From contig JAGXNP010000003.1 in the NCBI GenBank assembly GCA_019894885.1, positions 1-47,080 of the forward strand: DNA of 47,080 nucleotides. Reading direction: 5' to 3'. The notes under the pieces are model-generated. The model made no database searches. It saw nothing but the letters and a program-made list of their open reading frames with translations, and was not told where the DNA came from. The position numbers and the translations under genes are program-made. Shown one piece after another: positions 1-47,080 of this stretch (its first letter is position 1; every line of letters starts with the position of its first letter). The stretch is from Promethearchaeota archaeon (GTDB lineage: Archaea > Asgardarchaeota > Lokiarchaeia > Sigyniarchaeales > SOKP01).

Positions 1-549
1 TCCATAGATCAAAACTTTTTGACCACTCTTGATATTTGCTTTTCTAAGAGTAATCAATGCTGTTATTCCCCCTCCAGCAACAGGGGCGGCTTCCTCAAAG
101 GTCATATTAGATGGTTTTTTTTCTACCATCCCGTCTTTTGGGAATCTTCCTTTGTCAGTTTTTTCAGGCAAACATATGTACTCAGCATATCCACCATAAC
201 GAAAACCCGGAGATGCAAAAACAGGGTCAGTTTTCTTAAATCGTGTTATATCTTTACCTACTGCTACAACTTCCCCGGCTAATTCAAGCCCTAGTATGGT
301 TACTTTTTTAGGTCCTCTAAGACCAAACATCAATCGCGCAAAGAAACGTGTCAAAGGATTGAATCTTTTAAAGCCATTTCGAAACGTTACGTCCCCTTTT
401 GTAACTGTCGTTGCATAAATCTTCACAAGTATTTCATTGTCCTTCGGAATTGGTTTTTCTACTTCTTTGAGCTGAAGAACTTCCGGTGGTCCATATTCTT
501 CATATACAATCGCTTTCATTTTTTCTTTATTTTCCATTTTTTTCACCAT
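1..549 (-). CDS. NAD(P)-dependent medium-chain dehydrogenase/reductase (quinone oxidoreductase-like), 3' part runs off the window
   Basis: Not in the ORF track. Manual translation from ATG 549 (alternatives 537, 519) gives [34 protein letters not shown]...GLELAGEV...[11 protein letters not shown]...[35 protein letters not shown], open to base 1; clear paralog of 966..1904. Confidence 0.9.
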
Positions 550-592
550 TTTAATTTCAAAAAAATTCCATTATTATCGCTAATTGATATCA

Positions 593-958
593 TTAAAGAA
601 ATTGAGTCCATGCATACCAAATAGTCAGTACATTAAACATCATGCTTACAATGAGCAAAAAAACATCATAAGCCTTATAGCCCTTTATTCCAGCTAGGTT
701 GAACACGATAAAGAAACCGGCTACGATGATGTTTACCCAGCTATTTACAGGAACATCCAAAGTAATGGATAGGACAACCATAACAATTGGAACCACCATT
801 ATTATTGCCATTCCAAAATACATTTTATGAGACACAGGCTTACCATCTACTTCTCCAGGTTTAAAATCCCCTGCAAATATTCGCAAAACATCACCTAACA
901 AAAAAGTTAACATTACTGCTACCCATATGAATGAAAATATTATCTTCACATCTTCCAT
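593..958 (-). CDS. Small 4-TM membrane protein, DUF6326-like
   Basis: 121 aa and hydrophobic; the N-terminal 'IWVAVMLTFLLGDVLRIF' pattern and the position next to MDR/DUF4386 genes fit this family. Confidence 0.65.
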   Translation of the reverse strand: MEDVKIIFSFIWVAVMLTFLLGDVLRIFAGDFKPGEVDGKPVSHKMYFGMAIIMVVPIVMVVLSITLDVPVNSWVNIIVAGFFIVFNLAGIKGYKAYDVFLLIVSMMFNVLTIWYAWTQFL

Positions 959-965
959 AATTTTA

Positions 966-1904
966 TCACACCCTCTCAGTTTTTACAGTTATTACTACAT
1001 TTCCCTTTTTATGCCCTTCATCGACATAACTATGAGCCTCGGCAGTTTTCTCTAAAGGATAACTCTTATCTACGACCGGTTTTAGCTTCCCCGCCTCAAA
1101 AAGCTCTCCTAAGAAGATTAAATCTTCTGCTTTTTCTTGATAGGTTCCCTTTAGAACAGTCAAATAGGTCCCGTTCGGAGCTAGTGCTTTTTGGCAATCT
1201 GAAGAAGAGGCTTTTCCAACGGCATCAAAGACGAGATCATAAAGTTCTCCGCTTTCAGTAAAATCCTCCTTAGTGTAATCAATTACCTTATCTGCACCCA
1301 GAGATTTCACCAGTTCTAAATTCGTGGTGCTACATACCCCGGTAACTTCAGCTCCAAAATACTTGGCAAGCTGTACCGCATACGTACCGTTACTTCCAGA
1401 TGCTCCATAGATAAGCACTTTTTGTCCTCTCTGGATATTTCCTTTTCTTAGATAATTCAATGCCGTAGATCCACCAACAGGTAAAACTGCCGCTTCCTCA
1501 AATGACATTTTAGCTGGTTTTATAGCTATCATCCCTTTCTTCCATTTTTCAGGCAGACATACATATTCGGCATAAGCACCATCCCTCAATCCTGTGGTAG
1601 TTCCAAAAATTTTGTCGCCTTTCTTAAAAAGTGTTACATCTTTCCCTACGGATTCAATTTCTCCTGCAAACTCATAACCTAATATTGGTCGTTTTGGTTT
1701 TTTGAGACCATACATTAATCGCAACGCGAAAGTATATAATTTTTTATCTGGGTGTTTACCACTTCGAACTAACCTTGCCGAGTAACTTACTGATGACGTA
1801 TACACTTTTACAAGTATTTCGTTATCCTCGGGAGTGGGTTTTTCTACTTCTTCGAGGTGAAGAACTTCCGCGGGTCCGTATTCTTCGTATACAATTGCTT
1901 TCAA
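966..1904 (-). CDS. NAD(P)-dependent medium-chain dehydrogenase/reductase (zinc-independent, quinone oxidoreductase-like)
   Basis: [33 protein letters not shown](P) motif [17 protein letters not shown]-terminal GHKKGNVVI; TTG start with upstream GAGGT. Confidence 0.93.
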
Positions 1905-1980
1905 AATTATACCTCTTAAATTGATATTTATTTATTTTATTTTTAATAAAATATAGTATATAAAATAACATTAACTACTA

Positions 1981-2634
1981 TTATCTAAAGAACAGTAACC
2001 ATCCTCCTAAGACTACTTCAAAAAGTAAAATTAGCAGACCTCCGATGTTCCACAGGATTTTAAAGTTAGATTTTATATGGAATATAGCGTTACCGAAACC
2101 ATAGAGAAAACTGGCAACAATTCCAAACCATCCGATAATTGTTGGTACAACTCCATAGGTAACAAACAGGATTGAATATGCGAGCGTACCAATGGAGAAT
2201 AAGATTTGTGCAAATGAGAATCTAGAGGTTTTTGTTTTGAGAATGCTACGACCTAAATCAATTAACTCATCTTTTTTAGCACCACTAGTATCTGAGTATT
2301 GTTTTGCTAAATTGAGAAGTCCCCAGTAACTTTTTTTATCATAAATTTGGATCAAGGCTTCTCCTATTCGAAAGATACACCAGACAATTCCAAGTATTAT
2401 GTTATATTGACTAAAAGCAATAAACAGCGTTACAGCAAGAGAAATTATGCTAAGGTGCTCTACGAGGATTAATACAACGCTAATTTTAAATTTTGTTGGA
2501 TCCCTGTTAATCTTTTGTAGTTGAGCGTTTGAGTCTATGTCACCAAATGTTTTATAACCAAAAAAACTACTTGCAAAGTTTGTAATTATAATAAACAGAA
2601 AGAGAAAACCAGATAACCTCATTAAGATAATCAA
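1981..2634 (-). CDS. DUF4386-like membrane protein
   Basis: Multi-TM; 'RLSGFLFL', 'FRIGEA', 'IFSIG', 'VPTIIGWFGI' and 'LFEVVLGGWLLF' match the family pattern. Confidence 0.75.
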   Translation of the reverse strand: MIILMRLSGFLFLFIIITNFASSFFGYKTFGDIDSNAQLQKINRDPTKFKISVVLILVEHLSIISLAVTLFIAFSQYNIILGIVWCIFRIGEALIQIYDKKSYWGLLNLAKQYSDTSGAKKDELIDLGRSILKTKTSRFSFAQILFSIGTLAYSILFVTYGVVPTIIGWFGIVASFLYGFGNAIFHIKSNFKILWNIGGLLILLFEVVLGGWLLFFR

Positions 2635-2734
2635 AGGGGAATACCTTTTTTTAAGTATTATTAATTATAATTTTCACTTAAAATAAAGTTAATCGAAGAT
2701 AAAGTTTTAATTTTAAGCACATTACAAAAAACCT

Positions 2735-3343
2735 ATGATTATATTTCAAATTTTGGCAATTTGTGGAATGCTTAGTCCAATTATATATACTGCGATGTGG
2801 ATATACGTTGGCAGTTTAGATTCAGAGTATAGTCATATTCGAGACGATATAAGTTCGCTTTTTGCAGTTGGTGCGCCTAAGCAACGCTTAGCGCAAGCAT
2901 TTATAATTATATCCAGCGTCCTACTATTTATATTTTATCTTGGATTACACGAGGGCATAAACGATGGAGGAGGGTCAATAATAGGACCAAATCTACTCGT
3001 AATTAGCTCAATCTTAGGAATGCTCGTTGCTCTTTTTTTCCCTCTTGATGTTGGTGGTGAAATAAAGACTTACAGGGGAATAATGCATATTCTTCTTGTG
3101 GTTGCATCGGGAATATTAACAATTGCTGGCATGGTGGCATTATGGCTTCGATTACAATTAGTAGCAGTTTGGAGTGGTTTTGGTACGTTTTCACTCATAT
3201 CAGCTATAGTTTCAGCAATTCTTATTATTATATCAGGTATTTTTGCTCAAGGTAAATACAGGGGGATACTTGAAAGATTTGGGGTTACCCCTTATCAACT
3301 CTACTATTTTGTTCTTGGTCTGATGGTGTTTTTGGTTAACTAA
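2735..3343 (+). CDS. DUF998-like membrane protein
   Basis: 'YSHIRDDISSLFAVGAP', 'FPLD...MH' and 'GILER' motifs; about 5-6 TM segments. Confidence 0.8.
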   Translation: MIIFQILAICGMLSPIIYTAMWIYVGSLDSEYSHIRDDISSLFAVGAPKQRLAQAFIIISSVLLFIFYLGLHEGINDGGGSIIGPNLLVISSILGMLVALFFPLDVGGEIKTYRGIMHILLVVASGILTIAGMVALWLRLQLVAVWSGFGTFSLISAIVSAILIIISGIFAQGKYRGILERFGVTPYQLYYFVLGLMVFLVN

Positions 3344-3384
3344 CCAATCGCTTTTAAAAAGAATAAAGCCTTAAATAATCAAGC

Positions 3385-4125
3385 TTATTTTTTTCTATTT
3401 TTCCACCAATATGGGATTCCAAGCTTGATAAATTTACCGTAATCTAAGAGTAAAATATGATCTTCGATTATTGAAAACGCAAATCCTCCCAGATAATCTA
3501 CCCAGCGCTCATCAGGTGGGAGCCCAAACCATCCAAATCTAAAAATCATAGTATGAAAATCATGAGTAACAAAGATATTGATACCACCTTCAGAAATGCG
3601 CTCTACTTGGCTCCAAATTAGTCCACCACTTCTTTCATAGAAAGGTTGTGCTGGAGGCCATAGATTTGGTGAATAGACGCCTGCTAAATAACGAAGGATC
3701 ACTTGATAATCTTTATAAGTATTAAATTCATCCAAATACGATTGAGAGTTTATTCCAATGCCATATAAAGCGTTACATTCTCCGATAATATCTCCCTTTC
3801 CGTTTGCTTCTTTGAACCCTTGGTAAATTTTCTCAGCAGTCACTTTACAACGGATGCGAGGGCTATGAAATAATCGTATATATCTATCTTTTAGTAGATT
3901 TCCGCCAAAAATTTTAGCAAATTCTTGTCCTAACGGAGTAAGCTCCATATTTGCCCCTTTCAGATCATTCTCATTAACCAATTTTGGCTCGTATCTTTGG
4001 GAATGTCTCATTATTATAATAATCTTAGAATCAGCGGGAAATTTATCAAGACCTTCAATGATATTACTCGCTTGTTTTGTCCAAGTATGTTCTTTCCTAA
4101 TATTATTACTTAATTTATTCGGCAT
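3385..4125 (-). CDS. Histidine phosphatase (phosphoglycerate mutase-like) family protein
   Basis: 'IIMRHS', 'LTPLG', 'HSPRIRCKVTA', 'VTHD'. Start moved to ATG 4125 because the track start (4212) overlaps mutM, and the paralog at 23049 aligns from here. Confidence 0.85.
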   Translation of the reverse strand: MPNKLSNNIRKEHTWTKQASNIIEGLDKFPADSKIIIIMRHSQRYEPKLVNENDLKGANMELTPLGQEFAKIFGGNLLKDRYIRLFHSPRIRCKVTAEKIYQGFKEANGKGDIIGECNALYGIGINSQSYLDEFNTYKDYQVILRYLAGVYSPNLWPPAQPFYERSGGLIWSQVERISEGGINIFVTHDFHTMIFRFGWFGLPPDERWVDYLGGFAFSIIEDHILLLDYGKFIKLGIPYWWKNRKK

Positions 4126-4159
4126 AATTATGCTCCAATTTTTAAATAATTTGATGGGT

Positions 4160-4939
4160 TTAATTCTTTTGACAAGATGGGCAAAAAAAGCCATGGCGTC
4201 CTGAAATTTCAAAACGGGTAATATCGCTATTGCAAGTTGGACATTTTTCTTCTTTCTTACGATGGGGAATTAAAAACTCGTTTGGATAAGTGCTTAAATC
4301 ACCTTTTTTCTTTATTCCAAATTCTAATACATCTTTAATATTCCTGTATAGCTCTTTTACTTTGCCTTCACTTAACGTATTAATATTAGTTTTAGGGTGT
4401 ATCCTTGTCCTGAACAAAATTTCGTCAGAATAAATATTCCCGACACCTGCGATAAAACTTTGATTTAGTAATGCGTTCTTAGCAATCGCTTTTCTTCTTT
4501 GCACAGCTTCTTGAAATTCCTCGAGCGACATTTTGTAGGCGTCTGGCCCTAATTTTTTATATTCGATAAATTCCTCTATTGAATTAGCAATAGATACCTT
4601 CCCAAACATTCTAATAGAGATGTATGCTAAATTATAGCCGTTATTGAAATGAAATATAACTTTACTGAATTTAGGAGGTTCTTCTTTTGAATCGTAATAT
4701 TCTAAATCTCCGCTCATCCCAAAATGTAGTATAAGATATCCTGGCTTGAGATAGACTAATAGATACTTACCATGGCGGATGGTCGATTCGAATTTCCTGC
4801 CTTTTAATAATTTATTTAGATCATTCTCTTCTGTCTTTAGAATTCTCTCGTCCAATATTTGAACTTTATTAATCAATAGCTTTAGGGATGTTTTATCTAG
4901 GTATCGTTTGAATGTTTCTACTTCTGGAAGTTCTGGCAT
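4160..4939 (-). CDS. mutM: Formamidopyrimidine-DNA glycosylase (Fpg/Nei family)
   Basis: N-terminal MPELPEVE, RHGKY, HFGMSG, RMFG, H2TH motif LLNQSFIAGVGNIYSDEILF, C-terminal zinc finger CPTC...CPSCQ. Confidence 0.93.
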   Translation of the reverse strand: MPELPEVETFKRYLDKTSLKLLINKVQILDERILKTEENDLNKLLKGRKFESTIRHGKYLLVYLKPGYLILHFGMSGDLEYYDSKEEPPKFSKVIFHFNNGYNLAYISIRMFGKVSIANSIEEFIEYKKLGPDAYKMSLEEFQEAVQRRKAIAKNALLNQSFIAGVGNIYSDEILFRTRIHPKTNINTLSEGKVKELYRNIKDVLEFGIKKKGDLSTYPNEFLIPHRKKEEKCPTCNSDITRFEISGRHGFFCPSCQKN

Positions 4940-4967
4940 GGTATAGATGATCTTTTGTCTATTCTCT

Positions 4968-5354
4968 CTATGCGACTATTGCGACTACAAAACAACATAT
5001 TGCGGCTATTAACGATAAGGGAGTCATTATAATCTTTTCTTTTTTGCTTTTTGATAATGCGTTTAGTAGTGTATTTAAAGCTAAATATACCGCAATAACC
5101 CAAACAACTACTAGAGTAAAAATTGGGTTGTTAAAGAGAATAATTATGCCAGTTCGTTCTAATATTGAAATTGATGCTAAAACAAAAATTCCAATAGCCA
5201 CAATGCTCATTATCCTCATCTTAGTAGGAAGTCTTTCGTACTTTCCTCCATAAGCTAGTTTGCCTAATGGTAATCCCAAGGCAAGCAGTAATTGAATTAT
5301 ACTCACTACAGCAAAAATAACAACAGCAATTAAAGCTGCAATTAAAATAGTCAT
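4968..5354 (-). CDS. Small 4-TM membrane protein
   Basis: 128 aa, hydrophobic, with conserved-looking 'QLLLALGLPLGKLAYGG' and 'LNALSKSKKEK'; GGAG upstream. Confidence 0.75.
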   Translation of the reverse strand: MTILIAALIAVVIFAVVSIIQLLLALGLPLGKLAYGGKYERLPTKMRIMSIVAIGIFVLASISILERTGIIILFNNPIFTLVVVWVIAVYLALNTLLNALSKSKKEKIIMTPLSLIAAICCFVVAIVA

Positions 5355-5548
5355 TTTTTATCTCCTAACATGATGGCTAACTTTTGAATATTAATTATTG
5401 TGTTTCAAACTTTATATATAATAGCATCATAAGAAATAATAGTAACACCTTGAATCAATAAAATTAATGTGGGTGAAAAAGATTGAGTAAACATTATAAA
5501 TTAAGTGCGTCTGATTTTACAGAGGGAATCTCTGCTTAAGGAGCTGCA

Positions 5549-6070
5549 TTGGCCACTGCGGCAGCTGTACTCGGCTCGAACCTAGTAGTTGTCGCTCTTG
5601 CTTGGGATCATCCTCCTGAAGAAGGAGGGATTGTTACCATTACATTCCTTATGATGATTTCGTTTGTATTTTTCGTTAATGATTTACATTATATAATGAG
5701 AGCAGAATATCTAGTTACGCGTTTAAGATTATTAGATAACGATGACGGAGCCAAAGGAAAAGTATTGCAGGAATTGAGCCAAATCTCGAGATGGTCTCGT
5801 TTCATGCATGTAGCTGGATTGGTTTTCACGATGATTGCATTTTGGGTTATTAGTTATAAATATTTAGTCAGCATACCTAACGTAGGTTATCATCCTATCG
5901 TTTTAGCCCTTCCGTTTATTCTGTTCGCGCTTAGTTGGTTACCTAAATTTTTTGGTATTGAGAAAGAAGTCTCTGTTAAATCAAGCGAAACGATAGTACA
6001 ATTAATTATCGAGATCATATTTCTTACGCTTATTTGTCTTGATTTCCTAAGAGTTATAACCATATTTTGA
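5549..6070 (+). CDS. Hypothetical membrane protein (possibly N-terminally interrupted)
   Basis: About 5 TM segments. An in-frame TTG at 5483 with a GGTGA RBS is separated from the ORF by a single TAA at 5537-5539. Confidence 0.65.
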   Translation: MATAAAVLGSNLVVVALAWDHPPEEGGIVTITFLMMISFVFFVNDLHYIMRAEYLVTRLRLLDNDDGAKGKVLQELSQISRWSRFMHVAGLVFTMIAFWVISYKYLVSIPNVGYHPIVLALPFILFALSWLPKFFGIEKEVSVKSSETIVQLIIEIIFLTLICLDFLRVITIF

Positions 6071-6284
6071 GTATCAATTTACTCAAGAATTTTTTTCTTT
6101 TTTTAATTAAGAATTTATGATAAATTTTTATTCAGCTATCTCTTAAGTTTGATTTTTCCGCATATTAACAGTTAAGAATTGATAAATAGAGGTTGAGAAA
6201 CCCAAAGATATAAACTTATCTTAGTGATTTAACAATCTTCTATGAAATGATATAGTTTTTTATCGAGAAACCATTTTTTTTTAT

Positions 6285-7583
6285 TTGATGAACTTATCTG
6301 CGATAATATTTATTTTAGTGCTCTTTGGCATTTTAATGGCATTTTTTTCTCAACAGAAGATTGATTATTTTCCAATTGCTTTAATCATAGGTGCCATCGC
6401 AGTGGTTTCAATGATTACATTTGGCGGCGTTTCAGAGCAAGAAATCGTTGGTTTCATCAATTTTAAAGCGCTGATCTTCATATTCGCCATGCAAATAATC
6501 ATCTATTTTGCTACTCGTAACCGTGTATTAGATTATGCGGCGATCAAAATAATCCATATTACGAAAGGAAACAATCGCTTGTTTTTTTATATGATTTGCT
6601 TGTTTACAGGCACCCTGGTTGCTTTTATAGAAGATTTAACCCTTTCGTTGATATTAGTCCCCCTCATCTACAGGACGTGTCGGATTTTAGATATCCCTGC
6701 TGGGAGTTATATGATGGGGATGACCATAACGATAAACATTGGCGCAATTCTCACGCCTGTTTCAAGTTTAAAAAATTTGATAATCGGCGAAGAATTTGGA
6801 TGGGGTTTTGGCGATTATTTAGCCAATATGGGTATTTTATATCTGATATCGCTAATTCTCACCATATTTTTGATGGATTGGTTTATAATAAGAAAGGAGG
6901 AACAACCAACGGAAGAAAATAAAAATATGCTCTTATCAATGCTCGACCCTGGAATGGTTATAGAAAATAAATTGTATTTTTTAACAACAATTATAGTAAT
7001 TCTAGCCTCTTTTGCGTTAATGATTTTAGGATTTGAACCTGCAATTATCGCACTCGTGTCTGCAGCAATTTTTCTGCTTATTTTTTCAAAAAATTCTAAT
7101 TTTTCTGATCTGAAGAACGAAATCACGTGGAAAATTATCATTATTTTTGCGATTTTGTTCATTCTTTCGAATTCTTTATCGCGTTTTGGCTTCTCGGAGT
7201 TAATCTCTACGGGAATTGTTAATGTAGTAAACGATAACATTTTTCTGGCCGTACTGATTACTTTAGGTCTTTCAACTCTCTTGTCTGCGTTTCTTGCCGG
7301 GACGCCTGTTACCATTATTCTTCTCCCGATTTTTTCTGCTATCGTAGGAAAAGGATTCTTTCCAAATCCGATCATCATAGCCTTCATAGGCGGAGTTAAT
7401 ATGGCTGGTAATTTTTTACCACAAGGTTCAGCGTGTGATCTTCTCACCCTCACGTTGGCAAAAAAAAACAACGTCGTGAATCTTGATTACAATCGCTTAC
7501 TCAAAAATGGATCTATTTTTGCGACGATGCACTTTTTCCTTATTCTAGGATATACTATGATTTACACTTTAATTTTAATGTAA
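6285..7583 (+). CDS. SLC13/ArsB/NhaD (ion transporter superfamily) permease
   Basis: About 12 TM segments; 'AFIEDLT', 'NIGAILTPVSSLKNLII' and 'NMAGNFLPQGSACDL' hairpin motifs. Confidence 0.85.
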   Translation: MMNLSAIIFILVLFGILMAFFSQQKIDYFPIALIIGAIAVVSMITFGGVSEQEIVGFINFKALIFIFAMQIIIYFATRNRVLDYAAIKIIHITKGNNRLFFYMICLFTGTLVAFIEDLTLSLILVPLIYRTCRILDIPAGSYMMGMTITINIGAILTPVSSLKNLIIGEEFGWGFGDYLANMGILYLISLILTIFLMDWFIIRKEEQPTEENKNMLLSMLDPGMVIENKLYFLTTIIVILASFALMILGFEPAIIALVSAAIFLLIFSKNSNFSDLKNEITWKIIIIFAILFILSNSLSRFGFSELISTGIVNVVNDNIFLAVLITLGLSTLLSAFLAGTPVTIILLPIFSAIVGKGFFPNPIIIAFIGGVNMAGNFLPQGSACDLLTLTLAKKNNVVNLDYNRLLKNGSIFATMHFFLILGYTMIYTLILM

Positions 7584-7823
7584 AAGAATAAACCCTAGAA
7601 AATCTTGAATAAAAAAATCTCATAATTTTGTCTTTACATAAGGTTAGATATATTTTAACAAAATTATTTTTAAATAAGTTTAATGATCATAATTTAATAC
7701 TTAGTTTAAAGATTAATAACAAGAAATCTTTATAAAATCCGAATAATTCTACAGTTTAGTAAATTTATAGATGACTGAAATCTAATATAAATTAATCTAA
7801 ATTAAACAATAAGGTATGATATA

Positions 7824-8222
7824 ATGACTGAAATTCAGAAACTTACCAAAATTTCCTTGCTTTTATATGCGCTCGCAGGTTTTATTTTTGCATTTCTCTA
7901 CTTGGTGATTCCTGATATTTTTATTTACGGTTTAACTCAGTGGCCATTTAACGATCCTATTTACTTTAGGTTATTTGGAGGAACTCTTTTAGTTCTTGGC
8001 TTAGCTTCTCTTTTGGCTTATTTTAAAAAGGAATGGGAAGAAATAAAACTATTTTTCGAGTTAGCCGTGATGTGGTTATTAATGGTAACAATTATTAATT
8101 TTTTTGAATTGACAATGTTATCTTTGCCCGTTATAGCCCTTGCGAATACTATAGTCGATACTATTCTCGTAGCAATCTATTTAATCCTAGGGATATATTG
8201 CTGTATAAAACAAAGAGGTTAA
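7824..8222 (+). CDS. Hypothetical 4-TM membrane protein
   Basis: 132 aa with four hydrophobic segments, including 'DPIYFRLFGGTLL'. Confidence 0.7.
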   Translation: MTEIQKLTKISLLLYALAGFIFAFLYLVIPDIFIYGLTQWPFNDPIYFRLFGGTLLVLGLASLLAYFKKEWEEIKLFFELAVMWLLMVTIINFFELTMLSLPVIALANTIVDTILVAIYLILGIYCCIKQRG

Positions 8223-8279
8223 ATTCAAAAATATAATTTATTTATATTTTTTTTATTTGTTTTTTGCGCTAAATCCAAT

Positions 8280-9170
8280 TTACTTTGCTAATTTTTCTTT
8301 TATTTGAGTAACCAACTTCTCACTTTCTTCAGAATCAGTCAAAAATTCAATATCCGATGGTGAGGTAACCCCTAATCCTAATTCTACTGCTCTTTTAATT
8401 TGATCTTGTCTAAAAATAGGACCTTTAGTAACCTCTGGAGTAGTCCCCAAAGCTCTCAATACCGCTACGCCTACAGCGTCGATTGCAATTTTGTCCGTGC
8501 CCGCAACGAAAACATTCCCTTCTACACGAGTTCCTTCCATAGGTCCTCGATCTACAAAAGTAATAACACCGTCCATGATAATTAGGTCAGGTTTGTAAAC
8601 AGAATTTATTTCTGCAATCATGTCTCTCTGATGTTCCGAGGAATGCAATTCTGACATATTTTTCTTTTTTACTATTCCTACTGCGTTCTTAAGCGATAAG
8701 GTGAAGTGTCCACCGTACATATGAGTCTTTAAACAGCAAGTTTCTATAATACATTCCGCTTCATCGTATATTTTCGCAAAAAAGAAACCATCTCTCCAAT
8801 GGCTGCCCTCTGGTTTTTTAAGGACATATTCATCTCGGGGTATTCTTGTTAAGTCAACGATCTTAAAATCCAATTCTTTTGCTAAAGCATTCAAGCCCTT
8901 TTTTTCAAAAACATCCGAAGTTTTAGCGGGACCGCTCCGTTCAGCAATAGTTATCGATTTTGCTCCCATTTCTTTTAACTTTATAATAAGCTGCTTTATT
9001 GTCTCCATTGAGCTTGAAGCCGGAGGAGGATCCGCAGTATTGAAATTTGGCTTGAAAATTACATCTTTGCCCTTAACGGGATTTAATCCTAACAACTCGA
9101 GGGATTTATTTACTCCATACACGCGATCGTTTGTAGAAATAACAGCAACTTTAGTCATTTTATTCACCAT
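8280..9170 (-). CDS. DUF362 domain protein
   Basis: 'VIFKPNFN', 'ERSG', 'CLKTHMYGGHFTLSLKNAVG', 'PDLIIMDG' and 'DKIAID' are the DUF362 signature motifs. Confidence 0.85.
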   Translation of the reverse strand: MVNKMTKVAVISTNDRVYGVNKSLELLGLNPVKGKDVIFKPNFNTADPPPASSSMETIKQLIIKLKEMGAKSITIAERSGPAKTSDVFEKKGLNALAKELDFKIVDLTRIPRDEYVLKKPEGSHWRDGFFFAKIYDEAECIIETCCLKTHMYGGHFTLSLKNAVGIVKKKNMSELHSSEHQRDMIAEINSVYKPDLIIMDGVITFVDRGPMEGTRVEGNVFVAGTDKIAIDAVGVAVLRALGTTPEVTKGPIFRQDQIKRAVELGLGVTSPSDIEFLTDSEESEKLVTQIKEKLAK

Positions 9171-9271
9171 AAATTAGGTAGCTAATTAGATGAATAAAAA
9201 TAAATTTAACTGTTTAGAAAATTCAGTCTCTATTTAATATTTGAAAATATCAAAATTCGACAAAGAAATTG

Positions 9272-10141
9272 CTAATTTAGTATTCGATTGAGCTTATTTC
9301 CAAGAACTTCGGGTAGTTCTCCAAGGTAAGAGTTAAGATCACAAAAAAGTAAATAAAGGTAAGGTTCAAATAAGCTATCAACCGTTGGACCTACATCCGA
9401 TTTATAGATATAGACCCATATTTGCTCACCCGCATGAGTAGATTGACGATAAATCCAATTTAAAGGTGGAATTTCTGGGATATTGCCAATATTTCTTAAA
9501 ATTTCGTGGATATCGTCGAAGGAATACTTTTTCCCGAGGCTCATTAGTGGTGAAAGGTCGAACGATGTAATACAAATGTCCCTTAAGCCGTAATTTTTCA
9601 TCTCTCTTAAAAAGTCGTTCCCTAATCGTTTTAGTTGAGTCTTATGTTCACTAACTCGGGCTTTGGCATCAAAGTCAGTTAAAATATTATAGATTTTTTC
9701 TTCCTGTACGGGTAATATCTCGATAGCAGACACTAGAGGGATTTTATATGTAATGAGCGAATCATAAATTAGCTTAATTTTTGCGTAAATTGATTTATGA
9801 AATAGATATGACTCTGTTTGACATGTAATTAAAACATCTCCAAAGAATTTGGTTTTATCCTTCTCAAAGTCTGAAGATTCGTCAGAATTAAATTCAAGTA
9901 TATGAATATTCTTAGACATCGCTCGTGCGAATTTAAATAATGCTGAAACTAACCCCGCGTTTAATTCAAAAGAATCAGATACCCCATAATCGGATTGAGG
10001 TTTTATTTCTTCTTTCGAAAAATCAAAAAATCGCAAATTTAATTTGATACCGGTGGGAGCTTCTTTTACATCCAAATTATAATAAGGAAATCCATTACTT
10101 GTAATAACCGAAAAATTATAGATAGTCAACTTTCTTGACAA
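9272..10141 (-). CDS. Hypothetical protein with longin-like N-terminal domain and a second alpha/beta domain
   Basis: 'IYNFSVITSNGFPYY' beta-hairpin followed by the helix 'LNAGLVSALFKFARAM' resembles the longin pattern of the 37143 and 41512 proteins. Confidence 0.55.
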   Translation of the reverse strand: MSRKLTIYNFSVITSNGFPYYNLDVKEAPTGIKLNLRFFDFSKEEIKPQSDYGVSDSFELNAGLVSALFKFARAMSKNIHILEFNSDESSDFEKDKTKFFGDVLITCQTESYLFHKSIYAKIKLIYDSLITYKIPLVSAIEILPVQEEKIYNILTDFDAKARVSEHKTQLKRLGNDFLREMKNYGLRDICITSFDLSPLMSLGKKYSFDDIHEILRNIGNIPEIPPLNWIYRQSTHAGEQIWVYIYKSDVGPTVDSLFEPYLYLLFCDLNSYLGELPEVLGNKLNRILN

Positions 10142-10262
10142 TTATGTATAAAGAGATTATTATAATGATATATTCATTGTATAAAAATATGATTTTAAAT
10201 AGTTTTAGTATGATTTTGAAGTATATAGTAAAATCTAAATCAATGGAAATTAAAATAATAAA

Positions 10263-11666
10263 CTATTCGATTCTAACTCCCTGTTTCTTAAGGCTTGTTT
10301 GAACCTTAGAAAGATTAACCTGTCTACAAGAAACATTATCTTTGTAAGAAATAGCGGCAGCAACTCCTGCTCCTTGACCTGTAACTGTACAACAACACAT
10401 CTGTCGGGTTGCCGCGTGAGATATTTTATCACCTGCTACACAACGACCTACCACGAGTAGGTTTTCTACCTTCTGAGGAACGATAATGCCATAAGGGACT
10501 TGAAAATATCTTCCTGTAGTAGGCATGATCGCGATGCCATACCCGTCTATGAATTCAGGACATATCCCAATGGAATCCTCAAAATGGCCCTCATTTCTTA
10601 CATCGTGTTCGGTGATCTCATATTCACCCATAATTTTTCTCGATTCTCTAGTACCCACTGATGCCCCGATCGTTCTAAGTCTTGCTTTTTTAAAACCGGG
10701 AGTGTATTTTTTTAATGCTTCAATTGCCCACATAACTCGCTTTCTACCTTCGATTTCTGCTTTAGTGAGGTCCCATACATCTGTAGGGTCTATATCTGTC
10801 ATGTGAATCCCATTGAAAGATGTAATTTCTCCCGCATCTGTATAATTGGTCCAAAAACTTTCTATATCGACATCTTTTGGTATCTCACCAGCTTTTTTGG
10901 CCTTGTTGAACGGTTCAACCAAATATGTGCTAAAAGAACTTTCTTCCTTTCCGGAAGTATCACCCCAGTCTCCTATACTACCAGGATTTAGGTATACATA
11001 CATAAGAAATTTACCAATGTTAATTCCACTACAACCGTAATTAACCGTTACTTCCATTAATTCGTTCTTTGGGCTTTTACGAAAAGGTACACCTGAGTGA
11101 TATGCTATATCAGCATCTCCAGTGGCATCTATCACTCTTTTTGCTAAAATCGCTTGTCTCCCCGATTTACTTTCCGTTATAACTCCTATAATTGTCTGAT
11201 CTTCCATTATCACATCAACAGCTGAGCAATGGAGTATAGGTGTAATATTTGCATCTTGTACGAGCTTATCTGCTATACATTTAAACATTTCAGTATCCAG
11301 GATTTCATAGGTTGGTTCCCCATTAGCCATTAATCCCTCCTTTTCTAATGTTTTTATCATTTCTTTATTCTTTATGTTTCCGAATACATTGATGCTTCCA
11401 TTCATATCTTTTGCTAATTTTTCAAATTCTAAACCAATTCCACCAGCATCAACTGTTTTCGCATATCGATACCACGCAATGGTTCCGATCATCGCTTGCG
11501 TTATAACTCCTCCGAAACAACCATAGCGTTCGATAAGCATTGTGTTTACTCCTTCTCTAGCAGCAGCAATAGAAGCAGAAAGTCCAGCTGGTCCTCCTCC
11601 CACGATTAAAACATCGGTTTCTGCCATGATGGGCGTTTTTCTTGAAGGTTCTTCTATTATATTCAT
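10263..11666 (-). CDS. FAD-dependent oxidoreductase (FAD_oxidored family)
   Basis: DVLIVGGGPAG, ERYGCFGG, IDATGDAD, RESRKIMG, NLLVVGRC, GQGAGVAAA. Confidence 0.9.
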   Translation of the reverse strand: MNIIEEPSRKTPIMAETDVLIVGGGPAGLSASIAAAREGVNTMLIERYGCFGGVITQAMIGTIAWYRYAKTVDAGGIGLEFEKLAKDMNGSINVFGNIKNKEMIKTLEKEGLMANGEPTYEILDTEMFKCIADKLVQDANITPILHCSAVDVIMEDQTIIGVITESKSGRQAILAKRVIDATGDADIAYHSGVPFRKSPKNELMEVTVNYGCSGINIGKFLMYVYLNPGSIGDWGDTSGKEESSFSTYLVEPFNKAKKAGEIPKDVDIESFWTNYTDAGEITSFNGIHMTDIDPTDVWDLTKAEIEGRKRVMWAIEALKKYTPGFKKARLRTIGASVGTRESRKIMGEYEITEHDVRNEGHFEDSIGICPEFIDGYGIAIMPTTGRYFQVPYGIIVPQKVENLLVVGRCVAGDKISHAATRQMCCCTVTGQGAGVAAAISYKDNVSCRQVNLSKVQTSLKKQGVRIE

Positions 11667-11828
11667 AATTTTTCACTTTTAAACAAGCACTTGAATATGG
11701 TGAATATTACATAAACATATGAATTTTAAGATTCATATACAATGAAGCGTTTTTGTTTATTAATCAAAAATAGAGGGTGGTCATATTCGATACTTTATAG
11801 TACTAAATTTTAAAAATGTAATTCTCCA

Positions 11829-12317
11829 TTGATAATTAATAAATATTATGAGATGATTCAATTGTTTAAAAAAATACTATTAGGTGTTGACGGATCCGAA
11901 GATGCTATGAAAGCAGTTAATAGAGTTCTTGAAATGACAAAGGAAGATAACTCAGAGGTAGTTTTATTTCATTCCGTTTTGCACCGCGTAAAAGATATGA
12001 AATTCAGTTTAGGAACAAACATTTCTATGGGGAGTAATTTAAGTTACGAAATTCACAGAGATCAGGTCAAGGCTGCCAATGAACTTTTGAAAAAAATTAA
12101 AGATATGTTTTCAAAAGAAGGAAAAAATGTAGAAACGAGATTAATTTACGAACATGGTCCGCAATATTATATTGAGGAACAAGTTAAAAAAGAAGGATTT
12201 GATCTTGTTGTTTTAGGATGCAAAGGAGAACATACGAAATTAAAAAGGACAATAATTGGCACAGTTCCGGAGTACGTCATAAATCACGCTAATACAGATA
12301 TTCTCATAGTTAAATGA
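11829..12317 (+). CDS. Universal stress protein (UspA family)
   Basis: 'KKILLGVDGSEDA', 'DLVVLGCKG', 'IGTVPEYVINHANTDILIVK'; the start may be ATG 11853. Confidence 0.92.
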   Translation: MIINKYYEMIQLFKKILLGVDGSEDAMKAVNRVLEMTKEDNSEVVLFHSVLHRVKDMKFSLGTNISMGSNLSYEIHRDQVKAANELLKKIKDMFSKEGKNVETRLIYEHGPQYYIEEQVKKEGFDLVVLGCKGEHTKLKRTIIGTVPEYVINHANTDILIVK

Positions 12318-12522
12318 TACGAAAATAACAGTCACTATTTTAAATGTAGACTAATTAAGCAAAAAGGAGATCTTCATAACTAAAAAAGCAAATATTTTTT
12401 TTTAATTAATCTATTTTGAATTAAGAGTTAGATCAACCCTACTTCTAGCATTATAATTAATTTTAATCAGAAGTACTTAAATTATAATTTCATTTTTATA
12501 TTGCTGTGATTTATCTATTCTT

Positions 12523-13683
12523 ATGAGTATTATAAACTCATTTATTAATTTTGAGCTTAAACTAAAACAATACAAATTGCAATTCCTATTTCTTTTCCTA
12601 TTTTGGTTTGCGGGGTTTCTTTTCTTTCTTTTTACAGAACTAGGTTCGAATTTTGGCGAATTAGTCTTATATTCCTTAACTGTGCGTTCTCCCTTAAACG
12701 CAGGAGATTTTGCCAATTTTTACTCTTTAATCTGGCCAATTCTATTGGAAGTGATCGTGTTTGGATTTATTATGGGAGAACTATTAGAAAAATATAATCC
12801 GCTCATAACAAGTAGAATCCTCGCAAAACATAAGCGTAATCATACTGTAATTATAGGACACCATCATTTATCAGAGAGGATTATTGAATATTGTACCACT
12901 AATAAGGAACCATATTGTATCATCGAGGATAGGGAAGAATTAGTAGAAGATTTGATCAATTCGGGTTGTCCAGTGGTAGTTGGGGACCCTACAGAGACAA
13001 CCAACCTTGCGTTTGCGAATGTAAAGCGAGCAAAAGAAGTCTTTATTGCTATTGATGATGCCAGAGTTGCGATAATCTGTACAGAAAAGATTCGCAGAAC
13101 CAACCAGGAATGCCCAATTTACATACGCGCTTTTGAGGATCACGTGCAAGAATATCTCAAACAGTCTCCGTTAAACGCAATTCCTTTTTCCACCTCAAAA
13201 TGGGCGATGGATGGTATCCGAGAGTGGATCAAAGGTAAAACAGGTAAAGCTATCGTAATCGGACGAGATAGTTTGACTCATCGAATTGCTTATGATATTT
13301 CTTTACAACCCGATCGGGAAGTGTTCCTTTTTGATGACGAGCACGATGGCATCGAATTTAAAGTAAACGATCAATTACATATCATAAATGAGTTCGCATG
13401 TTTTTTAAGTGATTTAAAAGCTCATGTAAAATTGGAGGAAGTCACTCAAGCATTTATTTGTTGGAAACGAGATTCGGAATTTGATGAATCGCTTTATCTG
13501 ACATCCAAGCTAAATTTACGTTTTCCTCATATAGAAATTTTTGTAAGGATTTTTGACGAGGAACTCATAGATTTGGTTGAAAAATATAATGCAAAAACAT
13601 TTTCAACCTCTTCCAATGCGTTTAAAATGCTTCAGAAGCAGGTGCCCTCATATTCTGCAATTGCTCCTAAACGCGATGAGTAA
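12523..13683 (+). CDS. 2-TM channel-like protein with two TrkA-N/RCK domains
   Basis: Two N-terminal TM segments around a pore-like segment; 'NHTVIIG', 'VVVGDPTE...ANVKRAK', 'IYIRA' and a second RCK 'KAIVIG'. Confidence 0.75.
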   Translation: MSIINSFINFELKLKQYKLQFLFLFLFWFAGFLFFLFTELGSNFGELVLYSLTVRSPLNAGDFANFYSLIWPILLEVIVFGFIMGELLEKYNPLITSRILAKHKRNHTVIIGHHHLSERIIEYCTTNKEPYCIIEDREELVEDLINSGCPVVVGDPTETTNLAFANVKRAKEVFIAIDDARVAIICTEKIRRTNQECPIYIRAFEDHVQEYLKQSPLNAIPFSTSKWAMDGIREWIKGKTGKAIVIGRDSLTHRIAYDISLQPDREVFLFDDEHDGIEFKVNDQLHIINEFACFLSDLKAHVKLEEVTQAFICWKRDSEFDESLYLTSKLNLRFPHIEIFVRIFDEELIDLVEKYNAKTFSTSSNAFKMLQKQVPSYSAIAPKRDE

Positions 13684-13829
13684 ACTTCAGAATCTTTTTT
13701 TTACACTTTTTTTTTAAGAAATAAAACTTCGATTTATTAGATATCGGTAAAAAATTGATAACTTTTACATTATTTGAAAGTTTATTAATTATTAGGATAA
13801 TTGCTGAAAACGAGTTGGGGATATAAATT

Positions 13830-14666
13830 ATGAGTATGGAAGGAAAGATATGTATAGTAACCGGTGCGAACTCCGGCATTGGTAAGGCTACAGCTATTGG
13901 TTTAGCAAAGATGAATGCTACAGTTGTAATGCTGTGTCGTAGTAGAGCGCGTGGAGAAGAGGCGCAAAATGAAATAATTGACCTTACCGGAAATAATAAT
14001 GTGGATTTGCTTATATGCGATTTGTCATCTCAGAAAGAAATCCGCGATTTTGTATCGGAATTCAAGAGTAAATATCAAAATCTCCATGTTCTGATAAATA
14101 ACGCTGGAGTTATGTTATCAAAAAAACTTCTATCTGTAGATGGATTTGAAATGAATTTTGCCGTTAACCATCTTGCACCTTTTTTGCTGACTAATTTGTT
14201 ACTTGATATATTGAAAAAATCAGCACCAAGTCGCATCATCAATCTAGGTTCAGCAGCACATAGAATGGGGAAGATAGATTTTGAGGATCTACAAAAAAAA
14301 AACAAGAAAGGACGGTTTTTCAGATTATACGGATCTTCAAAATTAGCATTGACTCTCGTGTCCTATGAGCTCAGTAGAAAATTGGAAGGATCTCATGTAA
14401 TCGTAAATGTCGTCCATCCTGGGCTTATTAATACTAAATTAGGTCGAGATCGATCCTCGACCAGAAACGGTTTCGCAAATAAATTCCTTAAAAGCCCAGA
14501 AATTGGTGCTGAAACTTCAATTTTCTTAGCCTCTTCACCTGAAGTCGAGGGAATTACGGGAAAATATTTCGCTAAAAAGAAGGAAAAACCATCTTCTAAA
14601 GACTCTTATAACGAAGAGTATGCTAAACGATTATGGGAAATCAGCACAGAGATGACGAAACTTTAA
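13830..14666 (+). CDS. Short-chain dehydrogenase/reductase (retinol dehydrogenase-like)
   Basis: TGANSGIG, NNAG, VNHLAPFLLT, catalytic YGSSK, VHPG. Confidence 0.93.
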   Translation: MSMEGKICIVTGANSGIGKATAIGLAKMNATVVMLCRSRARGEEAQNEIIDLTGNNNVDLLICDLSSQKEIRDFVSEFKSKYQNLHVLINNAGVMLSKKLLSVDGFEMNFAVNHLAPFLLTNLLLDILKKSAPSRIINLGSAAHRMGKIDFEDLQKKNKKGRFFRLYGSSKLALTLVSYELSRKLEGSHVIVNVVHPGLINTKLGRDRSSTRNGFANKFLKSPEIGAETSIFLASSPEVEGITGKYFAKKKEKPSSKDSYNEEYAKRLWEISTEMTKL

Positions 14667-14775
14667 AAAAAACTAAAATCTAAAAATTCGACAAAAGAGT
14701 ATTTTACACTTTAAAGTGAAAAATCTATTAAGTGAAATGGATTACTAAGATATCATAAACAGAGTATTAGCGACG

Positions 14776-15711
14776 ATGAGCGAAAATAAGATTATTGAGA
14801 ATTTTTACAAAATTTTAGAATCAAAAGGGTATAAAGGAAAAATTGTCTCTGCTAAATGTATTCCCGATTTACAAAAATCCATTAAAATTTTACACGAACA
14901 AAAGCTATTGGACTCAAACTTCTACGATGAATATAAAGACTATTTCGAATTCCAACCAGAAACGAAATTTGGCGAGATTAAATCTCTTTTTATTCTAACA
15001 GTACCGCAACCTCAATATAAAGTTATTTTTCATTGGAATAAAAAAGAGGTTCCACTTATTATTCCCCCAACTTATCTTCACAGTAGGGCTGTAATCGATA
15101 ATGTTGAAGCTTTCTTAACAGAAATTTTAAAACCAGCGGGTTATAGTGTAGAGTTTGCTCTAGTTCCTCAAAAGACTTTGGCTGTGCGTGTCGGATTAGC
15201 TGAATACGGAAGAAATAATATTACTTATGTGCCTGGTATGGGTAGTTTTCATCGCCCTTCTACATTTTATTCAGACTTCCCTTATGACCAAGAAAATTGG
15301 CAGGAATTACGAATGATGGATCTTTGCAAGGAGTGTTCTGTTTGCGTTCGTAAATGTCCTACTGGGGCGATTCCTAAAGATAGGTTTCTATTACGCGTCG
15401 AAAGGTGTTTAACCTTTCATAACGAACATCCCGCTGATATGCCTTTTCCGGACTGGATAGATCCTTCCTGGCATAATTGTTTAGTGGGATGTATGTATTG
15501 TCAAAAAGTGTGCCCTGCAAACAAGAAAGTTATTAATTGGATCGAACCTGGACCTGTTTTTAGCGAGGAAGAGACAAAATTACTTGTTAATGGAACGATC
15601 GTAGAAAACTTACCTGAGGAAACCAGAATTAAAGTTGAAGAACACGACTTAACTAACTATTTATATGTTTACCCCCGTAACTTGGGCGTAATTCTAGATA
15701 GAGAACAATAG
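14776..15711 (+). CDS. QueG/reductive dehalogenase-like 2x[4Fe-4S] protein
   Basis: 'AVRVGLAEYGRNN', 'GMGSF', CKECSVCVRKCPTGAI, 'RCLT', CLVGCMYCQKVCPAN. Confidence 0.8.
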   Translation: MSENKIIENFYKILESKGYKGKIVSAKCIPDLQKSIKILHEQKLLDSNFYDEYKDYFEFQPETKFGEIKSLFILTVPQPQYKVIFHWNKKEVPLIIPPTYLHSRAVIDNVEAFLTEILKPAGYSVEFALVPQKTLAVRVGLAEYGRNNITYVPGMGSFHRPSTFYSDFPYDQENWQELRMMDLCKECSVCVRKCPTGAIPKDRFLLRVERCLTFHNEHPADMPFPDWIDPSWHNCLVGCMYCQKVCPANKKVINWIEPGPVFSEEETKLLVNGTIVENLPEETRIKVEEHDLTNYLYVYPRNLGVILDREQ

Positions 15712-15764
15712 AGTAATCAATATTCAAAAACAAAATCTACCTTCGATAAGATCTTTACTAATAC

Positions 15765-16184
15765 TTATTTTTCTCCTATTTTTTCCTTGATTTTGAAAAC
15801 CGAATATGTTCCTAGAGCTTTCGCTACAATTTGACTGTCGTTAAAAATTTCAGAATCCATTGTAACAATTTTTTTGCCTTGATGTATTACTTTTGTATTG
15901 CAAGTAAGCACACCAGCCTTAGTAGCTTTGAAGTAATTAATTTTGATTTCAATTGTTGCGCAAAGTTCGTTTTTAGCTAAAGTAGTATAAGCTGCTGCCC
16001 CCATACCCGTATCTGCCATCGAGTATAACACCCCTCCATGGACTACCTTGTGAGGATTTAGCAATTTATCAACTACCTCTAAAGTGCATTGAGAATATCC
16101 TTTTTCGAGTTTAGTAAATTTTAAACCAATTAAATCCCCAAATGGATGGAATCCTTTATGATTCAGAAGAAAATTTTTAGACAT
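15765..16184 (-). CDS. PaaI-family hotdog thioesterase
   Basis: LLNPHKVVHGGVLYSMADTGMG, 'ATIEIKINY'. Confidence 0.92.
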   Translation of the reverse strand: MSKNFLLNHKGFHPFGDLIGLKFTKLEKGYSQCTLEVVDKLLNPHKVVHGGVLYSMADTGMGAAAYTTLAKNELCATIEIKINYFKATKAGVLTCNTKVIHQGKKIVTMDSEIFNDSQIVAKALGTYSVFKIKEKIGEK

Positions 16185-16326
16185 CTTAAAGATTAGTAGG
16201 TTGTGATATTAGATAAGATTTTTACATTTGAAAAACGAAAATGTTTTCGTTTTTTGAAAAAAAATAAATTGATTGAAAGTAATCATAAAAAAAAAAGGTT
16301 TTGGAGTAATTTTTATGGCGTATGTT

Positions 16327-16662
16327 TTATTCTGGGGCTGCTAATCCTATTAGTGGCATGCCTTCCACGAGATCATAAGCAATATGTATCTCATATTTAA
16401 ATCCATCAATAGATTCCGCTAACATTAATAATCGTTTCATTGCGAGGTCCATTGATTCCTTCACCTTTCCGGATTGAATAGAACTAACCGTGATACTAAA
16501 CGAGCCATCCTTTACTGCCCATATAGCAGAGCGTAAAATGGGTTTGGAAATTGTTTTATCATCGGGATATTTCTTCATTGCCTCTAGATATATTTTTCCA
16601 ACTTTACTTGATGCCCCATGAGGCCACCAATGTTGAGTTACTATTAACACTTCATTTTTCAC
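16327..16662 (-). CDS. Hypothetical small alpha/beta protein
   Basis: 111 aa, protein-like composition, GTG start; fills the gap between PaaI and the divergent operon. Confidence 0.65.
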   Translation of the reverse strand: MKNEVLIVTQHWWPHGASSKVGKIYLEAMKKYPDDKTISKPILRSAIWAVKDGSFSITVSSIQSGKVKESMDLAMKRLLMLAESIDGFKYEIHIAYDLVEGMPLIGLAAPE

Positions 16663-16920
16663 CTATAATTAGTTGTTAACCTCAAATTTCAGAGGTGATA
16701 AAAAAGATTATTTTCTTATATTTAACTTTTATAATTTTGTCTAAAAAAAAAACCAATATTTTTTTCCTCCTTTATGGGCAATTTTTACCTAGAAAACCGT
16801 CTTTCTTATCATTGGCAAAACTTCAAAAAGTCAAATATTTAAATACGATATAGGATAGTACTATATAATATTAAGAAAATATTTTATATAATTAGCCTCA
16901 AGGATTAAAAGTATATCTAG

Positions 16921-17268
16921 GTGAATGTAATGGGTAAAATGTTATCATATTGTGGTAATAATTGTGGTGAGTGTCCCGCATATTTAGCTACTCAAAAAAA
17001 TGACGTAGAGGAAATAAAAAAGATTTCAAACGAATGGTCTAGTGATAAGATGAAATTCACGCCTGAGGAAATATATTGTGATGGTTGCACTATTGAAGGA
17101 CGACATTTTAGCTGGGCTCCAAACTGCGATATAAGAATATGTTGTATGGAGAAAAAACTAGAAAATTGCGCCTATTGTGAAGATTATATATGTGACATTC
17201 TGAAAAATAGTCTTGACAAATCACCGAGCGCTAAACAAAATTTAGAAGAAATTAGACAAAATCTATGA
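16921..17268 (+). CDS. DUF3795 cysteine-rich protein
   Basis: YCGNNCGECPAY, CDGC, CDIRICC, NCAYCEDYIC. Confidence 0.88.
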   Translation: MNVMGKMLSYCGNNCGECPAYLATQKNDVEEIKKISNEWSSDKMKFTPEEIYCDGCTIEGRHFSWAPNCDIRICCMEKKLENCAYCEDYICDILKNSLDKSPSAKQNLEEIRQNL

Positions 17269-17299
17269 TTAATACCTAAAGTTTTGAGGTGTGGTAAAA

Positions 17300-17761
17300 A
17301 TGAATGTGGAAGAAGCTAAAAAATCAGGATTAAAGTTAATGGAAGAATCAAAAGCAGCTATTTTAACAACAATAGATTCCGAAGGCACTCCAATAACGCG
17401 GGCAATGTTTAATCTGAGAAATAAGGAGCAATTCCCCGAATTTTCAGAAGTATTTAAAAATGAACAAAACCAATTTACAATCTACATTTCAACTAATACT
17501 TCTTCAAGCAAAGTTGCTCACCTAAGCAAAAATCCTCGTATGTGCGTATATTTCTGCGACGCAGAAGTCTTCAAGGGTTTGATGTTAGGAGGTACAGCAG
17601 AGATTATTGAGGATAAAGAATTAAAGAAAAAAATTTGGTTAGATTGGTGGACGCAATATTATCCAGAAGGATTAGACGATCCAGACTATACTCTACTACG
17701 AATGGAACCAGATAATGCAAGATTTTATTACAAATTAAACCAGGTAAATTTTGAGTTATGA
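17300..17761 (+). CDS. Pyridoxamine 5'-phosphate oxidase-like (general stress protein 26) FMN-binding protein
   Basis: 'LTTIDSEGTP.TRAM', 'STNTSSSKV', 'YYPEGLDDPDYTLL'; GAGGTG RBS 8 nt before ATG 17300. Confidence 0.85.
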   Translation: MNVEEAKKSGLKLMEESKAAILTTIDSEGTPITRAMFNLRNKEQFPEFSEVFKNEQNQFTIYISTNTSSSKVAHLSKNPRMCVYFCDAEVFKGLMLGGTAEIIEDKELKKKIWLDWWTQYYPEGLDDPDYTLLRMEPDNARFYYKLNQVNFEL

Positions 17762-18216
17762 GTGAGAACATGAAGGAGCAGCGTGAGGGTGGTTTTCTCA
17801 TAGCAAAAATACACCAAATCACTGATAGAATATTCAAACAGATGTTGAAGGAATATGGGATTAAAGAGTTAAATCCAGGACAAGGAAGGATATTATTTGC
17901 TTTATGGCAGAAAGATGATATACCAATCCATGAATTGTCAAAAAAAACTCAACTGACGAAGTCTTCATTAACAACCATGCTTGATAGACTCGAAAAAGGT
18001 GGTTTTCTAAAGCGAGAGGATGACGAGAATGATAGAAGAGCAATAAAAGTCAAACTTTCTGAAAAGAGTAAGAGTTTCCAAAAAAAATATGTTGATATTT
18101 CAAAAAAAATGACTAAGGTGTTCTACGGAACGCTTACAGAGGAAGAAATAGATCAATTCGAAGAGTACCTTAGAAGGATTTTGATTAACCTCATAAAATA
18201 TAAAAATTCTAAATAA
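17758..18216 (+). CDS. MarR-family transcriptional regulator
   Basis: 'QGRILFALW', 'LTTMLDRLEKGGFLKRE', 'DRRAIKVKL'; ATGA overlap with the upstream gene. Confidence 0.92.
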   Translation: MSENMKEQREGGFLIAKIHQITDRIFKQMLKEYGIKELNPGQGRILFALWQKDDIPIHELSKKTQLTKSSLTTMLDRLEKGGFLKREDDENDRRAIKVKLSEKSKSFQKKYVDISKKMTKVFYGTLTEEEIDQFEEYLRRILINLIKYKNSK

Positions 18217-18440
18217 TCAAATTTTTATTTTTCATTATTTTTGTTTGTAACTTCACAATAATTTGAACCTATGACGCTCCTTAGATGGTTTTACATAAAT
18301 TTCACGTTATTATTCCAGAAAATTTTGAGTGATTTTTTTTTTCTGAAATAATGTTTTCCAGAATTAATAAAACTTAATAATACTCGTTATCTTATTGTTG
18401 AATATAGGAAGCAAATATCATTCTTGGGAGAACCAAAATT

Positions 18441-19445
18441 ATGTCAGAAAAAGATGAACAATCTACTCTATTGGAAAGTATTTCAATCAAACATATCGCA
18501 AATCTTTCGATAGTTGATATGGTAATGTTACAGCTACTCTTAAAACACGAAAAACCAGTGATTAGACATATTTTATACAATGAAATCTCTCAGTTTTTAA
18601 CTCGGGAAAGGAAAAAGGTAGCAAAAGCAATTAAATTCGATAAAGAAGCTCCTGGGGCTGAAGAATTTAATGAATGGCTTCAAGAACCAACTAGATTCTC
18701 AAGCTCAAGCCTTTACTATAGTTTAGACAATCTTGAGTCTAAAGGACTCGTAAAGTATAATCGTAACGAAAATAACAAAGTAATATCCGTAGAAGCAACT
18801 AAATATACAGAAATTTTACTTAATACAGTTTTAAAGCATATTATAAAATTTGGCTTAATCGATACTGAACAGAATAAATTCCTCCCTGAGATCATTAAAG
18901 AAGTAGTTGGTGATAAAATCCTCTCAACTTTGGATACAAAAAGTTTTGGAACCCTCCTATATATTTGGTTTAGTGACCTAATTAATACTAAATGTATGAA
19001 CCTTTTTTCTTCGTTATCAGATAACTTATTTGTATTATCTAACCGAGAAACTTTTGAAAGTGTGTTAAAACTAGGTATCGATAATGTTCAAAGAACTTCC
19101 ATTTTCAATGATACGATCAGGGAGTCAGATAAATTCTTTGATGGCATAGTCTTACCTTATCATTTTAAAAAAACTAATTTTGGAGAAGTATCAAAACATT
19201 CAATCCTCAAAGAAGCCTTTAGAATAGTTAAAGATAACGGAGTTGTTATTATCCATAGTTATACTGAAATTCCTAATGTTAACCACGCTATCTTCGATAT
19301 CTTTATCAAATGGGTAGAAAATATCTATGAAGAACTAGAATTTTATACAGAAGAAAAATTTAAACAAGAATTAATTAAAGCGGGTGCTAAAAAAGCCGAA
19401 GTTTTTGTGTATAAAGGACATCTATTCGGAATAGGTCGGAAATAG
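18441..19445 (+). CDS. Winged-helix (PadR-like) domain fused to a degenerate class I SAM-methyltransferase-like domain
   Basis: 'SSSSLYYSLDNLESKGLV' wHTH recognition helix and wing; C-terminal 'FFDGIV', 'LKEAFRIVKDNGVVII' and 'ELIKAG' methyltransferase-fold motifs. Confidence 0.6.
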   Translation: MSEKDEQSTLLESISIKHIANLSIVDMVMLQLLLKHEKPVIRHILYNEISQFLTRERKKVAKAIKFDKEAPGAEEFNEWLQEPTRFSSSSLYYSLDNLESKGLVKYNRNENNKVISVEATKYTEILLNTVLKHIIKFGLIDTEQNKFLPEIIKEVVGDKILSTLDTKSFGTLLYIWFSDLINTKCMNLFSSLSDNLFVLSNRETFESVLKLGIDNVQRTSIFNDTIRESDKFFDGIVLPYHFKKTNFGEVSKHSILKEAFRIVKDNGVVIIHSYTEIPNVNHAIFDIFIKWVENIYEELEFYTEEKFKQELIKAGAKKAEVFVYKGHLFGIGRK

Positions 19446-19779
19446 CTTATCAATATTCTTTATATTCTTGGGATATGAAAATTAAGAATGAAATTGCCCC
19501 ACTAAAATATAAGTGGTAAATATCCTATTACTAATAAAATGATAAGGATTGTCGTAAATACTTCCAAAGTTACATTAAAAATGCCCAAAATAGGTGATCT
19601 CGTCAATATTTTACCTCTTTTTGCTTTAATTAATTATTTTTGCCATTCCCAAATTTGGAAGTGATCTTTTAATTTTCTGTAATTTATATGTTACAGAAAT
19701 AAATAAACCTTTATATAATTGGAAAACATAATATTTTTATAAAATTTTTTTTTTAACAAAAACTTAAATTAAAAACGGA

Positions 19780-20637
19780 TTGATAACAAAAATGACTGAA
19801 GAAACAAAAATTAAATCAAGAACTGGTGGATTTATGGGGATAGTTGGTATCTTTTTGGGTGCAGCAGGAATATTTTGCTCCTATTTTTTTATCTTTCTTC
19901 ATTTAGATAATATCGTATCTGCCGAAACCGCCGCTGCCACAGAGTGCAGACTTGTATCTCCCTTTTTCATACCGCTTTTTGCGGTTATCGGTATTCTGGC
20001 AGGAATGATATGGCTAACAGCGGGTGTGGGCTTTCTCCAGAAAAAGGAGTGGGCTTATACCATCGGTGTAATCGCCGTAGTTATAACCCTTTTTTCCAGC
20101 TTTTGGCCAAATATTCCTGCTATGGAAAGTAAAGCAGCGGTACCAGGACCTTGGTTTCTGATTTTTTTCCCTAATTTATTGGTATATTTCATTCTAGTAA
20201 TGAAAAAAGGGCATGAAAAAAAAAAGAAAGCATGGTTTGGTTTGGTCCTTGGTATGGCATTCATTCTGAATTTCATAAACGGAATTGCAGCAACTACCAG
20301 AATGTCAAATAGATTACCCGAAATTAATCCCTTGATTGATAATTATGCTCCGGCCAGTATTTATATGCTCACTATGCCAACGAACATGATTGCATCCATC
20401 CTTTTTGGAATTACAACAATTGGGATTTTCCTAGCCAGAAACAAAGAAAAAGTGCGAATTGCTGGATTGGCTGGTGCATTCTTGTCAATTTCGGCAGGTT
20501 TTCCTTTAGCTTTCTATTCCATGTTTATTGAAAGTGGGGTCCCCGCTTTCTCCATGTTCATCCTGGGTCCAGTTGTTAGCCTTGTGGCAGGGATCTTCAT
20601 CGTGTCTTCCAAAATGTGGAATAAAATCAGTGGGTAA
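19780..20637 (+). CDS. 8-TM membrane protein, distant paralog of 31639..32472
   Basis: Hydrophobic; 'PLFAVIGILAG...KKEWA' matches 'PLWRAIGYIAG...GKEWT'. The start may be ATG 19792. Confidence 0.75.
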   Translation: MITKMTEETKIKSRTGGFMGIVGIFLGAAGIFCSYFFIFLHLDNIVSAETAAATECRLVSPFFIPLFAVIGILAGMIWLTAGVGFLQKKEWAYTIGVIAVVITLFSSFWPNIPAMESKAAVPGPWFLIFFPNLLVYFILVMKKGHEKKKKAWFGLVLGMAFILNFINGIAATTRMSNRLPEINPLIDNYAPASIYMLTMPTNMIASILFGITTIGIFLARNKEKVRIAGLAGAFLSISAGFPLAFYSMFIESGVPAFSMFILGPVVSLVAGIFIVSSKMWNKISG

Positions 20638-20717
20638 TACAAAGTGAGTAAAATCTATTTTCTTTTTTTTTCTTTTTAGAAATTAATGAATAAAATTAGC
20701 TTTGGATGTGAAAAAAA

Positions 20718-20915
20718 TTGGAACGGAAAAAAATGTATGGTATAATTCTATTTGTTGTAGGATTAGTATTTATTCTTGTAAATGTAATTGTGGTTTATCC
20801 ATTTATTAATTGCTCTTATGCTCCTCTTACATTTTGGATTCTCGCAATTGTAGGTGTTTCAGGTGGAATATTATTATTTTTTGATATAAGATTATTCTCT
20901 TCCGAGGAGGATTAA
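20718..20915 (+). CDS. Small 2-TM membrane protein
   Basis: 65 aa with two hydrophobic segments; TTG start preceded by GGATGTGA. Confidence 0.55.
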   Translation: MERKKMYGIILFVVGLVFILVNVIVVYPFINCSYAPLTFWILAIVGVSGGILLFFDIRLFSSEED

Positions 20916-20927
20916 AAAAAAGCATAC

Positions 20928-20950
20928 AAAAAAAAATCTTTTTTTTTTTT
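20928..20950. terminator. Bidirectional oligo-T terminator between convergent genes
   Basis: A9-TC-T12 between the stops of 20718..20915 (+) and 20975..22015 (-); archaeal termination occurs at T-tracts. Confidence 0.5.
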
Positions 20951-20974
20951 AATATTATTCTTTTTCTAGATCTC

Positions 20975-22015
20975 TTATCTATTCAATTTTTGCTGAATAT
21001 GATTCCATACTGTATCTGCTTTTAGTTGCTCATATGGTTTTTTTTGGAATTGAGACTTACAAAGCTCGTATATTGTGTTATTATAAGGAGCTGATATTCC
21101 CCAATTTTTCGCGAGATTAACGATATACCCATTTAAATGTTCAAGTTCGGATTGTGTTTTTTGACGCATGATGATATCTTGAGTCATACTATTCGGGCCG
21201 GAAGCTTCTAATCTATTTATAAGCATAATCCCTGATTTTTCGTCTGAACCTTGAACCGTTTTTTTCAACACATTCCAGGGAATTAATCCAGGTAATCTAT
21301 GTTCTTTGAAACCAGCAGCTTCAAAAATACTAATTCCCTCAACTAGGGTATTATAGTAGATATGTCCTAATATTGAAACCGATTTTTTATCTATTTCAGT
21401 GTGGTTAATTAGAGTTATTATCGAGTTTGATAAATTGAAAATCAATTTAGTATGAATTGCATCTTGAATATTTTGAGAGATTTTGAATTTGAATCCTCTA
21501 ATGAAGCTATATTTAATAGTTTTCATCTCAGCTTGAAGAGAGTTAGTTAGAGTACCAATAATAACATAACCTTTGATATTATAACCATATATACCAGGTT
21601 CATCTCTCCACGCGGATAAAATGATAACACCGTATATAATCTTTGAAAAATATTTCGGTAAAATTTTTTGATTTTCAACACCATTTTGTAGAGCAATAAC
21701 CAAAGGTTTATCTCCGACTTTAGCGTAGATATCCTTAGCTACTTCTTCAAGATCATAATTTTTGACTGCAATTATTACGACATCGATTTTCTCAAGTTCG
21801 TTTAAATCCTCAATTATATTAACTTTAATTACATTCTTGTTTTCCAGCGTGTTTTCGTATATCACTAATCCTTTAGTTTTTATAACTCGAGCGTTCTCTC
21901 CTCGCGCTAATAGATAAATCTTATCGTAATGAGAACTTAACCATCCTCCAATTGTAGCTCCTATTGCTCCAGCGCCATATATAACGATTACAGGTTTATT
22001 CTGGGTTATTTCCAT
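20975..22015 (-). CDS. Ketopantoate reductase (PanE/ApbA) family protein
   Basis: YGAGAIG, AVKNYD, LQNG, KLIFN, SMTQD, ELEHLNG. Confidence 0.85.
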   Translation of the reverse strand: MEITQNKPVIVIYGAGAIGATIGGWLSSHYDKIYLLARGENARVIKTKGLVIYENTLENKNVIKVNIIEDLNELEKIDVVIIAVKNYDLEEVAKDIYAKVGDKPLVIALQNGVENQKILPKYFSKIIYGVIILSAWRDEPGIYGYNIKGYVIIGTLTNSLQAEMKTIKYSFIRGFKFKISQNIQDAIHTKLIFNLSNSIITLINHTEIDKKSVSILGHIYYNTLVEGISIFEAAGFKEHRLPGLIPWNVLKKTVQGSDEKSGIMLINRLEASGPNSMTQDIIMRQKTQSELEHLNGYIVNLAKNWGISAPYNNTIYELCKSQFQKKPYEQLKADTVWNHIQQKLNR

Positions 22016-22223
22016 AAAATACCAGATCTCATTCTTTTATTTTATTTAAATTAAATTTGAGAGCATAGGTTAACTTTAAATTGATATAATTATTGGCCTA
22101 ATCTTTTTTTATAATAGAGGTAATATTAAATTTTATATTAATTTACATTTAAAAAAAAACTAAAAATGATTTGCAGAGAAGTTTGAGATGAAAGCTTCAA
22201 TTTTAGATAGAACCAAATCGATT

Positions 22224-22240
22224 GCTAAATTCAATTTAGC
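22224..22240. promoter_or_regulatory. Perfect 17-bp palindrome, candidate transcription-factor site
   Basis: GCTAAATT-C-AATTTAGC near the middle of the divergent panE-like/Rab-like intergenic region. Confidence 0.3.
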
Positions 22241-22415
22241 TTTAGAATAATCTCAATTTAAATGTGAAAGTAGAAAATTTTTTAAACTTATGTTCTTTTA
22301 AGTGAATACTAAGGAAGTATAATAATTGCTTTCTGTTTTGGTATAAGAATAGTTTTTTACAGATTTTAAATTAATCAATGACTTGATAACACATATAATG
22401 AAGAGATTCTAGTTA

Positions 22416-22979
22416 ATGGAAATTAAAACTCCAAAAATTGATTTAACATTTAAAATGTGTATATTTGGAGATTCACATGTTGGTAAATCAACATTGATCA
22501 ACCGATATATTACTGCTAAATTTGATCATGACCTCAAGTCGACTTTAGGAGCGGCAATTTTGATGAAATTCATAGAAACGGAAACTACGAGAATAACACT
22601 TCAAATTTGGGATTTTGGTGGAGAAAATAGGTTTACTTCTCTTTTACCTAGCTATGCTCAAGGATCATCTGCAGCAATTTTTATGTGCGACATTTCTAAT
22701 CATGATAGCATTACGAATATAGATAAATGGTTCTTGAAATTTAACGAAGGACTGAACAATCGGGATCCAAAATTTCCTCTAATTATAGTTGGTGGAAAGT
22801 TGGACTTAGAAGAACAGCGATCTTTTAATAAAAAAGATATTGAAACTATCTTTACAGTACGAAAAGAATTTGATTACCTCGAATGCTCTTCAAAAACCGG
22901 AGAAAATGTAAATTTGCTTTTTAAAACTATTGTCGATAAAGTGTTGATTTATAGAAAGATTAAGCCATCTATAAGATAA
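22416..22979 (+). CDS. Rab-like small GTPase
   Basis: G1 GDSHVGKS, G2 STLG, G3 LQIWDFGGE, 'RFTSLLPSY', G4 GGKLD, G5 ECSSKTGENV; no C-terminal Cys. Confidence 0.9.
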   Translation: MEIKTPKIDLTFKMCIFGDSHVGKSTLINRYITAKFDHDLKSTLGAAILMKFIETETTRITLQIWDFGGENRFTSLLPSYAQGSSAAIFMCDISNHDSITNIDKWFLKFNEGLNNRDPKFPLIIVGGKLDLEEQRSFNKKDIETIFTVRKEFDYLECSSKTGENVNLLFKTIVDKVLIYRKIKPSIR

Positions 22980-23048
22980 AATCTAATCTCAATTTTCCTT
23001 TTAGGCTTAAATTAACTTTTTAAGTAGTAGATCCTTTAATTTTATAAG

Positions 23049-23777
23049 ATGGAAGGGGTAAACATTTGGGAAAATGCCAGTTGGACCGTACAGGCACGAA
23101 ACATAATTAAAGCTGTTAAGCAATTCCCAGAAAGCTCTAAAATAATTGTAATTCTGCGACATTCGCATAGAAATAATCCTAAAGAGTCTGAAAAGATGCA
23201 TGAGTTAAAATTAACACCTCAAGGTCATCAGATCGCTAAAATTTTTGGTCAAAAGTTACCCTTATCAAGAAAAATTAGATTGTTTCATAGCGTTGTAGAT
23301 CGCTGTCAAGAAACAGCAGAAGATATTTTGACGGGATTTGAAAGTGTTGGAGGAAAGGGAACCTTAAATGGAGCACTAACTCCGCTATTCCATGCGGGAA
23401 CCGCTCCAAAATTCTTTTTAAATGTTTTTAAAAATGAGTCCCCCATTGAATTTATATTTCGTTGGGCAGTTGGTTTCTATTCTCCTGATACAATAACCCC
23501 ATTTCAATCATACTGTCAAAATGCGGCGGAAATTATCTGGAAAAGAGTCAACGATGCTCAAGAAAGTGGAATAGATATCCACATCACACATGACATCTTT
23601 TTAATTGCGTTAAGATACGGGTGGTTTGGGTTACCTCCTGACCAAGAATGGATTCCTTTCTTGGGTGGTGTTGCATTTGTTTTAACCGAAAACGATATAA
23701 ACTTATTTGATAAAGATCGATTTTTCTCTATCCCTAATCCTTATTGGTGGAAAAGTAAAATTTCACCAAGACAATAG
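23049..23777 (+). CDS. Histidine phosphatase family protein (paralog of 3385..4125)
   Basis: ILRHS, LTPQG, HSVVDRCQETA, ITHD, WFGLPPD, YWWK. Confidence 0.85.
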   Translation: MEGVNIWENASWTVQARNIIKAVKQFPESSKIIVILRHSHRNNPKESEKMHELKLTPQGHQIAKIFGQKLPLSRKIRLFHSVVDRCQETAEDILTGFESVGGKGTLNGALTPLFHAGTAPKFFLNVFKNESPIEFIFRWAVGFYSPDTITPFQSYCQNAAEIIWKRVNDAQESGIDIHITHDIFLIALRYGWFGLPPDQEWIPFLGGVAFVLTENDINLFDKDRFFSIPNPYWWKSKISPRQ

Positions 23778-23811
23778 AGGCATAATCTTCATTAGTAAGG
23801 AAATAAAGGGT

Positions 23812-24225
23812 TTAGAATTCAAATCTGCACTTGGTACAGACTTTTTTTTTCATGTAAATCCTTCTTGGGACGTAAGTAATAATACGAGTTTTATCGTCTA
23901 CTTCTTTAATGGAAAAACCCGTTGCTCCACAATTTGGACATTTTCTTTTATTTTGTCTAATATTAGTATCAGAGGGAGAAACAGTAACAACATCTTCTTT
24001 TGGCACTTTAATTGTCTCGACTGGGGGGGTTTTAAATTGAACTGGTTTTGATTGTTGCTGCAATTTCTGGATTTGAGCTTTTAGTTCGAAATTTTCATCT
24101 TTTAACAGACTTATTTGAATTTCACTTTTCTCCAGAAGTTCGAATAATTCTGAAATCTGGGTTTCCAATTGGTTAAGTTCCTCATCGTATTCTTGCGGCA
24201 AGTCATCTAAATTATTATACATCAT
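23812..24225 (-). CDS. Coiled-coil protein with C-terminal zinc ribbon
   Basis: Heptad-rich acidic N-terminus followed by CPNCG...CTKC. Confidence 0.75.
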   Translation of the reverse strand: MMYNNLDDLPQEYDEELNQLETQISELFELLEKSEIQISLLKDENFELKAQIQKLQQQSKPVQFKTPPVETIKVPKEDVVTVSPSDTNIRQNKRKCPNCGATGFSIKEVDDKTRIITYVPRRIYMKKKVCTKCRFEF

Positions 24226-24370
24226 TTATCCATATACCTCGCGTTTTTTACAAAGTTGTAATTCTAAAGCTAAATAAAACTTACGTTAGATTAAAATAAA
24301 TAGTTTATTCATCCATGAAAAAAAATTGTTTATAAACAAGAAATCAAAGTATAGAAGTAATTTTTACGAT

Positions 24371-25402
24371 TTATGAATAGTCGGTTTCTTTACCACAAAG
24401 GGGACAAATTTTAAGACCATATTCGATAAGGTTCTCACAAAAGCGACATTTCATTTTTAAACCTCTTCGCGATAAGATATGCGCTCCCACTGATAAATCT
24501 TCGATAAATTCCTTAGCAGTAACTTGATTAATAATCAAATAATCTCCATCGATTAAGAAGTTAAATTCTTTAGCCCATTGGAAAACCTTTTGAGTGAATA
24601 ATTTTTCGTCCATATCTAAAGCAACTCTGATCATGTCAAGCCTTAAACGATTAGAAACTTCCATCATCGACTTTATTCGTTCTATTTTTTCCTGCTCTTC
24701 CTTTTCCAGATGAATTTGCTCAGATGATTTGTATATTTTAGCTTGGTTTAAGAGTTCATAAAGTTTTTCTGTTTTTGACTTGTCTTTAGCATATATCTTT
24801 AATTGTTTTTTGAGTGCCATCAAAGTGTAAGAATTACCCTCTTTTGTTTGAATGTTTACCGCTGGTCCGATTTTTGAGGTGTCTATTAAAATTTTAAGAA
24901 TATTCAGTATTGGTATCTGATAAATTAATTTTTCATTAAACGGCTTAAAAGATAAAAAATCTTCGTTTAAAAATATAATACCCCTTTGAGAATCTAACAC
25001 CACCTTTCCATCATTTAAATCGTAATCTCTAAAGCTGCCAGTTGTTTCAAACAATATCGGACTCTCTTTTTTGAATGTCGATCTCGTCAACTCCCTAAAA
25101 AGATCTTCAGTAGCTTTCTTAGAAGTTGCATGTGAACTTTGTTCTTTCTTATGAGGATAAAAAGTGTATAATATTCCCAGAACGCTTAATAGTTCAATGG
25201 TTGGAAGCTGAAATCTAGTTTTCATCGCGAAATTTTGAATATCGCGAACTCTCAAGTGGAATGTTATTTTATCTTTTTCAGATTTAAACAAAAATTCTTT
25301 TTCTGTTAAAGTAATAGTACCTCTGGACTTTCTTGAGACAAGTGCCATATATGATGTTTGCCCCGTAGTAAAATTACCAAAGGATTCGAAAAGGATTACC
25401 AT
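24371..25402 (-). CDS. Tandem PH/GRAM-like domains + winged-helix-like domain + zinc ribbon
   Basis: Two similar units ('RGTITLTEKEFLF...LRVRDIQN' and 'RGIIFLNEDFLSF...IPILNILK'), each ending in a helix; then 'IKSMMEVSNRLRLDMIRVALDM...WAKEFNFLIDGDYL' and CRFC...CPLCG. Confidence 0.6.
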   Translation of the reverse strand: MVILFESFGNFTTGQTSYMALVSRKSRGTITLTEKEFLFKSEKDKITFHLRVRDIQNFAMKTRFQLPTIELLSVLGILYTFYPHKKEQSSHATSKKATEDLFRELTRSTFKKESPILFETTGSFRDYDLNDGKVVLDSQRGIIFLNEDFLSFKPFNEKLIYQIPILNILKILIDTSKIGPAVNIQTKEGNSYTLMALKKQLKIYAKDKSKTEKLYELLNQAKIYKSSEQIHLEKEEQEKIERIKSMMEVSNRLRLDMIRVALDMDEKLFTQKVFQWAKEFNFLIDGDYLIINQVTAKEFIEDLSVGAHILSRRGLKMKCRFCENLIEYGLKICPLCGKETDYS

Positions 25403-25606
25403 TTCACTTTCAATAATAGAAATTTAGTCATATATAATTTTACATTATACTTATGATTTAAAAATAATAATAAAAAAAAGGGGAAAAATCAAAACTAATA
25501 AAAAGTAAAAATCTCCTCCCATAGACATTTTATGCGTTTCTATTTTTCTGACATTTCCTAAAATATTTCTTTCTTACGCGTTCAAAATTTATTACTACAA
25601 TAATTT

Positions 25607-25858
25607 TTAATAACGACTTTCCGATCTAAAACTCTGGCGTGGCCCTTTCTCAACAACAGTTAAATCGGTTGCCTGAGGTCCTTTTTGACCTTCGGTAACT
25701 TCAAATTCAACGATATCTCCTTCGTAGATGATTTTAAATTCTTCGTCTTCCCCTTTAATAGCGGAAAAATGAACAAAGATATCGCCAGAACCATCTTCAC
25801 GAGTTATGAAACCATAACCTTTTCTAGAGTCAAACCATTTTACGGTTCCTTTAACCAT
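25607..25858 (-). CDS. csp: Cold-shock domain protein
   Basis: [15 protein letters not shown] (RNP1), DIFVHFSAI (RNP2), GQKGPQA. Confidence 0.95.
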
Positions 25859-26168
25859 TTCTAATACACTTCTTTCTTACTAATTCTTTATGTTATTATA
25901 TAACTTATTTTTTGAAATATGTAGAGTACATAACTATAACCGTACTCTTCACCTTTGAAGTAACAACCATTAATAATAAATCTTGGTAAAATTGAATATA
26001 AGAAAGTAATAGAATTAGGTTTTAATTGAAATCTTTACAATTTTATTAATTTATGAACTAAAGTTTTTAAATCGAGATTAAAAAGTTATATATGAGATTT
26101 GATTTAAAATAATAACTCCCTCAATCCGGATTATATTGGTATCACCAAATCTCAATGGATGAATTATT

Positions 26169-26714
26169 ATGGCGAATCTGAACGATCTAACCGTTCCTTT
26201 ATTGGATCAATTAGCAAAAGAAATTGGAATCAAACTTAACAAAAAAGATAAGAAGCCAGATAAAATTTCTAAAATAAGAAGCGTTGGTCTTGAAGAACTA
26301 CAACTTAACCAATTAATACAAAAATATTACGACCAGAAATCTACCCCTAAAAAGACACGGAAAGATACGATTTCAGAGATAAAGGGTAGAGTTAAACTAC
26401 TTGAAGAACAAGTCAAATTTTTGATGTCAGAAATAAATGTATCTAAAATTTCTGTAATGAAAGAAGGAAACGACGATCTCTTAACCGTTACAACCGATTT
26501 AGCTGAAATCAAGAAATTTATTAAATCTCTTGTATCTCCGGGAGAACTTATTACGATTGATGAGTTAATTGAAATAAATGAAATTCAAAAAATACCTTTG
26601 ATTACTCTAAAGCATTCAATTTACGATCTAATTGACGAAAATGTGTTTGGTGTTGCGGAAGGCAACTCAAGGCAAAAAATTGGGGGAAAAATCGGAGTTT
26701 TGGTAAGAAAGTAA
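26169..26714 (+). CDS. Hypothetical protein: SAP/Rho-N-like N-terminus, coiled coil, possible C-terminal winged helix
   Basis: 'LNDLTVPLLDQLAKEIGIKL...KPDKISKI'; 'ISEIKGRVKLLEEQVKFL'; 'ITIDELI...LKHSIYDLIDE'. Confidence 0.6.
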   Translation: MANLNDLTVPLLDQLAKEIGIKLNKKDKKPDKISKIRSVGLEELQLNQLIQKYYDQKSTPKKTRKDTISEIKGRVKLLEEQVKFLMSEINVSKISVMKEGNDDLLTVTTDLAEIKKFIKSLVSPGELITIDELIEINEIQKIPLITLKHSIYDLIDENVFGVAEGNSRQKIGGKIGVLVRK

Positions 26715-26859
26715 TTAAAATATTAAGATCAGATTTGATTAAATGGATATCCTTTTTTTTTATCTCTGACCTATTTCAGATAATAGTGTAAAAATGGCAG
26801 TCTTTTTTTTATAATCAAAAACAATTTCACTATTAGATAATTTTTTTATATGAATACAA

Positions 26860-27669
26860 ATGGATTTATCGGACGAACAAATTAATAGGTATTCACGGCA
26901 GATTGTGCTAAAGGAAGTTGGTGGAATAGGCCAAAACAAGTTGCTAGATTCCAAAATTTCATTAATAGGATTAGGAGCTCTCGGATCCTCTGCTGCTTAC
27001 TATTTAGCTGCTGCTGGCGTCGGAACATTACAGATAATTGATTTTGATACCGTTGAATTATCAAATTTACATAGACAAATCCTTCATTTTACGAAGGATA
27101 TTAACAGTAAAAAAACTAGTAGTGCTGCAGATAAGCTAAACTCGTTGAATCCAGATTGTACTATTGAAATTGTTAACGATCACATTACTCCTAAAAATTC
27201 TAAAGCTTTACTTAAGGATTCGAACTTCGTTATTGAAGGTTCTGATAACATTCAAACTAAAATGCTCATAAACGATACATGTATTAGTTTAAAAATTCCT
27301 TTCACGATTGCGGGTGTATTGAGGTTCCACGGTCAAATTATGACTGTTGTTCCAGAAAAAAAGACATCATGTTATCGGTGCGTGTTCGGTGATATCACCG
27401 AGGTGGATTCAAGTATGTCGTGTTCTCAAGCGGGAGTAATTGGTTTCGTTCCTGGAGTTTTAGGTTGCCTAGAAGCCAATGAAGCGCTGAAATATATACT
27501 AAATATAGGTGATTTATTAACAAACAAAATAATGTATGTGGATCTTTTAAGAAACAGTTTTAATTTTATTGAAATACACAGAGATAATAAATGTATCGCA
27601 TGTGGGGACAACGCTAAGGATTTAGTTGAAGAAGCAAATTATGGGGGTTTAGATGCTTGCGATGAGTAG
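26860..27669 (+). CDS. moeB: MoeB/ThiF/UbaA E1-like adenylyltransferase
   Basis: RYSRQI, GLGALG, DTVELSNLHRQ, CYRC, catalytic SCSQAG, CIAC. Confidence 0.93.
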   Translation: MDLSDEQINRYSRQIVLKEVGGIGQNKLLDSKISLIGLGALGSSAAYYLAAAGVGTLQIIDFDTVELSNLHRQILHFTKDINSKKTSSAADKLNSLNPDCTIEIVNDHITPKNSKALLKDSNFVIEGSDNIQTKMLINDTCISLKIPFTIAGVLRFHGQIMTVVPEKKTSCYRCVFGDITEVDSSMSCSQAGVIGFVPGVLGCLEANEALKYILNIGDLLTNKIMYVDLLRNSFNFIEIHRDNKCIACGDNAKDLVEEANYGGLDACDE

Positions 27670-27925
27670 TATAGATAAACCAAGCTATAAAGAAAGCACT
27701 CAATTAGATATTCGAGGTAAAGTCTGTCCATTAACATTTGTTTACACTAAATTAGCATTAGAGGAACTAGAGACGGGTAGGATTCTAGAGGTATTTTTAG
27801 ATTTTCCTGCAGCTCTTAAGAATATTCCCGAAAGTTGTAGAAGACAAAATATTGCTGAATTATTAGAAATAAAGAAACACCATTCTGATAAACCGGAATG
27901 GATAATGATATTGAAAAAACTATAA
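27662..27925 (+). CDS. tusA: TusA/SirA-family sulfur carrier
   Basis: LDIRGKVCPLTFV, 'LEVFLD'; overlaps the E1 stop codon. Confidence 0.88.
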   Translation: MSSIDKPSYKESTQLDIRGKVCPLTFVYTKLALEELETGRILEVFLDFPAALKNIPESCRRQNIAELLEIKKHHSDKPEWIMILKKL

Positions 27926-28963
27926 ATGTCGGTGAGCTATTTCCTGAACGATATTACTAATGAGACCCCTATAGGTTTAGGTTTAATTTCTGGTGGTTTA
28001 GATAGTTTAATTGCATGTTTGGTTTTAAAATTACAGGGTATTAAAGTCGTTGCATTGAATTTCAAATCTCCATTTTGCATCTGTGATAAGGCCTATAAAA
28101 ATGTAGAATGCGGCTTAAATCTCTATTCCGATAAATTGGATATAAAAACTTATCATCTTCAGAAAGAAGACGATTATTTAGATGTAATTCAAAATCCTAA
28201 ATTTGGCTATGGTAAAAATTTGAATCCATGTATAGATTGTAGAATATACATTTTAAAGAAGGCAAAATTATTCGCTGAGAAAATTAATGCTGATTTTATT
28301 TTTACCGGTGAAGTCTTAGATCAGAGACCTAAGTCTCAGAATCTTAAAGCGTTAAGAATAATCGAGGAAGAATCAAATCTTAAAGGAAAATTGCTTAGAC
28401 CTTTATCTGCTTTAATGCTAAAACCAACTATTTTGGAACGAGAAGGATTAATTGATAGATCTAGGCTACTCGGGATTAAAGGGAGGAGTAGAAAAAAGCA
28501 ATTAGAACTCGCGAGAGCTCATGGTCTTTTGAACGAATATAACGCGTGTGGAGGATGTCTCCTTACAGAAAAAGAATTTGCTAATAGAATGAAAGACTAT
28601 CTTAAATTTAGCAAAAATCCTACCATGGAAGGGGTAACACTTCTAAAGTATGGCAGACACTTCAGATTTAATGGAGCTAAAATTATCATTGGGAGAAATG
28701 AATTAGAAAACGATTTTTTACTCCAACTAAAGGGATCGGATGGACTTATAATGGAAGCTTCCGATGTAAAGGGCCCGATAACCCTTATTCAGGGTAATGT
28801 TGAAGAGGCTGTAATTAAATTTGCTGCGAGATTGACATTAAGATATTCAGATGCTATAAAATCCCGGGGAGAAGTTATATATGGTAGAGATTCTAGCATC
28901 CTCAATGAATATTTATTAGTAGAAAAAGCAACTCAAGAATCATTAAAACCCTATCTTCTATAG
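27926..28963 (+). CDS. PP-loop tRNA thiouridylase-like protein (ThiI/MnmA-related, no THUMP) with C-terminal DUF814/NFACT-R-like domain
   Basis: SGGLDS PP-loop, PFCICD, NPCIDCR, TGEVLDQRPKSQ, LLRPLSA, CGGCLLT, GRHFR, GRNELEN. Confidence 0.8.
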   Translation: MSVSYFLNDITNETPIGLGLISGGLDSLIACLVLKLQGIKVVALNFKSPFCICDKAYKNVECGLNLYSDKLDIKTYHLQKEDDYLDVIQNPKFGYGKNLNPCIDCRIYILKKAKLFAEKINADFIFTGEVLDQRPKSQNLKALRIIEEESNLKGKLLRPLSALMLKPTILEREGLIDRSRLLGIKGRSRKKQLELARAHGLLNEYNACGGCLLTEKEFANRMKDYLKFSKNPTMEGVTLLKYGRHFRFNGAKIIIGRNELENDFLLQLKGSDGLIMEASDVKGPITLIQGNVEEAVIKFAARLTLRYSDAIKSRGEVIYGRDSSILNEYLLVEKATQESLKPYLL

Positions 28964-29019
28964 TTCAATACTTATCGTAGTGTAATATAAAAATACATAG
29001 GAGTTTGACTAAATTCTCT

Positions 29020-29307
29020 TTATCCTCCAGCTATTGCCGGCATTAGAAGAATTTCATCGTGATGGTTGACAATTGTATCTAAATTTTCAAGTGTACGTAT
29101 ATCTTTACCATTTAAACCTAAAATTATGTATCTACTTAAAGAATTCGGAGAATCTAATATCTTATTTTCAAAATTCTCTCCAAATTTAGAGATAAGTCTT
29201 CCTAGAATCTCCTTAATTGTAGCGTTATCTTGAACTGATATATTTAATTCTTTAATTTTAGTAATATCCGCTAATAACGATAAGAAATTTATTTTTATGT
29301 CAATCAT
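29020..29307 (-). CDS. MoaD/ThiS/SAMP ubiquitin-like sulfur carrier
   Basis: Beta-grasp pattern 'LNGKDI...LDT...DEILLMPAIAGG' with C-terminal Gly-Gly. Confidence 0.92.
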   Translation of the reverse strand: MIDIKINFLSLLADITKIKELNISVQDNATIKEILGRLISKFGENFENKILDSPNSLSRYIILGLNGKDIRTLENLDTIVNHHDEILLMPAIAGG

Positions 29308-29439
29308 TTGGATAATGTTAGGTTTTTTTATAATATCAATATTATATCCATTAACAAAAAAAAATTAAAAGAAATTAACTATTTTGGTTATAATTTGAAA
29401 ATATAATGTTCTTAGTGCAATTTAATATTAATCAGATCG

Positions 29440-30387
29440 GTGCTTTTAATTAGGAAAAATAAATTAAGGATTGGGCATCTCTCTACAGCTTACCATGCGA
29501 ATTTCGTATTAATGGGGAATAAGGACCTAAATCATGAATTTAATAAGGATATTCGATGGAAAATGTTTGGTACTGGTCCATCGATGGTTAAGGCTTTTCA
29601 AGACAATAAGTTAGATATTGGCTATATGGGATTGCCTCCTGCTATTATAGGGATAGATAATGAAGTTCCGATTAAATGTGTAGCTGGTGGTCATGTAGAA
29701 GGGACTATCTTAGTTGCTAATAAAGCATATAAATCAATGGCTCAACTTAATAACAACCTCTCTGATGTATTATCTCAGTTTAAGGGCTGTGCCATTGGAG
29801 TTCCAAGTAAAGGATCGATCCATGAAGTAATCCTTAATTTTTATCTAAAAAAATATAGTCTAGTAGAAGATATCGAAGTAAAACATTATAAACAGGCAGA
29901 ATTTATAGCTACAGACATGCAAAAGGAAATTTTGGGAGGAGGTGTTGGTACTCCCGCTTTAGCAGTTTTTTCTTCAACCATTTTTGATTCCCATCTAATA
30001 ATCCCCCCAGAATTTTTATGGAAGGATAATCCAAGTTATGGTATATTCTTTCATGAAAGTATGATTGAAAATGAACCTGAAACAGTATTAAAATTCTTAC
30101 ATCATAATAAGGAAGCATCTTTGATACTTAGAGAAACTCCCTCAAAGGCAGCTAATATCATATCAAAAACTTTTGAAATTTTAACTGAAAGGTACGTTTC
30201 AGAAGTGTTAAAAATCTCACCAAAATATTGTATAGCTCTTTCAGAAAGATATATTAAATCTACAATGGAATTCGTGAGAACTCTCAAAGAGCTAGGTTAC
30301 ATTAAAAAAGAACTGCGAAATGACGATATTTTTGATCTTATGTTTGTACAAGAAGTGCATCCTGAACCTGAACACTATTCTAAATAA
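29440..30387 (+). CDS. NMT1/SsuA/TauA-type substrate-binding-fold protein with no export signal
   Basis: 'GTGPSMV', 'LDIGYMGLPPAI', 'GGHVEG', 'IGVPSKGSIH'; no hydrophobic N-terminal segment. Confidence 0.8.
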   Translation: MLLIRKNKLRIGHLSTAYHANFVLMGNKDLNHEFNKDIRWKMFGTGPSMVKAFQDNKLDIGYMGLPPAIIGIDNEVPIKCVAGGHVEGTILVANKAYKSMAQLNNNLSDVLSQFKGCAIGVPSKGSIHEVILNFYLKKYSLVEDIEVKHYKQAEFIATDMQKEILGGGVGTPALAVFSSTIFDSHLIIPPEFLWKDNPSYGIFFHESMIENEPETVLKFLHHNKEASLILRETPSKAANIISKTFEILTERYVSEVLKISPKYCIALSERYIKSTMEFVRTLKELGYIKKELRNDDIFDLMFVQEVHPEPEHYSK

Positions 30388-30407
30388 GAGACACGAATAA
30401 AAAAAAA

Positions 30408-31286
30408 TTAGGTATTATTTCTTCGCCAGATTAGTAAAGAGATTAAGCCAATGGAGACTAATAATGCTGGGTAAACAATTACTTCTAATAAAGCAGGATT
30501 AGCATTATATCCAAATAGCGCTTTTAGCAATGCTCCGATAATTTCTAAGAATTCTAGAGTGGCTGGATTCCCATCGGGAAAGCTTTCCGGTAAAATGTGC
30601 TTAATGTTCCAAACTTCGTTAATAATCGGGGGAATTATTCCCGCTTCGATAAATTCGTGAATTCCATAAGTAATTAATCCCGCAGCGAACAGTATTAGCA
30701 TCACATTTGTTATTTTAAAAAATACCTTTAGATTTATGGATTTTATACCATAGAAAATTAAAAATCCAATAAGAATCGAAATTGTTAACCCAATAATAGA
30801 ACCTAATATAACACTAATTTGATTTAAGGACCCTATCGATGCGGAACCTGTCGTTAGCAGAACCAATTCTATTCCTTCTCTAATTATAATTATAAATGTA
30901 GTAATCGAAATCGAGAACACTTTTTGAGTTCTAATGGAATCTTCAACCTTTCCTTCGAGATTTTCTCTCATCTTTGGGCCTTCTTTGCTAACCCATAAAA
31001 CTAAAGTTAATATAAAAATCCCTGAAACGATAAATGTTGTTCCCTCAAAAATCTCTTCAAGTATACCGGTAAATCCACCAAATGCTATTGAGAATATTAT
31101 AGCAAATACGATGCTTGCAATTGTCGCTAAAATTATTCCTAGGTATACATATTTATAATAAATCTTTTGGTTGGTCTTCCTTAAATATAATAAAATTATT
31201 ACTACGACTAAGACAGCTTCTAATCCTTCTCTTAATGCTAAAAAAATCGGGATTGGTAGATCAACTAGTGATATCTGATTTAACAT
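30408..31286 (-). CDS. FTR1-family high-affinity iron permease
   Basis: Two RExxE motifs (LREGLE, IREGIE), 'AAGL...GIHEF', 'LFGY'. Confidence 0.93.
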   Translation of the reverse strand: MLNQISLVDLPIPIFLALREGLEAVLVVVIILLYLRKTNQKIYYKYVYLGIILATIASIVFAIIFSIAFGGFTGILEEIFEGTTFIVSGIFILTLVLWVSKEGPKMRENLEGKVEDSIRTQKVFSISITTFIIIIREGIELVLLTTGSASIGSLNQISVILGSIIGLTISILIGFLIFYGIKSINLKVFFKITNVMLILFAAGLITYGIHEFIEAGIIPPIINEVWNIKHILPESFPDGNPATLEFLEIIGALLKALFGYNANPALLEVIVYPALLVSIGLISLLIWRRNNT

Positions 31287-31357
31287 GTTTTAACCACCAT
31301 ATAAAATATTTTAAAGTAATTTTCTATGTAAATAAAGAAAAAATAGAGATTTAAATC

Positions 31358-31371
31358 TTAGGTTTATCTAA
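31358..31371. promoter_or_regulatory. Candidate DtxR/MntR-family metal box upstream of FTR1
   Basis: TTAGGTTTATCTAA (TTAG-N6-CTAA), about 70 bp upstream of the FTR1 start and directly adjacent to a minus-strand TATA-like TTTTTTATAT. Confidence 0.45.
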
Positions 31372-31638
31372 TATAAAAAAAGAAATCTCACTCGAAATAA
31401 GATTTTTCTTTTAAATCGTTAAAATTTATTAAATAAAAGTGATATTTAAATATTTAAATAAAAGATAATGAAAAAATTCATTATATAAATGATTGTAGCG
31501 TTTATTTACAGCACTTAATTATTTAAATACCGATTAATAAAAATAACTTTACAAGTAAAGTAATATCTTTATTTATTTCATTAACGAAATAAAAAACAAA
31601 AATTAACTCATAAAAACATACTTTTTGGTGGTAAATAA

Positions 31639-32472
31639 ATGAATATGACTCAATTGATCAAATGTATAATAGCAGTTGGAGTTGGTTTTTTCATGCTCCT
31701 CGTTGCGCCTATTCTGGTGCAGATTTCTCTGGAAGCTCTTTTAGGCGAACTTCTCATCATCGTAGTAACTCAACCCCAGTTTAGTAGTGGAATTACTCTA
31801 TTCTCCTTATTTTATCCTTTGTGGCGAGCTATAGGATATATAGCAGGAATTGTTCTATTAGCCATGGTCCCATCAATCTATAAAGGTAAGGAATGGACGA
31901 TGAAAGTGGAATTAACTGCTTATGCAGTACCAGCTGTTAGTGGAATGTTTATGTTTCTCCCTTATATAAGTTTCGTGGGAGGTTTCCCGATACCTATGAT
32001 AATCTCATTTGTTGGATTGCTGGGTTTTTGGAGTGTATTTTTATTTCAAAAATATGATAGTGTTCTTGAAAAAATAGTGAATATAATTACTTATACATTT
32101 ATAGGTATGCTGACTACACACGCGTTTGTTATAGGCGTTGGAGCACAAAGAATGTTACTCACACGCGCAGCGGCACCTCTTTTCGATGGTTTGGAATGGT
32201 GGATACTAACTCTATCAGGTGAGGTCAACTGGATGGCCGTTCTTATGCTCTTCGCTTCCATCCCTTTGATGGCAGAGCGTAAGAAGAATGGATGGTGGAT
32301 AGCATTAGTTGCGGCATTAACAATTGTAACGATCAATATTCCTACACAGATTATTCGAACGAGAACATTAGATTATCTGATAGGAGCGATACTTGCAGCT
32401 GGGTTACTAGCACTTCTATTGATATTTAAAGACCGCTTGATTGATGAGAACCAAACTAACTTAAGAGAGTAA
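31639..32472 (+). CDS. 8-TM membrane protein, distant paralog of 19780..20637
   Basis: Hydrophobic with a 2x4-TM appearance; GGTGG RBS. Confidence 0.75.
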   Translation: MNMTQLIKCIIAVGVGFFMLLVAPILVQISLEALLGELLIIVVTQPQFSSGITLFSLFYPLWRAIGYIAGIVLLAMVPSIYKGKEWTMKVELTAYAVPAVSGMFMFLPYISFVGGFPIPMIISFVGLLGFWSVFLFQKYDSVLEKIVNIITYTFIGMLTTHAFVIGVGAQRMLLTRAAAPLFDGLEWWILTLSGEVNWMAVLMLFASIPLMAERKKNGWWIALVAALTIVTINIPTQIIRTRTLDYLIGAILAAGLLALLLIFKDRLIDENQTNLRE

Positions 32473-32548
32473 TTTTCTCTTTTTTTTTCCTTTTTTGATG
32501 TAAATATTAGCATTAACTATTTATTTCAAAATAATTTATTTTGTTAAT

Positions 32549-32917
32549 ATGGTTATTTTTACCTTTGTAGTATGCGCTGAGCCTTATAAATTCGAAGCAC
32601 TAGACACGATGCTTAACTTAGGACAAGCAATCCTAAAGAAAGGTCATAAAATATTGGGGATTTTTTTTTATGGAAGCGGGGTGTATAGCGCAAAACGGGA
32701 AATACATATAAGTTCATCAATGAGAGATTTACCTAAACGACTCGAAAATTTTGTCAACGAGAATGATATGAACCTATCTGCTTGTAGCACATGGATGAAC
32801 TTTACTGGCTTAAAACCTGAGGAGTTAATCGAAAGAGCGTGTCAAGTAGGTTTAGGAGGATTATCAGAGTGGATGGCAGAATCAGATAGAGTAATAGTTT
32901 TTGGCCCTGGAGGATGA
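32549..32917 (+). CDS. dsrE: DsrE/TusD-like sulfur transferase
   Basis: 'EPY', 'GHKILGIFFYGSGVY', active-site-position 'SACS', 'GLGGL', 'SDRVIVF'. Confidence 0.85.
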   Translation: MVIFTFVVCAEPYKFEALDTMLNLGQAILKKGHKILGIFFYGSGVYSAKREIHISSSMRDLPKRLENFVNENDMNLSACSTWMNFTGLKPEELIERACQVGLGGLSEWMAESDRVIVFGPGG

Positions 32918-32921
32918 TAGC

Positions 32922-33290
32922 ATGGTTAAATCAGTAGTAATTTTATGTGAGGATTCTCCCATTGGTAAGAACTCAGCTGTCGAAGCGATCCGTATGGGTG
33001 CTGGAATTATGGCAGTAGGAGATCTAGATAAATGTAAGATAATCTTTATGGCTGACTCCGTCTACTTTTTATCCAAGAATTTTGACCCAGAGAAGGTCAA
33101 TAGGGACGCCCCTTCGAATATTTTTAGGATGATGGAACTTTCTGATTTAGAAGTTTACGCTCTAGATTCTGCTTTAGAAATTGCGGGCATTAACCATTCT
33201 GATTTAATAGAATTTGACAATATAAAAGTAGCAAGTATGCTAGAAATTTCAAAATTTATCTTAGAAGCAGATGTTATGTATAGGTATTGA
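32922..33290 (+). CDS. dsrF: DsrF/TusC-like protein
   Basis: MVKSVVIL...SPIG...EAIRMG, 'IFMADSVY', 'DSALEIAGI'; second gene of the triad. Confidence 0.75.
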   Translation: MVKSVVILCEDSPIGKNSAVEAIRMGAGIMAVGDLDKCKIIFMADSVYFLSKNFDPEKVNRDAPSNIFRMMELSDLEVYALDSALEIAGINHSDLIEFDNIKVASMLEISKFILEADVMYRY

Positions 33291-33299
33291 TATGTTGAG

Positions 33300-33650
33300 G
33301 TGATAATTATAGAAAATGAGAAAGCTATTGTATATCTATATGGATTCAGTACTAGAAAACGGATGTACATAGATAATTTGTTAGGTATTTTAAGTGAACA
33401 GACTAAAAATAATATTAGTATTGCAATCGTTCTAATTCACGATGGAGTAATAGGAACATCACAAAGAGGTACAATACCACGCTTATTAGATAAATTGTTA
33501 AACCTCTCAATATCGGTATTTGCACTGTTACCTGATCTATTAGCGCGAGGAATTGAACCAAATACGGTTGATCCTAGAATTAAATGTATTGAATACGAAG
33601 ATCTTGTGGAAATTTTAGCGGAAACTCCTAAAGTCGCTTCTTGGATGTAA
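33300..33650 (+). CDS. dsrH: DsrH/TusB-like protein
   Basis: 'VLIHDGV', 'DLLARGI', 'IEYEDLVEIL', C-terminal 'ASW'. Confidence 0.8.
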   Translation: MIIIENEKAIVYLYGFSTRKRMYIDNLLGILSEQTKNNISIAIVLIHDGVIGTSQRGTIPRLLDKLLNLSISVFALLPDLLARGIEPNTVDPRIKCIEYEDLVEILAETPKVASWM

Positions 33651-33739
33651 GACTAAATTCAAAATCTATTAACTTTTTATTATTAGTTATCTAAATATTC
33701 ATTAATTATTCTATTTGAAATCTGAATGGTAAGGAAAAA

Positions 33740-34527
33740 TTGCAAATTATAGATTTAGAGGAAAAATACAACCATCTTTATTTTATGTGTTTAGAAGATT
33801 GGAGCGACGAAATGAAAGAAGCTGGTGACCATAAAGAGCGTTGGTACAATAAGATGAAAAGTGAAGGTCTTGGAGTAAAATTGGCATTAAATAAAAAAGA
33901 AGAGTTAGTAGGAATGATACAATACATTCCAATTGAGCATTCTTTTGCTGAAGGAGACAATTTATACTATATCAATTGTATATGGGTACACGGCTATGAT
34001 GAGGGCGTTGGTAACTTTCAAAAAAAAGGAATAGGTAAGAAATTGATAAGAGCTGCCGAGGAAGATGTCCGAAACAGAGGAGCTAAAGGAATGGTAGCTT
34101 GGGGTGTTTCGCTACCTTTTTGGATGAAAGCTTCTTGGTTCAAAAAACAAGGATATGAAAAAGTCGATAGACAAAGTATAACAGTGTTACTATGGAAACC
34201 ATTTTCCGACGATGCGATTGCAACTAAATGGATAAAACAGAAAAAAATACCTGAGAAAATACAGGGAAAAGTATCGATAACAGCATTTTTAAACGGATGG
34301 TGTCCTTCTCAGAACATCGTGTTTGAAAGAGCAAAAAAAGTAGCCTCAGAATTCGGAGATAATGTAGTTTTTACAGAAATAGATACATTTAATAGGGATA
34401 TATTTTCAGAAAATGGGGTATTGCTGATGCCCTTTTTATCGATGGGAAGGAAGTTAGAACTGAACCTCCGCCATCATACGAAGATATTAAGAATAAAATA
34501 GCTAAACGAGTCAAGAAACTAAAATAA
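33740..34527 (+). pseudogene. GNAT acetyltransferase with C-terminal thioredoxin-like domain, frameshifted near the 3' end
   Basis: GNAT motif 'CIWV...FQKKGIGKKLI'. After the A4 run at 34410-34413 the plausible C-terminus WGIADALFIDGKEVRTEPPPSYEDIKNKIAKRVKKLK* continues in another frame to TAA 34527. Confidence 0.75.
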
Positions 34528-34651
34528 TTAAGTTCATGTTTATAAGTTATAATGAGAAGATTCAATATTTATAACCAATATTCAATAATCAATAAATTAT
34601 CAATATTTCAAGCAATTTTATGAAATAATATAAATAAAATGAGGTTCTATT

Positions 34652-35056
34652 ATGTTATTTGAAATCTTTAACGAAGATTGGGCTCAAACTTTTGGCACCC
34701 TTGAAGATATCATGTGGTTTCTGATCTTATACTTCATCTTTTTAATTGTCATGGCGATCTTTCTTAAAATCGCTTTGAGTTTCTTCAGTAATACAAGACA
34801 TACGGAGTTCGGACCAGTATTTGCATCATCTTTTGTAATAACTATTATTTATGCCCTAACATTTCTATTCATTAGTAGTTGGTTGGTGGCATGGATAATT
34901 GTATTAATTGCTGCGTGGTTGATAATTAGTGCTAGTCATCATACAGGATTTTTAGGAGCGATAGCGGTAACCATCGTGGCTTTTATACTCTATATTATCG
35001 TTGCTATATTACTTGGCTTACTATTGGGTGTTACATTAATAGTGTTACCATTTTAA
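34652..35056 (+). CDS. Hypothetical 4-TM membrane protein
   Basis: 134 aa, hydrophobic; GAGGT RBS. Confidence 0.75.
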   Translation: MLFEIFNEDWAQTFGTLEDIMWFLILYFIFLIVMAIFLKIALSFFSNTRHTEFGPVFASSFVITIIYALTFLFISSWLVAWIIVLIAAWLIISASHHTGFLGAIAVTIVAFILYIIVAILLGLLLGVTLIVLPF

Positions 35057-35151
35057 ATTTTTTTTATTTTTTCTAAATTAACTTAGAACTTAGGTAGTAA
35101 GGGAATTTTGGACTAAAATAAATGGTTAATAGATATTTATCAAAATACGGT

Positions 35152-35598
35152 TTAGCAAGTTTCACCATCTTTTTCGTAGCAATCAAAAATACTATCTAAA
35201 TTTTCAATATAATTTACCATAGATTTATACCATCTATCAAGTAAATCGTGTAATTGGCTCCTGATTATTTCTAAATTTTTAGCACCATAAACGTACAAAT
35301 ATCCGCGTATGTTTTTTACTTCTTGATCTGATGTTTCATTATAGTCTTTCAAGGACATTGATCTCTTTTCTATGATATCGAGATCGTGTAAAACTTGAAG
35401 TGCCCTTTGGATTGAACTACGATCTTTTTTAAAGACTCCAGTTAAATCCATAGTAGTCACATTGTCGTGCTTCAATAAATAAGAAAAAACATTTGATTCA
35501 ATAACATTTAATCCTAATATGCATTTAAACAGCTTTCCGCTTTTGAAAACTTTTTTCTCTTCAACCATATCTTTTAGTTGTTCTGAAATACTTTCCAT
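35152..35598 (-). CDS. Archaeal HTH transcriptional regulator (TrmB-like/COG3355-type)
   Basis: 'KCILGLN', 'KKDRSSIQRALQVL...IIEK', 'RGYLYVY', 'LDRWY'. Confidence 0.8.
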   Translation of the reverse strand: MESISEQLKDMVEEKKVFKSGKLFKCILGLNVIESNVFSYLLKHDNVTTMDLTGVFKKDRSSIQRALQVLHDLDIIEKRSMSLKDYNETSDQEVKNIRGYLYVYGAKNLEIIRSQLHDLLDRWYKSMVNYIENLDSIFDCYEKDGETC

Positions 35599-35658
35599 GG
35601 TTTTCCACCAATATATTTAGTTGGATTCTATAAAGTTAAGAAATTAAAGATAAAAAAA

Positions 35659-36066
35659 TTAAGTAAACGATTTTAACTTCTCTAATACTTTTCTTATATA
35701 CTCTTCGTTCGCCGCACCAACAATTTTGTGAATCACTTTATCGTTCTTAATGAATAGCGTTGTAGGAATTCCAGTTATTCTATAATTTTGCGCAATTGAA
35801 CCAACTTCGTCAACATTTATTTTAACAAAAATAAATTCTTGATAGTGCTCCTTTTGAATCTTTTCGAATACTGGGGCGAACATCATGCACGGTGAACACC
35901 AAACGGCCCAAAAATCTATGATCAAAATCTTATCAGGATACTCCTTTTTTAGATTTTCAAATTCTTGTGCCGAATGAATTTTAACTATTTCTGTTGGCAT
36001 GGATTGAGATTTTAACAGCATTTCAGCCTTTTTTAGCCTAATTTTATTCAAGTCATTTTCAGTCAT
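35659..36066 (-). CDS. trxA: Thioredoxin
   Basis: DFWAVWCSPC, KINVDE, GIPT, IVGA; start set at ATG 36066 (MTENDLNKIRLKK). Confidence 0.9.
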   Translation of the reverse strand: MTENDLNKIRLKKAEMLLKSQSMPTEIVKIHSAQEFENLKKEYPDKILIIDFWAVWCSPCMMFAPVFEKIQKEHYQEFIFVKINVDEVGSIAQNYRITGIPTTLFIKNDKVIHKIVGAANEEYIRKVLEKLKSFT

Positions 36067-36198
36067 TTTCTTAGCTTTTTCGTGTATTTTAAAGATGTGA
36101 GATAGTTCCGCACAATCACACAACTTTCTTAATTGGGATCATTTAAGCTTCTATTTAAAGATGGTGCTTATAAAAAAAAATAAAATAATTCTTGAATC

Positions 36199-36986
36199 TT
36201 ATTCTAACTGCTTACTTTTCCCTTTATAATAACGCAATTTCGTTTCTAGATGCCACCACAAAACACCTATAGGTATAGTTATCATCCAATTCATAATTAG
36301 TAACAATACACTAATAATAATTTCATTTGAAGAATAACCAAAAATATTTATAATAAGTGGAGCTTCAACCCAAAGGTTATACATAGTCTCACTGATAGCA
36401 AAATAGAGATTTTGGACAAGGAAAATATGAAAAGATGATTTTCCTATATATTTAATTACTTTGCCGATTCTTTTTTCATAAGTATCTGGTAATATCTTCA
36501 AGATTAATAATATTATAACCGCAGAGTAAGGGAAAAAGAGATAGTTATAATCTCCTCTTATTAAATGAGCCCCATCTATTGCTAATCAATAGTCAAAGAA
36601 CTGATATTGTATAAGATATAGTAAATTAACTGGAAATAATATACATATGAAAAAATTCTTCTTACTGAATATATTATGTTCCTTAGAAAACCACAAACCT
36701 ATTCCTATTGCAGAGAGATGCAAGAATATGCTATAATGGAAGTATATTTCAACCGTCCAATCATCAAGGGTAGATTTTTCTCGCAAATGATTTGCCAATA
36801 TTAAAGCCCATTATAATTAAAAAAACGGGAATAGCTATTCGTTCCCATAATTTTTACCAATTCGGGACTCATATATGACCTAGAATGATCAAGGACAACG
36901 AGCATAATCATCCAAGCCTTAAGAAAATCAATTTGAAAGAAATTAATCTAATCTTTTTTTTGCATTAATTCGTTTTTTTCCACCAT
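36199..36986 (-). pseudogene. Degraded membrane acyltransferase (Acyltransferase-3/OafA-like)
   Basis: From ATG 36986: MVEKNELMQKKD* (TAG 36948-50), then INFFQIDFLKAWMIMLVVLDHS, a frameshift, LWERIAIPVFLIIMGFN, another frameshift/deletion, ...QFFDY* (TGA 36586-88), then in frame LAIDGAHLIRGDYN...IGKSSFHIFLVQ. Confidence 0.8.
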
Positions 36987-37142
36987 TTTATCCCCTAACA
37001 TTAAAACAACTCAAATTTAAAATTATAAATTATCGTCATTTATAAGAATATTTTATCATTATAAACTCAGTCATCATTTAAAAATACTTAAAAGCGTAAA
37101 TTTCTATAATCTTTCTATAATTATATTTCATTATAGTTAAAG

Positions 37143-37895
37143 ATGAAGTTACACTCACTTTTTATTTTGACTAAGGCGGGAGCTTGTCTATACAGCAGAA
37201 ATATTACAAAAGATTTTGAGAATATAGAACCAAATCTGATAACACCTTTTTTCTCGGCTATTTTTTCCTTTTCTGAAAACGTTATTTCTAAAGAAACACC
37301 CGAAATCCTCGAAATGGGTGGTTTTAGAATAGTTTTCAAAGTAGAAGGTGAGCATATTTACGCTATTCTAGCAGATACAAGCGCTAATATTTTGTATATT
37401 AACTCTAGATTGGCTAGCATCATTCAAATATTTAAAGAATTCCTCCAGAATAACATAGTTGAAGATTACGAAAAAATCCAAAATAGCGACTTCGATGCTA
37501 AAATTGATTCGATTATAAAAGGGGAGGATGAATTATCTTCAAGTCAGCCATTATATAAAAAGATAATCGATCTTATTAAAAGATTAACCCTTGAAAACGA
37601 AATTCTTGGAGCAGCGTTATTTTCTATAAATGGAAATGTAATTTTTTCATCCTTACCGCATGATATATTATTGTCCTCTCTTAAAGAATTAGAAATTCGA
37701 CATATAGTAGCCAATGAATACTCCCTAACATTTTATAGTTTAGAGAACAATCAGAAAGTATTTTCGAGAATAATTGATATTCCCTGGAAGTTAGATCCGA
37801 TTTTGATAGTATTACTATATGAGTCTTCAGTCCCTCTTGGTATGGCAGAAGTGAATTTAGAAAAGATAACAAAAACTATTCAAAACATTATATAG
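37143..37895 (+). CDS. Longin domain + roadblock/profilin-like domain protein
   Basis: Longin pattern 'LHSLFILTKAGACLYSR...LITPFFSAIFSFSE...LEMGGFRIVF...IYAILAD'; second domain 'ILGAALFSINGNVIFSSL'. Confidence 0.75.
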   Translation: MKLHSLFILTKAGACLYSRNITKDFENIEPNLITPFFSAIFSFSENVISKETPEILEMGGFRIVFKVEGEHIYAILADTSANILYINSRLASIIQIFKEFLQNNIVEDYEKIQNSDFDAKIDSIIKGEDELSSSQPLYKKIIDLIKRLTLENEILGAALFSINGNVIFSSLPHDILLSSLKELEIRHIVANEYSLTFYSLENNQKVFSRIIDIPWKLDPILIVLLYESSVPLGMAEVNLEKITKTIQNII

Positions 37896-37984
37896 TTCTT
37901 AATCACATTTTATCCTTTAACCAGAATTCTAAGATTCGGAAAAATAAAATAACCTTTTTTTATGGTTAATGATTTTGGAACTTT

Positions 37985-39250
37985 ATGTATGATTTTATTG
38001 TTATTGGTGCGGGAATATCTGGAACTTCATTTGCATATAAGGCTTCAAAGTTCGCAAAAACTCTTCTTATCGAATCGCAAGATTACCAACGAGAAATCCC
38101 TGTGAGAACTAACATTTTTGCTGAACACAATAAACCTTTTGTTGATGATGTGTTCTGGAACGATGATTCTATCTTTCCAAGACCATTCCTTCAATTGAAT
38201 TATAAAAGTGAAAAACATAATGGACTTTTACATTCAAAGGAGTTTGGAGCACCATTAGGAAAAATTTCTCATACCGAAATATTGATTCAAAAAATCATCG
38301 ATAAATTTAGAGATCAAGGGGGAACTACACTTTTCAATCAAACTGTTTCTAAAGTAGTCAGACACTCAGATCATATTGAAGTTATTAATAATAAAGGAGA
38401 ATCTTTTACTTCTAAACTTTTAGTTTTAGCAACAGGATCTCGGGGTTTTCCTTTGCAAAAATCTCTTGGTTTTCAAACTCCTGATTCGTTTATGGGAATT
38501 TATACTAATATTTACGCTGATGAATCCCTTCTAGAAGAAAATTTCAGTTTCCAATACATGTTTCATTTAAATCCTACTATTAGCCAAAACGGCCCTTTTT
38601 TCTTTAATGTTGGAAAAGGAAGAATTGCAGCCGGATACTTAGGGAATAAAGAAAATCCCGCAGAGCTTAAGGATAAGTTATTTAGAATCCTCAAGAACTA
38701 CCAAAAAATTCAACCTTTTCTAAAAGGCATAACTTGGGACGAATCTATTCCAACTATAAGTGGAGGTATTTCAAAGCATCCAATAAATTCCTTTTCAAAA
38801 GATCGCGTTATTGTGTTAGGGGAAGCAGCAGGATTAGTTACAGCATTTTTTTACGAAGGAATCTTATGTGGATTGGCTAGCGCTGATATTGCAACGAAGT
38901 TATTAAAACCTTTACTCGCAAATGATTCGAATTTTACTAGGGTTGAATTAAAAAAATACGACGATGAGGTCGCTCGAGTGTTATTCACTTATTTTAGAAA
39001 TGGCAATGCCTGCGAATATCTCTTTTATAATGAAAGTTCTTCAACGAAAACATTGTGGGATTCTTATACAAACTTATTAAATACTAATAAAACCGTGAGA
39101 GAATATGTCTACGAAGCACATATTAACCAAGATTTATCAACACATAATACTGATAACGACAGATGGGTTGGAGAAAGGCTTTTCGCTACAATACCTGTTT
39201 TTTCTAAAATGACGCTATGGCCAAAGTTCCTAAAAGCCATGAGTTTTTAG
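37985..39250 (+). CDS. Geranylgeranyl reductase-like FAD oxidoreductase
   Basis: YDFIVIGAGISG, LVLATG, VLGEAAGLVTAFFYEGI. Confidence 0.8.
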   Translation: MYDFIVIGAGISGTSFAYKASKFAKTLLIESQDYQREIPVRTNIFAEHNKPFVDDVFWNDDSIFPRPFLQLNYKSEKHNGLLHSKEFGAPLGKISHTEILIQKIIDKFRDQGGTTLFNQTVSKVVRHSDHIEVINNKGESFTSKLLVLATGSRGFPLQKSLGFQTPDSFMGIYTNIYADESLLEENFSFQYMFHLNPTISQNGPFFFNVGKGRIAAGYLGNKENPAELKDKLFRILKNYQKIQPFLKGITWDESIPTISGGISKHPINSFSKDRVIVLGEAAGLVTAFFYEGILCGLASADIATKLLKPLLANDSNFTRVELKKYDDEVARVLFTYFRNGNACEYLFYNESSSTKTLWDSYTNLLNTNKTVREYVYEAHINQDLSTHNTDNDRWVGERLFATIPVFSKMTLWPKFLKAMSF

Positions 39251-39460
39251 TTTTTATGCTTCTTTATCCTTTTGGTTACTCCTAAATTTTTTCTAGCCTA
39301 TTTCATTGTACTTGTATGTAAAAAAAGTATTTTGTGTCAAAAGAAAAACAATTTTTAAAAAAAAACCCTTTTATATATCATCATTTTTACCACAATATTA
39401 TATTCTAATTTAATTTTGATAACAAAAAACAAAATGTTATAAAAAAATTAGGGATCGTCT

Positions 39461-39952
39461 TTGGCAACAGATTATAGCGTAATATGTAAACTCGGAGGAT
39501 ATGTTAACAGCAATCCAGAACTCATTTCTTCCTATCCGTCACTTGATCAATCATTAAAAACAGAGATTCTACCAAAGTGTTTCCCAATTGGCGCTAAAAC
39601 TGGTGACTTTATCGTCGAAAAATATCGCAAATATGTTGTTTTATCTTATATTTTTAGGGTCAATCAAACAGCAGATAGAGACGATATCTTCTCATTATCA
39701 GTTCTACTTAATAAAAAAGATAAGACAGAAATTTACAAGCCTGTGCTTCAAAGTTTGATAGACAAATTAGAACAGAATGATCTCTTAAACGAGCATGTAT
39801 TAACTAAGAACCAACGAGCTATCTTTGAAGGGATGAACCAAGAAAAGAATGTTACTATTAGTAATGTCTTAATTGATCTTTCTAAAGTTTTTAAAGAAAT
39901 CAAATCTAAAATACTGAAACCAGAAATAAAAGTGAAAGGGAGTTTTTTGTAA
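39461..39952 (+). CDS. uDENN/longin-like protein (candidate GTPase regulator)
   Basis: 'PELISSYP...EILPKCFPIG' resembles the uDENN signature; beta4-loop-beta5 'VLSYIFRVNQTADRDDIFSLSVLL' followed by a helix. Confidence 0.55.
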   Translation: MATDYSVICKLGGYVNSNPELISSYPSLDQSLKTEILPKCFPIGAKTGDFIVEKYRKYVVLSYIFRVNQTADRDDIFSLSVLLNKKDKTEIYKPVLQSLIDKLEQNDLLNEHVLTKNQRAIFEGMNQEKNVTISNVLIDLSKVFKEIKSKILKPEIKVKGSFL

Positions 39953-39953
39953 A

Positions 39954-40595
39954 ATGGCAGAAGATTTTTTTTTATCAAGTCTTGGAATTGTGGCTAATCT
40001 TTCGAGTGCAATATTTATACCTATTGCGACATTAATTTTAGGCAGAAAGCTTCTCAAAGACAAGAAAGAAACGGGAAAATACAATATTATACGATTAATT
40101 ATATTTCTTTCTTTCCTGAACTTCTCGATATTAGCAATCATCGAGTTTCTTTTAAAAAATACCCCGTTAATTCCACCTTTTATAGAAGAATTATATAGCG
40201 CTGAATTCGGTTTCTATAATACATCTGTAGCTATTAGGGTGACCTTAGGTCTTACTTTGATTTTTTATATTAATAGATGGGAAATATTACACTTCTCAGC
40301 TATTTTCTTCTTCATTGGAATGTTATTTCTTTATTTATTTACTGGGTTTTCCGCTTGGCTTGAGAATTACACGATTATTGCAGGAGTTGCAAGCATTCTC
40401 TTTTTATACTTTACGGCATTTCGCATGAAGGACAATGGCGCTCTTAGTATAGCAATCTTTTTCACCCTAACATTTAGTATTCAATTTATTTCTGAAGCAT
40501 TGGTCTCAGAAATAATTATTATAAGTTATGTAGCTTTTGTTGTTATCTTCTCACTGGGATTGTTTAGACCATATAAACAGGAGGTAAATACTTAA
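39954..40595 (+). CDS. 7-TM membrane protein A
   Basis: Seven hydrophobic segments by eye; 1 nt from the upstream stop; paralog of the next gene. Confidence 0.75.
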   Translation: MAEDFFLSSLGIVANLSSAIFIPIATLILGRKLLKDKKETGKYNIIRLIIFLSFLNFSILAIIEFLLKNTPLIPPFIEELYSAEFGFYNTSVAIRVTLGLTLIFYINRWEILHFSAIFFFIGMLFLYLFTGFSAWLENYTIIAGVASILFLYFTAFRMKDNGALSIAIFFTLTFSIQFISEALVSEIIIISYVAFVVIFSLGLFRPYKQEVNT

Positions 40596-40596
40596 T

Positions 40597-41247
40597 ATGG
40601 CGGAGATAGGTTTCTTGTTTATGGAACTCGTTTATTTTACTATGGGGCTGATGACTGTTTTTACTACATTAAAACAATGGAAGATAAATAAAAACAGAAT
40701 GTTAATTGCTGTATCAATATATGTTGCAGCGGTATTGGTAACATCAATCATTGATATTTCAATCTATCTGTTTGACTTTGATATTGATATCCTGATAGCT
40801 GGAGGATTGACAATTGGAATGATTCTCGGGTTCATATTATTTACGATTCAATTAGAATTCATGTTCTATTTAAAGGATTTACCTAAACTATACACTCTTC
40901 CCTTTTTTGCCAGTTTTTATCTTGCATTCGGAAAAGTGTTAGTTGACTCAACAATACCTTTTATAATTTACGCGATGATTGTAAGTTACGGATCTGCCTA
41001 CTTTCTCATCAAAGACGGAAGGAAAAGTCGTAACGGATTAGCAATCGGAATGGGGCTATTCTTTCTCATATGGGGCCTAGGACAGACATTTCAACTTGAG
41101 ACTATAATCATTAGCTTTAGAATAGTTGCAATGGTGGCACTCTTATTAGGTACAAGAGGTTTTTATGAGAAATATGTATTCGTCAATGTAGAAGAAGAAC
41201 AGAAAATAATGGGAACCTGGATTGCAAAATTGGTAGTAAAGGAATAA
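40597..41247 (+). CDS. 7-TM membrane protein B
   Basis: Seven hydrophobic segments; GGAGGT RBS inside the upstream gene; shares 'NG(A/L)xxxxxFF' and 'FY(I/L)xxxxxL' with protein A. Confidence 0.75.
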   Translation: MAEIGFLFMELVYFTMGLMTVFTTLKQWKINKNRMLIAVSIYVAAVLVTSIIDISIYLFDFDIDILIAGGLTIGMILGFILFTIQLEFMFYLKDLPKLYTLPFFASFYLAFGKVLVDSTIPFIIYAMIVSYGSAYFLIKDGRKSRNGLAIGMGLFFLIWGLGQTFQLETIIISFRIVAMVALLLGTRGFYEKYVFVNVEEEQKIMGTWIAKLVVKE

Positions 41248-41511
41248 TAACGATTTTTTTAATTTTTTTCTTTTGCTATTAACCCAATCAGGGATATTAA
41301 TGAAATTTTAATCTAATTTTAGGTTTGTATTTTTACAATAGACTCTTTTTGTTCTACTGAAAAAAAGGAAAATAGGTTCAACAAAAAAATAATTCTGTGA
41401 CAATGTAACAAACAATAACATAAATAATTTCGTTTATAATTATAGTGTGTTATTATAGTTTCAAGATATAAATTATAGTACTATTTCTAAAACAATATAA
41501 GATAGAGTATA

Positions 41512-42408
41512 ATGGGAATTAAAGATATTTTGAAACGAGTATTTACTAAAGAAAAAAAAATTGTTATTACCGGACTTGACAGCGCTGGCAAAACCACCAT
41601 GATTAGTTTTCTACAGAATGGTACCTTTATGGAACATACACCCACAATGGGTAAAGAATTATCTCAAATTGAAGTACAAGGAATTCGTATAAATGTTATG
41701 GATATGGGTGGGCAAAAAGATTTCAGAGATTTATGGATTGGAGAAGCTTCGACTGCTGAGTGTGTAATATTTATGATAGACGCAGGGGCTCGAGAAAGAT
41801 TCAACGAAGCTAAAGACGAGCTATGGAAGTTATCTTCCATTTTTAAGAAGAAACCCCTGATAGTACTAGCAAATAAATACGATCTTCAACCTATTGCCTC
41901 TATTAGTGAAATTATTGCAGCTTTGAATTTGAAAGATTTACCCTCTTTTGAAGTATTACCGATTTCATGTAAAACTGGATATGGAATTGTAAAAGCATTC
42001 ATGAAGATGTACTATAAATTAACTGGTAAGCAACTGACCCAAAAGACAAGCCTTAGAGCTATTACCATTTTTGATCAGGGAGGAATTCCTTTAACATCAT
42101 CCTCAAATAAAGATATATTACAGGGGGGATTATTTACTGCCATTCATAATTTTGTGAGGGAATCTTTTAATTCTGAACTTGATCAACTTAAAATGGGAGA
42201 ACATCTTATCCTATTCAAACGATCGAAACATCTTATGGGCTCAATAATAGTTAATGATAATGATAATGTTGATATCAAAGAAGCAGAGTCAGGATTAAAT
42301 GATTTATTACTCCATTTAGAGCATATGTGTCCTGAGCTCGAGAAAGAACAATTAAATTATGGTAAAATCGAGTATTTAGTGGAACAATACGCTTCAAATC
42401 TGTTCTAA
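41512..42408 (+). CDS. Arf-family small GTPase fused to a C-terminal longin domain
   Basis: MG-amphipathic N-terminal helix, GLDSAGKTT, TPTMG, DMGGQKDFRDLW, VIFMID, NKYD, SCKTG; C-terminal 'AITIFDQGGIPL...GGLFTAIHNFVRE...LKMGEHLILF'. Confidence 0.88.
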   Translation: MGIKDILKRVFTKEKKIVITGLDSAGKTTMISFLQNGTFMEHTPTMGKELSQIEVQGIRINVMDMGGQKDFRDLWIGEASTAECVIFMIDAGARERFNEAKDELWKLSSIFKKKPLIVLANKYDLQPIASISEIIAALNLKDLPSFEVLPISCKTGYGIVKAFMKMYYKLTGKQLTQKTSLRAITIFDQGGIPLTSSSNKDILQGGLFTAIHNFVRESFNSELDQLKMGEHLILFKRSKHLMGSIIVNDNDNVDIKEAESGLNDLLLHLEHMCPELEKEQLNYGKIEYLVEQYASNLF

Positions 42409-42525
42409 ATCCGTTTTTAGCTTTTTTTTTCCAATCTTTTTATTTAATAAAAACTACTTAATCGTTAAATTAGGGTATATTAAAGCTTTTTTCACATTCT
42501 GTTGATGATCATATATGGAAAAGCG

Positions 42526-44883
42526 TTATTTATTATTGAACTTCTCTAATAAACCTTTTTGAAGCTTTTCTATTGACTTTTTAATGTTATCAATAAAAAT
42601 TTTAATCTCTTTTCCAAGATTTGGGTTAATATCAATTGCTTTCTCGAGGTTTTGAAATGCCGCATGGTAATCGTTCTTATCTAAATAGGCGTAACCCATA
42701 AAAAGCCAAGCGAACGCATAATTCGGGTCTATTTCTGTTGCTTTTTTATAGGATTCAATTGCTATATTATATTGTTTCTCGTGTTTATAAGCGTTTGCCA
42801 AATTATAATGGGCTAAAGTATAAGTGGATTCAAATCCAACTGCTATTTTATAAGAATCTATTGCTTTATCAAATTTATTTAATTTTTCGTAACTAAAACC
42901 CATATTGTTCCAAGCTTTTGCGTGATTTGAATTGAGATCAATCGCTTTTTTGAAGTACTCAATCGCGTTTTTATATTCTTTTTTCTCGTTATTTGCGATC
43001 CCGATATAATAATATGCATCGATATGTGTACTATCTAATTCTATCGCTTTATTACAGTCTTGAATCGCTGTATCATAATCTTTCCTTTCAATTTCTAATT
43101 TCGCTTTATTTATCAACTTCAATTTGTATTCGTATTTTATAGCAATTCGATTTTTAAATTCTGGGCTTTTAATTGATTCGTTAATTGTAATGGCACTTTC
43201 AAAGTGTTCAAAAGCATCTTTAAAGCTTTCGCTATCAGCCAATTGAATACCTTGTTCGACTAATAGTTTAATTTTGGAATAAAATACCTCGTCAATAGAT
43301 TTCTTGATCTGCTCCATCTCTTGGAATCTACGCGTAGGGTCATCTATTGTTTTTGCATAATCCATTTTTTTATTTAGTTTATCTAACTCTTTTTCAAATT
43401 TCTGGAGTTCTTCAGATAAATCCCCACGATCTACTAAGTCTTTTAATTCTGCTTGATACACTAAACCTTTTATTTTATTAATTTCTTCTTCCATTTCTTG
43501 AGTTAGGTACATTTTATTAGTCATTTCTAATGCTCTGTTAAAACTTTTAATAGCTTCGTTGTATTTTTTACTCGCCAATTTATCATTTCCCTCCCTAACG
43601 ACTTCATCTATCTGAGCCAAATACACTTTGTTGACTGTATTTTTTAAATCTTCTAAGTCTTCGTTAGTTTCGTCAGAGATTGGTAATCTTTTTGCTACAC
43701 TAATTGCCGCATATAGATCATTAATAGCTTTTTCGTATTCTCGTTGCCCAATTTTTTGAATAGATTTTTCTTTAATAAATTTGATTCGAATTTTGCAAGT
43801 ATTATTAATAGAATTAGTTATTTCCCTTATCTTCTCGCTTTTCTCGTTTGAATCAGGCATTTTATTTGCTAATTCTAAGGATTTGTCAAATAAATCTAAT
43901 GCCTCATTCACTACAACTATATCTTCTTCAAAGTTATCTTTTATAATTAATTCTTTTCCTTTATTAAAGATGGGTTTAATTTTCTCCAAATAGATTGGAT
44001 TTAGCACCATTGATGCGATTGAATTAATTCTTTGTATTTCTGATTTCTTGTAGTCTGTGTCGTACATATTTTTAGAGATACTTACAGCTTCTTCGAATTT
44101 TTGAGCAGCGTCCTCGAAAGTGTTTTCTTCAAATAGTTTTTTACCATCTTCCATGATTACATTTATTTTCTCTGAGTATAAGTGATTAATTAAATTTATT
44201 GAATTCTTTTTATCTGTGTTTTTTAAGTCAGAATCAAAATACTTATCCACTAGTTCCAAAGCATTCTGGTATTCTTCAAGAGCTTTATCAAATTTATTAT
44301 TATCTTTAAATTGGTTAGCAGTTTCAATTAGAGGGGAAACTTTTAATGAATAAGTATGATTAATAGTATCTTCAATTTTTTTAATCATTTGATCTTCTAG
44401 ATCTTCCATGTAAAAATCTTTTGCAGCGTTTAGTGTGTCGTATAGCATACTTATGGCTTTATCTAACTCCTGCTTATTCTTCACTCGGACGGCTTGAAAG
44501 AGAGATTCTTCGATCCTTGTTTTATTTATTAGATAACTAATCTCTTTAACTTCATAATCTCTCAAATCTTTATCTACTATCTTATCAGCAATTCTCGCTG
44601 CTTCGTCGAATGTGTTGAAAGCGGAATCAAAAATTTCATTTTCAATGAATTTTCTTGCCTCGTCAATGATATCAATGATTTTTACAGAATATATTTGGTC
44701 AATTTGGGATTTAATGTTTGCTGTTTCATCTAAGCGCTCCTCTGGTTCTTTAACTGACTCCTCAACGAATTTCAGAGCTTCTAAATACTTTTCAACAGCT
44801 TTATTGTATTCTTTAAGGTTTTTAAATTCATTCCCTTCTTGCATGATGGAATTAAGTTTCTTTAAGTCAGATTTCTTTACCAT
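42526..44883 (-). CDS. Large helical-repeat protein: about 10 three-helix repeats of ~58 aa plus about 5 C-terminal TPRs
   Basis: Repeats of the type 'I..(G/A).......Y..A...Y..A......' with a third helix; canonical TPRs 'AYYYIG', 'AWNNMG', 'AHYNLA', 'AWLFMG'. Confidence 0.85.
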   Translation of the reverse strand: MVKKSDLKKLNSIMQEGNEFKNLKEYNKAVEKYLEALKFVEESVKEPEERLDETANIKSQIDQIYSVKIIDIIDEARKFIENEIFDSAFNTFDEAARIADKIVDKDLRDYEVKEISYLINKTRIEESLFQAVRVKNKQELDKAISMLYDTLNAAKDFYMEDLEDQMIKKIEDTINHTYSLKVSPLIETANQFKDNNKFDKALEEYQNALELVDKYFDSDLKNTDKKNSINLINHLYSEKINVIMEDGKKLFEENTFEDAAQKFEEAVSISKNMYDTDYKKSEIQRINSIASMVLNPIYLEKIKPIFNKGKELIIKDNFEEDIVVVNEALDLFDKSLELANKMPDSNEKSEKIREITNSINNTCKIRIKFIKEKSIQKIGQREYEKAINDLYAAISVAKRLPISDETNEDLEDLKNTVNKVYLAQIDEVVREGNDKLASKKYNEAIKSFNRALEMTNKMYLTQEMEEEINKIKGLVYQAELKDLVDRGDLSEELQKFEKELDKLNKKMDYAKTIDDPTRRFQEMEQIKKSIDEVFYSKIKLLVEQGIQLADSESFKDAFEHFESAITINESIKSPEFKNRIAIKYEYKLKLINKAKLEIERKDYDTAIQDCNKAIELDSTHIDAYYYIGIANNEKKEYKNAIEYFKKAIDLNSNHAKAWNNMGFSYEKLNKFDKAIDSYKIAVGFESTYTLAHYNLANAYKHEKQYNIAIESYKKATEIDPNYAFAWLFMGYAYLDKNDYHAAFQNLEKAIDINPNLGKEIKIFIDNIKKSIEKLQKGLLEKFNNK

Positions 44884-45062
44884 ATTCTATTCGCCTAATC
44901 TATTTAACGAAAACAATTTACATTTTAGCAATTAATCCACTAGAATTATTCTAAATTTTAAAAACTTTTCATATAAATAAAAAGCTCTACAGAAAAATTA
45001 ATTTTTAATTTACTAAATCAATATATATTAGATAAAATAGTTTTTAGTATAGGTGTGTTTGA

Positions 45063-46676
45063 ATGACAACTATGGATAATAAAATACTATATGGTGGAAT
45101 AATAATAACAATAAATAACACTCAACCATATGTAGAAGCTGTAGGAATTAAAGGTGATAAAATTGCTTCTATAGGAACTTTAGAAGAAGTAAAAGTTGAA
45201 ATGGGCGAAAATAGTGAATTAATTCATTTAAAAGGAAAAACATTACTTCCTGGTTTTATAGATTCTCATATTCACGCGATAGGTTCGATATTTTTATTAC
45301 TCTACCCAAGTTTAAAGAACATTAAAAACCTAAAAGATTTACAAAATCTATTAAAAAAAGAAGCATTTTTAAGAGAACCAGATGAATTACTCATAGCTTT
45401 TGATCTTGACGAAGAAAAGCTGGAAAATCCCATAATTCCTACTAAATGGGAATTAGATGAAGCGTGTCCAGATACCCCTGTATTTATTTTTCGGCACGAT
45501 TTGCACATAGGTGTTGCGAATAGCAAATTGTTAGAAATACTAAATATTAACAAAGATACAGTAGCTCCAGAGGGAGGTGAAATCAGAAGAAATTCTAAAG
45601 GAGAAATTACAGGCGTCCTAACTGAAAATGCAATCAACAAAATTCTTGGGGCTATAAGACTTCCAGACTCTAAAATCATTAGAGAGAGCGCTGATAAATT
45701 TTTCTATAGCTTGGCTGAAAAAGGAATAACTTCGATTCATGGCGTGTTAGAGTTAGACCGAAAAGGTGGCGTAGAAAATTTAGGAGGCGTGGCACTACCA
45801 ATTCTAAAATTAATTCAAGAAAATATCCTTCAAAATTATTACGGTATTTTTTTCACTGCTACTCCCAAAAAGATACTTAAAATTAAGAAACCACCGTTAG
45901 ATGAAAAAGATGAATTTAGTAAATTCAAAGTAGGATGCTTAAAAGCTTGGTTAGATGGTTCATTTGGGGCATATACTGCCTGTTTATTCGAACCTTTCAC
46001 GAATCAACCAGAAAATTCTGGCTATTGCGTAATAGAAGAAACTATCCTTTACGAAAGGATGGTAAAAGCACATAATGTGGGGCTTCAAATTGCTATCCAC
46101 GCTATTGGTGATAAAGCTAATAAATTGGTTGTTGATCTTTACGAGAAATTATTAGAAGAAAATCCTAGGGATAATCATAGACATCGAATAGAACACGCTT
46201 CCATGCTTACTCCTGAGGTTATTAAAAGAATAAAGAAATTAAACTTGATCGCTTCGTGTCAACCAACATTCATTCTTTCTGAGTTTAACTGGCTAGAGAA
46301 AAGATTTGGGGCTAATAGATGTAAAATTACTTATCCGTTTAAATCGCTTGTTGATGCAGGTATAGTAATAGCGTCTGGTTCCGATGGTCCAGTTGAAGAT
46401 CCAAATCCGATATTAGGACTTCACGCAATGGTAAACAGAGAAGGATTTGTTCCTGAGGAGTCAATCTCTATTGAGGAAGCGTTAAAAACATATACAATTA
46501 ATGGTGCTTATGCTGCTTTTGAAGAAGATGTGAAGGGAAGTATAGAAGTAGGAAAACTGGCTGACTTCGCGATTTTAGATAGAAACCCCCTAGAGATACC
46601 AAAGGATGAGATTAAGCAAATCCAAGTAGTAGAAACTATTATTAGAGGCAAAACTGTCTACAAAATGCAAAGTTAA
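45063..46676 (+). CDS. Amidohydrolase-3 (YtcJ-like) metal-dependent hydrolase
   Basis: LPGFIDSHIH, LDGSFGA, IHAIGD, RHRIEHA, GSDGP, GSIEVGKLADF. Confidence 0.92.
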   Translation: MTTMDNKILYGGIIITINNTQPYVEAVGIKGDKIASIGTLEEVKVEMGENSELIHLKGKTLLPGFIDSHIHAIGSIFLLLYPSLKNIKNLKDLQNLLKKEAFLREPDELLIAFDLDEEKLENPIIPTKWELDEACPDTPVFIFRHDLHIGVANSKLLEILNINKDTVAPEGGEIRRNSKGEITGVLTENAINKILGAIRLPDSKIIRESADKFFYSLAEKGITSIHGVLELDRKGGVENLGGVALPILKLIQENILQNYYGIFFTATPKKILKIKKPPLDEKDEFSKFKVGCLKAWLDGSFGAYTACLFEPFTNQPENSGYCVIEETILYERMVKAHNVGLQIAIHAIGDKANKLVVDLYEKLLEENPRDNHRHRIEHASMLTPEVIKRIKKLNLIASCQPTFILSEFNWLEKRFGANRCKITYPFKSLVDAGIVIASGSDGPVEDPNPILGLHAMVNREGFVPEESISIEEALKTYTINGAYAAFEEDVKGSIEVGKLADFAILDRNPLEIPKDEIKQIQVVETIIRGKTVYKMQS

Positions 46677-46813
46677 AACTTCCAGAAAATTCTCTAGCTA
46701 GTCGAGTTTTTCTTCTAGAAAGACCTATTTATTTATTCAAATATTCTTATTCCTCGCAGGAAGTATCATCCATTAACTATAATTTTATTAATGGACTCAT
46801 CTACAAAAGATAA

Positions 46814-47080
46814 TTATTTTTTTTCAGGGACAAATATATATAACACAAATAATAGTGCAAAAATTATATAAGACAACCCTGAGATTATATCAAATTCAGT
46901 CATTCTATTACCTCAAGCTAAAACAGAATTTGCAATAAATGTCCCGAAGATCGCCGTAGTTAAGAATACTATACTAAAAACCAATAAGCTAACCTTTACA
47001 AATTTTAATAATTCCACTTTCTAATCTTCTCATTTGTATTTTTTAAGGTACTATTATCTATAATAGCGAAGATATATAAA
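46814..47080 (-). pseudogene. Possible degraded 3' end of a membrane-protein gene
   Basis: Short hydrophobic frames (KFVKVSLLVFSIVFLTTAIFGTF; TEFDIISGLSYIIFALLFVLYIFVPEKK*) broken by stops and frame changes; cut by the window edge. Confidence 0.25.

Follow-up and report, generated by a model that had tools for sequence, protein, structure and literature searches.

Four neighboring genes in a Promethearchaeota genome (GCA_019894885.1, contig JAGXNP010000003.1), here called C, D, E, and F, form a conserved, co-inherited module whose syntenic arrangement goes far beyond chance. Loki-type Asgard archaea carry the four-gene unit, and Heimdall-type genomes carry a three-gene counterpart. F is an Arf-type GTPase fused to a longin domain, D and E are membrane proteins, and C is most likely a regulator of the GTPase, working at a membrane platform formed by D and E. 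The stretch of DNA analyzed (the window) comprises 47,080 nucleotides of the contig, and all seven open reading frames (A to G) that the initial annotation had proposed in this part of it were recovered with the same positions and strands (Table 1).

Table 1. Genes and other features of the module and its surroundings (positions are those of the window).
Feature	Position	Strand	Length	Description
Gene A	37143-37895	+	250 aa	Longin + roadblock protein; neighbor only, outside the conserved core
Gene B	37985-39250	+	421 aa	GGR-superfamily flavoprotein; neighbor only
Gene C	39461-39952	+	163 aa	TTG start; soluble; candidate regulator of the Arf-like GTPase
Gene D	39954-40595	+	213 aa	Membrane protein, 7 hydrophobic segments
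Gene E	40597-41247	+	216 aa	Membrane protein, profile-level paralogue of D
E-F spacer	41248-41511	+		Oligo-T runs, conserved block, TATA-like sequence
Gene F (whole)	41512-42408	+	298 aa	Arf-type GTPase fused to longin
F, GTPase part	41512-42057	+		ArfR-type Arf-family G domain
F, C-terminal longin	42058-42408	+		Residues about 183-298; Fuz/Mon1-type class
Gene G	42526-44883	-	785 aa	Helical-repeat/TPR protein, convergent with F; neighbor only

Conservation of this neighborhood was one of the tests that the initial annotation set for its proposal, and the C-D-E unit and F were indeed found to be conserved and co-inherited. The four genes occur together at 13 of 13 assessable loci of the same genus, in the order C-D-E-F at 12 and F-C-D-E at one; a fourteenth locus ends inside E and lies outside this count. 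In the other families of the order, F is immediately upstream of C at all six loci, with gaps of at most 46 nt or overlaps, giving the order F-C-D-E; the linkage is thus kept despite rearrangement, and it persists down to 25-30% identity. Within the order, D accompanies C wherever the contig is long enough to show it. In two genomes (G002 and G008), C-D-E-F occurs a second time about 13 kb from the first copy, and there A, B, and G are missing.

The genes are also present or absent as a set. Among the 24 genomes of the genus, C and E occur in an identical 12, and strong matches to the longin domain of F were found in 11 of these; F is out of sight in the twelfth (G015) because its 2998-bp contig ends inside E. 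Genome G024 is devoid of C and E, and the remnant of F that it retains is interrupted by two stop codons. Of 16 genomes from other families, the same seven contain both C and the F longin domain.

The tight spacing noted earlier for C, D, and E was confirmed, with gaps of 1 nt between C and D and between D and E, as was the 264-nt gap with T-tracts between E and F, which contains two T7 runs just 3' of the E stop codon. Oligo-T runs occupy about 41254-41274, right behind that codon. When 10 spacers from the genus were aligned, a conserved block, ATTCTGTnGCAAnATAACA, was seen at about 41392-41413, and an AT-rich, TATA-like sequence lies upstream of the F start. Spacer length ranges from 153 to 273 nt across 12 C-D-E-F loci. 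Given the oligo-T runs and the conserved, promoter-like spacer before F, this gene is probably not co-transcribed with C-D-E in the window's genus.

We examined 28 distant, Heimdall-labelled loci. At 25 of them, a C-like gene precedes a 7-TM gene. The order was C-like, Arf-like GTPase, 6-7-TM protein at 16 loci; C-like, 7-TM at six; and C-like, TM, TM at three. C-like/7-TM pairs lacking an adjoining GTPase accounted for nine of the 28. The GTPase of the Heimdall-labelled triads has no longin domain, and longin-to-longin pairing therefore cannot be general. No relationship between the triad 7-TM proteins and D or E was detectable, a search for a protein fusing C to a GTPase found none (a result of little weight), and the GTPase tree gave no support either way for a sister grouping of the two C-linked GTPase clades.

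The reading of F as an Arf-longin fusion was upheld by a Pfam Arf match (E = 6.8e-34, residues 5-166) and, for the longin domain, by profile comparison. Pfam SRPRB matches F as well (E = 8.6e-6). Its G-domain motifs, the P-loop GLDSAGKT, DMGGQ (Gln68), and NKYD, are invariant in 20 homologues, and its N-terminal segment, MG..ILKR, looks amphipathic. The longin domain had no direct Pfam match; an HMM built from it finds the Fuz_longin_1 proteins of the genome (best E = 1.1e-7), and comparison with 21 orthologues of a Pfam-supported longin of Fuz_longin_1 type gave 95.3% (hhalign, E = 2.1e-8, 91 columns). The best solved relatives of the G domain are 8OUN, 8OUM, 8OUL, and 8OUK (E = 7.5e-28 to 1.7e-20), named GerdArfR1 and HodArfR1 in a preprint. 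These proteins share with F the Arf-type P-loop, switch motifs, and N-terminal segment, whereas the C-terminal longin and the conserved gene partners set F apart; the excerpts of the preprint dealing with them do not mention neighbors or operons.

D has seven hydrophobic segments and is predicted to be N-out/C-in; in E, six segments pass the threshold used and residues 97-112 are probably a seventh. The conserved basic loops of D, predicted to be cytoplasmic, include the motif R-x-K-D-N-G. A loop of E has the motif D-G-[RK]-K-x-R-N-G, and its cytoplasmic tail, GFYEKYVF...GTWI.KL, is conserved as well. A Cys/His module of roughly 60 aa was observed fused to E-type proteins, a C-family protein, and folliculin-type longins. 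The earlier description of D and E as paralogous 7-TM proteins holds at the profile level (hhalign, 93.3%, E = 2.8e-7, 105 columns), although BLASTP shows no similarity between the two (E = 4.1). D belongs to no Pfam family, and neither protein matches the PQ-loop family or another known family of 7-TM proteins. It is possible, if somewhat unlikely, that D and E, like the 7-TM proteins of the Heimdall-labelled triads, are not sensors but a passive anchor or an output switched by the GTPase, for example a transporter, a channel, or a protein that shapes membranes. Such a role would suit the position of the conserved motifs of D and E, on the side predicted to face the cytoplasm and not on the outer side, the absence of matches to ligand-binding or receptor families, and the distant pairs without a neighboring GTPase; the lack of a match to any transporter family speaks against it.

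The C family is restricted to Asgard archaea, comprises 121 representatives at 50% identity, and has C as its founding member here. Searches of Pfam, NCBIfam, and PDB sequences gave no match for C, and none of the longin, uDENN, NPR2, Folliculin, or C9orf72 models matched it directly. Because no family matches C, the label "longin/uDENN-like" given to it by the initial annotation rests on remote profile similarity. Comparison of the C alignment with 32 Asgard folliculin-type longin stretches, from Pfam-Folliculin-positive proteins, yielded one remote profile match (hhalign without secondary-structure scoring, 79.6%, E = 1.5e-5, 112 collinear columns). With only the distant C subset the value was 65.3%, and the controls gave 0.2% (reversed alignment) and at most 0.8% (twenty column shuffles). 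Profile similarity to the other longin and roadblock families of the genome was absent (4% or less), with values of 0.2-0.4% for roadblock proteins and 4% for the Fuz/Mon1-type longin family.

Pro42 and Arg73 are invariant in the C alignments, and 96 of the 108 aligned C representatives retain the Arg. This Arg, a putative counterpart of the human arginine finger, aligns with the "ARG" Arg of the Asgard folliculin-type longins, and the G-[L/P] of C aligns with their GP. According to section 2.4 of PMC12290439, a GP motif and an Arg finger mark GAP-type longins and are common to some Asgard longins. The [G/N]-P position has Pro in only 65 of 97 aligned representatives, and the C of the window has N-P, not G-P, before strand 2 (Asn18-Pro19), a placement judged by the pattern of the alignment and by a rough estimate of propensities. 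Taken at the profile level, C is very likely a remote relative of the folliculin/GAP-type longin class; the longin side of the earlier label is thereby retained, with the aligned Arg and [G/N]-P, and the full DENN architecture is absent.

These features suggest that C probably acts as a GAP rather than a GEF. Longin platforms such as Mon1-Ccz1, TRAPP, and DENN act more often as GEFs, and eukaryotic longins of the Fuz/Mon1 type, the class to which the longin of F belongs, act in GEF complexes. It is nevertheless unlikely that C serves the same module as an exchange factor, nucleotide-state-specific effector, or adaptor. The C-D-E-F linkage fits such roles equally well, and the N-P of the window's C and the inconstant Pro favor them, but the alignment of the invariant Arg with a conserved Arg of folliculin-type longins and the dissimilarity of C to Fuz/Mon1-type longins do not.

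The flanking genes A, B, and G lie outside the conserved core. Their earlier identifications stand: profile comparison relates the N-terminal half of A to a Pfam-supported longin family (85.7%) and its C-terminal half to the Robl_LC7 proteins of the genome (79.3%), B belongs to the GGR superfamily with a score below the family cut-off (TIGR02032, 75.5 bits vs 158.8), and G has TPR repeats at about residues 590-760. They adjoin the module only within the family, and neither the paralogous copy nor the other families have them beside it. In counts covering same-genus, paralogous, and other-family loci (the family's other genera aside), A adjoins the module at 9 of 11 primary same-genus loci, was seen only in genus loci, and is missing from both paralogous loci and all six other-family loci. 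B precedes C in the genus and at one of five loci of other genera, and G is syntenic only within the genus.

Since the flanking genes A, B, G, and H are likewise syntenic within the genus, close relatives share gene order by descent. That the order of C, D, E, and F is merely inherited, without functional coupling, is still very improbable: their linkage outlasts reordering, duplication to a second locus, and the divergence described above, the four genes are lost together, and distant families have C-like genes next to Arf-like ones. An accessory defense or mobile-element system, which the patchy presence in 12 of 24 same-genus genomes and the up to nine C-like copies in genome G262 might bring to mind, is the least credible reading, as there was no meaningful PADLOC match (only a weak match of the F P-loop to VakA, E = 0.0014, residues 15-43), no relative was found in viral contigs, and the other genes of the window, among them thioredoxin-like, amidohydrolase, and GGR-like ones, give it a housekeeping-like character.

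We propose, as an evenly balanced possibility, that C, D, E, and F work as a single module, a switch that couples an Arf-type GTPase to the membrane and in which C is an Arg-dependent GAP on a D/E platform. F is a GTPase of the ArfR type whose catalytic apparatus is intact; it has an N-terminal segment resembling the Arf membrane-binding helix and its own longin domain. We infer that C docks on F, probably longin to longin, as in FLCN-FNIP, NPRL2-NPRL3, and C9orf72-SMCR8. Arg73, beside the [G/N]-P loop, would then enter the nucleotide pocket and stimulate GTP hydrolysis, and D and E, as a paralogous pair predicted to be N-out/C-in 7-TM proteins, would recruit or gate the C/F pair at the membrane.

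In FLCN-FNIP, GATOR1 NPRL2-NPRL3, and C9orf72-SMCR8-WDR41, a catalytic longin and a second longin act on an Arf or Rag GTPase. The catalytic longin is marked by a GP ahead of strand 2 and an Arg in a loop, and at both marks C aligns with Asgard folliculin-type longins; the second longin would be supplied here by F. In contrast, C is a single domain without a DENN part, and its candidate partner longin is fused to the GTPase itself. PQLC2 with C9orf72-SMCR8-WDR41 and SLC38A9 with Ragulator-Rag are membrane transporters that recruit longin/GTPase machinery; the combination of polytopic membrane protein, longin regulator, and small GTPase proposed here is similar in concept, although neither a PQ-loop nor a transporter family matches D or E. 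SR-beta, an Arf-like GTPase, is bound at the membrane by the longin-fold SRX domain of SR-alpha. F shares the pairing of Arf-like GTPase and longin, as well as the SRPRB match, but its longin is fused in cis, and nothing ties the locus to protein targeting. MglA-MglB of Myxococcus, a GTPase with a roadblock-dimer GAP, is likewise a prokaryotic small GTPase encoded with a longin/roadblock-superfamily regulator; it differs in having no 7-TM partners, in that F is Arf-type rather than MglA-type, and in the dissimilarity of C to roadblock proteins.

Closer to hand, excerpts of a preprint (10.1101/2020.10.19.343400) describe a putative Asgard operon of a LAMTOR1-like protein, a Rab-like GTPase, and DENN. 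It resembles the present module as a conserved Asgard neighborhood of a small GTPase and longin/roadblock-superfamily proteins, but its GTPase is Rab-like rather than ArfR, its regulator family differs, and those excerpts make no mention of dedicated 7-TM genes. Passages of PMC11914678 describe native Asgard Arf regulators as not yet identified. The module gives testable candidates for the control of eukaryote-like switches in archaea.

The locus centers on four genes: C, encoding a small soluble protein; D and E, encoding seven-transmembrane (7-TM) proteins; and F, encoding an Arf GTPase fused to a longin domain. They are flanked by A, B, and G, and all seven open reading frames lie exactly where the initial annotation had placed them, in both coordinates and strand. 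C and D are separated by 1 nt, as are D and E, and E and F are separated by 264 nt. The window has a G+C content of ~30% and no match to any Rfam family, and the genome from which it comes measures 3.2 Mb in 279 contigs, with a completeness of 89%. Among the flanking genes, A encodes a longin-roadblock protein (by profile comparison, its N-terminal half scores 85.7% against the longin family and its C-terminal half 79.3% against the genome's Robl_LC7 proteins), B a GGR-superfamily flavoprotein with a score under the family cut-off, and G a TPR protein. Elsewhere in the window is a separate gene for a Ras/Rab-like small GTPase of 187 aa (Pfam Ras E 1.6e-36), from which obvious partner genes are absent.

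Coordinates of the genes and spacer elements discussed in the text
Feature	Coordinates	Strand	Remark
Ras/Rab-like gene	22416-22979	+	
A	37143-37895	+	longin-roadblock
B	37985-39250	+	GGR-like
C	39461-39952	+	TTG start
D	39954-40595	+	7-TM
E	40597-41247	+	7-TM
Oligo-T runs	41254-41274		E-F spacer
Conserved block	41392-41413		E-F spacer
F	41512-42408	+	Arf GTPase-longin
G	42526-44883	-	TPR

C was detected in 20 of the 41 related genomes (the window's own included) and, in a phylum-wide sample, in 42 of 301. Among 14 loci of the same genus with larger flanks, 12 have the order C-D-E-F, one has the order F-C-D-E (L034), and one is cut off within E where the contig ends (L025). Two genomes carry, ~13 kb further along the contig, another and diverged copy of C-D-E-F (L022 on G008:C21 and L024 on G002:C8). 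The C and F proteins of these second copies are 46-48% and 67-69% identical to those of the window, respectively, and A, B, and G are missing there. F-C-D-E is also found at L058, in another genus of the window's family. In the other families of the order, F is immediately upstream of C in 6/6 loci, with a gap of at most 46 nt or an overlap, and D and E come after C wherever the contig permits; two of these genomes carry extra F-C pairs without D and E.

Presence and absence of the genes follow the same pattern. Of 24 same-genus genomes, exactly the same 12 contain C and contain E, and strong matches to the F longin were found in 11 of these 12, the twelfth being represented by a truncated contig of G015. 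Two C-negative genomes have a strong F-longin match: a fragment in G021 and, in G024, where C and E are missing, a remnant with two in-frame stop codons (G024:C5:81338-81661). In other families (16 genomes), the 7 genomes with C are also the 7 with the F longin. The flanking genes A, B, and G and a further flanking gene, H, show synteny at close range only; B precedes C in the genus and at one of five loci of other genera, and A and G were seen in genus loci only. At one locus (L027:3763-4388, in G009), D matches as two pieces that overlap, a pattern suggestive of a frameshift or of misassembly. That the linkage outlasts rearrangement, duplication, and joint loss speaks for a functional coupling limited to C, D, E, and F, even though related genomes do not count as independent observations; we consider it very probable that these four form one module.

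The genes of the F-C-D-E arrangement abut. In the window's genus, the E-F spacer spans 153-273 nt. Conserved oligo-T runs follow right after the E stop codon, the block ATTCTGTnGCAAnATAACA is conserved ~100 nt upstream of the F start in 10 aligned genus genomes, and AT-rich sequence lies closer to the F start. Because of the spacer length, the oligo-T runs, the conserved block, and the AT-rich sequence, F probably has its own promoter in this genus, and the block itself may be an operator or promoter element.

F matches the Arf family (PF00025) with 117.3 bits against a cut-off of 22.3 (E 6.8e-34, residues 5-166) and scores best among the 64 matches to this model in its genome. Its G1-G5 motifs are intact (GLDSAGKT, PTMGK, DMGGQ with Gln68, NKYD, and SCKTG), and their core residues are invariant in 20 homologues. 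The N-terminal pattern MG[IV]..ILKR, a putative amphipathic segment, is likewise kept across homologues. The closest solved relatives of the G domain are 8OUN, 8OUM, 8OUL, and 8OUK, which the available text of the ArfR preprint names GerdArfR1 and HodArfR1.

The C-terminal 120 residues of F have no direct Pfam hit, and the Fuz_longin_1 and Robl_LC7 models did not match the F longin in this genome at E up to 1. An HMM of this part picks out the genome's own Fuz_longin_1-type proteins. The best of them (contig C279, 10225-10644; E 1.1e-7) is the sole Fuz_longin_1 match above the cut-off in the genome (31.8 bits vs 26.1), and 21 orthologues of this longin align with the F longin at 95.3% in hhalign (E 2.1e-8, 91 columns). 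The secondary structure of the F longin was assessed with a crude propensity profile only. Because of the Pfam Arf match and the remote longin-family match of the C-terminal part, we assign F, by sequence, as an ArfR-longin fusion. GTPase-longin fusions are described in general terms in the accessible portions of PMC10933270 and of the Liu preprint (10.1101/2020.10.19.343400). Four loci of other Asgard families (L115, L117, L119, and L120) encode proteins of ~300 aa in which a general longin is N-terminal to an Arf-like G domain, the reverse of the order in F.

Neither D and E nor their homologues (19 and 18, respectively) matched a consistent Pfam or NCBIfam family, PQ-loop and other 7-TM families included. 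D has seven hydrophobic segments and E has six plus a probable seventh. An N-out/C-in topology is predicted from the charge pattern, which would place the conserved basic loops and tails in the cytoplasm. D and E are unrelated by BLASTP; compared profile to profile they score 93.3% (E 2.8e-7), including a common loop motif (KDNG.L / RNGL), a score that may be inflated, as can happen with membrane profiles.

In two genomes, E-type proteins carry a C-terminal fusion (L036:1779-2855, -; L039:2267-3232, -) to a Cys/His module of ~60 aa with the motif CPxC...C[DE]H.[FY]...GY. The module also occurs at the N-terminus of one C-family protein (P0104) and at the C-terminus of two folliculin-type longins (L127:1180-1878, -; L129:1168-1878, -). 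Pairwise scores in a comparison of five sequences were 29-42 bits. The motif is present in the window's genome too, at contig C120:641-1279.

C itself had no match among Pfam, NCBIfam, or PDB sequences, and PDB searches with C profiles gave nothing relevant. It is the founding member of a family that comprises 121 clusters at 50% identity, whose named members are all 'hypothetical' and carry the labels Loki, Promethearchaeota, Thor, or Heimdall; the sources label its close homologues Lokiarchaeota, Promethearchaeota, or with other Asgard names. Pro42 and Arg73 are invariant in an alignment spanning the family (39/39 sequences), and the Arg73 position is occupied by Arg in 96 of the 108 representatives (of 121) that could be aligned. 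An [N/G]-P site precedes the second predicted strand: in the representatives that align here, N (40) and G (38) are found at position 18, and Pro occupies position 19 in 65 of 97. The protein of the window has N18-P19.

Several candidate assignments of C were rejected. C is a single domain of 163 aa and the uDENN/DENN models have no match, so the tripartite architecture of a DENN protein is absent; a search for fused C forms of at least 330 aa found none, which is weak evidence. As a Roadblock/MglB protein, C scored 0.2-0.4% against the genome's Robl_LC7 family in hhalign, compared with 74.7% for the longin control, and neither the Fuz_longin_1 nor the Robl_LC7 model matched C in this genome at E up to 1. 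Profile similarity of C to the F longin, the two halves of A, the general longin family, and roadblock proteins was at most 4%. The method is sensitive enough for such links, because longin and roadblock were connected at 74.7% in the same test. An Atlas features search on C returned NPR2 (0.90) and C9orf72-like (0.76), which we treat as leads only. The NPR2 lead was dropped, as Pfam NPR2 is found in 0/301 phylum genomes at E up to 1e-4; in 21 relatives it gave just three sub-threshold hits, all elsewhere in the genomes. The Folliculin, NPR2, and C9orf72-like models matched none of 23 family members at E up to 1, none of 45 distant members at E up to 0.01, and none of four long C forms.

The Folliculin model (PF11704) scores over its cut-off in Asgard genomes at 9/11 places (five genomes of the Heimdall-labelled type) and, in a scan of the phylum, at 25 places in 21/201 genomes. 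From the PF11704 loci we assembled a folliculin-type set of 32 stretches that match an HMM of the first eight, with a few weak rows kept. In hhalign against this set, the C alignment reached 79.6% (E 1.5e-5), with 112 columns aligned collinearly; restriction to the distant C subset gave 65.3%, and use of the 121 representatives gave 58.1%. Control profiles of the general longin, F longin, roadblock, and A families scored 0.1-0.8% against the same set, the reversed C alignment scored 0.2%, and twenty column shuffles scored at most 0.8%.

The invariant Arg of C aligns on the Arg of an 'ARG' motif carried by 29 of the 32 folliculin-type stretches, and is a candidate counterpart of the human finger. 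Similarly, the G-[L/P] of C before strand 2 aligns on a GP that is present in 28/32. According to section 2.4 of PMC12290439, two features are specific to GAP-type longins, namely a GP motif ahead of strand 2 and an arginine finger, and some Asgard longins share them. These alignments are suggestive, not proof, of remote homology between C and folliculin-type longins, and we favor, with moderate confidence, the reading that C is a minimal folliculin-type longin.

Four C-family members of ~250 aa (P0147, P0157, P0162, and P0175) combine a clear GP motif with ~80 additional C-terminal residues that belong to no family. Close members of the C family end in KGSF[LF] and distant members in an acidic stretch plus Trp (DDLW); a general longin found beside 7-TM genes ends in ...AFW. 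The ends of the C family and of this general longin may represent a shared docking tail.

A scan of the phylum with C yielded 50 distant places (E 1e-6 to 1e-22) in four other families (f9, 9/28; f31, 9/11; f26, 1/21; f32, 1/2), and we examined 28 of the 50. Sixteen of these 28 loci contain, in this order, a C-like gene, an Arf-like GTPase gene (149-206 aa, without a longin), and a gene for a protein with 6-7 TM segments, often with overlapping stop and start codons. The rest comprise six loci with a C-like gene then a 7-TM gene, three with a C-like gene then two TM genes, and three of unclear order. The distant C-like proteins and C are homologues (99.7%, E 4e-25), and two of the distant clusters are labelled Heimdallarchaeota by the sources. 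Two of the linked GTPases were scanned against Pfam Arf and matched with E 1e-40 and 7e-38; all 15 complete ones keep the P-loop, DxxGQ, [NH]KxD, and an MSF..LF N-terminus. A quick tree built from 70 G domains recovers F and the distant C-linked GTPases as one monophyletic clade each (support 98 and 99, respectively). Both fall inside one Arf-like group (support 90), within which this tree does not settle whether they are sisters.

The 7-TM proteins of the distant triads form one family, with subsets scoring 100% and 98.7% among themselves, and show no significant similarity to D or E by profile comparison. This family adjoins a general longin in 11 of 22 loci, one of which is in the window's genome. 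There, on contig C279 (locus L091), a 7-TM protein of 249 aa (9247-9996, -) is encoded beside a Fuz_longin_1-type longin of 139 aa (10225-10644, +).

We propose that F would cycle on the membrane via its N-terminal segment and that C would dock on F, plausibly longin to longin, where its Arg73 would be supplied to stimulate GTP hydrolysis. D and E would together provide a membrane platform, using the loops and tails that are conserved on their predicted cytoplasmic side. For a GAP mechanism specified in this way, with C acting on F through Arg73, we see an even chance. A rival reading casts C as a GEF or an effector; another makes D and E outputs of the module and not its sensors. Inheritance of the gene order without any coupling is disfavored, since the synteny results argue against it. 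A defence system is likewise disfavored, as PADLOC gave nothing meaningful and no relative was found in viral contigs.

Eukaryotes have axes that run from a membrane protein through a longin GAP to an Arf or Rag GTPase, namely PQLC2 with C9orf72-SMCR8 and SLC38A9/FLCN with Rag. The module could be a prokaryotic forerunner of these axes, in which a seven-helix receptor is coupled directly to an Arf-type G protein and 7-TM sensing of a condition at the membrane sets the nucleotide state of a dedicated ArfR via a folliculin-type longin, all predating the Loki-Heimdall split. We consider this broader proposal unlikely.

According to the available text of PMC11914678, native regulators of Asgard Arf are still to be identified after a structure-based search of 52 proteomes. 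For a cultured Loki archaeon, the accessible part of PMC10933270 reports that small-GTPase genes generally do not share operons with longin or roadblock genes. Already published are fusions of GTPases with longins, longins resembling NPRL2 and FLCN, and a putative operon of LAMTOR1-like, Rab-like, and DENN genes, as the consulted portions of PMC10933270, PMC12290439, and 10.1101/2020.10.19.343400 indicate; most such genes are not in conserved neighborhoods, according to the corresponding portions of PMC10933270 and 10.1101/2020.10.19.343400. A 2026 preprint lists '7TM proteins' among earlier-reported Asgard signature families, with no detail. We found no description of an arrangement of C-like, ArfR, and 7-TM genes in the literature searched. 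What we describe is probably a regulatory module of the GTPase-longin kind that has 7-TM partners of its own.

Arf-like GTPases are numerous in Asgard archaea, and their native regulators and partners are not known. The conserved unit links a single ArfR lineage with a folliculin-like protein and 7-TM proteins, in both Loki-labelled and Heimdall-labelled genomes, and it points to particular proteins, small and expressible, that could be taken into pull-downs, GAP/GEF assays, and tests of membrane recruitment. Should C prove to be a GAP-type longin, the principle of catalysis used by FLCN, GATOR1, and C9orf72-SMCR8, together with its coupling to polytopic membrane proteins, would be older than eukaryotes.

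Follow-up and report, generated by a model that had tools for sequence, protein, structure and literature searches.

The gene at positions 39461–39952 of the window, by which we mean the whole stretch of 47,080 nucleotides that was analysed, encodes a small longin protein of 163 residues that resembles NPRL2 and carries a near-invariant arginine, Arg73, in the loop between strands β4 and β5. An NPRL2-like fold, an arginine in the right loop, and a conserved Arf GTPase as neighbour make this protein a candidate off-switch of that GTPase. The present analysis leaves the proposal that it supplies the arginine finger in a longin-type GAP for the neighbouring ArfR-type GTPase about evenly balanced between true and false.

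Asgard NPRL2-like and arginine-finger longins, and their possible role as GAPs, have already been published (PMC12290439). What the present locus adds is a candidate GAP–GTPase pair. One partner, the NPRL2-like longin with its near-invariant arginine, is small and easily expressed, and the other is the adjoining ArfR-type GTPase. Zhu et al. carried out a structure search of 52 Asgard proteomes for Arf GAPs and left the identities of the regulators to be established (PMC11914678). According to Tran et al., genes for GTPases and for longin/roadblock proteins do not as a rule share operons, so that it is difficult to assign a regulator to a given GTPase (PMC10933270). If Arg73-dependent GAP activity is true, arginine-finger longin GAPs would predate eukaryotes, which would be relevant to the question of how the nutrient-signalling machinery of GATOR1, FLCN, and C9orf72 arose. 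If such activity is absent, this would call for caution when conservation in Asgard longins is taken to indicate an "Arg finger", the reading put forward in PMC12290439.

The longin gene and its family

The following features of the longin gene are used in the discussion below.

39461..39952, forward strand: single-domain NPRL2-like longin gene, 163 aa (open reading frame with TTG start, stop included; homologs, AlphaFold2 model, PDB matches)
39512..39517, forward strand: Asn18-Pro19, directly ahead of strand 2 and in the position of the "GP motif" (alignment; strand 2 is residues 19–25 in the model)
39662..39682, forward strand: β4–β5 loop, residues 68–74 (N-Q-T-A-D-R-D), followed by Asp75 (DSSP on the model)
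39677..39679, forward strand: codon AGA of Arg73, the candidate arginine finger (Arg in 123/125 members; loop position in the model)
39935..39949, forward strand: conserved C-terminal tail K-G-S-F-L (alignment; low-confidence part of the model, pLDDT 56–76)

The two stretches quoted in the preliminary description of this DNA, "NPELISSYP...EILPKCFPIG" and "VLSYIFRVNQTADRDDIFSLSVLL", both fall within this single open reading frame of 163 aa, and residue 73 is an arginine as described there. In an alignment of the upstream DNA of the window and 12 loci, the start codons (ATG or TTG) align and are preceded by a GTGAT-like Shine–Dalgarno stretch, which supports the start assigned to the longin gene. 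Over the window and 17 orthologs, the start codon is ATG in 12 cases and TTG in 6. The gene is real, conserved, and under purifying selection, the pN/pS values relative to seven orthologs being 0.16–0.55.

The homolog search yields 60 close homologs and the wider search 72 cluster representatives at E ≤ 1e-3; the protein is a member of an unannotated Asgard family with a typical length of about 164 aa. Conservation was evaluated in an alignment of 26 of the 60 close homologs (A1), in an alignment of the protein with 54 of the 72 matches, from which 16 fragments or sequences of odd length and two near-duplicates (P0062 and P0064) were dropped (A2), and in a 125-member set that comprises the family proteins of 150–200 aa out of the 145 stored. 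The column of Arg73, a residue that was expected to be conserved among homologs, holds an arginine in 26/26 close sequences (A1), in 52 of the 55 diverse representatives (A2), in 123/125 full-length family members (150–200 aa), and in 42 of the 44 clades obtained by cutting the FastTree tree at a depth of 0.8. It is replaced by Pro in P0130 and by Lys in P0104, the latter being probably a one-column misalignment, because an arginine directly follows its lysine. P0076, which also has Lys in this column, lies outside the 150–200 aa filter of the 125-member set. The arginine is encoded by AGA in 9, CGA in 6, and CGC in 3 of the sequences formed by the window and 17 orthologs. Only Pro26, Pro42, and Arg73 reach a conservation of at least 90% in A2.

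The S-x-x-F-x7-R spacing, by which the preliminary description had related Arg73 to FLCN, appears from the alignment to be less robust than the arginine itself. The exact pattern is present in 73 of the 125 members, and the distance from Phe65 to Arg73 is 8 residues in 106/123 and 7–12 residues in the remainder, showing that the β4–β5 loop tolerates insertions. The two positions that follow the arginine are conserved to a large extent, with Asp or Asn in the Asp74 column in 104/125 members and Asp in the Asp75 column in 108/125.

Searches of the protein against Pfam and NCBIfam returned only noise (PriX at 0.043 and HpaR at 0.0018, far under the cutoffs), and the Pfam NPR2 (PF06218), Folliculin, and C9orf72-like models gave no match to it at E ≤ 1. 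Among the 55 members of A2 and 68 relatives scanned singly, the lone C9orf72-like match (E 0.035) is P0130; the lone uDENN (PF03456) match among the 68 relatives scanned singly is P0092, with an E of 4.8e-4 and 21.0 bits, under the cutoff of 22.3. No longin GAP was found among the PDB sequences with A1, A2, A5, and P0092 as queries, which gave designed helical repeats and chance matches. In a feature search, the protein falls close to a Promethearchaeota cluster with Pfam NPR2 in 19% of its members (score 0.90). All relatives found span about 150–225 aa, and the scoring of 7999 candidates gave no longer or fused relative, a negative of little weight in itself; as far as tested, the protein is thus the stand-alone longin of 163 aa that had been suggested.

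Predicted structure and position of Arg73

The AlphaFold2 model of the longin protein, obtained with 55 diverse sequences as input, has a pLDDT of 94.5 and a pTM of 0.88. It consists of strands 3–11 and 19–25, helix 30–40, strands 50–55, 58–67, and 75–84, and helices 89–105 and 111–127, which together make up the longin fold (β-β-α-β-β-β-α-α), followed by a small hairpin (131–138) and a helix (140–151). Arg73 is located between strands 58–67 and 75–84, that is, in the β4–β5 loop where the preliminary description had placed it, and the pLDDT of this region is 97. The secondary-structure maps based on propensity and periodicity are crude and are superseded by the model, and mean-field DCA on 125 sequences (Neff 79) gave no interpretable strand ladders. 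The finger arginines of the longin GAPs, R164 of FLCN, R147 of SMCR8, and R78 of NPRL2, all lie in the longin β4–β5 loop. We infer that Arg73 is equivalent to Arg78 of NPRL2.

A Foldseek search of the model against the PDB gives 12 matches at E ≤ 1e-3, seven of which are chains of the GATOR1/SEA complex. The best match is 9o5d_D (E 2.4e-6, TMq 0.64, rmsd 3.8 Å over 155 columns), the other GATOR1/SEA chains at this level being 8adl_S, 9h4q_T, 9o5a_H, 9v0j_A, 7t3b_B, and 7t3a_B; 6ces_N is also found among the NPRL2-type matches. In all five human entries that list two longin chains, the shorter chain (362–370 modelled residues) outscores the longer one (405–461), with E values of 2.4e-6 to 9.3e-4 and 1.8e-3 to 4e-3, respectively. 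We take the shorter chains to be NPRL2, since the longer ones have more modelled residues than the 380 aa of that protein. The matches assigned to NPRL2 have TMq values of 0.58–0.64 and, at an rmsd of 3.5–3.8 Å, a structural identity of 8–12%, the identity being 8–16% over all NPRL2-type matches named here. Judged from the predicted model, the closest fold relatives of the protein are the GATOR1/SEA longin chains, most likely NPRL2.

Weaker matches are obtained for chains of the FLCN complex (6ulg_N, 1.8e-3; 8dhb_J, 7.6e-3) and the Lst4 longin (4zy8_D, 1.9e-3), for C9orf72/SMCR8 (7mge_C, E 0.021, TMq 0.37), and for the uDENN domains of DENND1A/B (6ekk_A and 3tw8_C, about 6e-3). Because the GATOR1/SEA chains outscore the FLCN, C9orf72/SMCR8, and DENN chains, "NPRL2-like" is a better label than "uDENN-like" or FLCN-like. 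Of the earlier designation "longin/uDENN-like", the first half is retained on the basis of the model and the Foldseek matches, while the second half fits less well, considering that the protein itself has no uDENN match, that no DENN domain follows downstream, and that DENND1A/B score only as given above.

Longins without a GAP role are also found among the Foldseek matches, namely zeta-COP, sigma-adaptins, DENND10, and Fuzzy, in addition to the NPRL3-length chains above, and the Atlas model of family member P0123 fits NPRL3 (TM 0.69 and 0.71) as well as eukaryotic Npr2/NPRL2 over the whole length (0.71 and 0.69). Such matches would be consistent with an alternative in which the longin is a non-catalytic platform for the neighbouring GTPase (GEF subunit, scaffold, or effector) and Arg73 serves in binding or in the stability of the fold, for example by pairing with Asp74/Asp75. 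We consider this alternative to be rather unlikely. It would agree with the statement of Tran et al. that RB/longin dimers are mainly GEFs and occasionally GAPs (PMC10933270). Longin and roadblock proteins in their majority serve as GEFs or scaffolds rather than as GAPs.

The residues that precede strand 2 bear on the same question from both sides. The GP motif of longin GAPs is defined immediately before this strand (PMC12290439, section 2.4), and in the present family Pro19 is found in 113/125 members, preceded by Asn in 102/125 and by Gly in 8/125. Most members thus have N-P, which favours the platform, and a true G-P occurs in three divergent members only. However, NPRL3, FNIP2, and further longins that are not GAPs are reported to lack a Pro-containing motif at this place (PMC12290439). 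In addition, the NPRL2-length chains outscore the NPRL3-length chains in 5/5 entries containing both, and the sole polar residue conserved throughout the family is an arginine located exactly in the finger loop of this fold class, both of which speak against a purely structural or scaffolding role. It can be mentioned here that the conserved R-D-D could form a structural salt-bridge cluster, which is a point against the GAP reading.

The conserved four-gene module

The features of the neighbouring genes are as follows.

39333..39347, forward strand: upstream element TGTG-N-CAA-N-A-NN-ACA with one mismatch, conserved, 128 nt before the longin start
39954..40595, forward strand: polytopic membrane protein 1, 213 aa, about 7 TM (hydropathy)
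40597..41247, forward strand: polytopic membrane protein 2, 216 aa, about 6–7 TM, third gene of the unit (synteny)
41396..41410, forward strand: second copy of the upstream element with one mismatch, 116 nt before the GTPase start
41512..42036, forward strand: G domain of the ArfR-type GTPase, residues 1–175 (Pfam Arf, 6.8e-34; PDB sequence matches)
41713..41715, forward strand: catalytic Gln68 of the GTPase, within the invariant D64-x-x-G-Q68
42037..42408, forward strand: C-terminal longin/roadblock-superfamily domain of the GTPase, residues 176–298 (model; stop included)
42070..42090, forward strand: F-[DN]-x-G-G-x-P motif of this C-terminal domain, present in 16/16 orthologs

The longin, the two membrane proteins, and the GTPase constitute a conserved four-gene module. 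The first three genes are contiguous in 17/17 loci, two of which are cut by the contig end, and the longin stop and membrane protein 1 are separated by −1 to +1 nt, both in the window and in all 17 loci. The longin gene is translationally coupled to the two polytopic membrane protein genes. The ArfR-type GTPase belongs to the module in 15/15 loci that reach far enough, being located downstream in 14 of them and directly upstream in one, the rearranged locus L017. The flanks differ in L017 and L016, and in L018 a single deletion extends from about codon 15 of the longin to about residue 180 of the GTPase. The synteny set comprises 18 species-level genomes from one archaeal class, and part of the synteny may therefore reflect shared ancestry.

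The same upstream element is present ahead of both transcription units, and the longin unit and the GTPase are apparently co-regulated, as far as this sequence element can tell. The count of TTTATATA in the window is below chance. A scan for bacterial promoters and terminators stayed below the shuffle expectation, the bacterial models not being applicable to archaea, PADLOC returned no match to a defence system, and nothing was found in tRNA and Rfam scans of the window. Neither of the two membrane proteins has a Pfam, NCBIfam, or PDB sequence match, and they display no significant similarity to each other (BLASTP E 4.1; hhalign probability 1.1%).

The genes most tightly coupled to the longin gene are those of the two membrane proteins, with membrane protein 1 at the distance given above and membrane protein 2 next, rather than that of the GTPase, before which a separate upstream region of 264 nt is found; a T-rich run follows the stop of membrane protein 2. 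This arrangement would also suit a quite unlikely alternative in which the longin is the cytoplasmic regulatory subunit of a two-protein membrane complex (transporter or receptor), with the GTPase only loosely connected to it or not at all. The C-terminal tail, which has Gly160 in 113/125 members, a hydrophobic residue at position 162 in 121/125, and G-S-F in 52/55 members of the clade of the present protein, could in that case be a docking peptide. What argues against such a complex is that the GTPase is kept with the three genes in all 15 informative loci, including the rearranged L017, that it has the upstream element in common with them and is lost with them in L018, and that the longin's nearest relatives by structure are without exception regulators of GTPases. 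If the membrane proteins act as an anchor, this alternative is compatible with the GAP explanation.

The neighbouring GTPase has its best PDB sequence matches in 8OUN, 8OUM, 8OUL, and 8OUK, which are GerdArfR1 and HodArfR1. Its P-loop, Thr45, D64-x-x-G-Q68, and N-K-x-D show no variation in 16/16 orthologs, and the hydrophobic moment shows an Arf-like amphipathic helix at the N-terminus. The model of the C-terminal domain (pLDDT 73.6) has the topology β-β-α-β-β-β-α-α, and its Foldseek matches are sigma-adaptin, LAMTOR, Mon1/Ccz1, and the longins of Sec22b/VAMP7, with TMq values of 0.5–0.66. A longin-like protein of 250 aa is encoded at 37143–37895. PDB sequence searches with the C-terminal domain of the GTPase and with this 250-aa protein were empty, and hhalign comparisons of the longin family profile with the C-terminal domain, the G domain, and both halves of the 37143–37895 protein gave probabilities of at most 1.4%.

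The preliminary description had named two GTPases of this DNA as possible substrates, an Arf-like and a Rab-like one. The former is indeed a conserved neighbour of the longin (15/15 informative loci), whereas the latter, at 22416–22979, lies at a distance of about 17 kb and is not seen to be linked to the longin in the loci. The Rab-like gene is one of the possible substrates in a further alternative, in which the longin is an arginine-finger GAP for a small GTPase other than the neighbour, encoded at another place of the genome (of Rag-like or Rab-like type, or a further Arf-like one). In favour of this, Asgard genomes are rich in small GTPases whose regulators generally lie outside their operons (PMC10933270), and NPRL2, the closest structural match, acts on Rag and not on Arf GTPases (PMC8213707). 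We nevertheless consider it very unlikely, given the conserved neighbourhood with the ArfR-type GTPase, the upstream element common to both units, the distance and missing linkage of the Rab-like gene, and the Rag-like architecture of the neighbour itself, in which a G domain is followed by a C-terminal longin/roadblock domain.

Proposed mechanism

In the GAP mechanism that we propose, the stand-alone, single-domain longin of the NPRL2/FLCN/SMCR8 class would bind the GTP-bound form of the ArfR-type GTPase encoded 1.5 kb downstream. Arg73 would be inserted from the β4–β5 loop next to the γ-phosphate and would cooperate with Gln68 of the GTPase itself, resulting in faster GTP hydrolysis and in the GTPase being turned off. 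The site of action would probably be the cell membrane, in view of the N-terminal amphipathic helix of the GTPase and the coupling of the longin to the two polytopic membrane proteins, which could anchor or regulate it.

All longin GAPs known to us are heterodimers inside large complexes. No counterpart of NPRL3 or DEPDC5 was identified here. Candidates for a partner longin are the C-terminal longin/roadblock domain of the GTPase and the longin-like protein at 37143–37895. The first of these leads to a more specific version of the mechanism, to which we assign a low probability. It is a split GAP, in which the longin would pair with the C-terminal domain of the GTPase in a membrane-docked switch, the 7-TM-like proteins being the receptor or sensor that times the delivery of the finger. 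This would amount to a heterodimeric GAP with one half fused to its own substrate, and the four genes would foreshadow the lysosomal longin-GAP systems (GATOR1–Rag, FLCN–Rag, and C9orf72/SMCR8–Arf–PQLC2). The F-[DN]-x-G-G-x-P motif of the GTPase is reminiscent of the W-D...G-P arrangement of C9orf72 (PMC12290439). If the split-GAP version is true, an Asgard Arf-family GTPase would for the first time have its cognate GAP identified, and the longin would be an ancestor-like form, of one domain only, of the catalytic subunits NPRL2, FLCN, and SMCR8.

Comparison with known systems

With NPRL2/Npr2, which is the catalytic longin subunit of the GATOR1/SEACIT GAP for RagA/Gtr1, the longin protein has in common the longin topology, the Pro-containing motif before strand 2, and a conserved arginine in the region of the β4–β5 loop, with a similar number in the two proteins (73 here, and Arg78 for the finger residue of NPRL2, PMC8213707). 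It differs from NPRL2 in being a longin domain only, of 163 aa, without the C-terminal part, and in the N-P rather than G-P of most family members. Furthermore, the substrate of NPRL2 is a Rag GTPase, whereas the neighbour of the present longin is of Arf type by sequence.

By analogy, the closest functional counterpart of a longin encoded beside an Arf-type GTPase and membrane proteins would be SMCR8–C9orf72(–WDR41). SMCR8 and C9orf72 form a longin–DENN heterodimer that is a GAP for Arf GTPases, Arg147 being located in the active site of ARF1 (PMC8213707). In this complex a longin GAP uses an arginine finger on an Arf-family GTPase, and the complex is recruited to the membrane via a polytopic transporter, in a manner that recalls the membrane proteins adjoining the present gene (PMC8213707, 10.1101/2020.04.15.042515). 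However, the structural match to this complex is weak, and the longin protein has neither a DENN domain nor a WDR41-like gene at its side. Zhu et al. report only two Asgard candidates for the SMCR8–C9orf72 complex, both without the Arf-interacting regions (PMC11914678). FLCN–FNIP2 (yeast Lst7–Lst4), the longin–DENN GAP for RagC/Gtr2, belongs to the same fold class and follows the same arginine-finger principle, Arg164 of FLCN playing on RagC the role of Arg147 in SMCR8 (PMC9473554). Its match is clearly weaker than that of the GATOR1 chains, and here, too, the DENN domain is lacking in the longin protein.

In Asgard archaea, asCOGs with an "NPRL2-like longin domain" have been described by Liu et al. 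(10.1101/2020.10.19.343400, PMC9834061), and 15 Asgard longins of FLCN/SMCR8 type with a GP motif and an arginine finger have been put forward as possible ArfR/Rag GAPs (PMC12290439, Traffic 2025). Compared by their descriptions, the present family and these published small GAP-like longins very probably belong to the same superfamily. The accessible text of these sources (PMC12290439, 10.1101/2020.10.19.343400, PMC9834061) makes no mention of an operon with two membrane proteins or of a link to a specific ArfR-type GTPase.

MglB (the roadblock GAP of MglA), Ragulator, TRAPP, and Mon1–Ccz1 are weaker or absent among the matches of the longin protein, and such roadblock platforms are instead the best matches of the C-terminal domain of the GTPase. 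To our knowledge, MglB and other roadblock/longin platforms work without a trans arginine finger. They and the longin protein are part of the same broad superfamily of α/β platforms on small GTPases (PMC10933270).

The longin gene and its fold

Translation of the window, which is AT-rich (GC 0.30–0.36), bears out the reading frame, the quoted peptides, and the arginine codon of the preliminary description.

39461–39952, + strand: longin open reading frame, 163 aa, TTG start, with both peptide stretches of that description inside
39677–39679, + strand: AGA codon of residue 73, Arg

The gene is real and conserved. Its orthologs start with ATG or TTG at the same column of the aligned loci, preceded by a GTGAT-like Shine–Dalgarno stretch, and the pN/pS against seven orthologs is 0.16–0.55. 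A word-indexed search gave 60 relatives with 40–100% identity, about 163–166 aa long except for fragments, all without a Pfam domain and without an informative name. An exhaustive HMMER search covering 1.84 billion cluster representatives returned 72 at E ≤ 1e-3 (of these, 40 at ≤ 1e-10 and 8 at ≤ 1e-30), and a profile search gave 77 relatives, one of them (P0123) from a Heimdallarchaeota MAG. The relatives of the window itself are all Promethearchaeota (Lokiarchaeia-type Asgard) MAGs, and no longin paralog was detected within the window or the 18 related loci.

Sequence methods alone leave the family unplaced. Pfam and NCBIfam give no match for the target, scanning of 68 relatives gave one uDENN match (4.8e-4, under the cutoff) and one C9orf72-like match (0.035), and four sequence or profile searches of the PDB with the family retrieved no longins. 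It is the predicted structure that settles the assignment to the longin fold. The AlphaFold2 model (55-sequence alignment, mean pLDDT 94.5, pTM 0.88) comprises E3–11, E19–25, H30–40, E50–55, E58–67, E75–84, H89–105, H111–116/118–127, a hairpin at 131–138, and H140–151, that is, the longin order β-β-α-β-β-β-α-α followed by a short C-terminal addition. The protein ends, after a basic helix, in a conserved K-G-S-F-[LF] tail (39935–39949) that is poorly ordered in the model; Gly160 is kept by 113/125 members, and within the clade of the target 52/55 have G-S-F.

A Foldseek search of the PDB with this model gave 12 matches at E ≤ 1e-3, seven of which belong to GATOR1 or to the SEA complex of yeast (TMq 0.58–0.64, rmsd 3.5–4.5 Å, 152–169 columns), namely 9o5d_D (2.4e-6), 8adl_S (3.0e-6), 9h4q_T, 9o5a_H, 9v0j_A, 7t3b_B, and 7t3a_B. 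The matches are named by entry rather than by chain, and the chain identity was deduced from the modelled length. In the five human entries with two longin chains, the chain of 362–370 residues outscores that of 405–461 residues in each case. As NPRL2 is 380 residues long, it cannot be the longer chain; we read the better-matching chain as NPRL2 and the weaker one as NPRL3. The other five matches are two to a Lokiarchaeota roadblock-longin (8yqg), two to ζ-COP, and one to DENND10. Released in 2025, 8yqg holds the longin domain of this Lokiarchaeota protein as a solved dimer; it matches with an E of 9.5e-5, yet superposes with a TMq of only ~0.4 and an rmsd of ~10 Å, perhaps because the solved form is swapped or packed differently. 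Weaker matches include chains of FLCN complexes (6ulg_N, 1.8e-3; 8dhb_J, 7.6e-3), the Lst4 longin (1.9e-3), DENND1 (~6e-3), and C9orf72/SMCR8 (7mge_C, 0.021). Of the original longin/uDENN label, the longin part is retained in the model; the closest structural relative is most likely NPRL2 rather than FLCN or a uDENN.

The Atlas's own model of P0123 (pTM 0.77) lends independent support to a predicted NPRL2-like fold: its residues 1–167 match eukaryotic Npr2/NPRL2 clusters with TM 0.71 and 0.69, and NPRL3 clusters with 0.69 and 0.71. The same model matches Promethearchaeota Arf-GTPase proteins of 341–347 aa with 0.56–0.58. A feature search with the target led to a Promethearchaeota cluster in which 19% of the members carry Pfam NPR2 (score 0.90). 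"NPRL2-like longin domains" are described as an established category of Asgard signature proteins (10.1101/2020.10.19.343400, PMC9834061), and the target is therefore a further member of a known category rather than a new kind. Our literature search retrieved nothing on the ~164-aa family or its two-membrane-protein operon, although Data S1 of PMC12290439 and the bioRxiv supplements may list the family.

Conservation of Arg73

In the model, Arg73 lies in the loop 68–74 between strands 4 and 5 (pLDDT 97 in that block), as expected for the arginine finger that had been proposed at this residue. All 26 close sequences have it, and in 55 diverse representatives, where its column is Arg in 52, only Pro26, Pro42, and Arg73 reach at least 90% conservation. 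The invariance among homologs implied by that proposal is nearly complete: Arg occupies the column in 123/125 full-length members, 52/54 representatives with <50% mutual identity, and 42/44 tree clades. The length filter that defines the 125 members excluded P0076 (225 aa), which has Lys there. Two members depart from Arg: P0130 has Pro, and P0104 has Lys followed by Arg and is therefore probably misaligned. Across the window and 17 orthologs the residue is encoded by AGA, CGA, and CGC. The distance from Phe65 to Arg73 varies between 7 and 12 residues, being 8 in 106/123 members; the S-x-x-F-x7-R spacing put forward in the preliminary description holds exactly in only 73/125 members.

According to PMC12290439, C9orf72, SMCR8, FLCN, and NPRL2 have a G-P motif directly before strand 2, spatially beside the finger, while NPRL3, FNIP2, and other longins are without it. 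In the present family, Pro stands right ahead of strand 2 in 113/125 members. The position preceding it holds Asn in 102/125 and Gly in 8/125, and a true G-P occurs in three divergent members, a partial match to the signature.

In the structural reports, a longin heterodimer inserts Arg147 of SMCR8 into the active site of ARF1 (PMC8213707, 10.1101/2020.04.15.042515), Arg164 of FLCN plays the same part on RagC (PMC9473554), and Arg78 of NPRL2 is the proposed equivalent for RagA (PMC8213707, 10.1101/2020.04.15.042515, PMC9473554). The target has in common with these proteins the fold class, a near-invariant Arg in the corresponding loop, and an adjoining, partly matching Pro motif, and Arg73 could be equivalent to the known fingers at the residue level. 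The fold would also suit a non-catalytic longin platform or a GEF for the neighboring GTPase; with the near-invariant Arg set against it, we consider this unlikely, though the foremost of the alternatives.

The conserved gene neighborhood

Synteny was followed ORF by ORF with BLASTP in 18 species-level genomes. The longin gene is followed, after a 1-nt gap, by two genes for polytopic membrane proteins of 213 and 216 aa, and then, after a 264-nt spacer with a T-rich run at its start, by a gene for a 298-aa GTPase.

39954–40595, + strand: membrane protein 1
40597–41247, + strand: membrane protein 2
41512 onward, + strand: ArfR-type GTPase
39333–39347: element TGTG-N-CAA-N-A-NN-ACA, 15 nt, 128 nt upstream of the longin start
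41396–41410: second copy of the element, 116 nt upstream of the GTPase start

The order longin, membrane protein 1, membrane protein 2 holds in all 17 loci where the longin gene is complete (two of them cut by contig ends), and the longin stop is −1 to +1 nt from the next start in all 17. The GTPase gene is present in 15/15 loci extending far enough, downstream in 14; in L017, a locus whose longin is 40% identical, it lies directly upstream and the flanks are different. The upstream genes differ also in L016. In L018 (6980–7110), a single deletion fuses longin codon ~15 to GTPase residue ~180 out of frame, with GAATTC at the junction. Little of the longin gene is left, and the two membrane-protein genes and the GTPase G domain are gone; the genes may truly have been lost together, or the junction may be an artefact of assembly.

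At ≤1 mismatch the window holds exactly two copies of the element, no significant number in itself, since 22/100 shuffles give at least as many. Exact matches number 13 across the 18 loci, every one of them within the longin-upstream or GTPase-upstream intergenic region, and both sites are conserved in alignments. The two copies agree at 13–17 of 21 positions, with shuffle p values of 0.004 (L002, L004, L010) and 0.064 (window) that apply to loci with the motif inside the compared stretch, the motif being missed in several loci. The longin-upstream element has diverged in the L008/L009/L011/L013 group, and none is found upstream of the L017 GTPase. The element is possibly a transcription-factor site co-regulating both units. 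The constant gene order, the co-occurring GTPase, the joint deletion, and the common upstream element, taken together, speak for a single functional module of four genes.

Each membrane protein has roughly seven helices (hydropathy, by eye). Family and PDB searches found no match for either, and homology between the two is undetectable. Both have a basic loop after helix 1 and a conserved K-D...N-G loop after about helix 5 (R157-x-K-D-N-G162 in one, K138-D-G-R-K-S-R-N-G147 in the other), features suggestive of a distant duplication and of a docking site on the cytoplasmic side. The near-zero spacing would also fit a longin that serves as a regulatory subunit of the membrane-protein pair, tied only loosely to the GTPase; given the GTPase gene in every sufficiently long locus, we regard this as rather improbable.

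The neighboring GTPase and the proposed role of the longin

The G domain belongs to the Arf family (Pfam Arf, 6.8e-34) and follows an amphipathic N-terminus. Its best solved relatives are 8OUN/8OUM and 8OUL/8OUK, identified in 10.1101/2024.02.28.582541 as GerdArfR1 and HodArfR1, respectively, and next Arl3 and Arf1. The P-loop, switch-I Thr45, D64-x-x-G-Q68, and N-K-x-D are invariant in 16/16 orthologs.

The fold class, the near-invariant Arg, the partly matching Pro motif, and a conserved Arf-family neighbor with its catalytic Gln together make the best-supported reading, to which we give even chances, one in which the longin is a candidate arginine-finger GAP subunit that would bind this GTPase, promote its catalysis, and work alongside the co-translated pair of membrane proteins at the membrane. 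The preliminary proposal withstood its checks on the conservation of Arg73 and on the loop position and is partly supported: fold, loop, conservation, and gene linkage are observed, and binding, catalysis, and residue-level equivalence are inferred from them. The same Arg and fold would serve a GAP for some other GTPase, which, next to the conserved linkage, appears quite improbable. Fifteen Asgard longins with the GP motif and an Arg finger have been suggested as possible GAPs for ArfR or Rag GTPases (PMC12290439), and our literature search retrieved no linkage of the ~164-aa family to a specific ArfR-type GTPase. Such a linkage is useful, since genome layout rarely reveals GTPase–regulator pairs in these archaea (Tran et al., PMC10933270) and Asgard Arf regulators are still unidentified (Zhu et al., PMC11914678).

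The last 123 residues of the GTPase form a separate domain, modelled with moderate confidence (pLDDT 73.6) as β-β-α-β-β-β-α-α and matching the longin/roadblock superfamily (σ-adaptin, LAMTOR, Mon1/Ccz1, and Sec22b/VAMP7 longins, TMq 0.5–0.66). Lokiarchaeota GTPase–longin fusions are already on record (PMC4917890, PMC10933270, 10.1101/2020.10.19.343400). The turn between strands 1 and 2 of this domain carries F-[DN]-x-G-G-x-P (42070–42090) in 16/16 orthologs; its aromatic-Asp and Pro spacing resembles W33-D34...G38-P39 of C9orf72 as given in PMC12290439, a lead only. In L017, a stand-alone 150-aa paralog of the domain (8827–9279; 29% identity, E 1e-14) follows membrane protein 2.

Other genes in the window

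37143–37895: 250-aa protein whose N-terminal half has consistent sub-threshold longin matches
42526–44883, − strand: 785-aa protein with many TPR repeats and an MIT-domain match (PF04212, 4.1e-7, residues 184–238)
22416–22979: Rab/Ras-like small GTPase (Pfam Ras, 1.6e-36), ~17 kb from the longin gene
26860–33650: ThiF-like, ThiI/NFACT-R, and DsrE/DsrE/DsrH-like gene cluster

The 250-aa protein matches Fuz_longin_1 and Sybindin in 11/12 orthologs (best 2.6e-4 and 9.5e-4), and its gene lies two genes upstream of the longin gene in 13 loci, not in L016 or L017, with an FAD-dependent oxidoreductase between them. The TPR gene runs toward the GTPase gene from the opposite strand, and its synteny extends to most loci. 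Among the neighbors of the Rab/Ras-like GTPase, no longin or roadblock matches were found. The cluster at 26860–33650 looks like a sulfur-relay or thiolation set.

Follow-up and report, generated by a model that had tools for sequence, protein, structure and literature searches.

Arf-type GTPases of Asgard archaea (ArfR or AArf) bind membranes when they are produced in heterologous cells, but no native regulator or partner of these proteins is known. According to the work on HodArfR1 and GerdArfR1, membrane binding in yeast requires the amphipathic helix of these proteins, which are described there as single-domain, about 180 aa long and without Gly2 (8OUK/8OUL/8OUM/8OUN; 10.1101/2024.02.28.582541; PMC11914678). 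Zhu et al. also report additional longin domains at the N-termini of AArf proteins, and in their response to reviewers they stated that they lack evidence for a role of Asgard longin or roadblock proteins as GEFs or GAPs of AArf (PMC11914678). Furthermore, Asgard Rag-like or "Arf-annotated" fusions, in which a small GTPase and a longin or roadblock domain form one chain, appear in other reports (PMC10933270; 10.1101/2020.10.19.343400; 8YL2, LokiRagO). The literature search gave no paper for the name LokiRagO. In eukaryotes, GATOR1 (NPRL2-NPRL3) is paired with RagA/B, FLCN-FNIP with RagC/D and C9orf72-SMCR8-WDR41 with Arf, where a loop carrying a conserved Pro enters the nucleotide pocket beside a conserved Arg (PMC12290439). 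Asgard longins of the FLCN/SMCR8 type, carrying a GP motif plus an Arg finger, are described as well; no client GTPase is known for them, and a 2025 paper in Traffic raises the question of which Asgard GTPases they act on.

Here we analyzed a stretch of 47,080 nucleotides (the window) from a Promethearchaeota archaeon, which encodes on the forward strand a protein of 298 aa (P0001, 41512..42408, ATG start; N-terminal sequence MGIKDILKRVFTKEKKIVITGLDSAGKTT), referred to as the Arf-longin GTPase. It comprises an N-terminal amphipathic helix (residues 2-12, GIKDILKRVFT; 41515..41547), an Arf-type G domain (residues 13-171; 41548..42024), a linker (residues 172-182) and a C-terminal domain modelled as a longin (residues 183-298; 42058..42405), all on the forward strand. 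Full-length homologues share 64-100% identity and the protein is conserved over its whole length, with a mean column identity of 70% in an alignment of 28 sequences (A1). The open reading frame and the domain architecture that had been noted earlier without database searches (the sequence-only reading) were confirmed. The GTPase is single-copy in its genome, and the only weak match to a second copy in the window was a Ras-like gene at 22452-22910. Two proteins considered as single-domain relatives are probably fragments, as P0133 (184 aa) is located on a contig of 884 nt and P0130 (199 aa) begins at query residue 30.

The best PDB sequence match of the GTPase is the Asgard ArfR structure 8OUN (E 7.5e-28), and 8oum_A belongs to the top structural tier for the G domain (Z 23.1). 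Both share the N-terminal amphipathic helix, DxGGQ and the spacing between switch I and switch II, but the protein described here carries a fused longin and mostly Gly2. This longin is C-terminal, in contrast to the N-terminal position of the extra AArf longins mentioned by Zhu et al. As fusions of GTPase and longin have already been published for Asgard archaea, the architecture itself is not new; compared with the Rag-like fusions, both profile and fold place this G domain with Arf. None of the accessions NHJ23803, MBD3195152 and MBD3199822 occurred in the four supplementary files of PMC11914678 that were searched, a set without the AArf-list datasets D5 and D8.

Sequence profiles and structural comparison both assigned the G domain to the Arf type. 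Pfam Arf matched residues 5-166 with 117.3 bits (cut-off 22.3), followed by Ras as the second-best GTPase family with 45.6 bits, while SRPRB reached 25.7 bits (cut-off 25) and Gtr1_RagA (PF04670) 27.2 bits over profile positions 1-123 of 232 only. Within its own genome the protein is the top scorer among 62 matches to the Arf profile (PF00025) and ranks 19th of 24 for the RagA profile, for which the best protein scores 147.5. Structural comparison with VIA gave Z 21-24 and an rmsd of about 2 A over 151-172 residues with Arl8, Arl1, Arf1, GerdArfR1 and Sar1, and all 50 of the 50 matches listed were Arf, Arl or Sar proteins. The interswitch from PTxG to DxGGQ aligned without gaps to GerdArfR1 and Arl3. 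All G motifs are invariant in alignment A1 (P-loop GLDSAGKT 21-28, switch I T45, DMGGQ 64-68, NKYD 121-124 and SCK 152-154), and RDLW is found at residues 72-75. The P-loop, T45, K48, Q68 and NKxD were kept in 113/113 family members and E78 in 111/113; these counts refer to 113 of 117 full-length members, the other four having no match to the P-loop pattern. Conservation of the catalytic and family-specific residues extends to the most divergent copies. In the alignment to Arl3, K48, M63 and E78 of the GTPase stand opposite F, W and Y. The Phe in switch I, the Trp before DxGGQ and the Tyr in switch II, which we take to be an aromatic effector triad, are missing at these aligned positions, and position 63 is non-aromatic throughout the 113 family members and F in the copies of the sister family. 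The sequence-only reading was therefore right about an Arf-like G domain with intact DxGGQ and RxLW and about Met in place of the Trp that precedes DxGGQ.

The amphipathic N-helix, which had been compared with that of Arf1, also held up in the calculation: residues 2-12 have a hydrophobic moment of 0.67, the highest of 288 windows of 11 residues in the protein, a value matched by 323 of 10000 shuffled sequences. The hydrophobic face is formed by I3, I6, L7, V10 and F11, the net charge is +2, and the moment computed for the 113 family members ranges from 0.55 to 0.78. The full-length model shows a helix at residues 3-11 at low confidence (pLDDT 46 for residues 1-10). The "eukaryote-style" element of that comparison, Gly2 as a site of lipidation, fared differently. 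Gly occupies position 2 in 102/113 members (MG in 100, LG in 2), with one more row off by one residue, but A, T or R (MA, MT or MR) is present in 10/113, so that Gly2 is common and not universal. Profiles of N-myristoyltransferase (PF01233, PF02799) had no match in the genome, which is 88.8% complete, and also none in the control genomes, a search without a positive control. Myristoylation at Gly2 would thus be an unsupported assumption.

For residues 172-298 no Pfam family was detected at E values up to 1, and the identity of the C-terminal domain was judged from its predicted structure. Modelled alone with AF2, the last ~125 residues gave a pLDDT of 82, a pTM of 0.75 and the order b-b-a-b-b-b-a-a. 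Ranks 1-20 of the VIA comparison were all longin domains (Z 9.5-12.3; 109-125 of 127 residues), whereas roadblock chains aligned over just 88-99 residues with Z of at most 9.4. These results support the view that the domain folds as a true longin, as had been proposed, and not as a roadblock; since both folds are related, this is a distinction of subtype. The best structural matches were the Mon1-Ccz1, CPLANE Fuzzy-Inturned, TRAPP core and BLOC-3 longins (Z 10.5-12.3), and Foldseek returned AP-2 sigma (7.4e-5) followed by Mon1/Ccz1. In these complexes the longins are separate subunits on Rab-type GTPases, while here the longin is in cis with an Arf-type GTPase, and the fold shared with longin GEF heterodimers does not imply a function. 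The longin chains of SRX followed at rank 37 or lower (2go5_1, Z 8.0; 6frk_y, 7.7; 5ck3_A, 7.3). The arrangement of both domains is less certain, as the full-length model has a pTM of 0.65. LokiRagO (8yl2_B), the only two-domain chain among the matches listed, fitted both domains poorly (TM 0.50, rmsd 10.8 A, 17% identity), and re-ranking by VIA listed single-domain Arf chains only.

Three further genes precede the GTPase gene on the forward strand. These encode u163, an orphan soluble protein of 163 aa and candidate GAP (39461..39952), and the seven-helix membrane proteins TM213 (39954..40595) and TM216 (40597..41247). Both have seven hydrophobic cores, for TM213 as family averages and with an N-out/C-in orientation predicted from the K/R content, and TM216 is a paralogue of TM213, its hhalign match to that family having a probability of 97% and an E value of 1.2e-10 over 174 columns. 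Neither matched a consistent Pfam family; an Atlas structure search provided leads only, with a TM of 0.66 for DUF6962 and of 0.61 and 0.53 for the membrane modules of response-regulator and GGDEF proteins. The intergenic region of 264 nt between TM216 and the GTPase gene (41248..41511, forward strand) contains two blocks conserved in an alignment of 10 loci, the TATA-like TTTCAAGATATAAAT roughly 45 nt ahead of the ATG and ATTCTGTnGCAAnATAACAAACA at a distance of roughly 100 nt, and probably holds a promoter of the GTPase gene itself. A scan for sigma-70 promoters and terminators, which is unsuited to archaea, remained at chance level (16 found, 17.0 expected). A search for expression listed no RNA holder for 39461-42408.

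Among 44 related loci the GTPase gene adjoins u163 in 36, TM213 in 36 and TM216 in 37. The linkage is kept where the gene order has changed, with the GTPase first (L025, L035, L037) or divergent (L027), and in two genomes of a sister family (G094, G285) the four genes are tightly spaced in the order GTPase-u163-TM213-TM216. Second copies of the GTPase at L022 and L034 bring their own u163 and TM genes, three loci retain only a longin remnant after joint loss (L039, L042, L043), and one genome (G310) has an in-frame fusion of u163 and longin. In the 121 genomes of the family, which like the 44 loci are non-independent samples, GTPase and u163 occur together in 35 and are both absent from 76, with the longin only in 6 and u163 only in 4; 5/6 of the longin-only cases are short frames of 119-182 aa, and 2/4 of the u163-only cases lie at contig ends, as confirmed by TM213, which is present in 38/121. 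These data show that u163, TM213, TM216 and the GTPase are co-inherited through rearrangement, block duplication, joint deletion and two sister families. The module is confined to a single order within the Promethearchaeota (Asgard archaea of the Lokiarchaeia type), and as it is absent from about half of the genomes of the same genus, several of which are ~100% complete, it is accessory. The sequence-only reading had overlooked this conserved context. In the accessible literature on Asgard GTPases, longins, NPRL2, ArfL, operons and 7-TM gene neighbourhoods we found no description of it.

By sequence, u163 is an orphan. Searching 5.8 billion proteins with its profile yielded 100 family members and one spurious ferredoxin-type match. 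No Pfam domain is recorded for any of these members, and sources that name them at all call them "hypothetical protein"; Pfam showed no consistent family over 21 members and a PDB profile search had no match. All matches to the NPR2 and Folliculin profiles lay in other parts of the genome and scored under the respective cut-offs, and a link to NPR2/C9orf72 is a feature lead from the ESM-Atlas (scores 0.90 and 0.76). By hhalign, u163 showed no relationship to the fused longin (probability 0.3%).

Complex prediction placed u163 on the nucleotide face of the G domain with ipSAE values of 0.77, 0.76 and 0.80, compared with 0.00 for the best of three controls. The mark used for ipSAE is reached by 116/157 solved complexes and 2/215 mismatched pairs, counts that hold only roughly here because own alignments and riding GTP/Mg were used. 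The pLDDT of the partners was at least 87 (88 for u163) and the contacts agreed by 100% between runs. The predicted interface comprises residues 23-24, 41-44, 46-49, 68-71, 74 and 96 of the GTPase and 11-13, 15-19, 41-47, 66 and 73-76 of u163, the latter being those invariant across both families; the contact tested is thus between the G domain and u163, not between two longins. Invariant in u163 are G13, P42, G44, R73 and the C-terminal G160/F162. R73 is unchanged over all 21 rows of the alignment and also present in the three copies of the sister family, and S17-N18-P19 is conserved with N-P where eukaryotic GAP longins have G-P. In the model, both stretches belong to the interface, opposite the P-loop, switch I and Q68; R73 is inside a named interface stretch, but the list of the 25 pairs with the lowest error does not contain it. 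The high score may stem from a likeness to solved complexes of longin GAPs with GTPases, and it cannot tell a GAP from a GEF or an effector. Based on the modelled contact, u163 is most likely a dedicated regulator of the GTPase and a candidate GAP.

Taken as a whole, we consider it somewhat probable that the locus encodes an Arf-type GTPase with N-helix and fused longin that works within a four-gene module, with u163 as its predicted dedicated regulator. In the GTP state the GTPase would be held on the membrane by its helix, as shown for the single-domain Asgard ArfR, and/or by the 7-TM pair. With its invariant loops (GSNP, FPxG and R73), u163 may dock on the face formed by P-loop, switch I and switch II, and it would most likely act as an arginine-finger GAP, similar to the eukaryotic longin GAPs NPRL2, FLCN and SMCR8. 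The predicted interface uses loops of this kind, but u163 is a single-domain sequence orphan of 163 aa with N-P instead of G-P and a putative longin fold. The second longin is here part of the GTPase itself, whereas in the eukaryotic complexes it is contributed by a paralogous GAP subunit. Eukaryotic longin-GAP complexes sit on membranes near polytopic membrane proteins. The fused longin may provide a platform for another contact, either self-association, as in the dimerisation module suggested by the sequence-only reading, or binding to the 7-TM proteins at their cytoplasmic loops or tails.

A two-domain layout of G domain and C-terminal longin or roadblock-type domain is also that of Rag. 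The protein could accordingly be functionally Rag/Gtr-like, or an Asgard-only "ArfL", with the longin corresponding to the domain through which Rag proteins dimerise at their C-terminus; it would then form homo- or heterodimers on a 7-TM scaffold, and the N-helix would have no nucleotide-dependent role. We regard this as unlikely. In line with it, Tran et al. describe MK-D1 GTPases that are "Rag-like but close to Arf" and fused to longin or roadblock (PMC10933270), and Liu et al. assign such fusions to the Rag family (10.1101/2020.10.19.343400). In a site-mixture tree the G+longin proteins fell into a clade of 31 rows together with the six Rag-like rows of the genome and own_L049 (UFBoot 69 / SH-aLRT 96) and were not resolved together with the named ArfR rows from Heimdall. 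Separation of both groups cost merely 3.9 lnL and was not rejected (p-AU 0.405), but the opposite constraint with the Rag-like rows outside was likewise not rejected (p-AU 0.39). Profile scores (Arf 117.3 vs Gtr1_RagA 27.2 bits, and only rank 19/24 for RagA in the genome), the exclusively Arf/Arl/Sar-type matches among the 50 listed, the gap-free interswitch with Arl3 and GerdArfR1, a longin rather than a roadblock, the single gene copy and a conserved amphipathic helix, which is a defining feature of Arf, argue against a Rag. The Arf/Rag hybrid of the sequence-only reading remains defensible, with Arf as the result of profile and fold and Rag as that of the grouping in the tree, while the AU test rejects neither.

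Membrane proteins encoded alongside, the SRPRB score just above its cut-off (25.7 vs 25 bits) and SRX chains among the structural matches (2go5_1, 6frk_y, 5ck3_A) would also fit an arrangement like SR-beta/SRX in cis, in which the longin binds the switch region of its own GTPase, much as SR-beta is bound by the longin of SR-alpha, and the two membrane proteins would be targeted or inserted by means of the module. We consider this highly improbable, as the SRX longins rank 37th or lower and well under Mon1/Ccz1, CPLANE and TRAPP (Z 11-12), the switch face is taken by u163 in the predicted complex, and an accessory, patchy module is ill-suited to a housekeeping targeting route; the interdomain geometry of the full-length model is also uncertain (pTM 0.65). 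It is also improbable, if less so, that the GTPase acts alone, with neighbours that reflect synteny inherited among close relatives and an interface that is an artefact of solved GTPase-regulator complexes. A single GTDB family accounts for most loci, the flanking genes for an FAD oxidoreductase, a TPR protein and an amidohydrolase are syntenic in 24-29/44 loci as well, a separate upstream region precedes the GTPase gene, and the passes in complex prediction may reflect memory of solved structures. Unlike these flanks, u163 and the TM genes follow the GTPase through reordering, duplication, deletion and into the sister family, all 3/3 controls gave 0.00 and the interface is built of invariant residues of u163.

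The favored reading of an Arf-type GTPase with a dedicated regulator can be extended to a self-contained prokaryotic circuit of membrane receptor, G protein and GAP, in which the 7-TM heterodimer would anchor and activate the GTPase via the longin and u163 would turn it off. This extension is speculative and in our view rather unlikely. If it is true, u163 would be a minimal one-domain arginine-finger longin GAP, and an Asgard Arf would for the first time have a native regulator assigned to it. The circuit would then represent an archaeal, streamlined version of the eukaryotic lysosomal nutrient-sensing assemblies, in which longin GAPs (GATOR1, FLCN-FNIP and C9orf72-SMCR8) work on Rag/Arf GTPases next to polytopic membrane proteins, and might be related to them. 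The module is a matched co-inherited set of a switch, a candidate regulator whose putative catalytic Arg is R73, and two membrane proteins. All four proteins are small, directly expressible and assayable and provide testable native partners for an archaeal Arf. Should u163 be a GAP, the pairing of longin GAP and GTPase would be older than eukaryotes.

The 298-aa Arf-longin GTPase is encoded by an ORF with an ATG start at window 41512-42408 (+) and forms a four-gene module with three genes located upstream, a context that the earlier sequence-only reading did not mention. These encode an orphan soluble 163-aa protein (u163, 39461-39952) and two seven-helix membrane proteins (TM213, 39954-40595, and TM216, 40597-41247), with gaps of 1-2 nt between them. 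A spacer of 264 nt (41248-41511) with conserved TATA-like and upstream blocks separates TM216 from the GTPase gene. The block ATTCTGTnGCAAnATAACAAACA, about 100 nt 5' of the GTPase start codon, is conserved across 10 loci and may be the binding site of a regulator. A blastp comparison of 44 related loci recovered u163 in 36, TM213 in 36, TM216 in 37 and the GTPase in 43. The partners stay beside the GTPase in loci with altered gene order (L025, L035 and L037, GTPase leading; L027, divergent), and the duplicates at L022 and L034, located about 13 kb from the first copy on the same contig, have their own u163 and TM genes. In the sister family f2 (G094 and G285) the order is GTPase-u163-TM213-TM216 with tight or overlapping spacing. 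Synteny of an FAD oxidoreductase, a TPR protein and an amidohydrolase is confined to unrearranged loci. The TPR protein (785 aa, 42526-44883, minus strand) is convergent with the GTPase gene and syntenic in 24 of the 44 loci; it has many repeats in the last third of the chain and, at residues 185-239, a borderline match to the MIT domain (30.4 bits, cut-off 30). At 26860-28963 of the window (plus strand), a ThiF/E1-like protein (243 bits) adjoins a ThiI and NFACT-R_2 protein, with which it may form a sulfur-relay or tRNA-thiolation pair.

Among 121 family genomes, 35 encode both the longin and u163, 76 neither, six the longin alone and four u163 alone, and the longin, u163 and TM213 profiles occur together in 33; these counts are given without a p-value, since related genomes are non-independent samples. 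Five of the six longin-alone genomes have short frames of 119-182 aa, and two of the four u163-alone cases are at contig ends, where TM213 is visible too. Longin-only remnants are present amid the flanking genes in L039 (6022-6429), L042 (5808-6354) and L043 (5794-6201), G310 encodes a protein of 283 aa in which u163 and the longin are fused in frame, with neither TM genes nor G domain (L091, 4576-5424), and in G304 (L090, 4019-4540) u163-TM213-TM216 is followed by a stand-alone longin of 174 aa. We count these cases as joint loss and regard them as decayed or variant modules.

The GTPase family is accessory. A word-indexed search retrieved 194 proteins (E <=0.001), and the best 120 of them are 257-326 aa long (117 of 120 at 290-330 aa) with 64-100% identity. 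Where named, they are labelled 'ADP-ribosylation factor-like protein' or 'small GTP-binding protein' and come from Promethearchaeota, Loki-, Hod-, Hermod- and Thorarchaeota bins. Of the 301 genomes sampled from the phylum, 21 contain the longin profile, and they belong to a single order (family f1 18/68, f2 2/7, none in the other 28 sampled families). In the window's genus the profile was detected in 14 of 27 sampled genomes, several about 100% complete ones being without it. When 1.84 billion representatives were searched with the G domain, the range broadened to proteins of about 295-318 aa whose C-terminal longin is homologous; their names point to Hod-, Hel-, Hermod- and Promethearchaeota bins. 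L038 (JAWODN010000133.1), a contig that carries the label 'Candidatus Aminicenantes bacterium', also encodes a 59%-identical piece of the GTPase, which is probably due to mis-binning of an Asgard contig and not to gene transfer.

By profile and by fold, the G domain is of the Arf type. The Pfam Arf profile matches residues 5-166 with 117.3 bits (cut-off 22.3), compared with 45.6 for Ras, 27.2 for Gtr1_RagA and 25.7 for SRPRB. The closest PDB sequences are the Asgard ArfR structures 8OUN (E 7.5e-28) and 8OUM (6e-26), followed by Arl3 and Arf1, and the stretch from switch I to DxGGQ is ungapped in the alignments to GerdArfR1 and Arl3. A full-length AlphaFold model (pLDDT 76, pTM 0.65) gave solely Arf, Arl and Sar proteins among the 50 VIA matches listed (Z 21-24, rmsd ~2 A, 151-172 residues), in agreement with Foldseek. 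Within its own genome (3.22 Mb, 279 contigs, completeness 88.8%) the GTPase tops 62 Arf-profile matches with 118.6 bits versus 91.1 for the runner-up, and ranks 19th of 24 for Gtr1_RagA (26.7 bits, top 147.5). Many of the 62 matches are open frames of 300-550 aa and may hold more domains. All motifs quoted in the earlier sequence-only reading could be found: the N-terminus MGIKDILKRVFTKEKKIVITGLDSAGKTT in the ORF translation, DMGGQ (64-68), RDLW (72-75) and the replacement of Trp by Met, as Met63 just before DxGGQ aligns to the Trp of Arl3. NKYD (121-124) and SCK (152-154) are present as well, and an alignment of 28 sequences shows no variation in any G motif. One Arf hallmark is absent, the Phe/Trp/Tyr of Arl3 being K48, M63 and E78 in the GTPase. 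All 113 family members have K48 and 111 of them have E78, which indicates that this surface is remodelled yet still under selection.

The sequence-only reading had also proposed an Arf/Rag hybrid. In a FastTree analysis of 157 G domains the GTPase falls into a 36-row clade (support 95) consisting nearly entirely of G+longin proteins. From this tree we selected 59 rows for IQ-TREE (LG+C20+F+G4 PMSF), namely 24 from the G+longin clade, 14 eukaryote-side (three of them named: macaque Arl3, fish Arf4-like and Salvia Arf), seven Heimdall ArfR-side, four other and ten Rag-like or Ras-like rows from the own genome. The GTPase is placed inside a 13-row clade (100/97), and a 31-row clade (69/96) unites every G+longin row with six Rag-like rows and L049, with bootstrap values of 42-59 at the nodes within. 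AU tests tolerated a G+longin-only clade excluding the Rag-like rows (p 0.405) as well as a placement of Rag-like and Ras-like rows together across a branch (p 0.39). As neither constraint was rejected, the G domain, Arf-type by profile and fold, may branch deeply with either ArfR/Arf or the Rag-like proteins. The GTPase may match the Asgard-only 'ArfL' group, which Vargova et al. set apart from ArfR (10.1101/2024.02.28.582541). L049 (G000:C7:6178-6681) is a 348-aa protein with a C-terminal Arf-type G domain (Arf 91.1 bits, RagA 25.6 bits). Another multidomain GTPase of the own genome is Rag-like and 481 aa long, and the Folliculin profile matches it weakly (17.6 bits) ahead of the G domain (L053/L093, G000:C106). 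A second small GTPase of 187 aa and Ras/Rab type is located in the window at 22416-22979 (+) (Pfam Ras 125.8 bits, Roc 89.9).

The proposed amphipathic helix at the N-terminus was confirmed at the level of sequence. The hydrophobic moment of residues 2-12 is 0.67 and ranks first among all 288 windows of 11 residues; 323 of 10000 segment shuffles attain it. The hydrophobic face is formed by I3/I6/L7/V10/F11, and the net charge is +2. The accompanying idea of a eukaryote-style Gly2 as lipidation site found no support. Among 113 family members, 100 start with MG, two with LG (alternative start codon) and one with GL (shifted by one residue), and ten with MA (8), MT (1) or MR (1); MA and MT starts were also seen in loci L007, L009, L017 and L029. 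The NMT profiles PF01233 and PF02799 had no match in the own genome and none in the control genomes, so that this search has no positive control. HodArfR1 and GerdArfR1 are without Gly2 and still need the helix for membrane binding, according to Vargova et al. (10.1101/2024.02.28.582541). Lipidation is therefore unsupported and also not required, and the conserved element is the helix itself. We infer that the GTPase would bind membranes in a nucleotide-dependent manner.

Residues 172-298 are not matched by any Pfam family. A confident model of this domain on its own, based on 22 aligned and unaltered locus translations, has pLDDT 82, pTM 0.75 and the element order b-b-a-b-b-b-a-a. A VIA search against 48,161 chains returned longin domains without exception at ranks 1-20: Mon1/Ccz1 (Z 12.3, 122 residues), CPLANE (11.5), TRAPP (11.2), VAMP7 (11.0) and the Lokiarchaeota longin 8YQG (10.9), besides BLOC-3, delta-COP, AP-5 sigma, Sec22 and AP mu. 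Roadblock/LC7, MglB and LAMTOR chains rank below (Z <=9.4, 88-99 residues aligned, last helix left out), and SRX longins reach Z 7.3-8.0. Foldseek found the same families (AP-2 sigma 7.4e-5; 23 matches with E <=0.001). The modelled domain is thus a longin rather than a roadblock, as suggested from the sequence, and it might mediate dimerisation.

A profile search with u163 found 100 family members, called 'hypothetical protein' alone wherever named and with no Pfam domain on record; the profile had no match in the PDB, and hhalign showed no relation between u163 and the fused longin. An ESM-Atlas feature search gave leads only, one to archaeal clusters with Pfam NPR2 in 19% of their members (score 0.90) and one to C9orf72-like/NPR2 clusters from eukaryotes (0.76). 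Invariant residues, retained in the sister-family copies, include G13, S17-N18-P19, P42-x-G44, R73-x-D75 and the C-terminal G-x-F tail.

We predicted the complex of both proteins from their family alignments (A1 and A3) with GTP and Mg added. The ipSAE values were 0.77, 0.76 and 0.80, versus 0.00 in three controls (two unrelated partners and one unrelated stand-in for the GTPase), and a passing score can mirror likeness to solved complexes. The mark was attained by 116 of 157 solved complexes versus 2 of 215 mismatched pairs, which is a rough guide here due to our own alignments and the small molecule. Partner pLDDT was at least 87, with 100% contact agreement between runs. In the predicted interface, the invariant loops of u163 (11-13, 15-19, 41-47, 66, 73-76) contact the P-loop (23-24), switch I (41-44, 46-49), the catalytic Gln68 with switch II (68-71) and residues 74 and 96. 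The fused longin lies outside the named interface, which according to the tool is no evidence against a contact. This modelled geometry fits a regulator acting at the nucleotide pocket. As an invariant Arg is positioned on an interface loop, a GAP would be the most economical reading, and u163 could also act as a GEF or as an effector of the GTP state.

By hhalign, TM213 is a paralogue of TM216 (probability 97%, E 1.2e-10). Each protein has seven family-averaged hydrophobic cores, and the position of the K/R-rich loops predicts an N-out/C-in topology. A (K/R)xxxNG(A)L motif is common to both in the cytoplasmic loop between TM5 and TM6; no consistent Pfam family matches either protein, and an Atlas structure search yielded leads only. 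The K/R-rich cytoplasmic C-terminal tail of TM216 is found family-wide, with W208-I209 invariant and K211 nearly so. This tail is a candidate docking element for soluble partners, and we infer a role for the pair in the module.

Overall, the features noted in the sequence-only reading were confirmed, and their interpretation was supported in part. Taken alone, the GTPase is one more representative of a G+longin architecture known from the literature. Liu et al. describe Asgard Rag-family GTPases fused to longin and abundant NPRL2-like longins (10.1101/2020.10.19.343400), Tran et al. report roadblock or longin domains in 26 of 74 MK-D1 small GTPases, many 'Rag-like but close to Arf' (PMC10933270), and Zhu et al. 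refer to N-terminal longin domains in AArf and state in their review file that they have no evidence for Asgard longins as AArf GAPs or GEFs (PMC11914678). A 2025 Traffic paper reports Asgard longins of the FLCN/SMCR8 type that have a GP motif plus an Arg finger, and raises the question of their client GTPases (PMC12290439). As far as the passages and listings of the literature on Asgard longins and small GTPases show, the four-gene module is not described there. The value of our analysis lies in the joint inheritance of the four genes and in the prediction, well separated from its controls, of an orphan u163 that grips the active site of the GTPase; co-inheritance and predicted interface together open the question of native regulators of Asgard Arf GTPases to direct tests.
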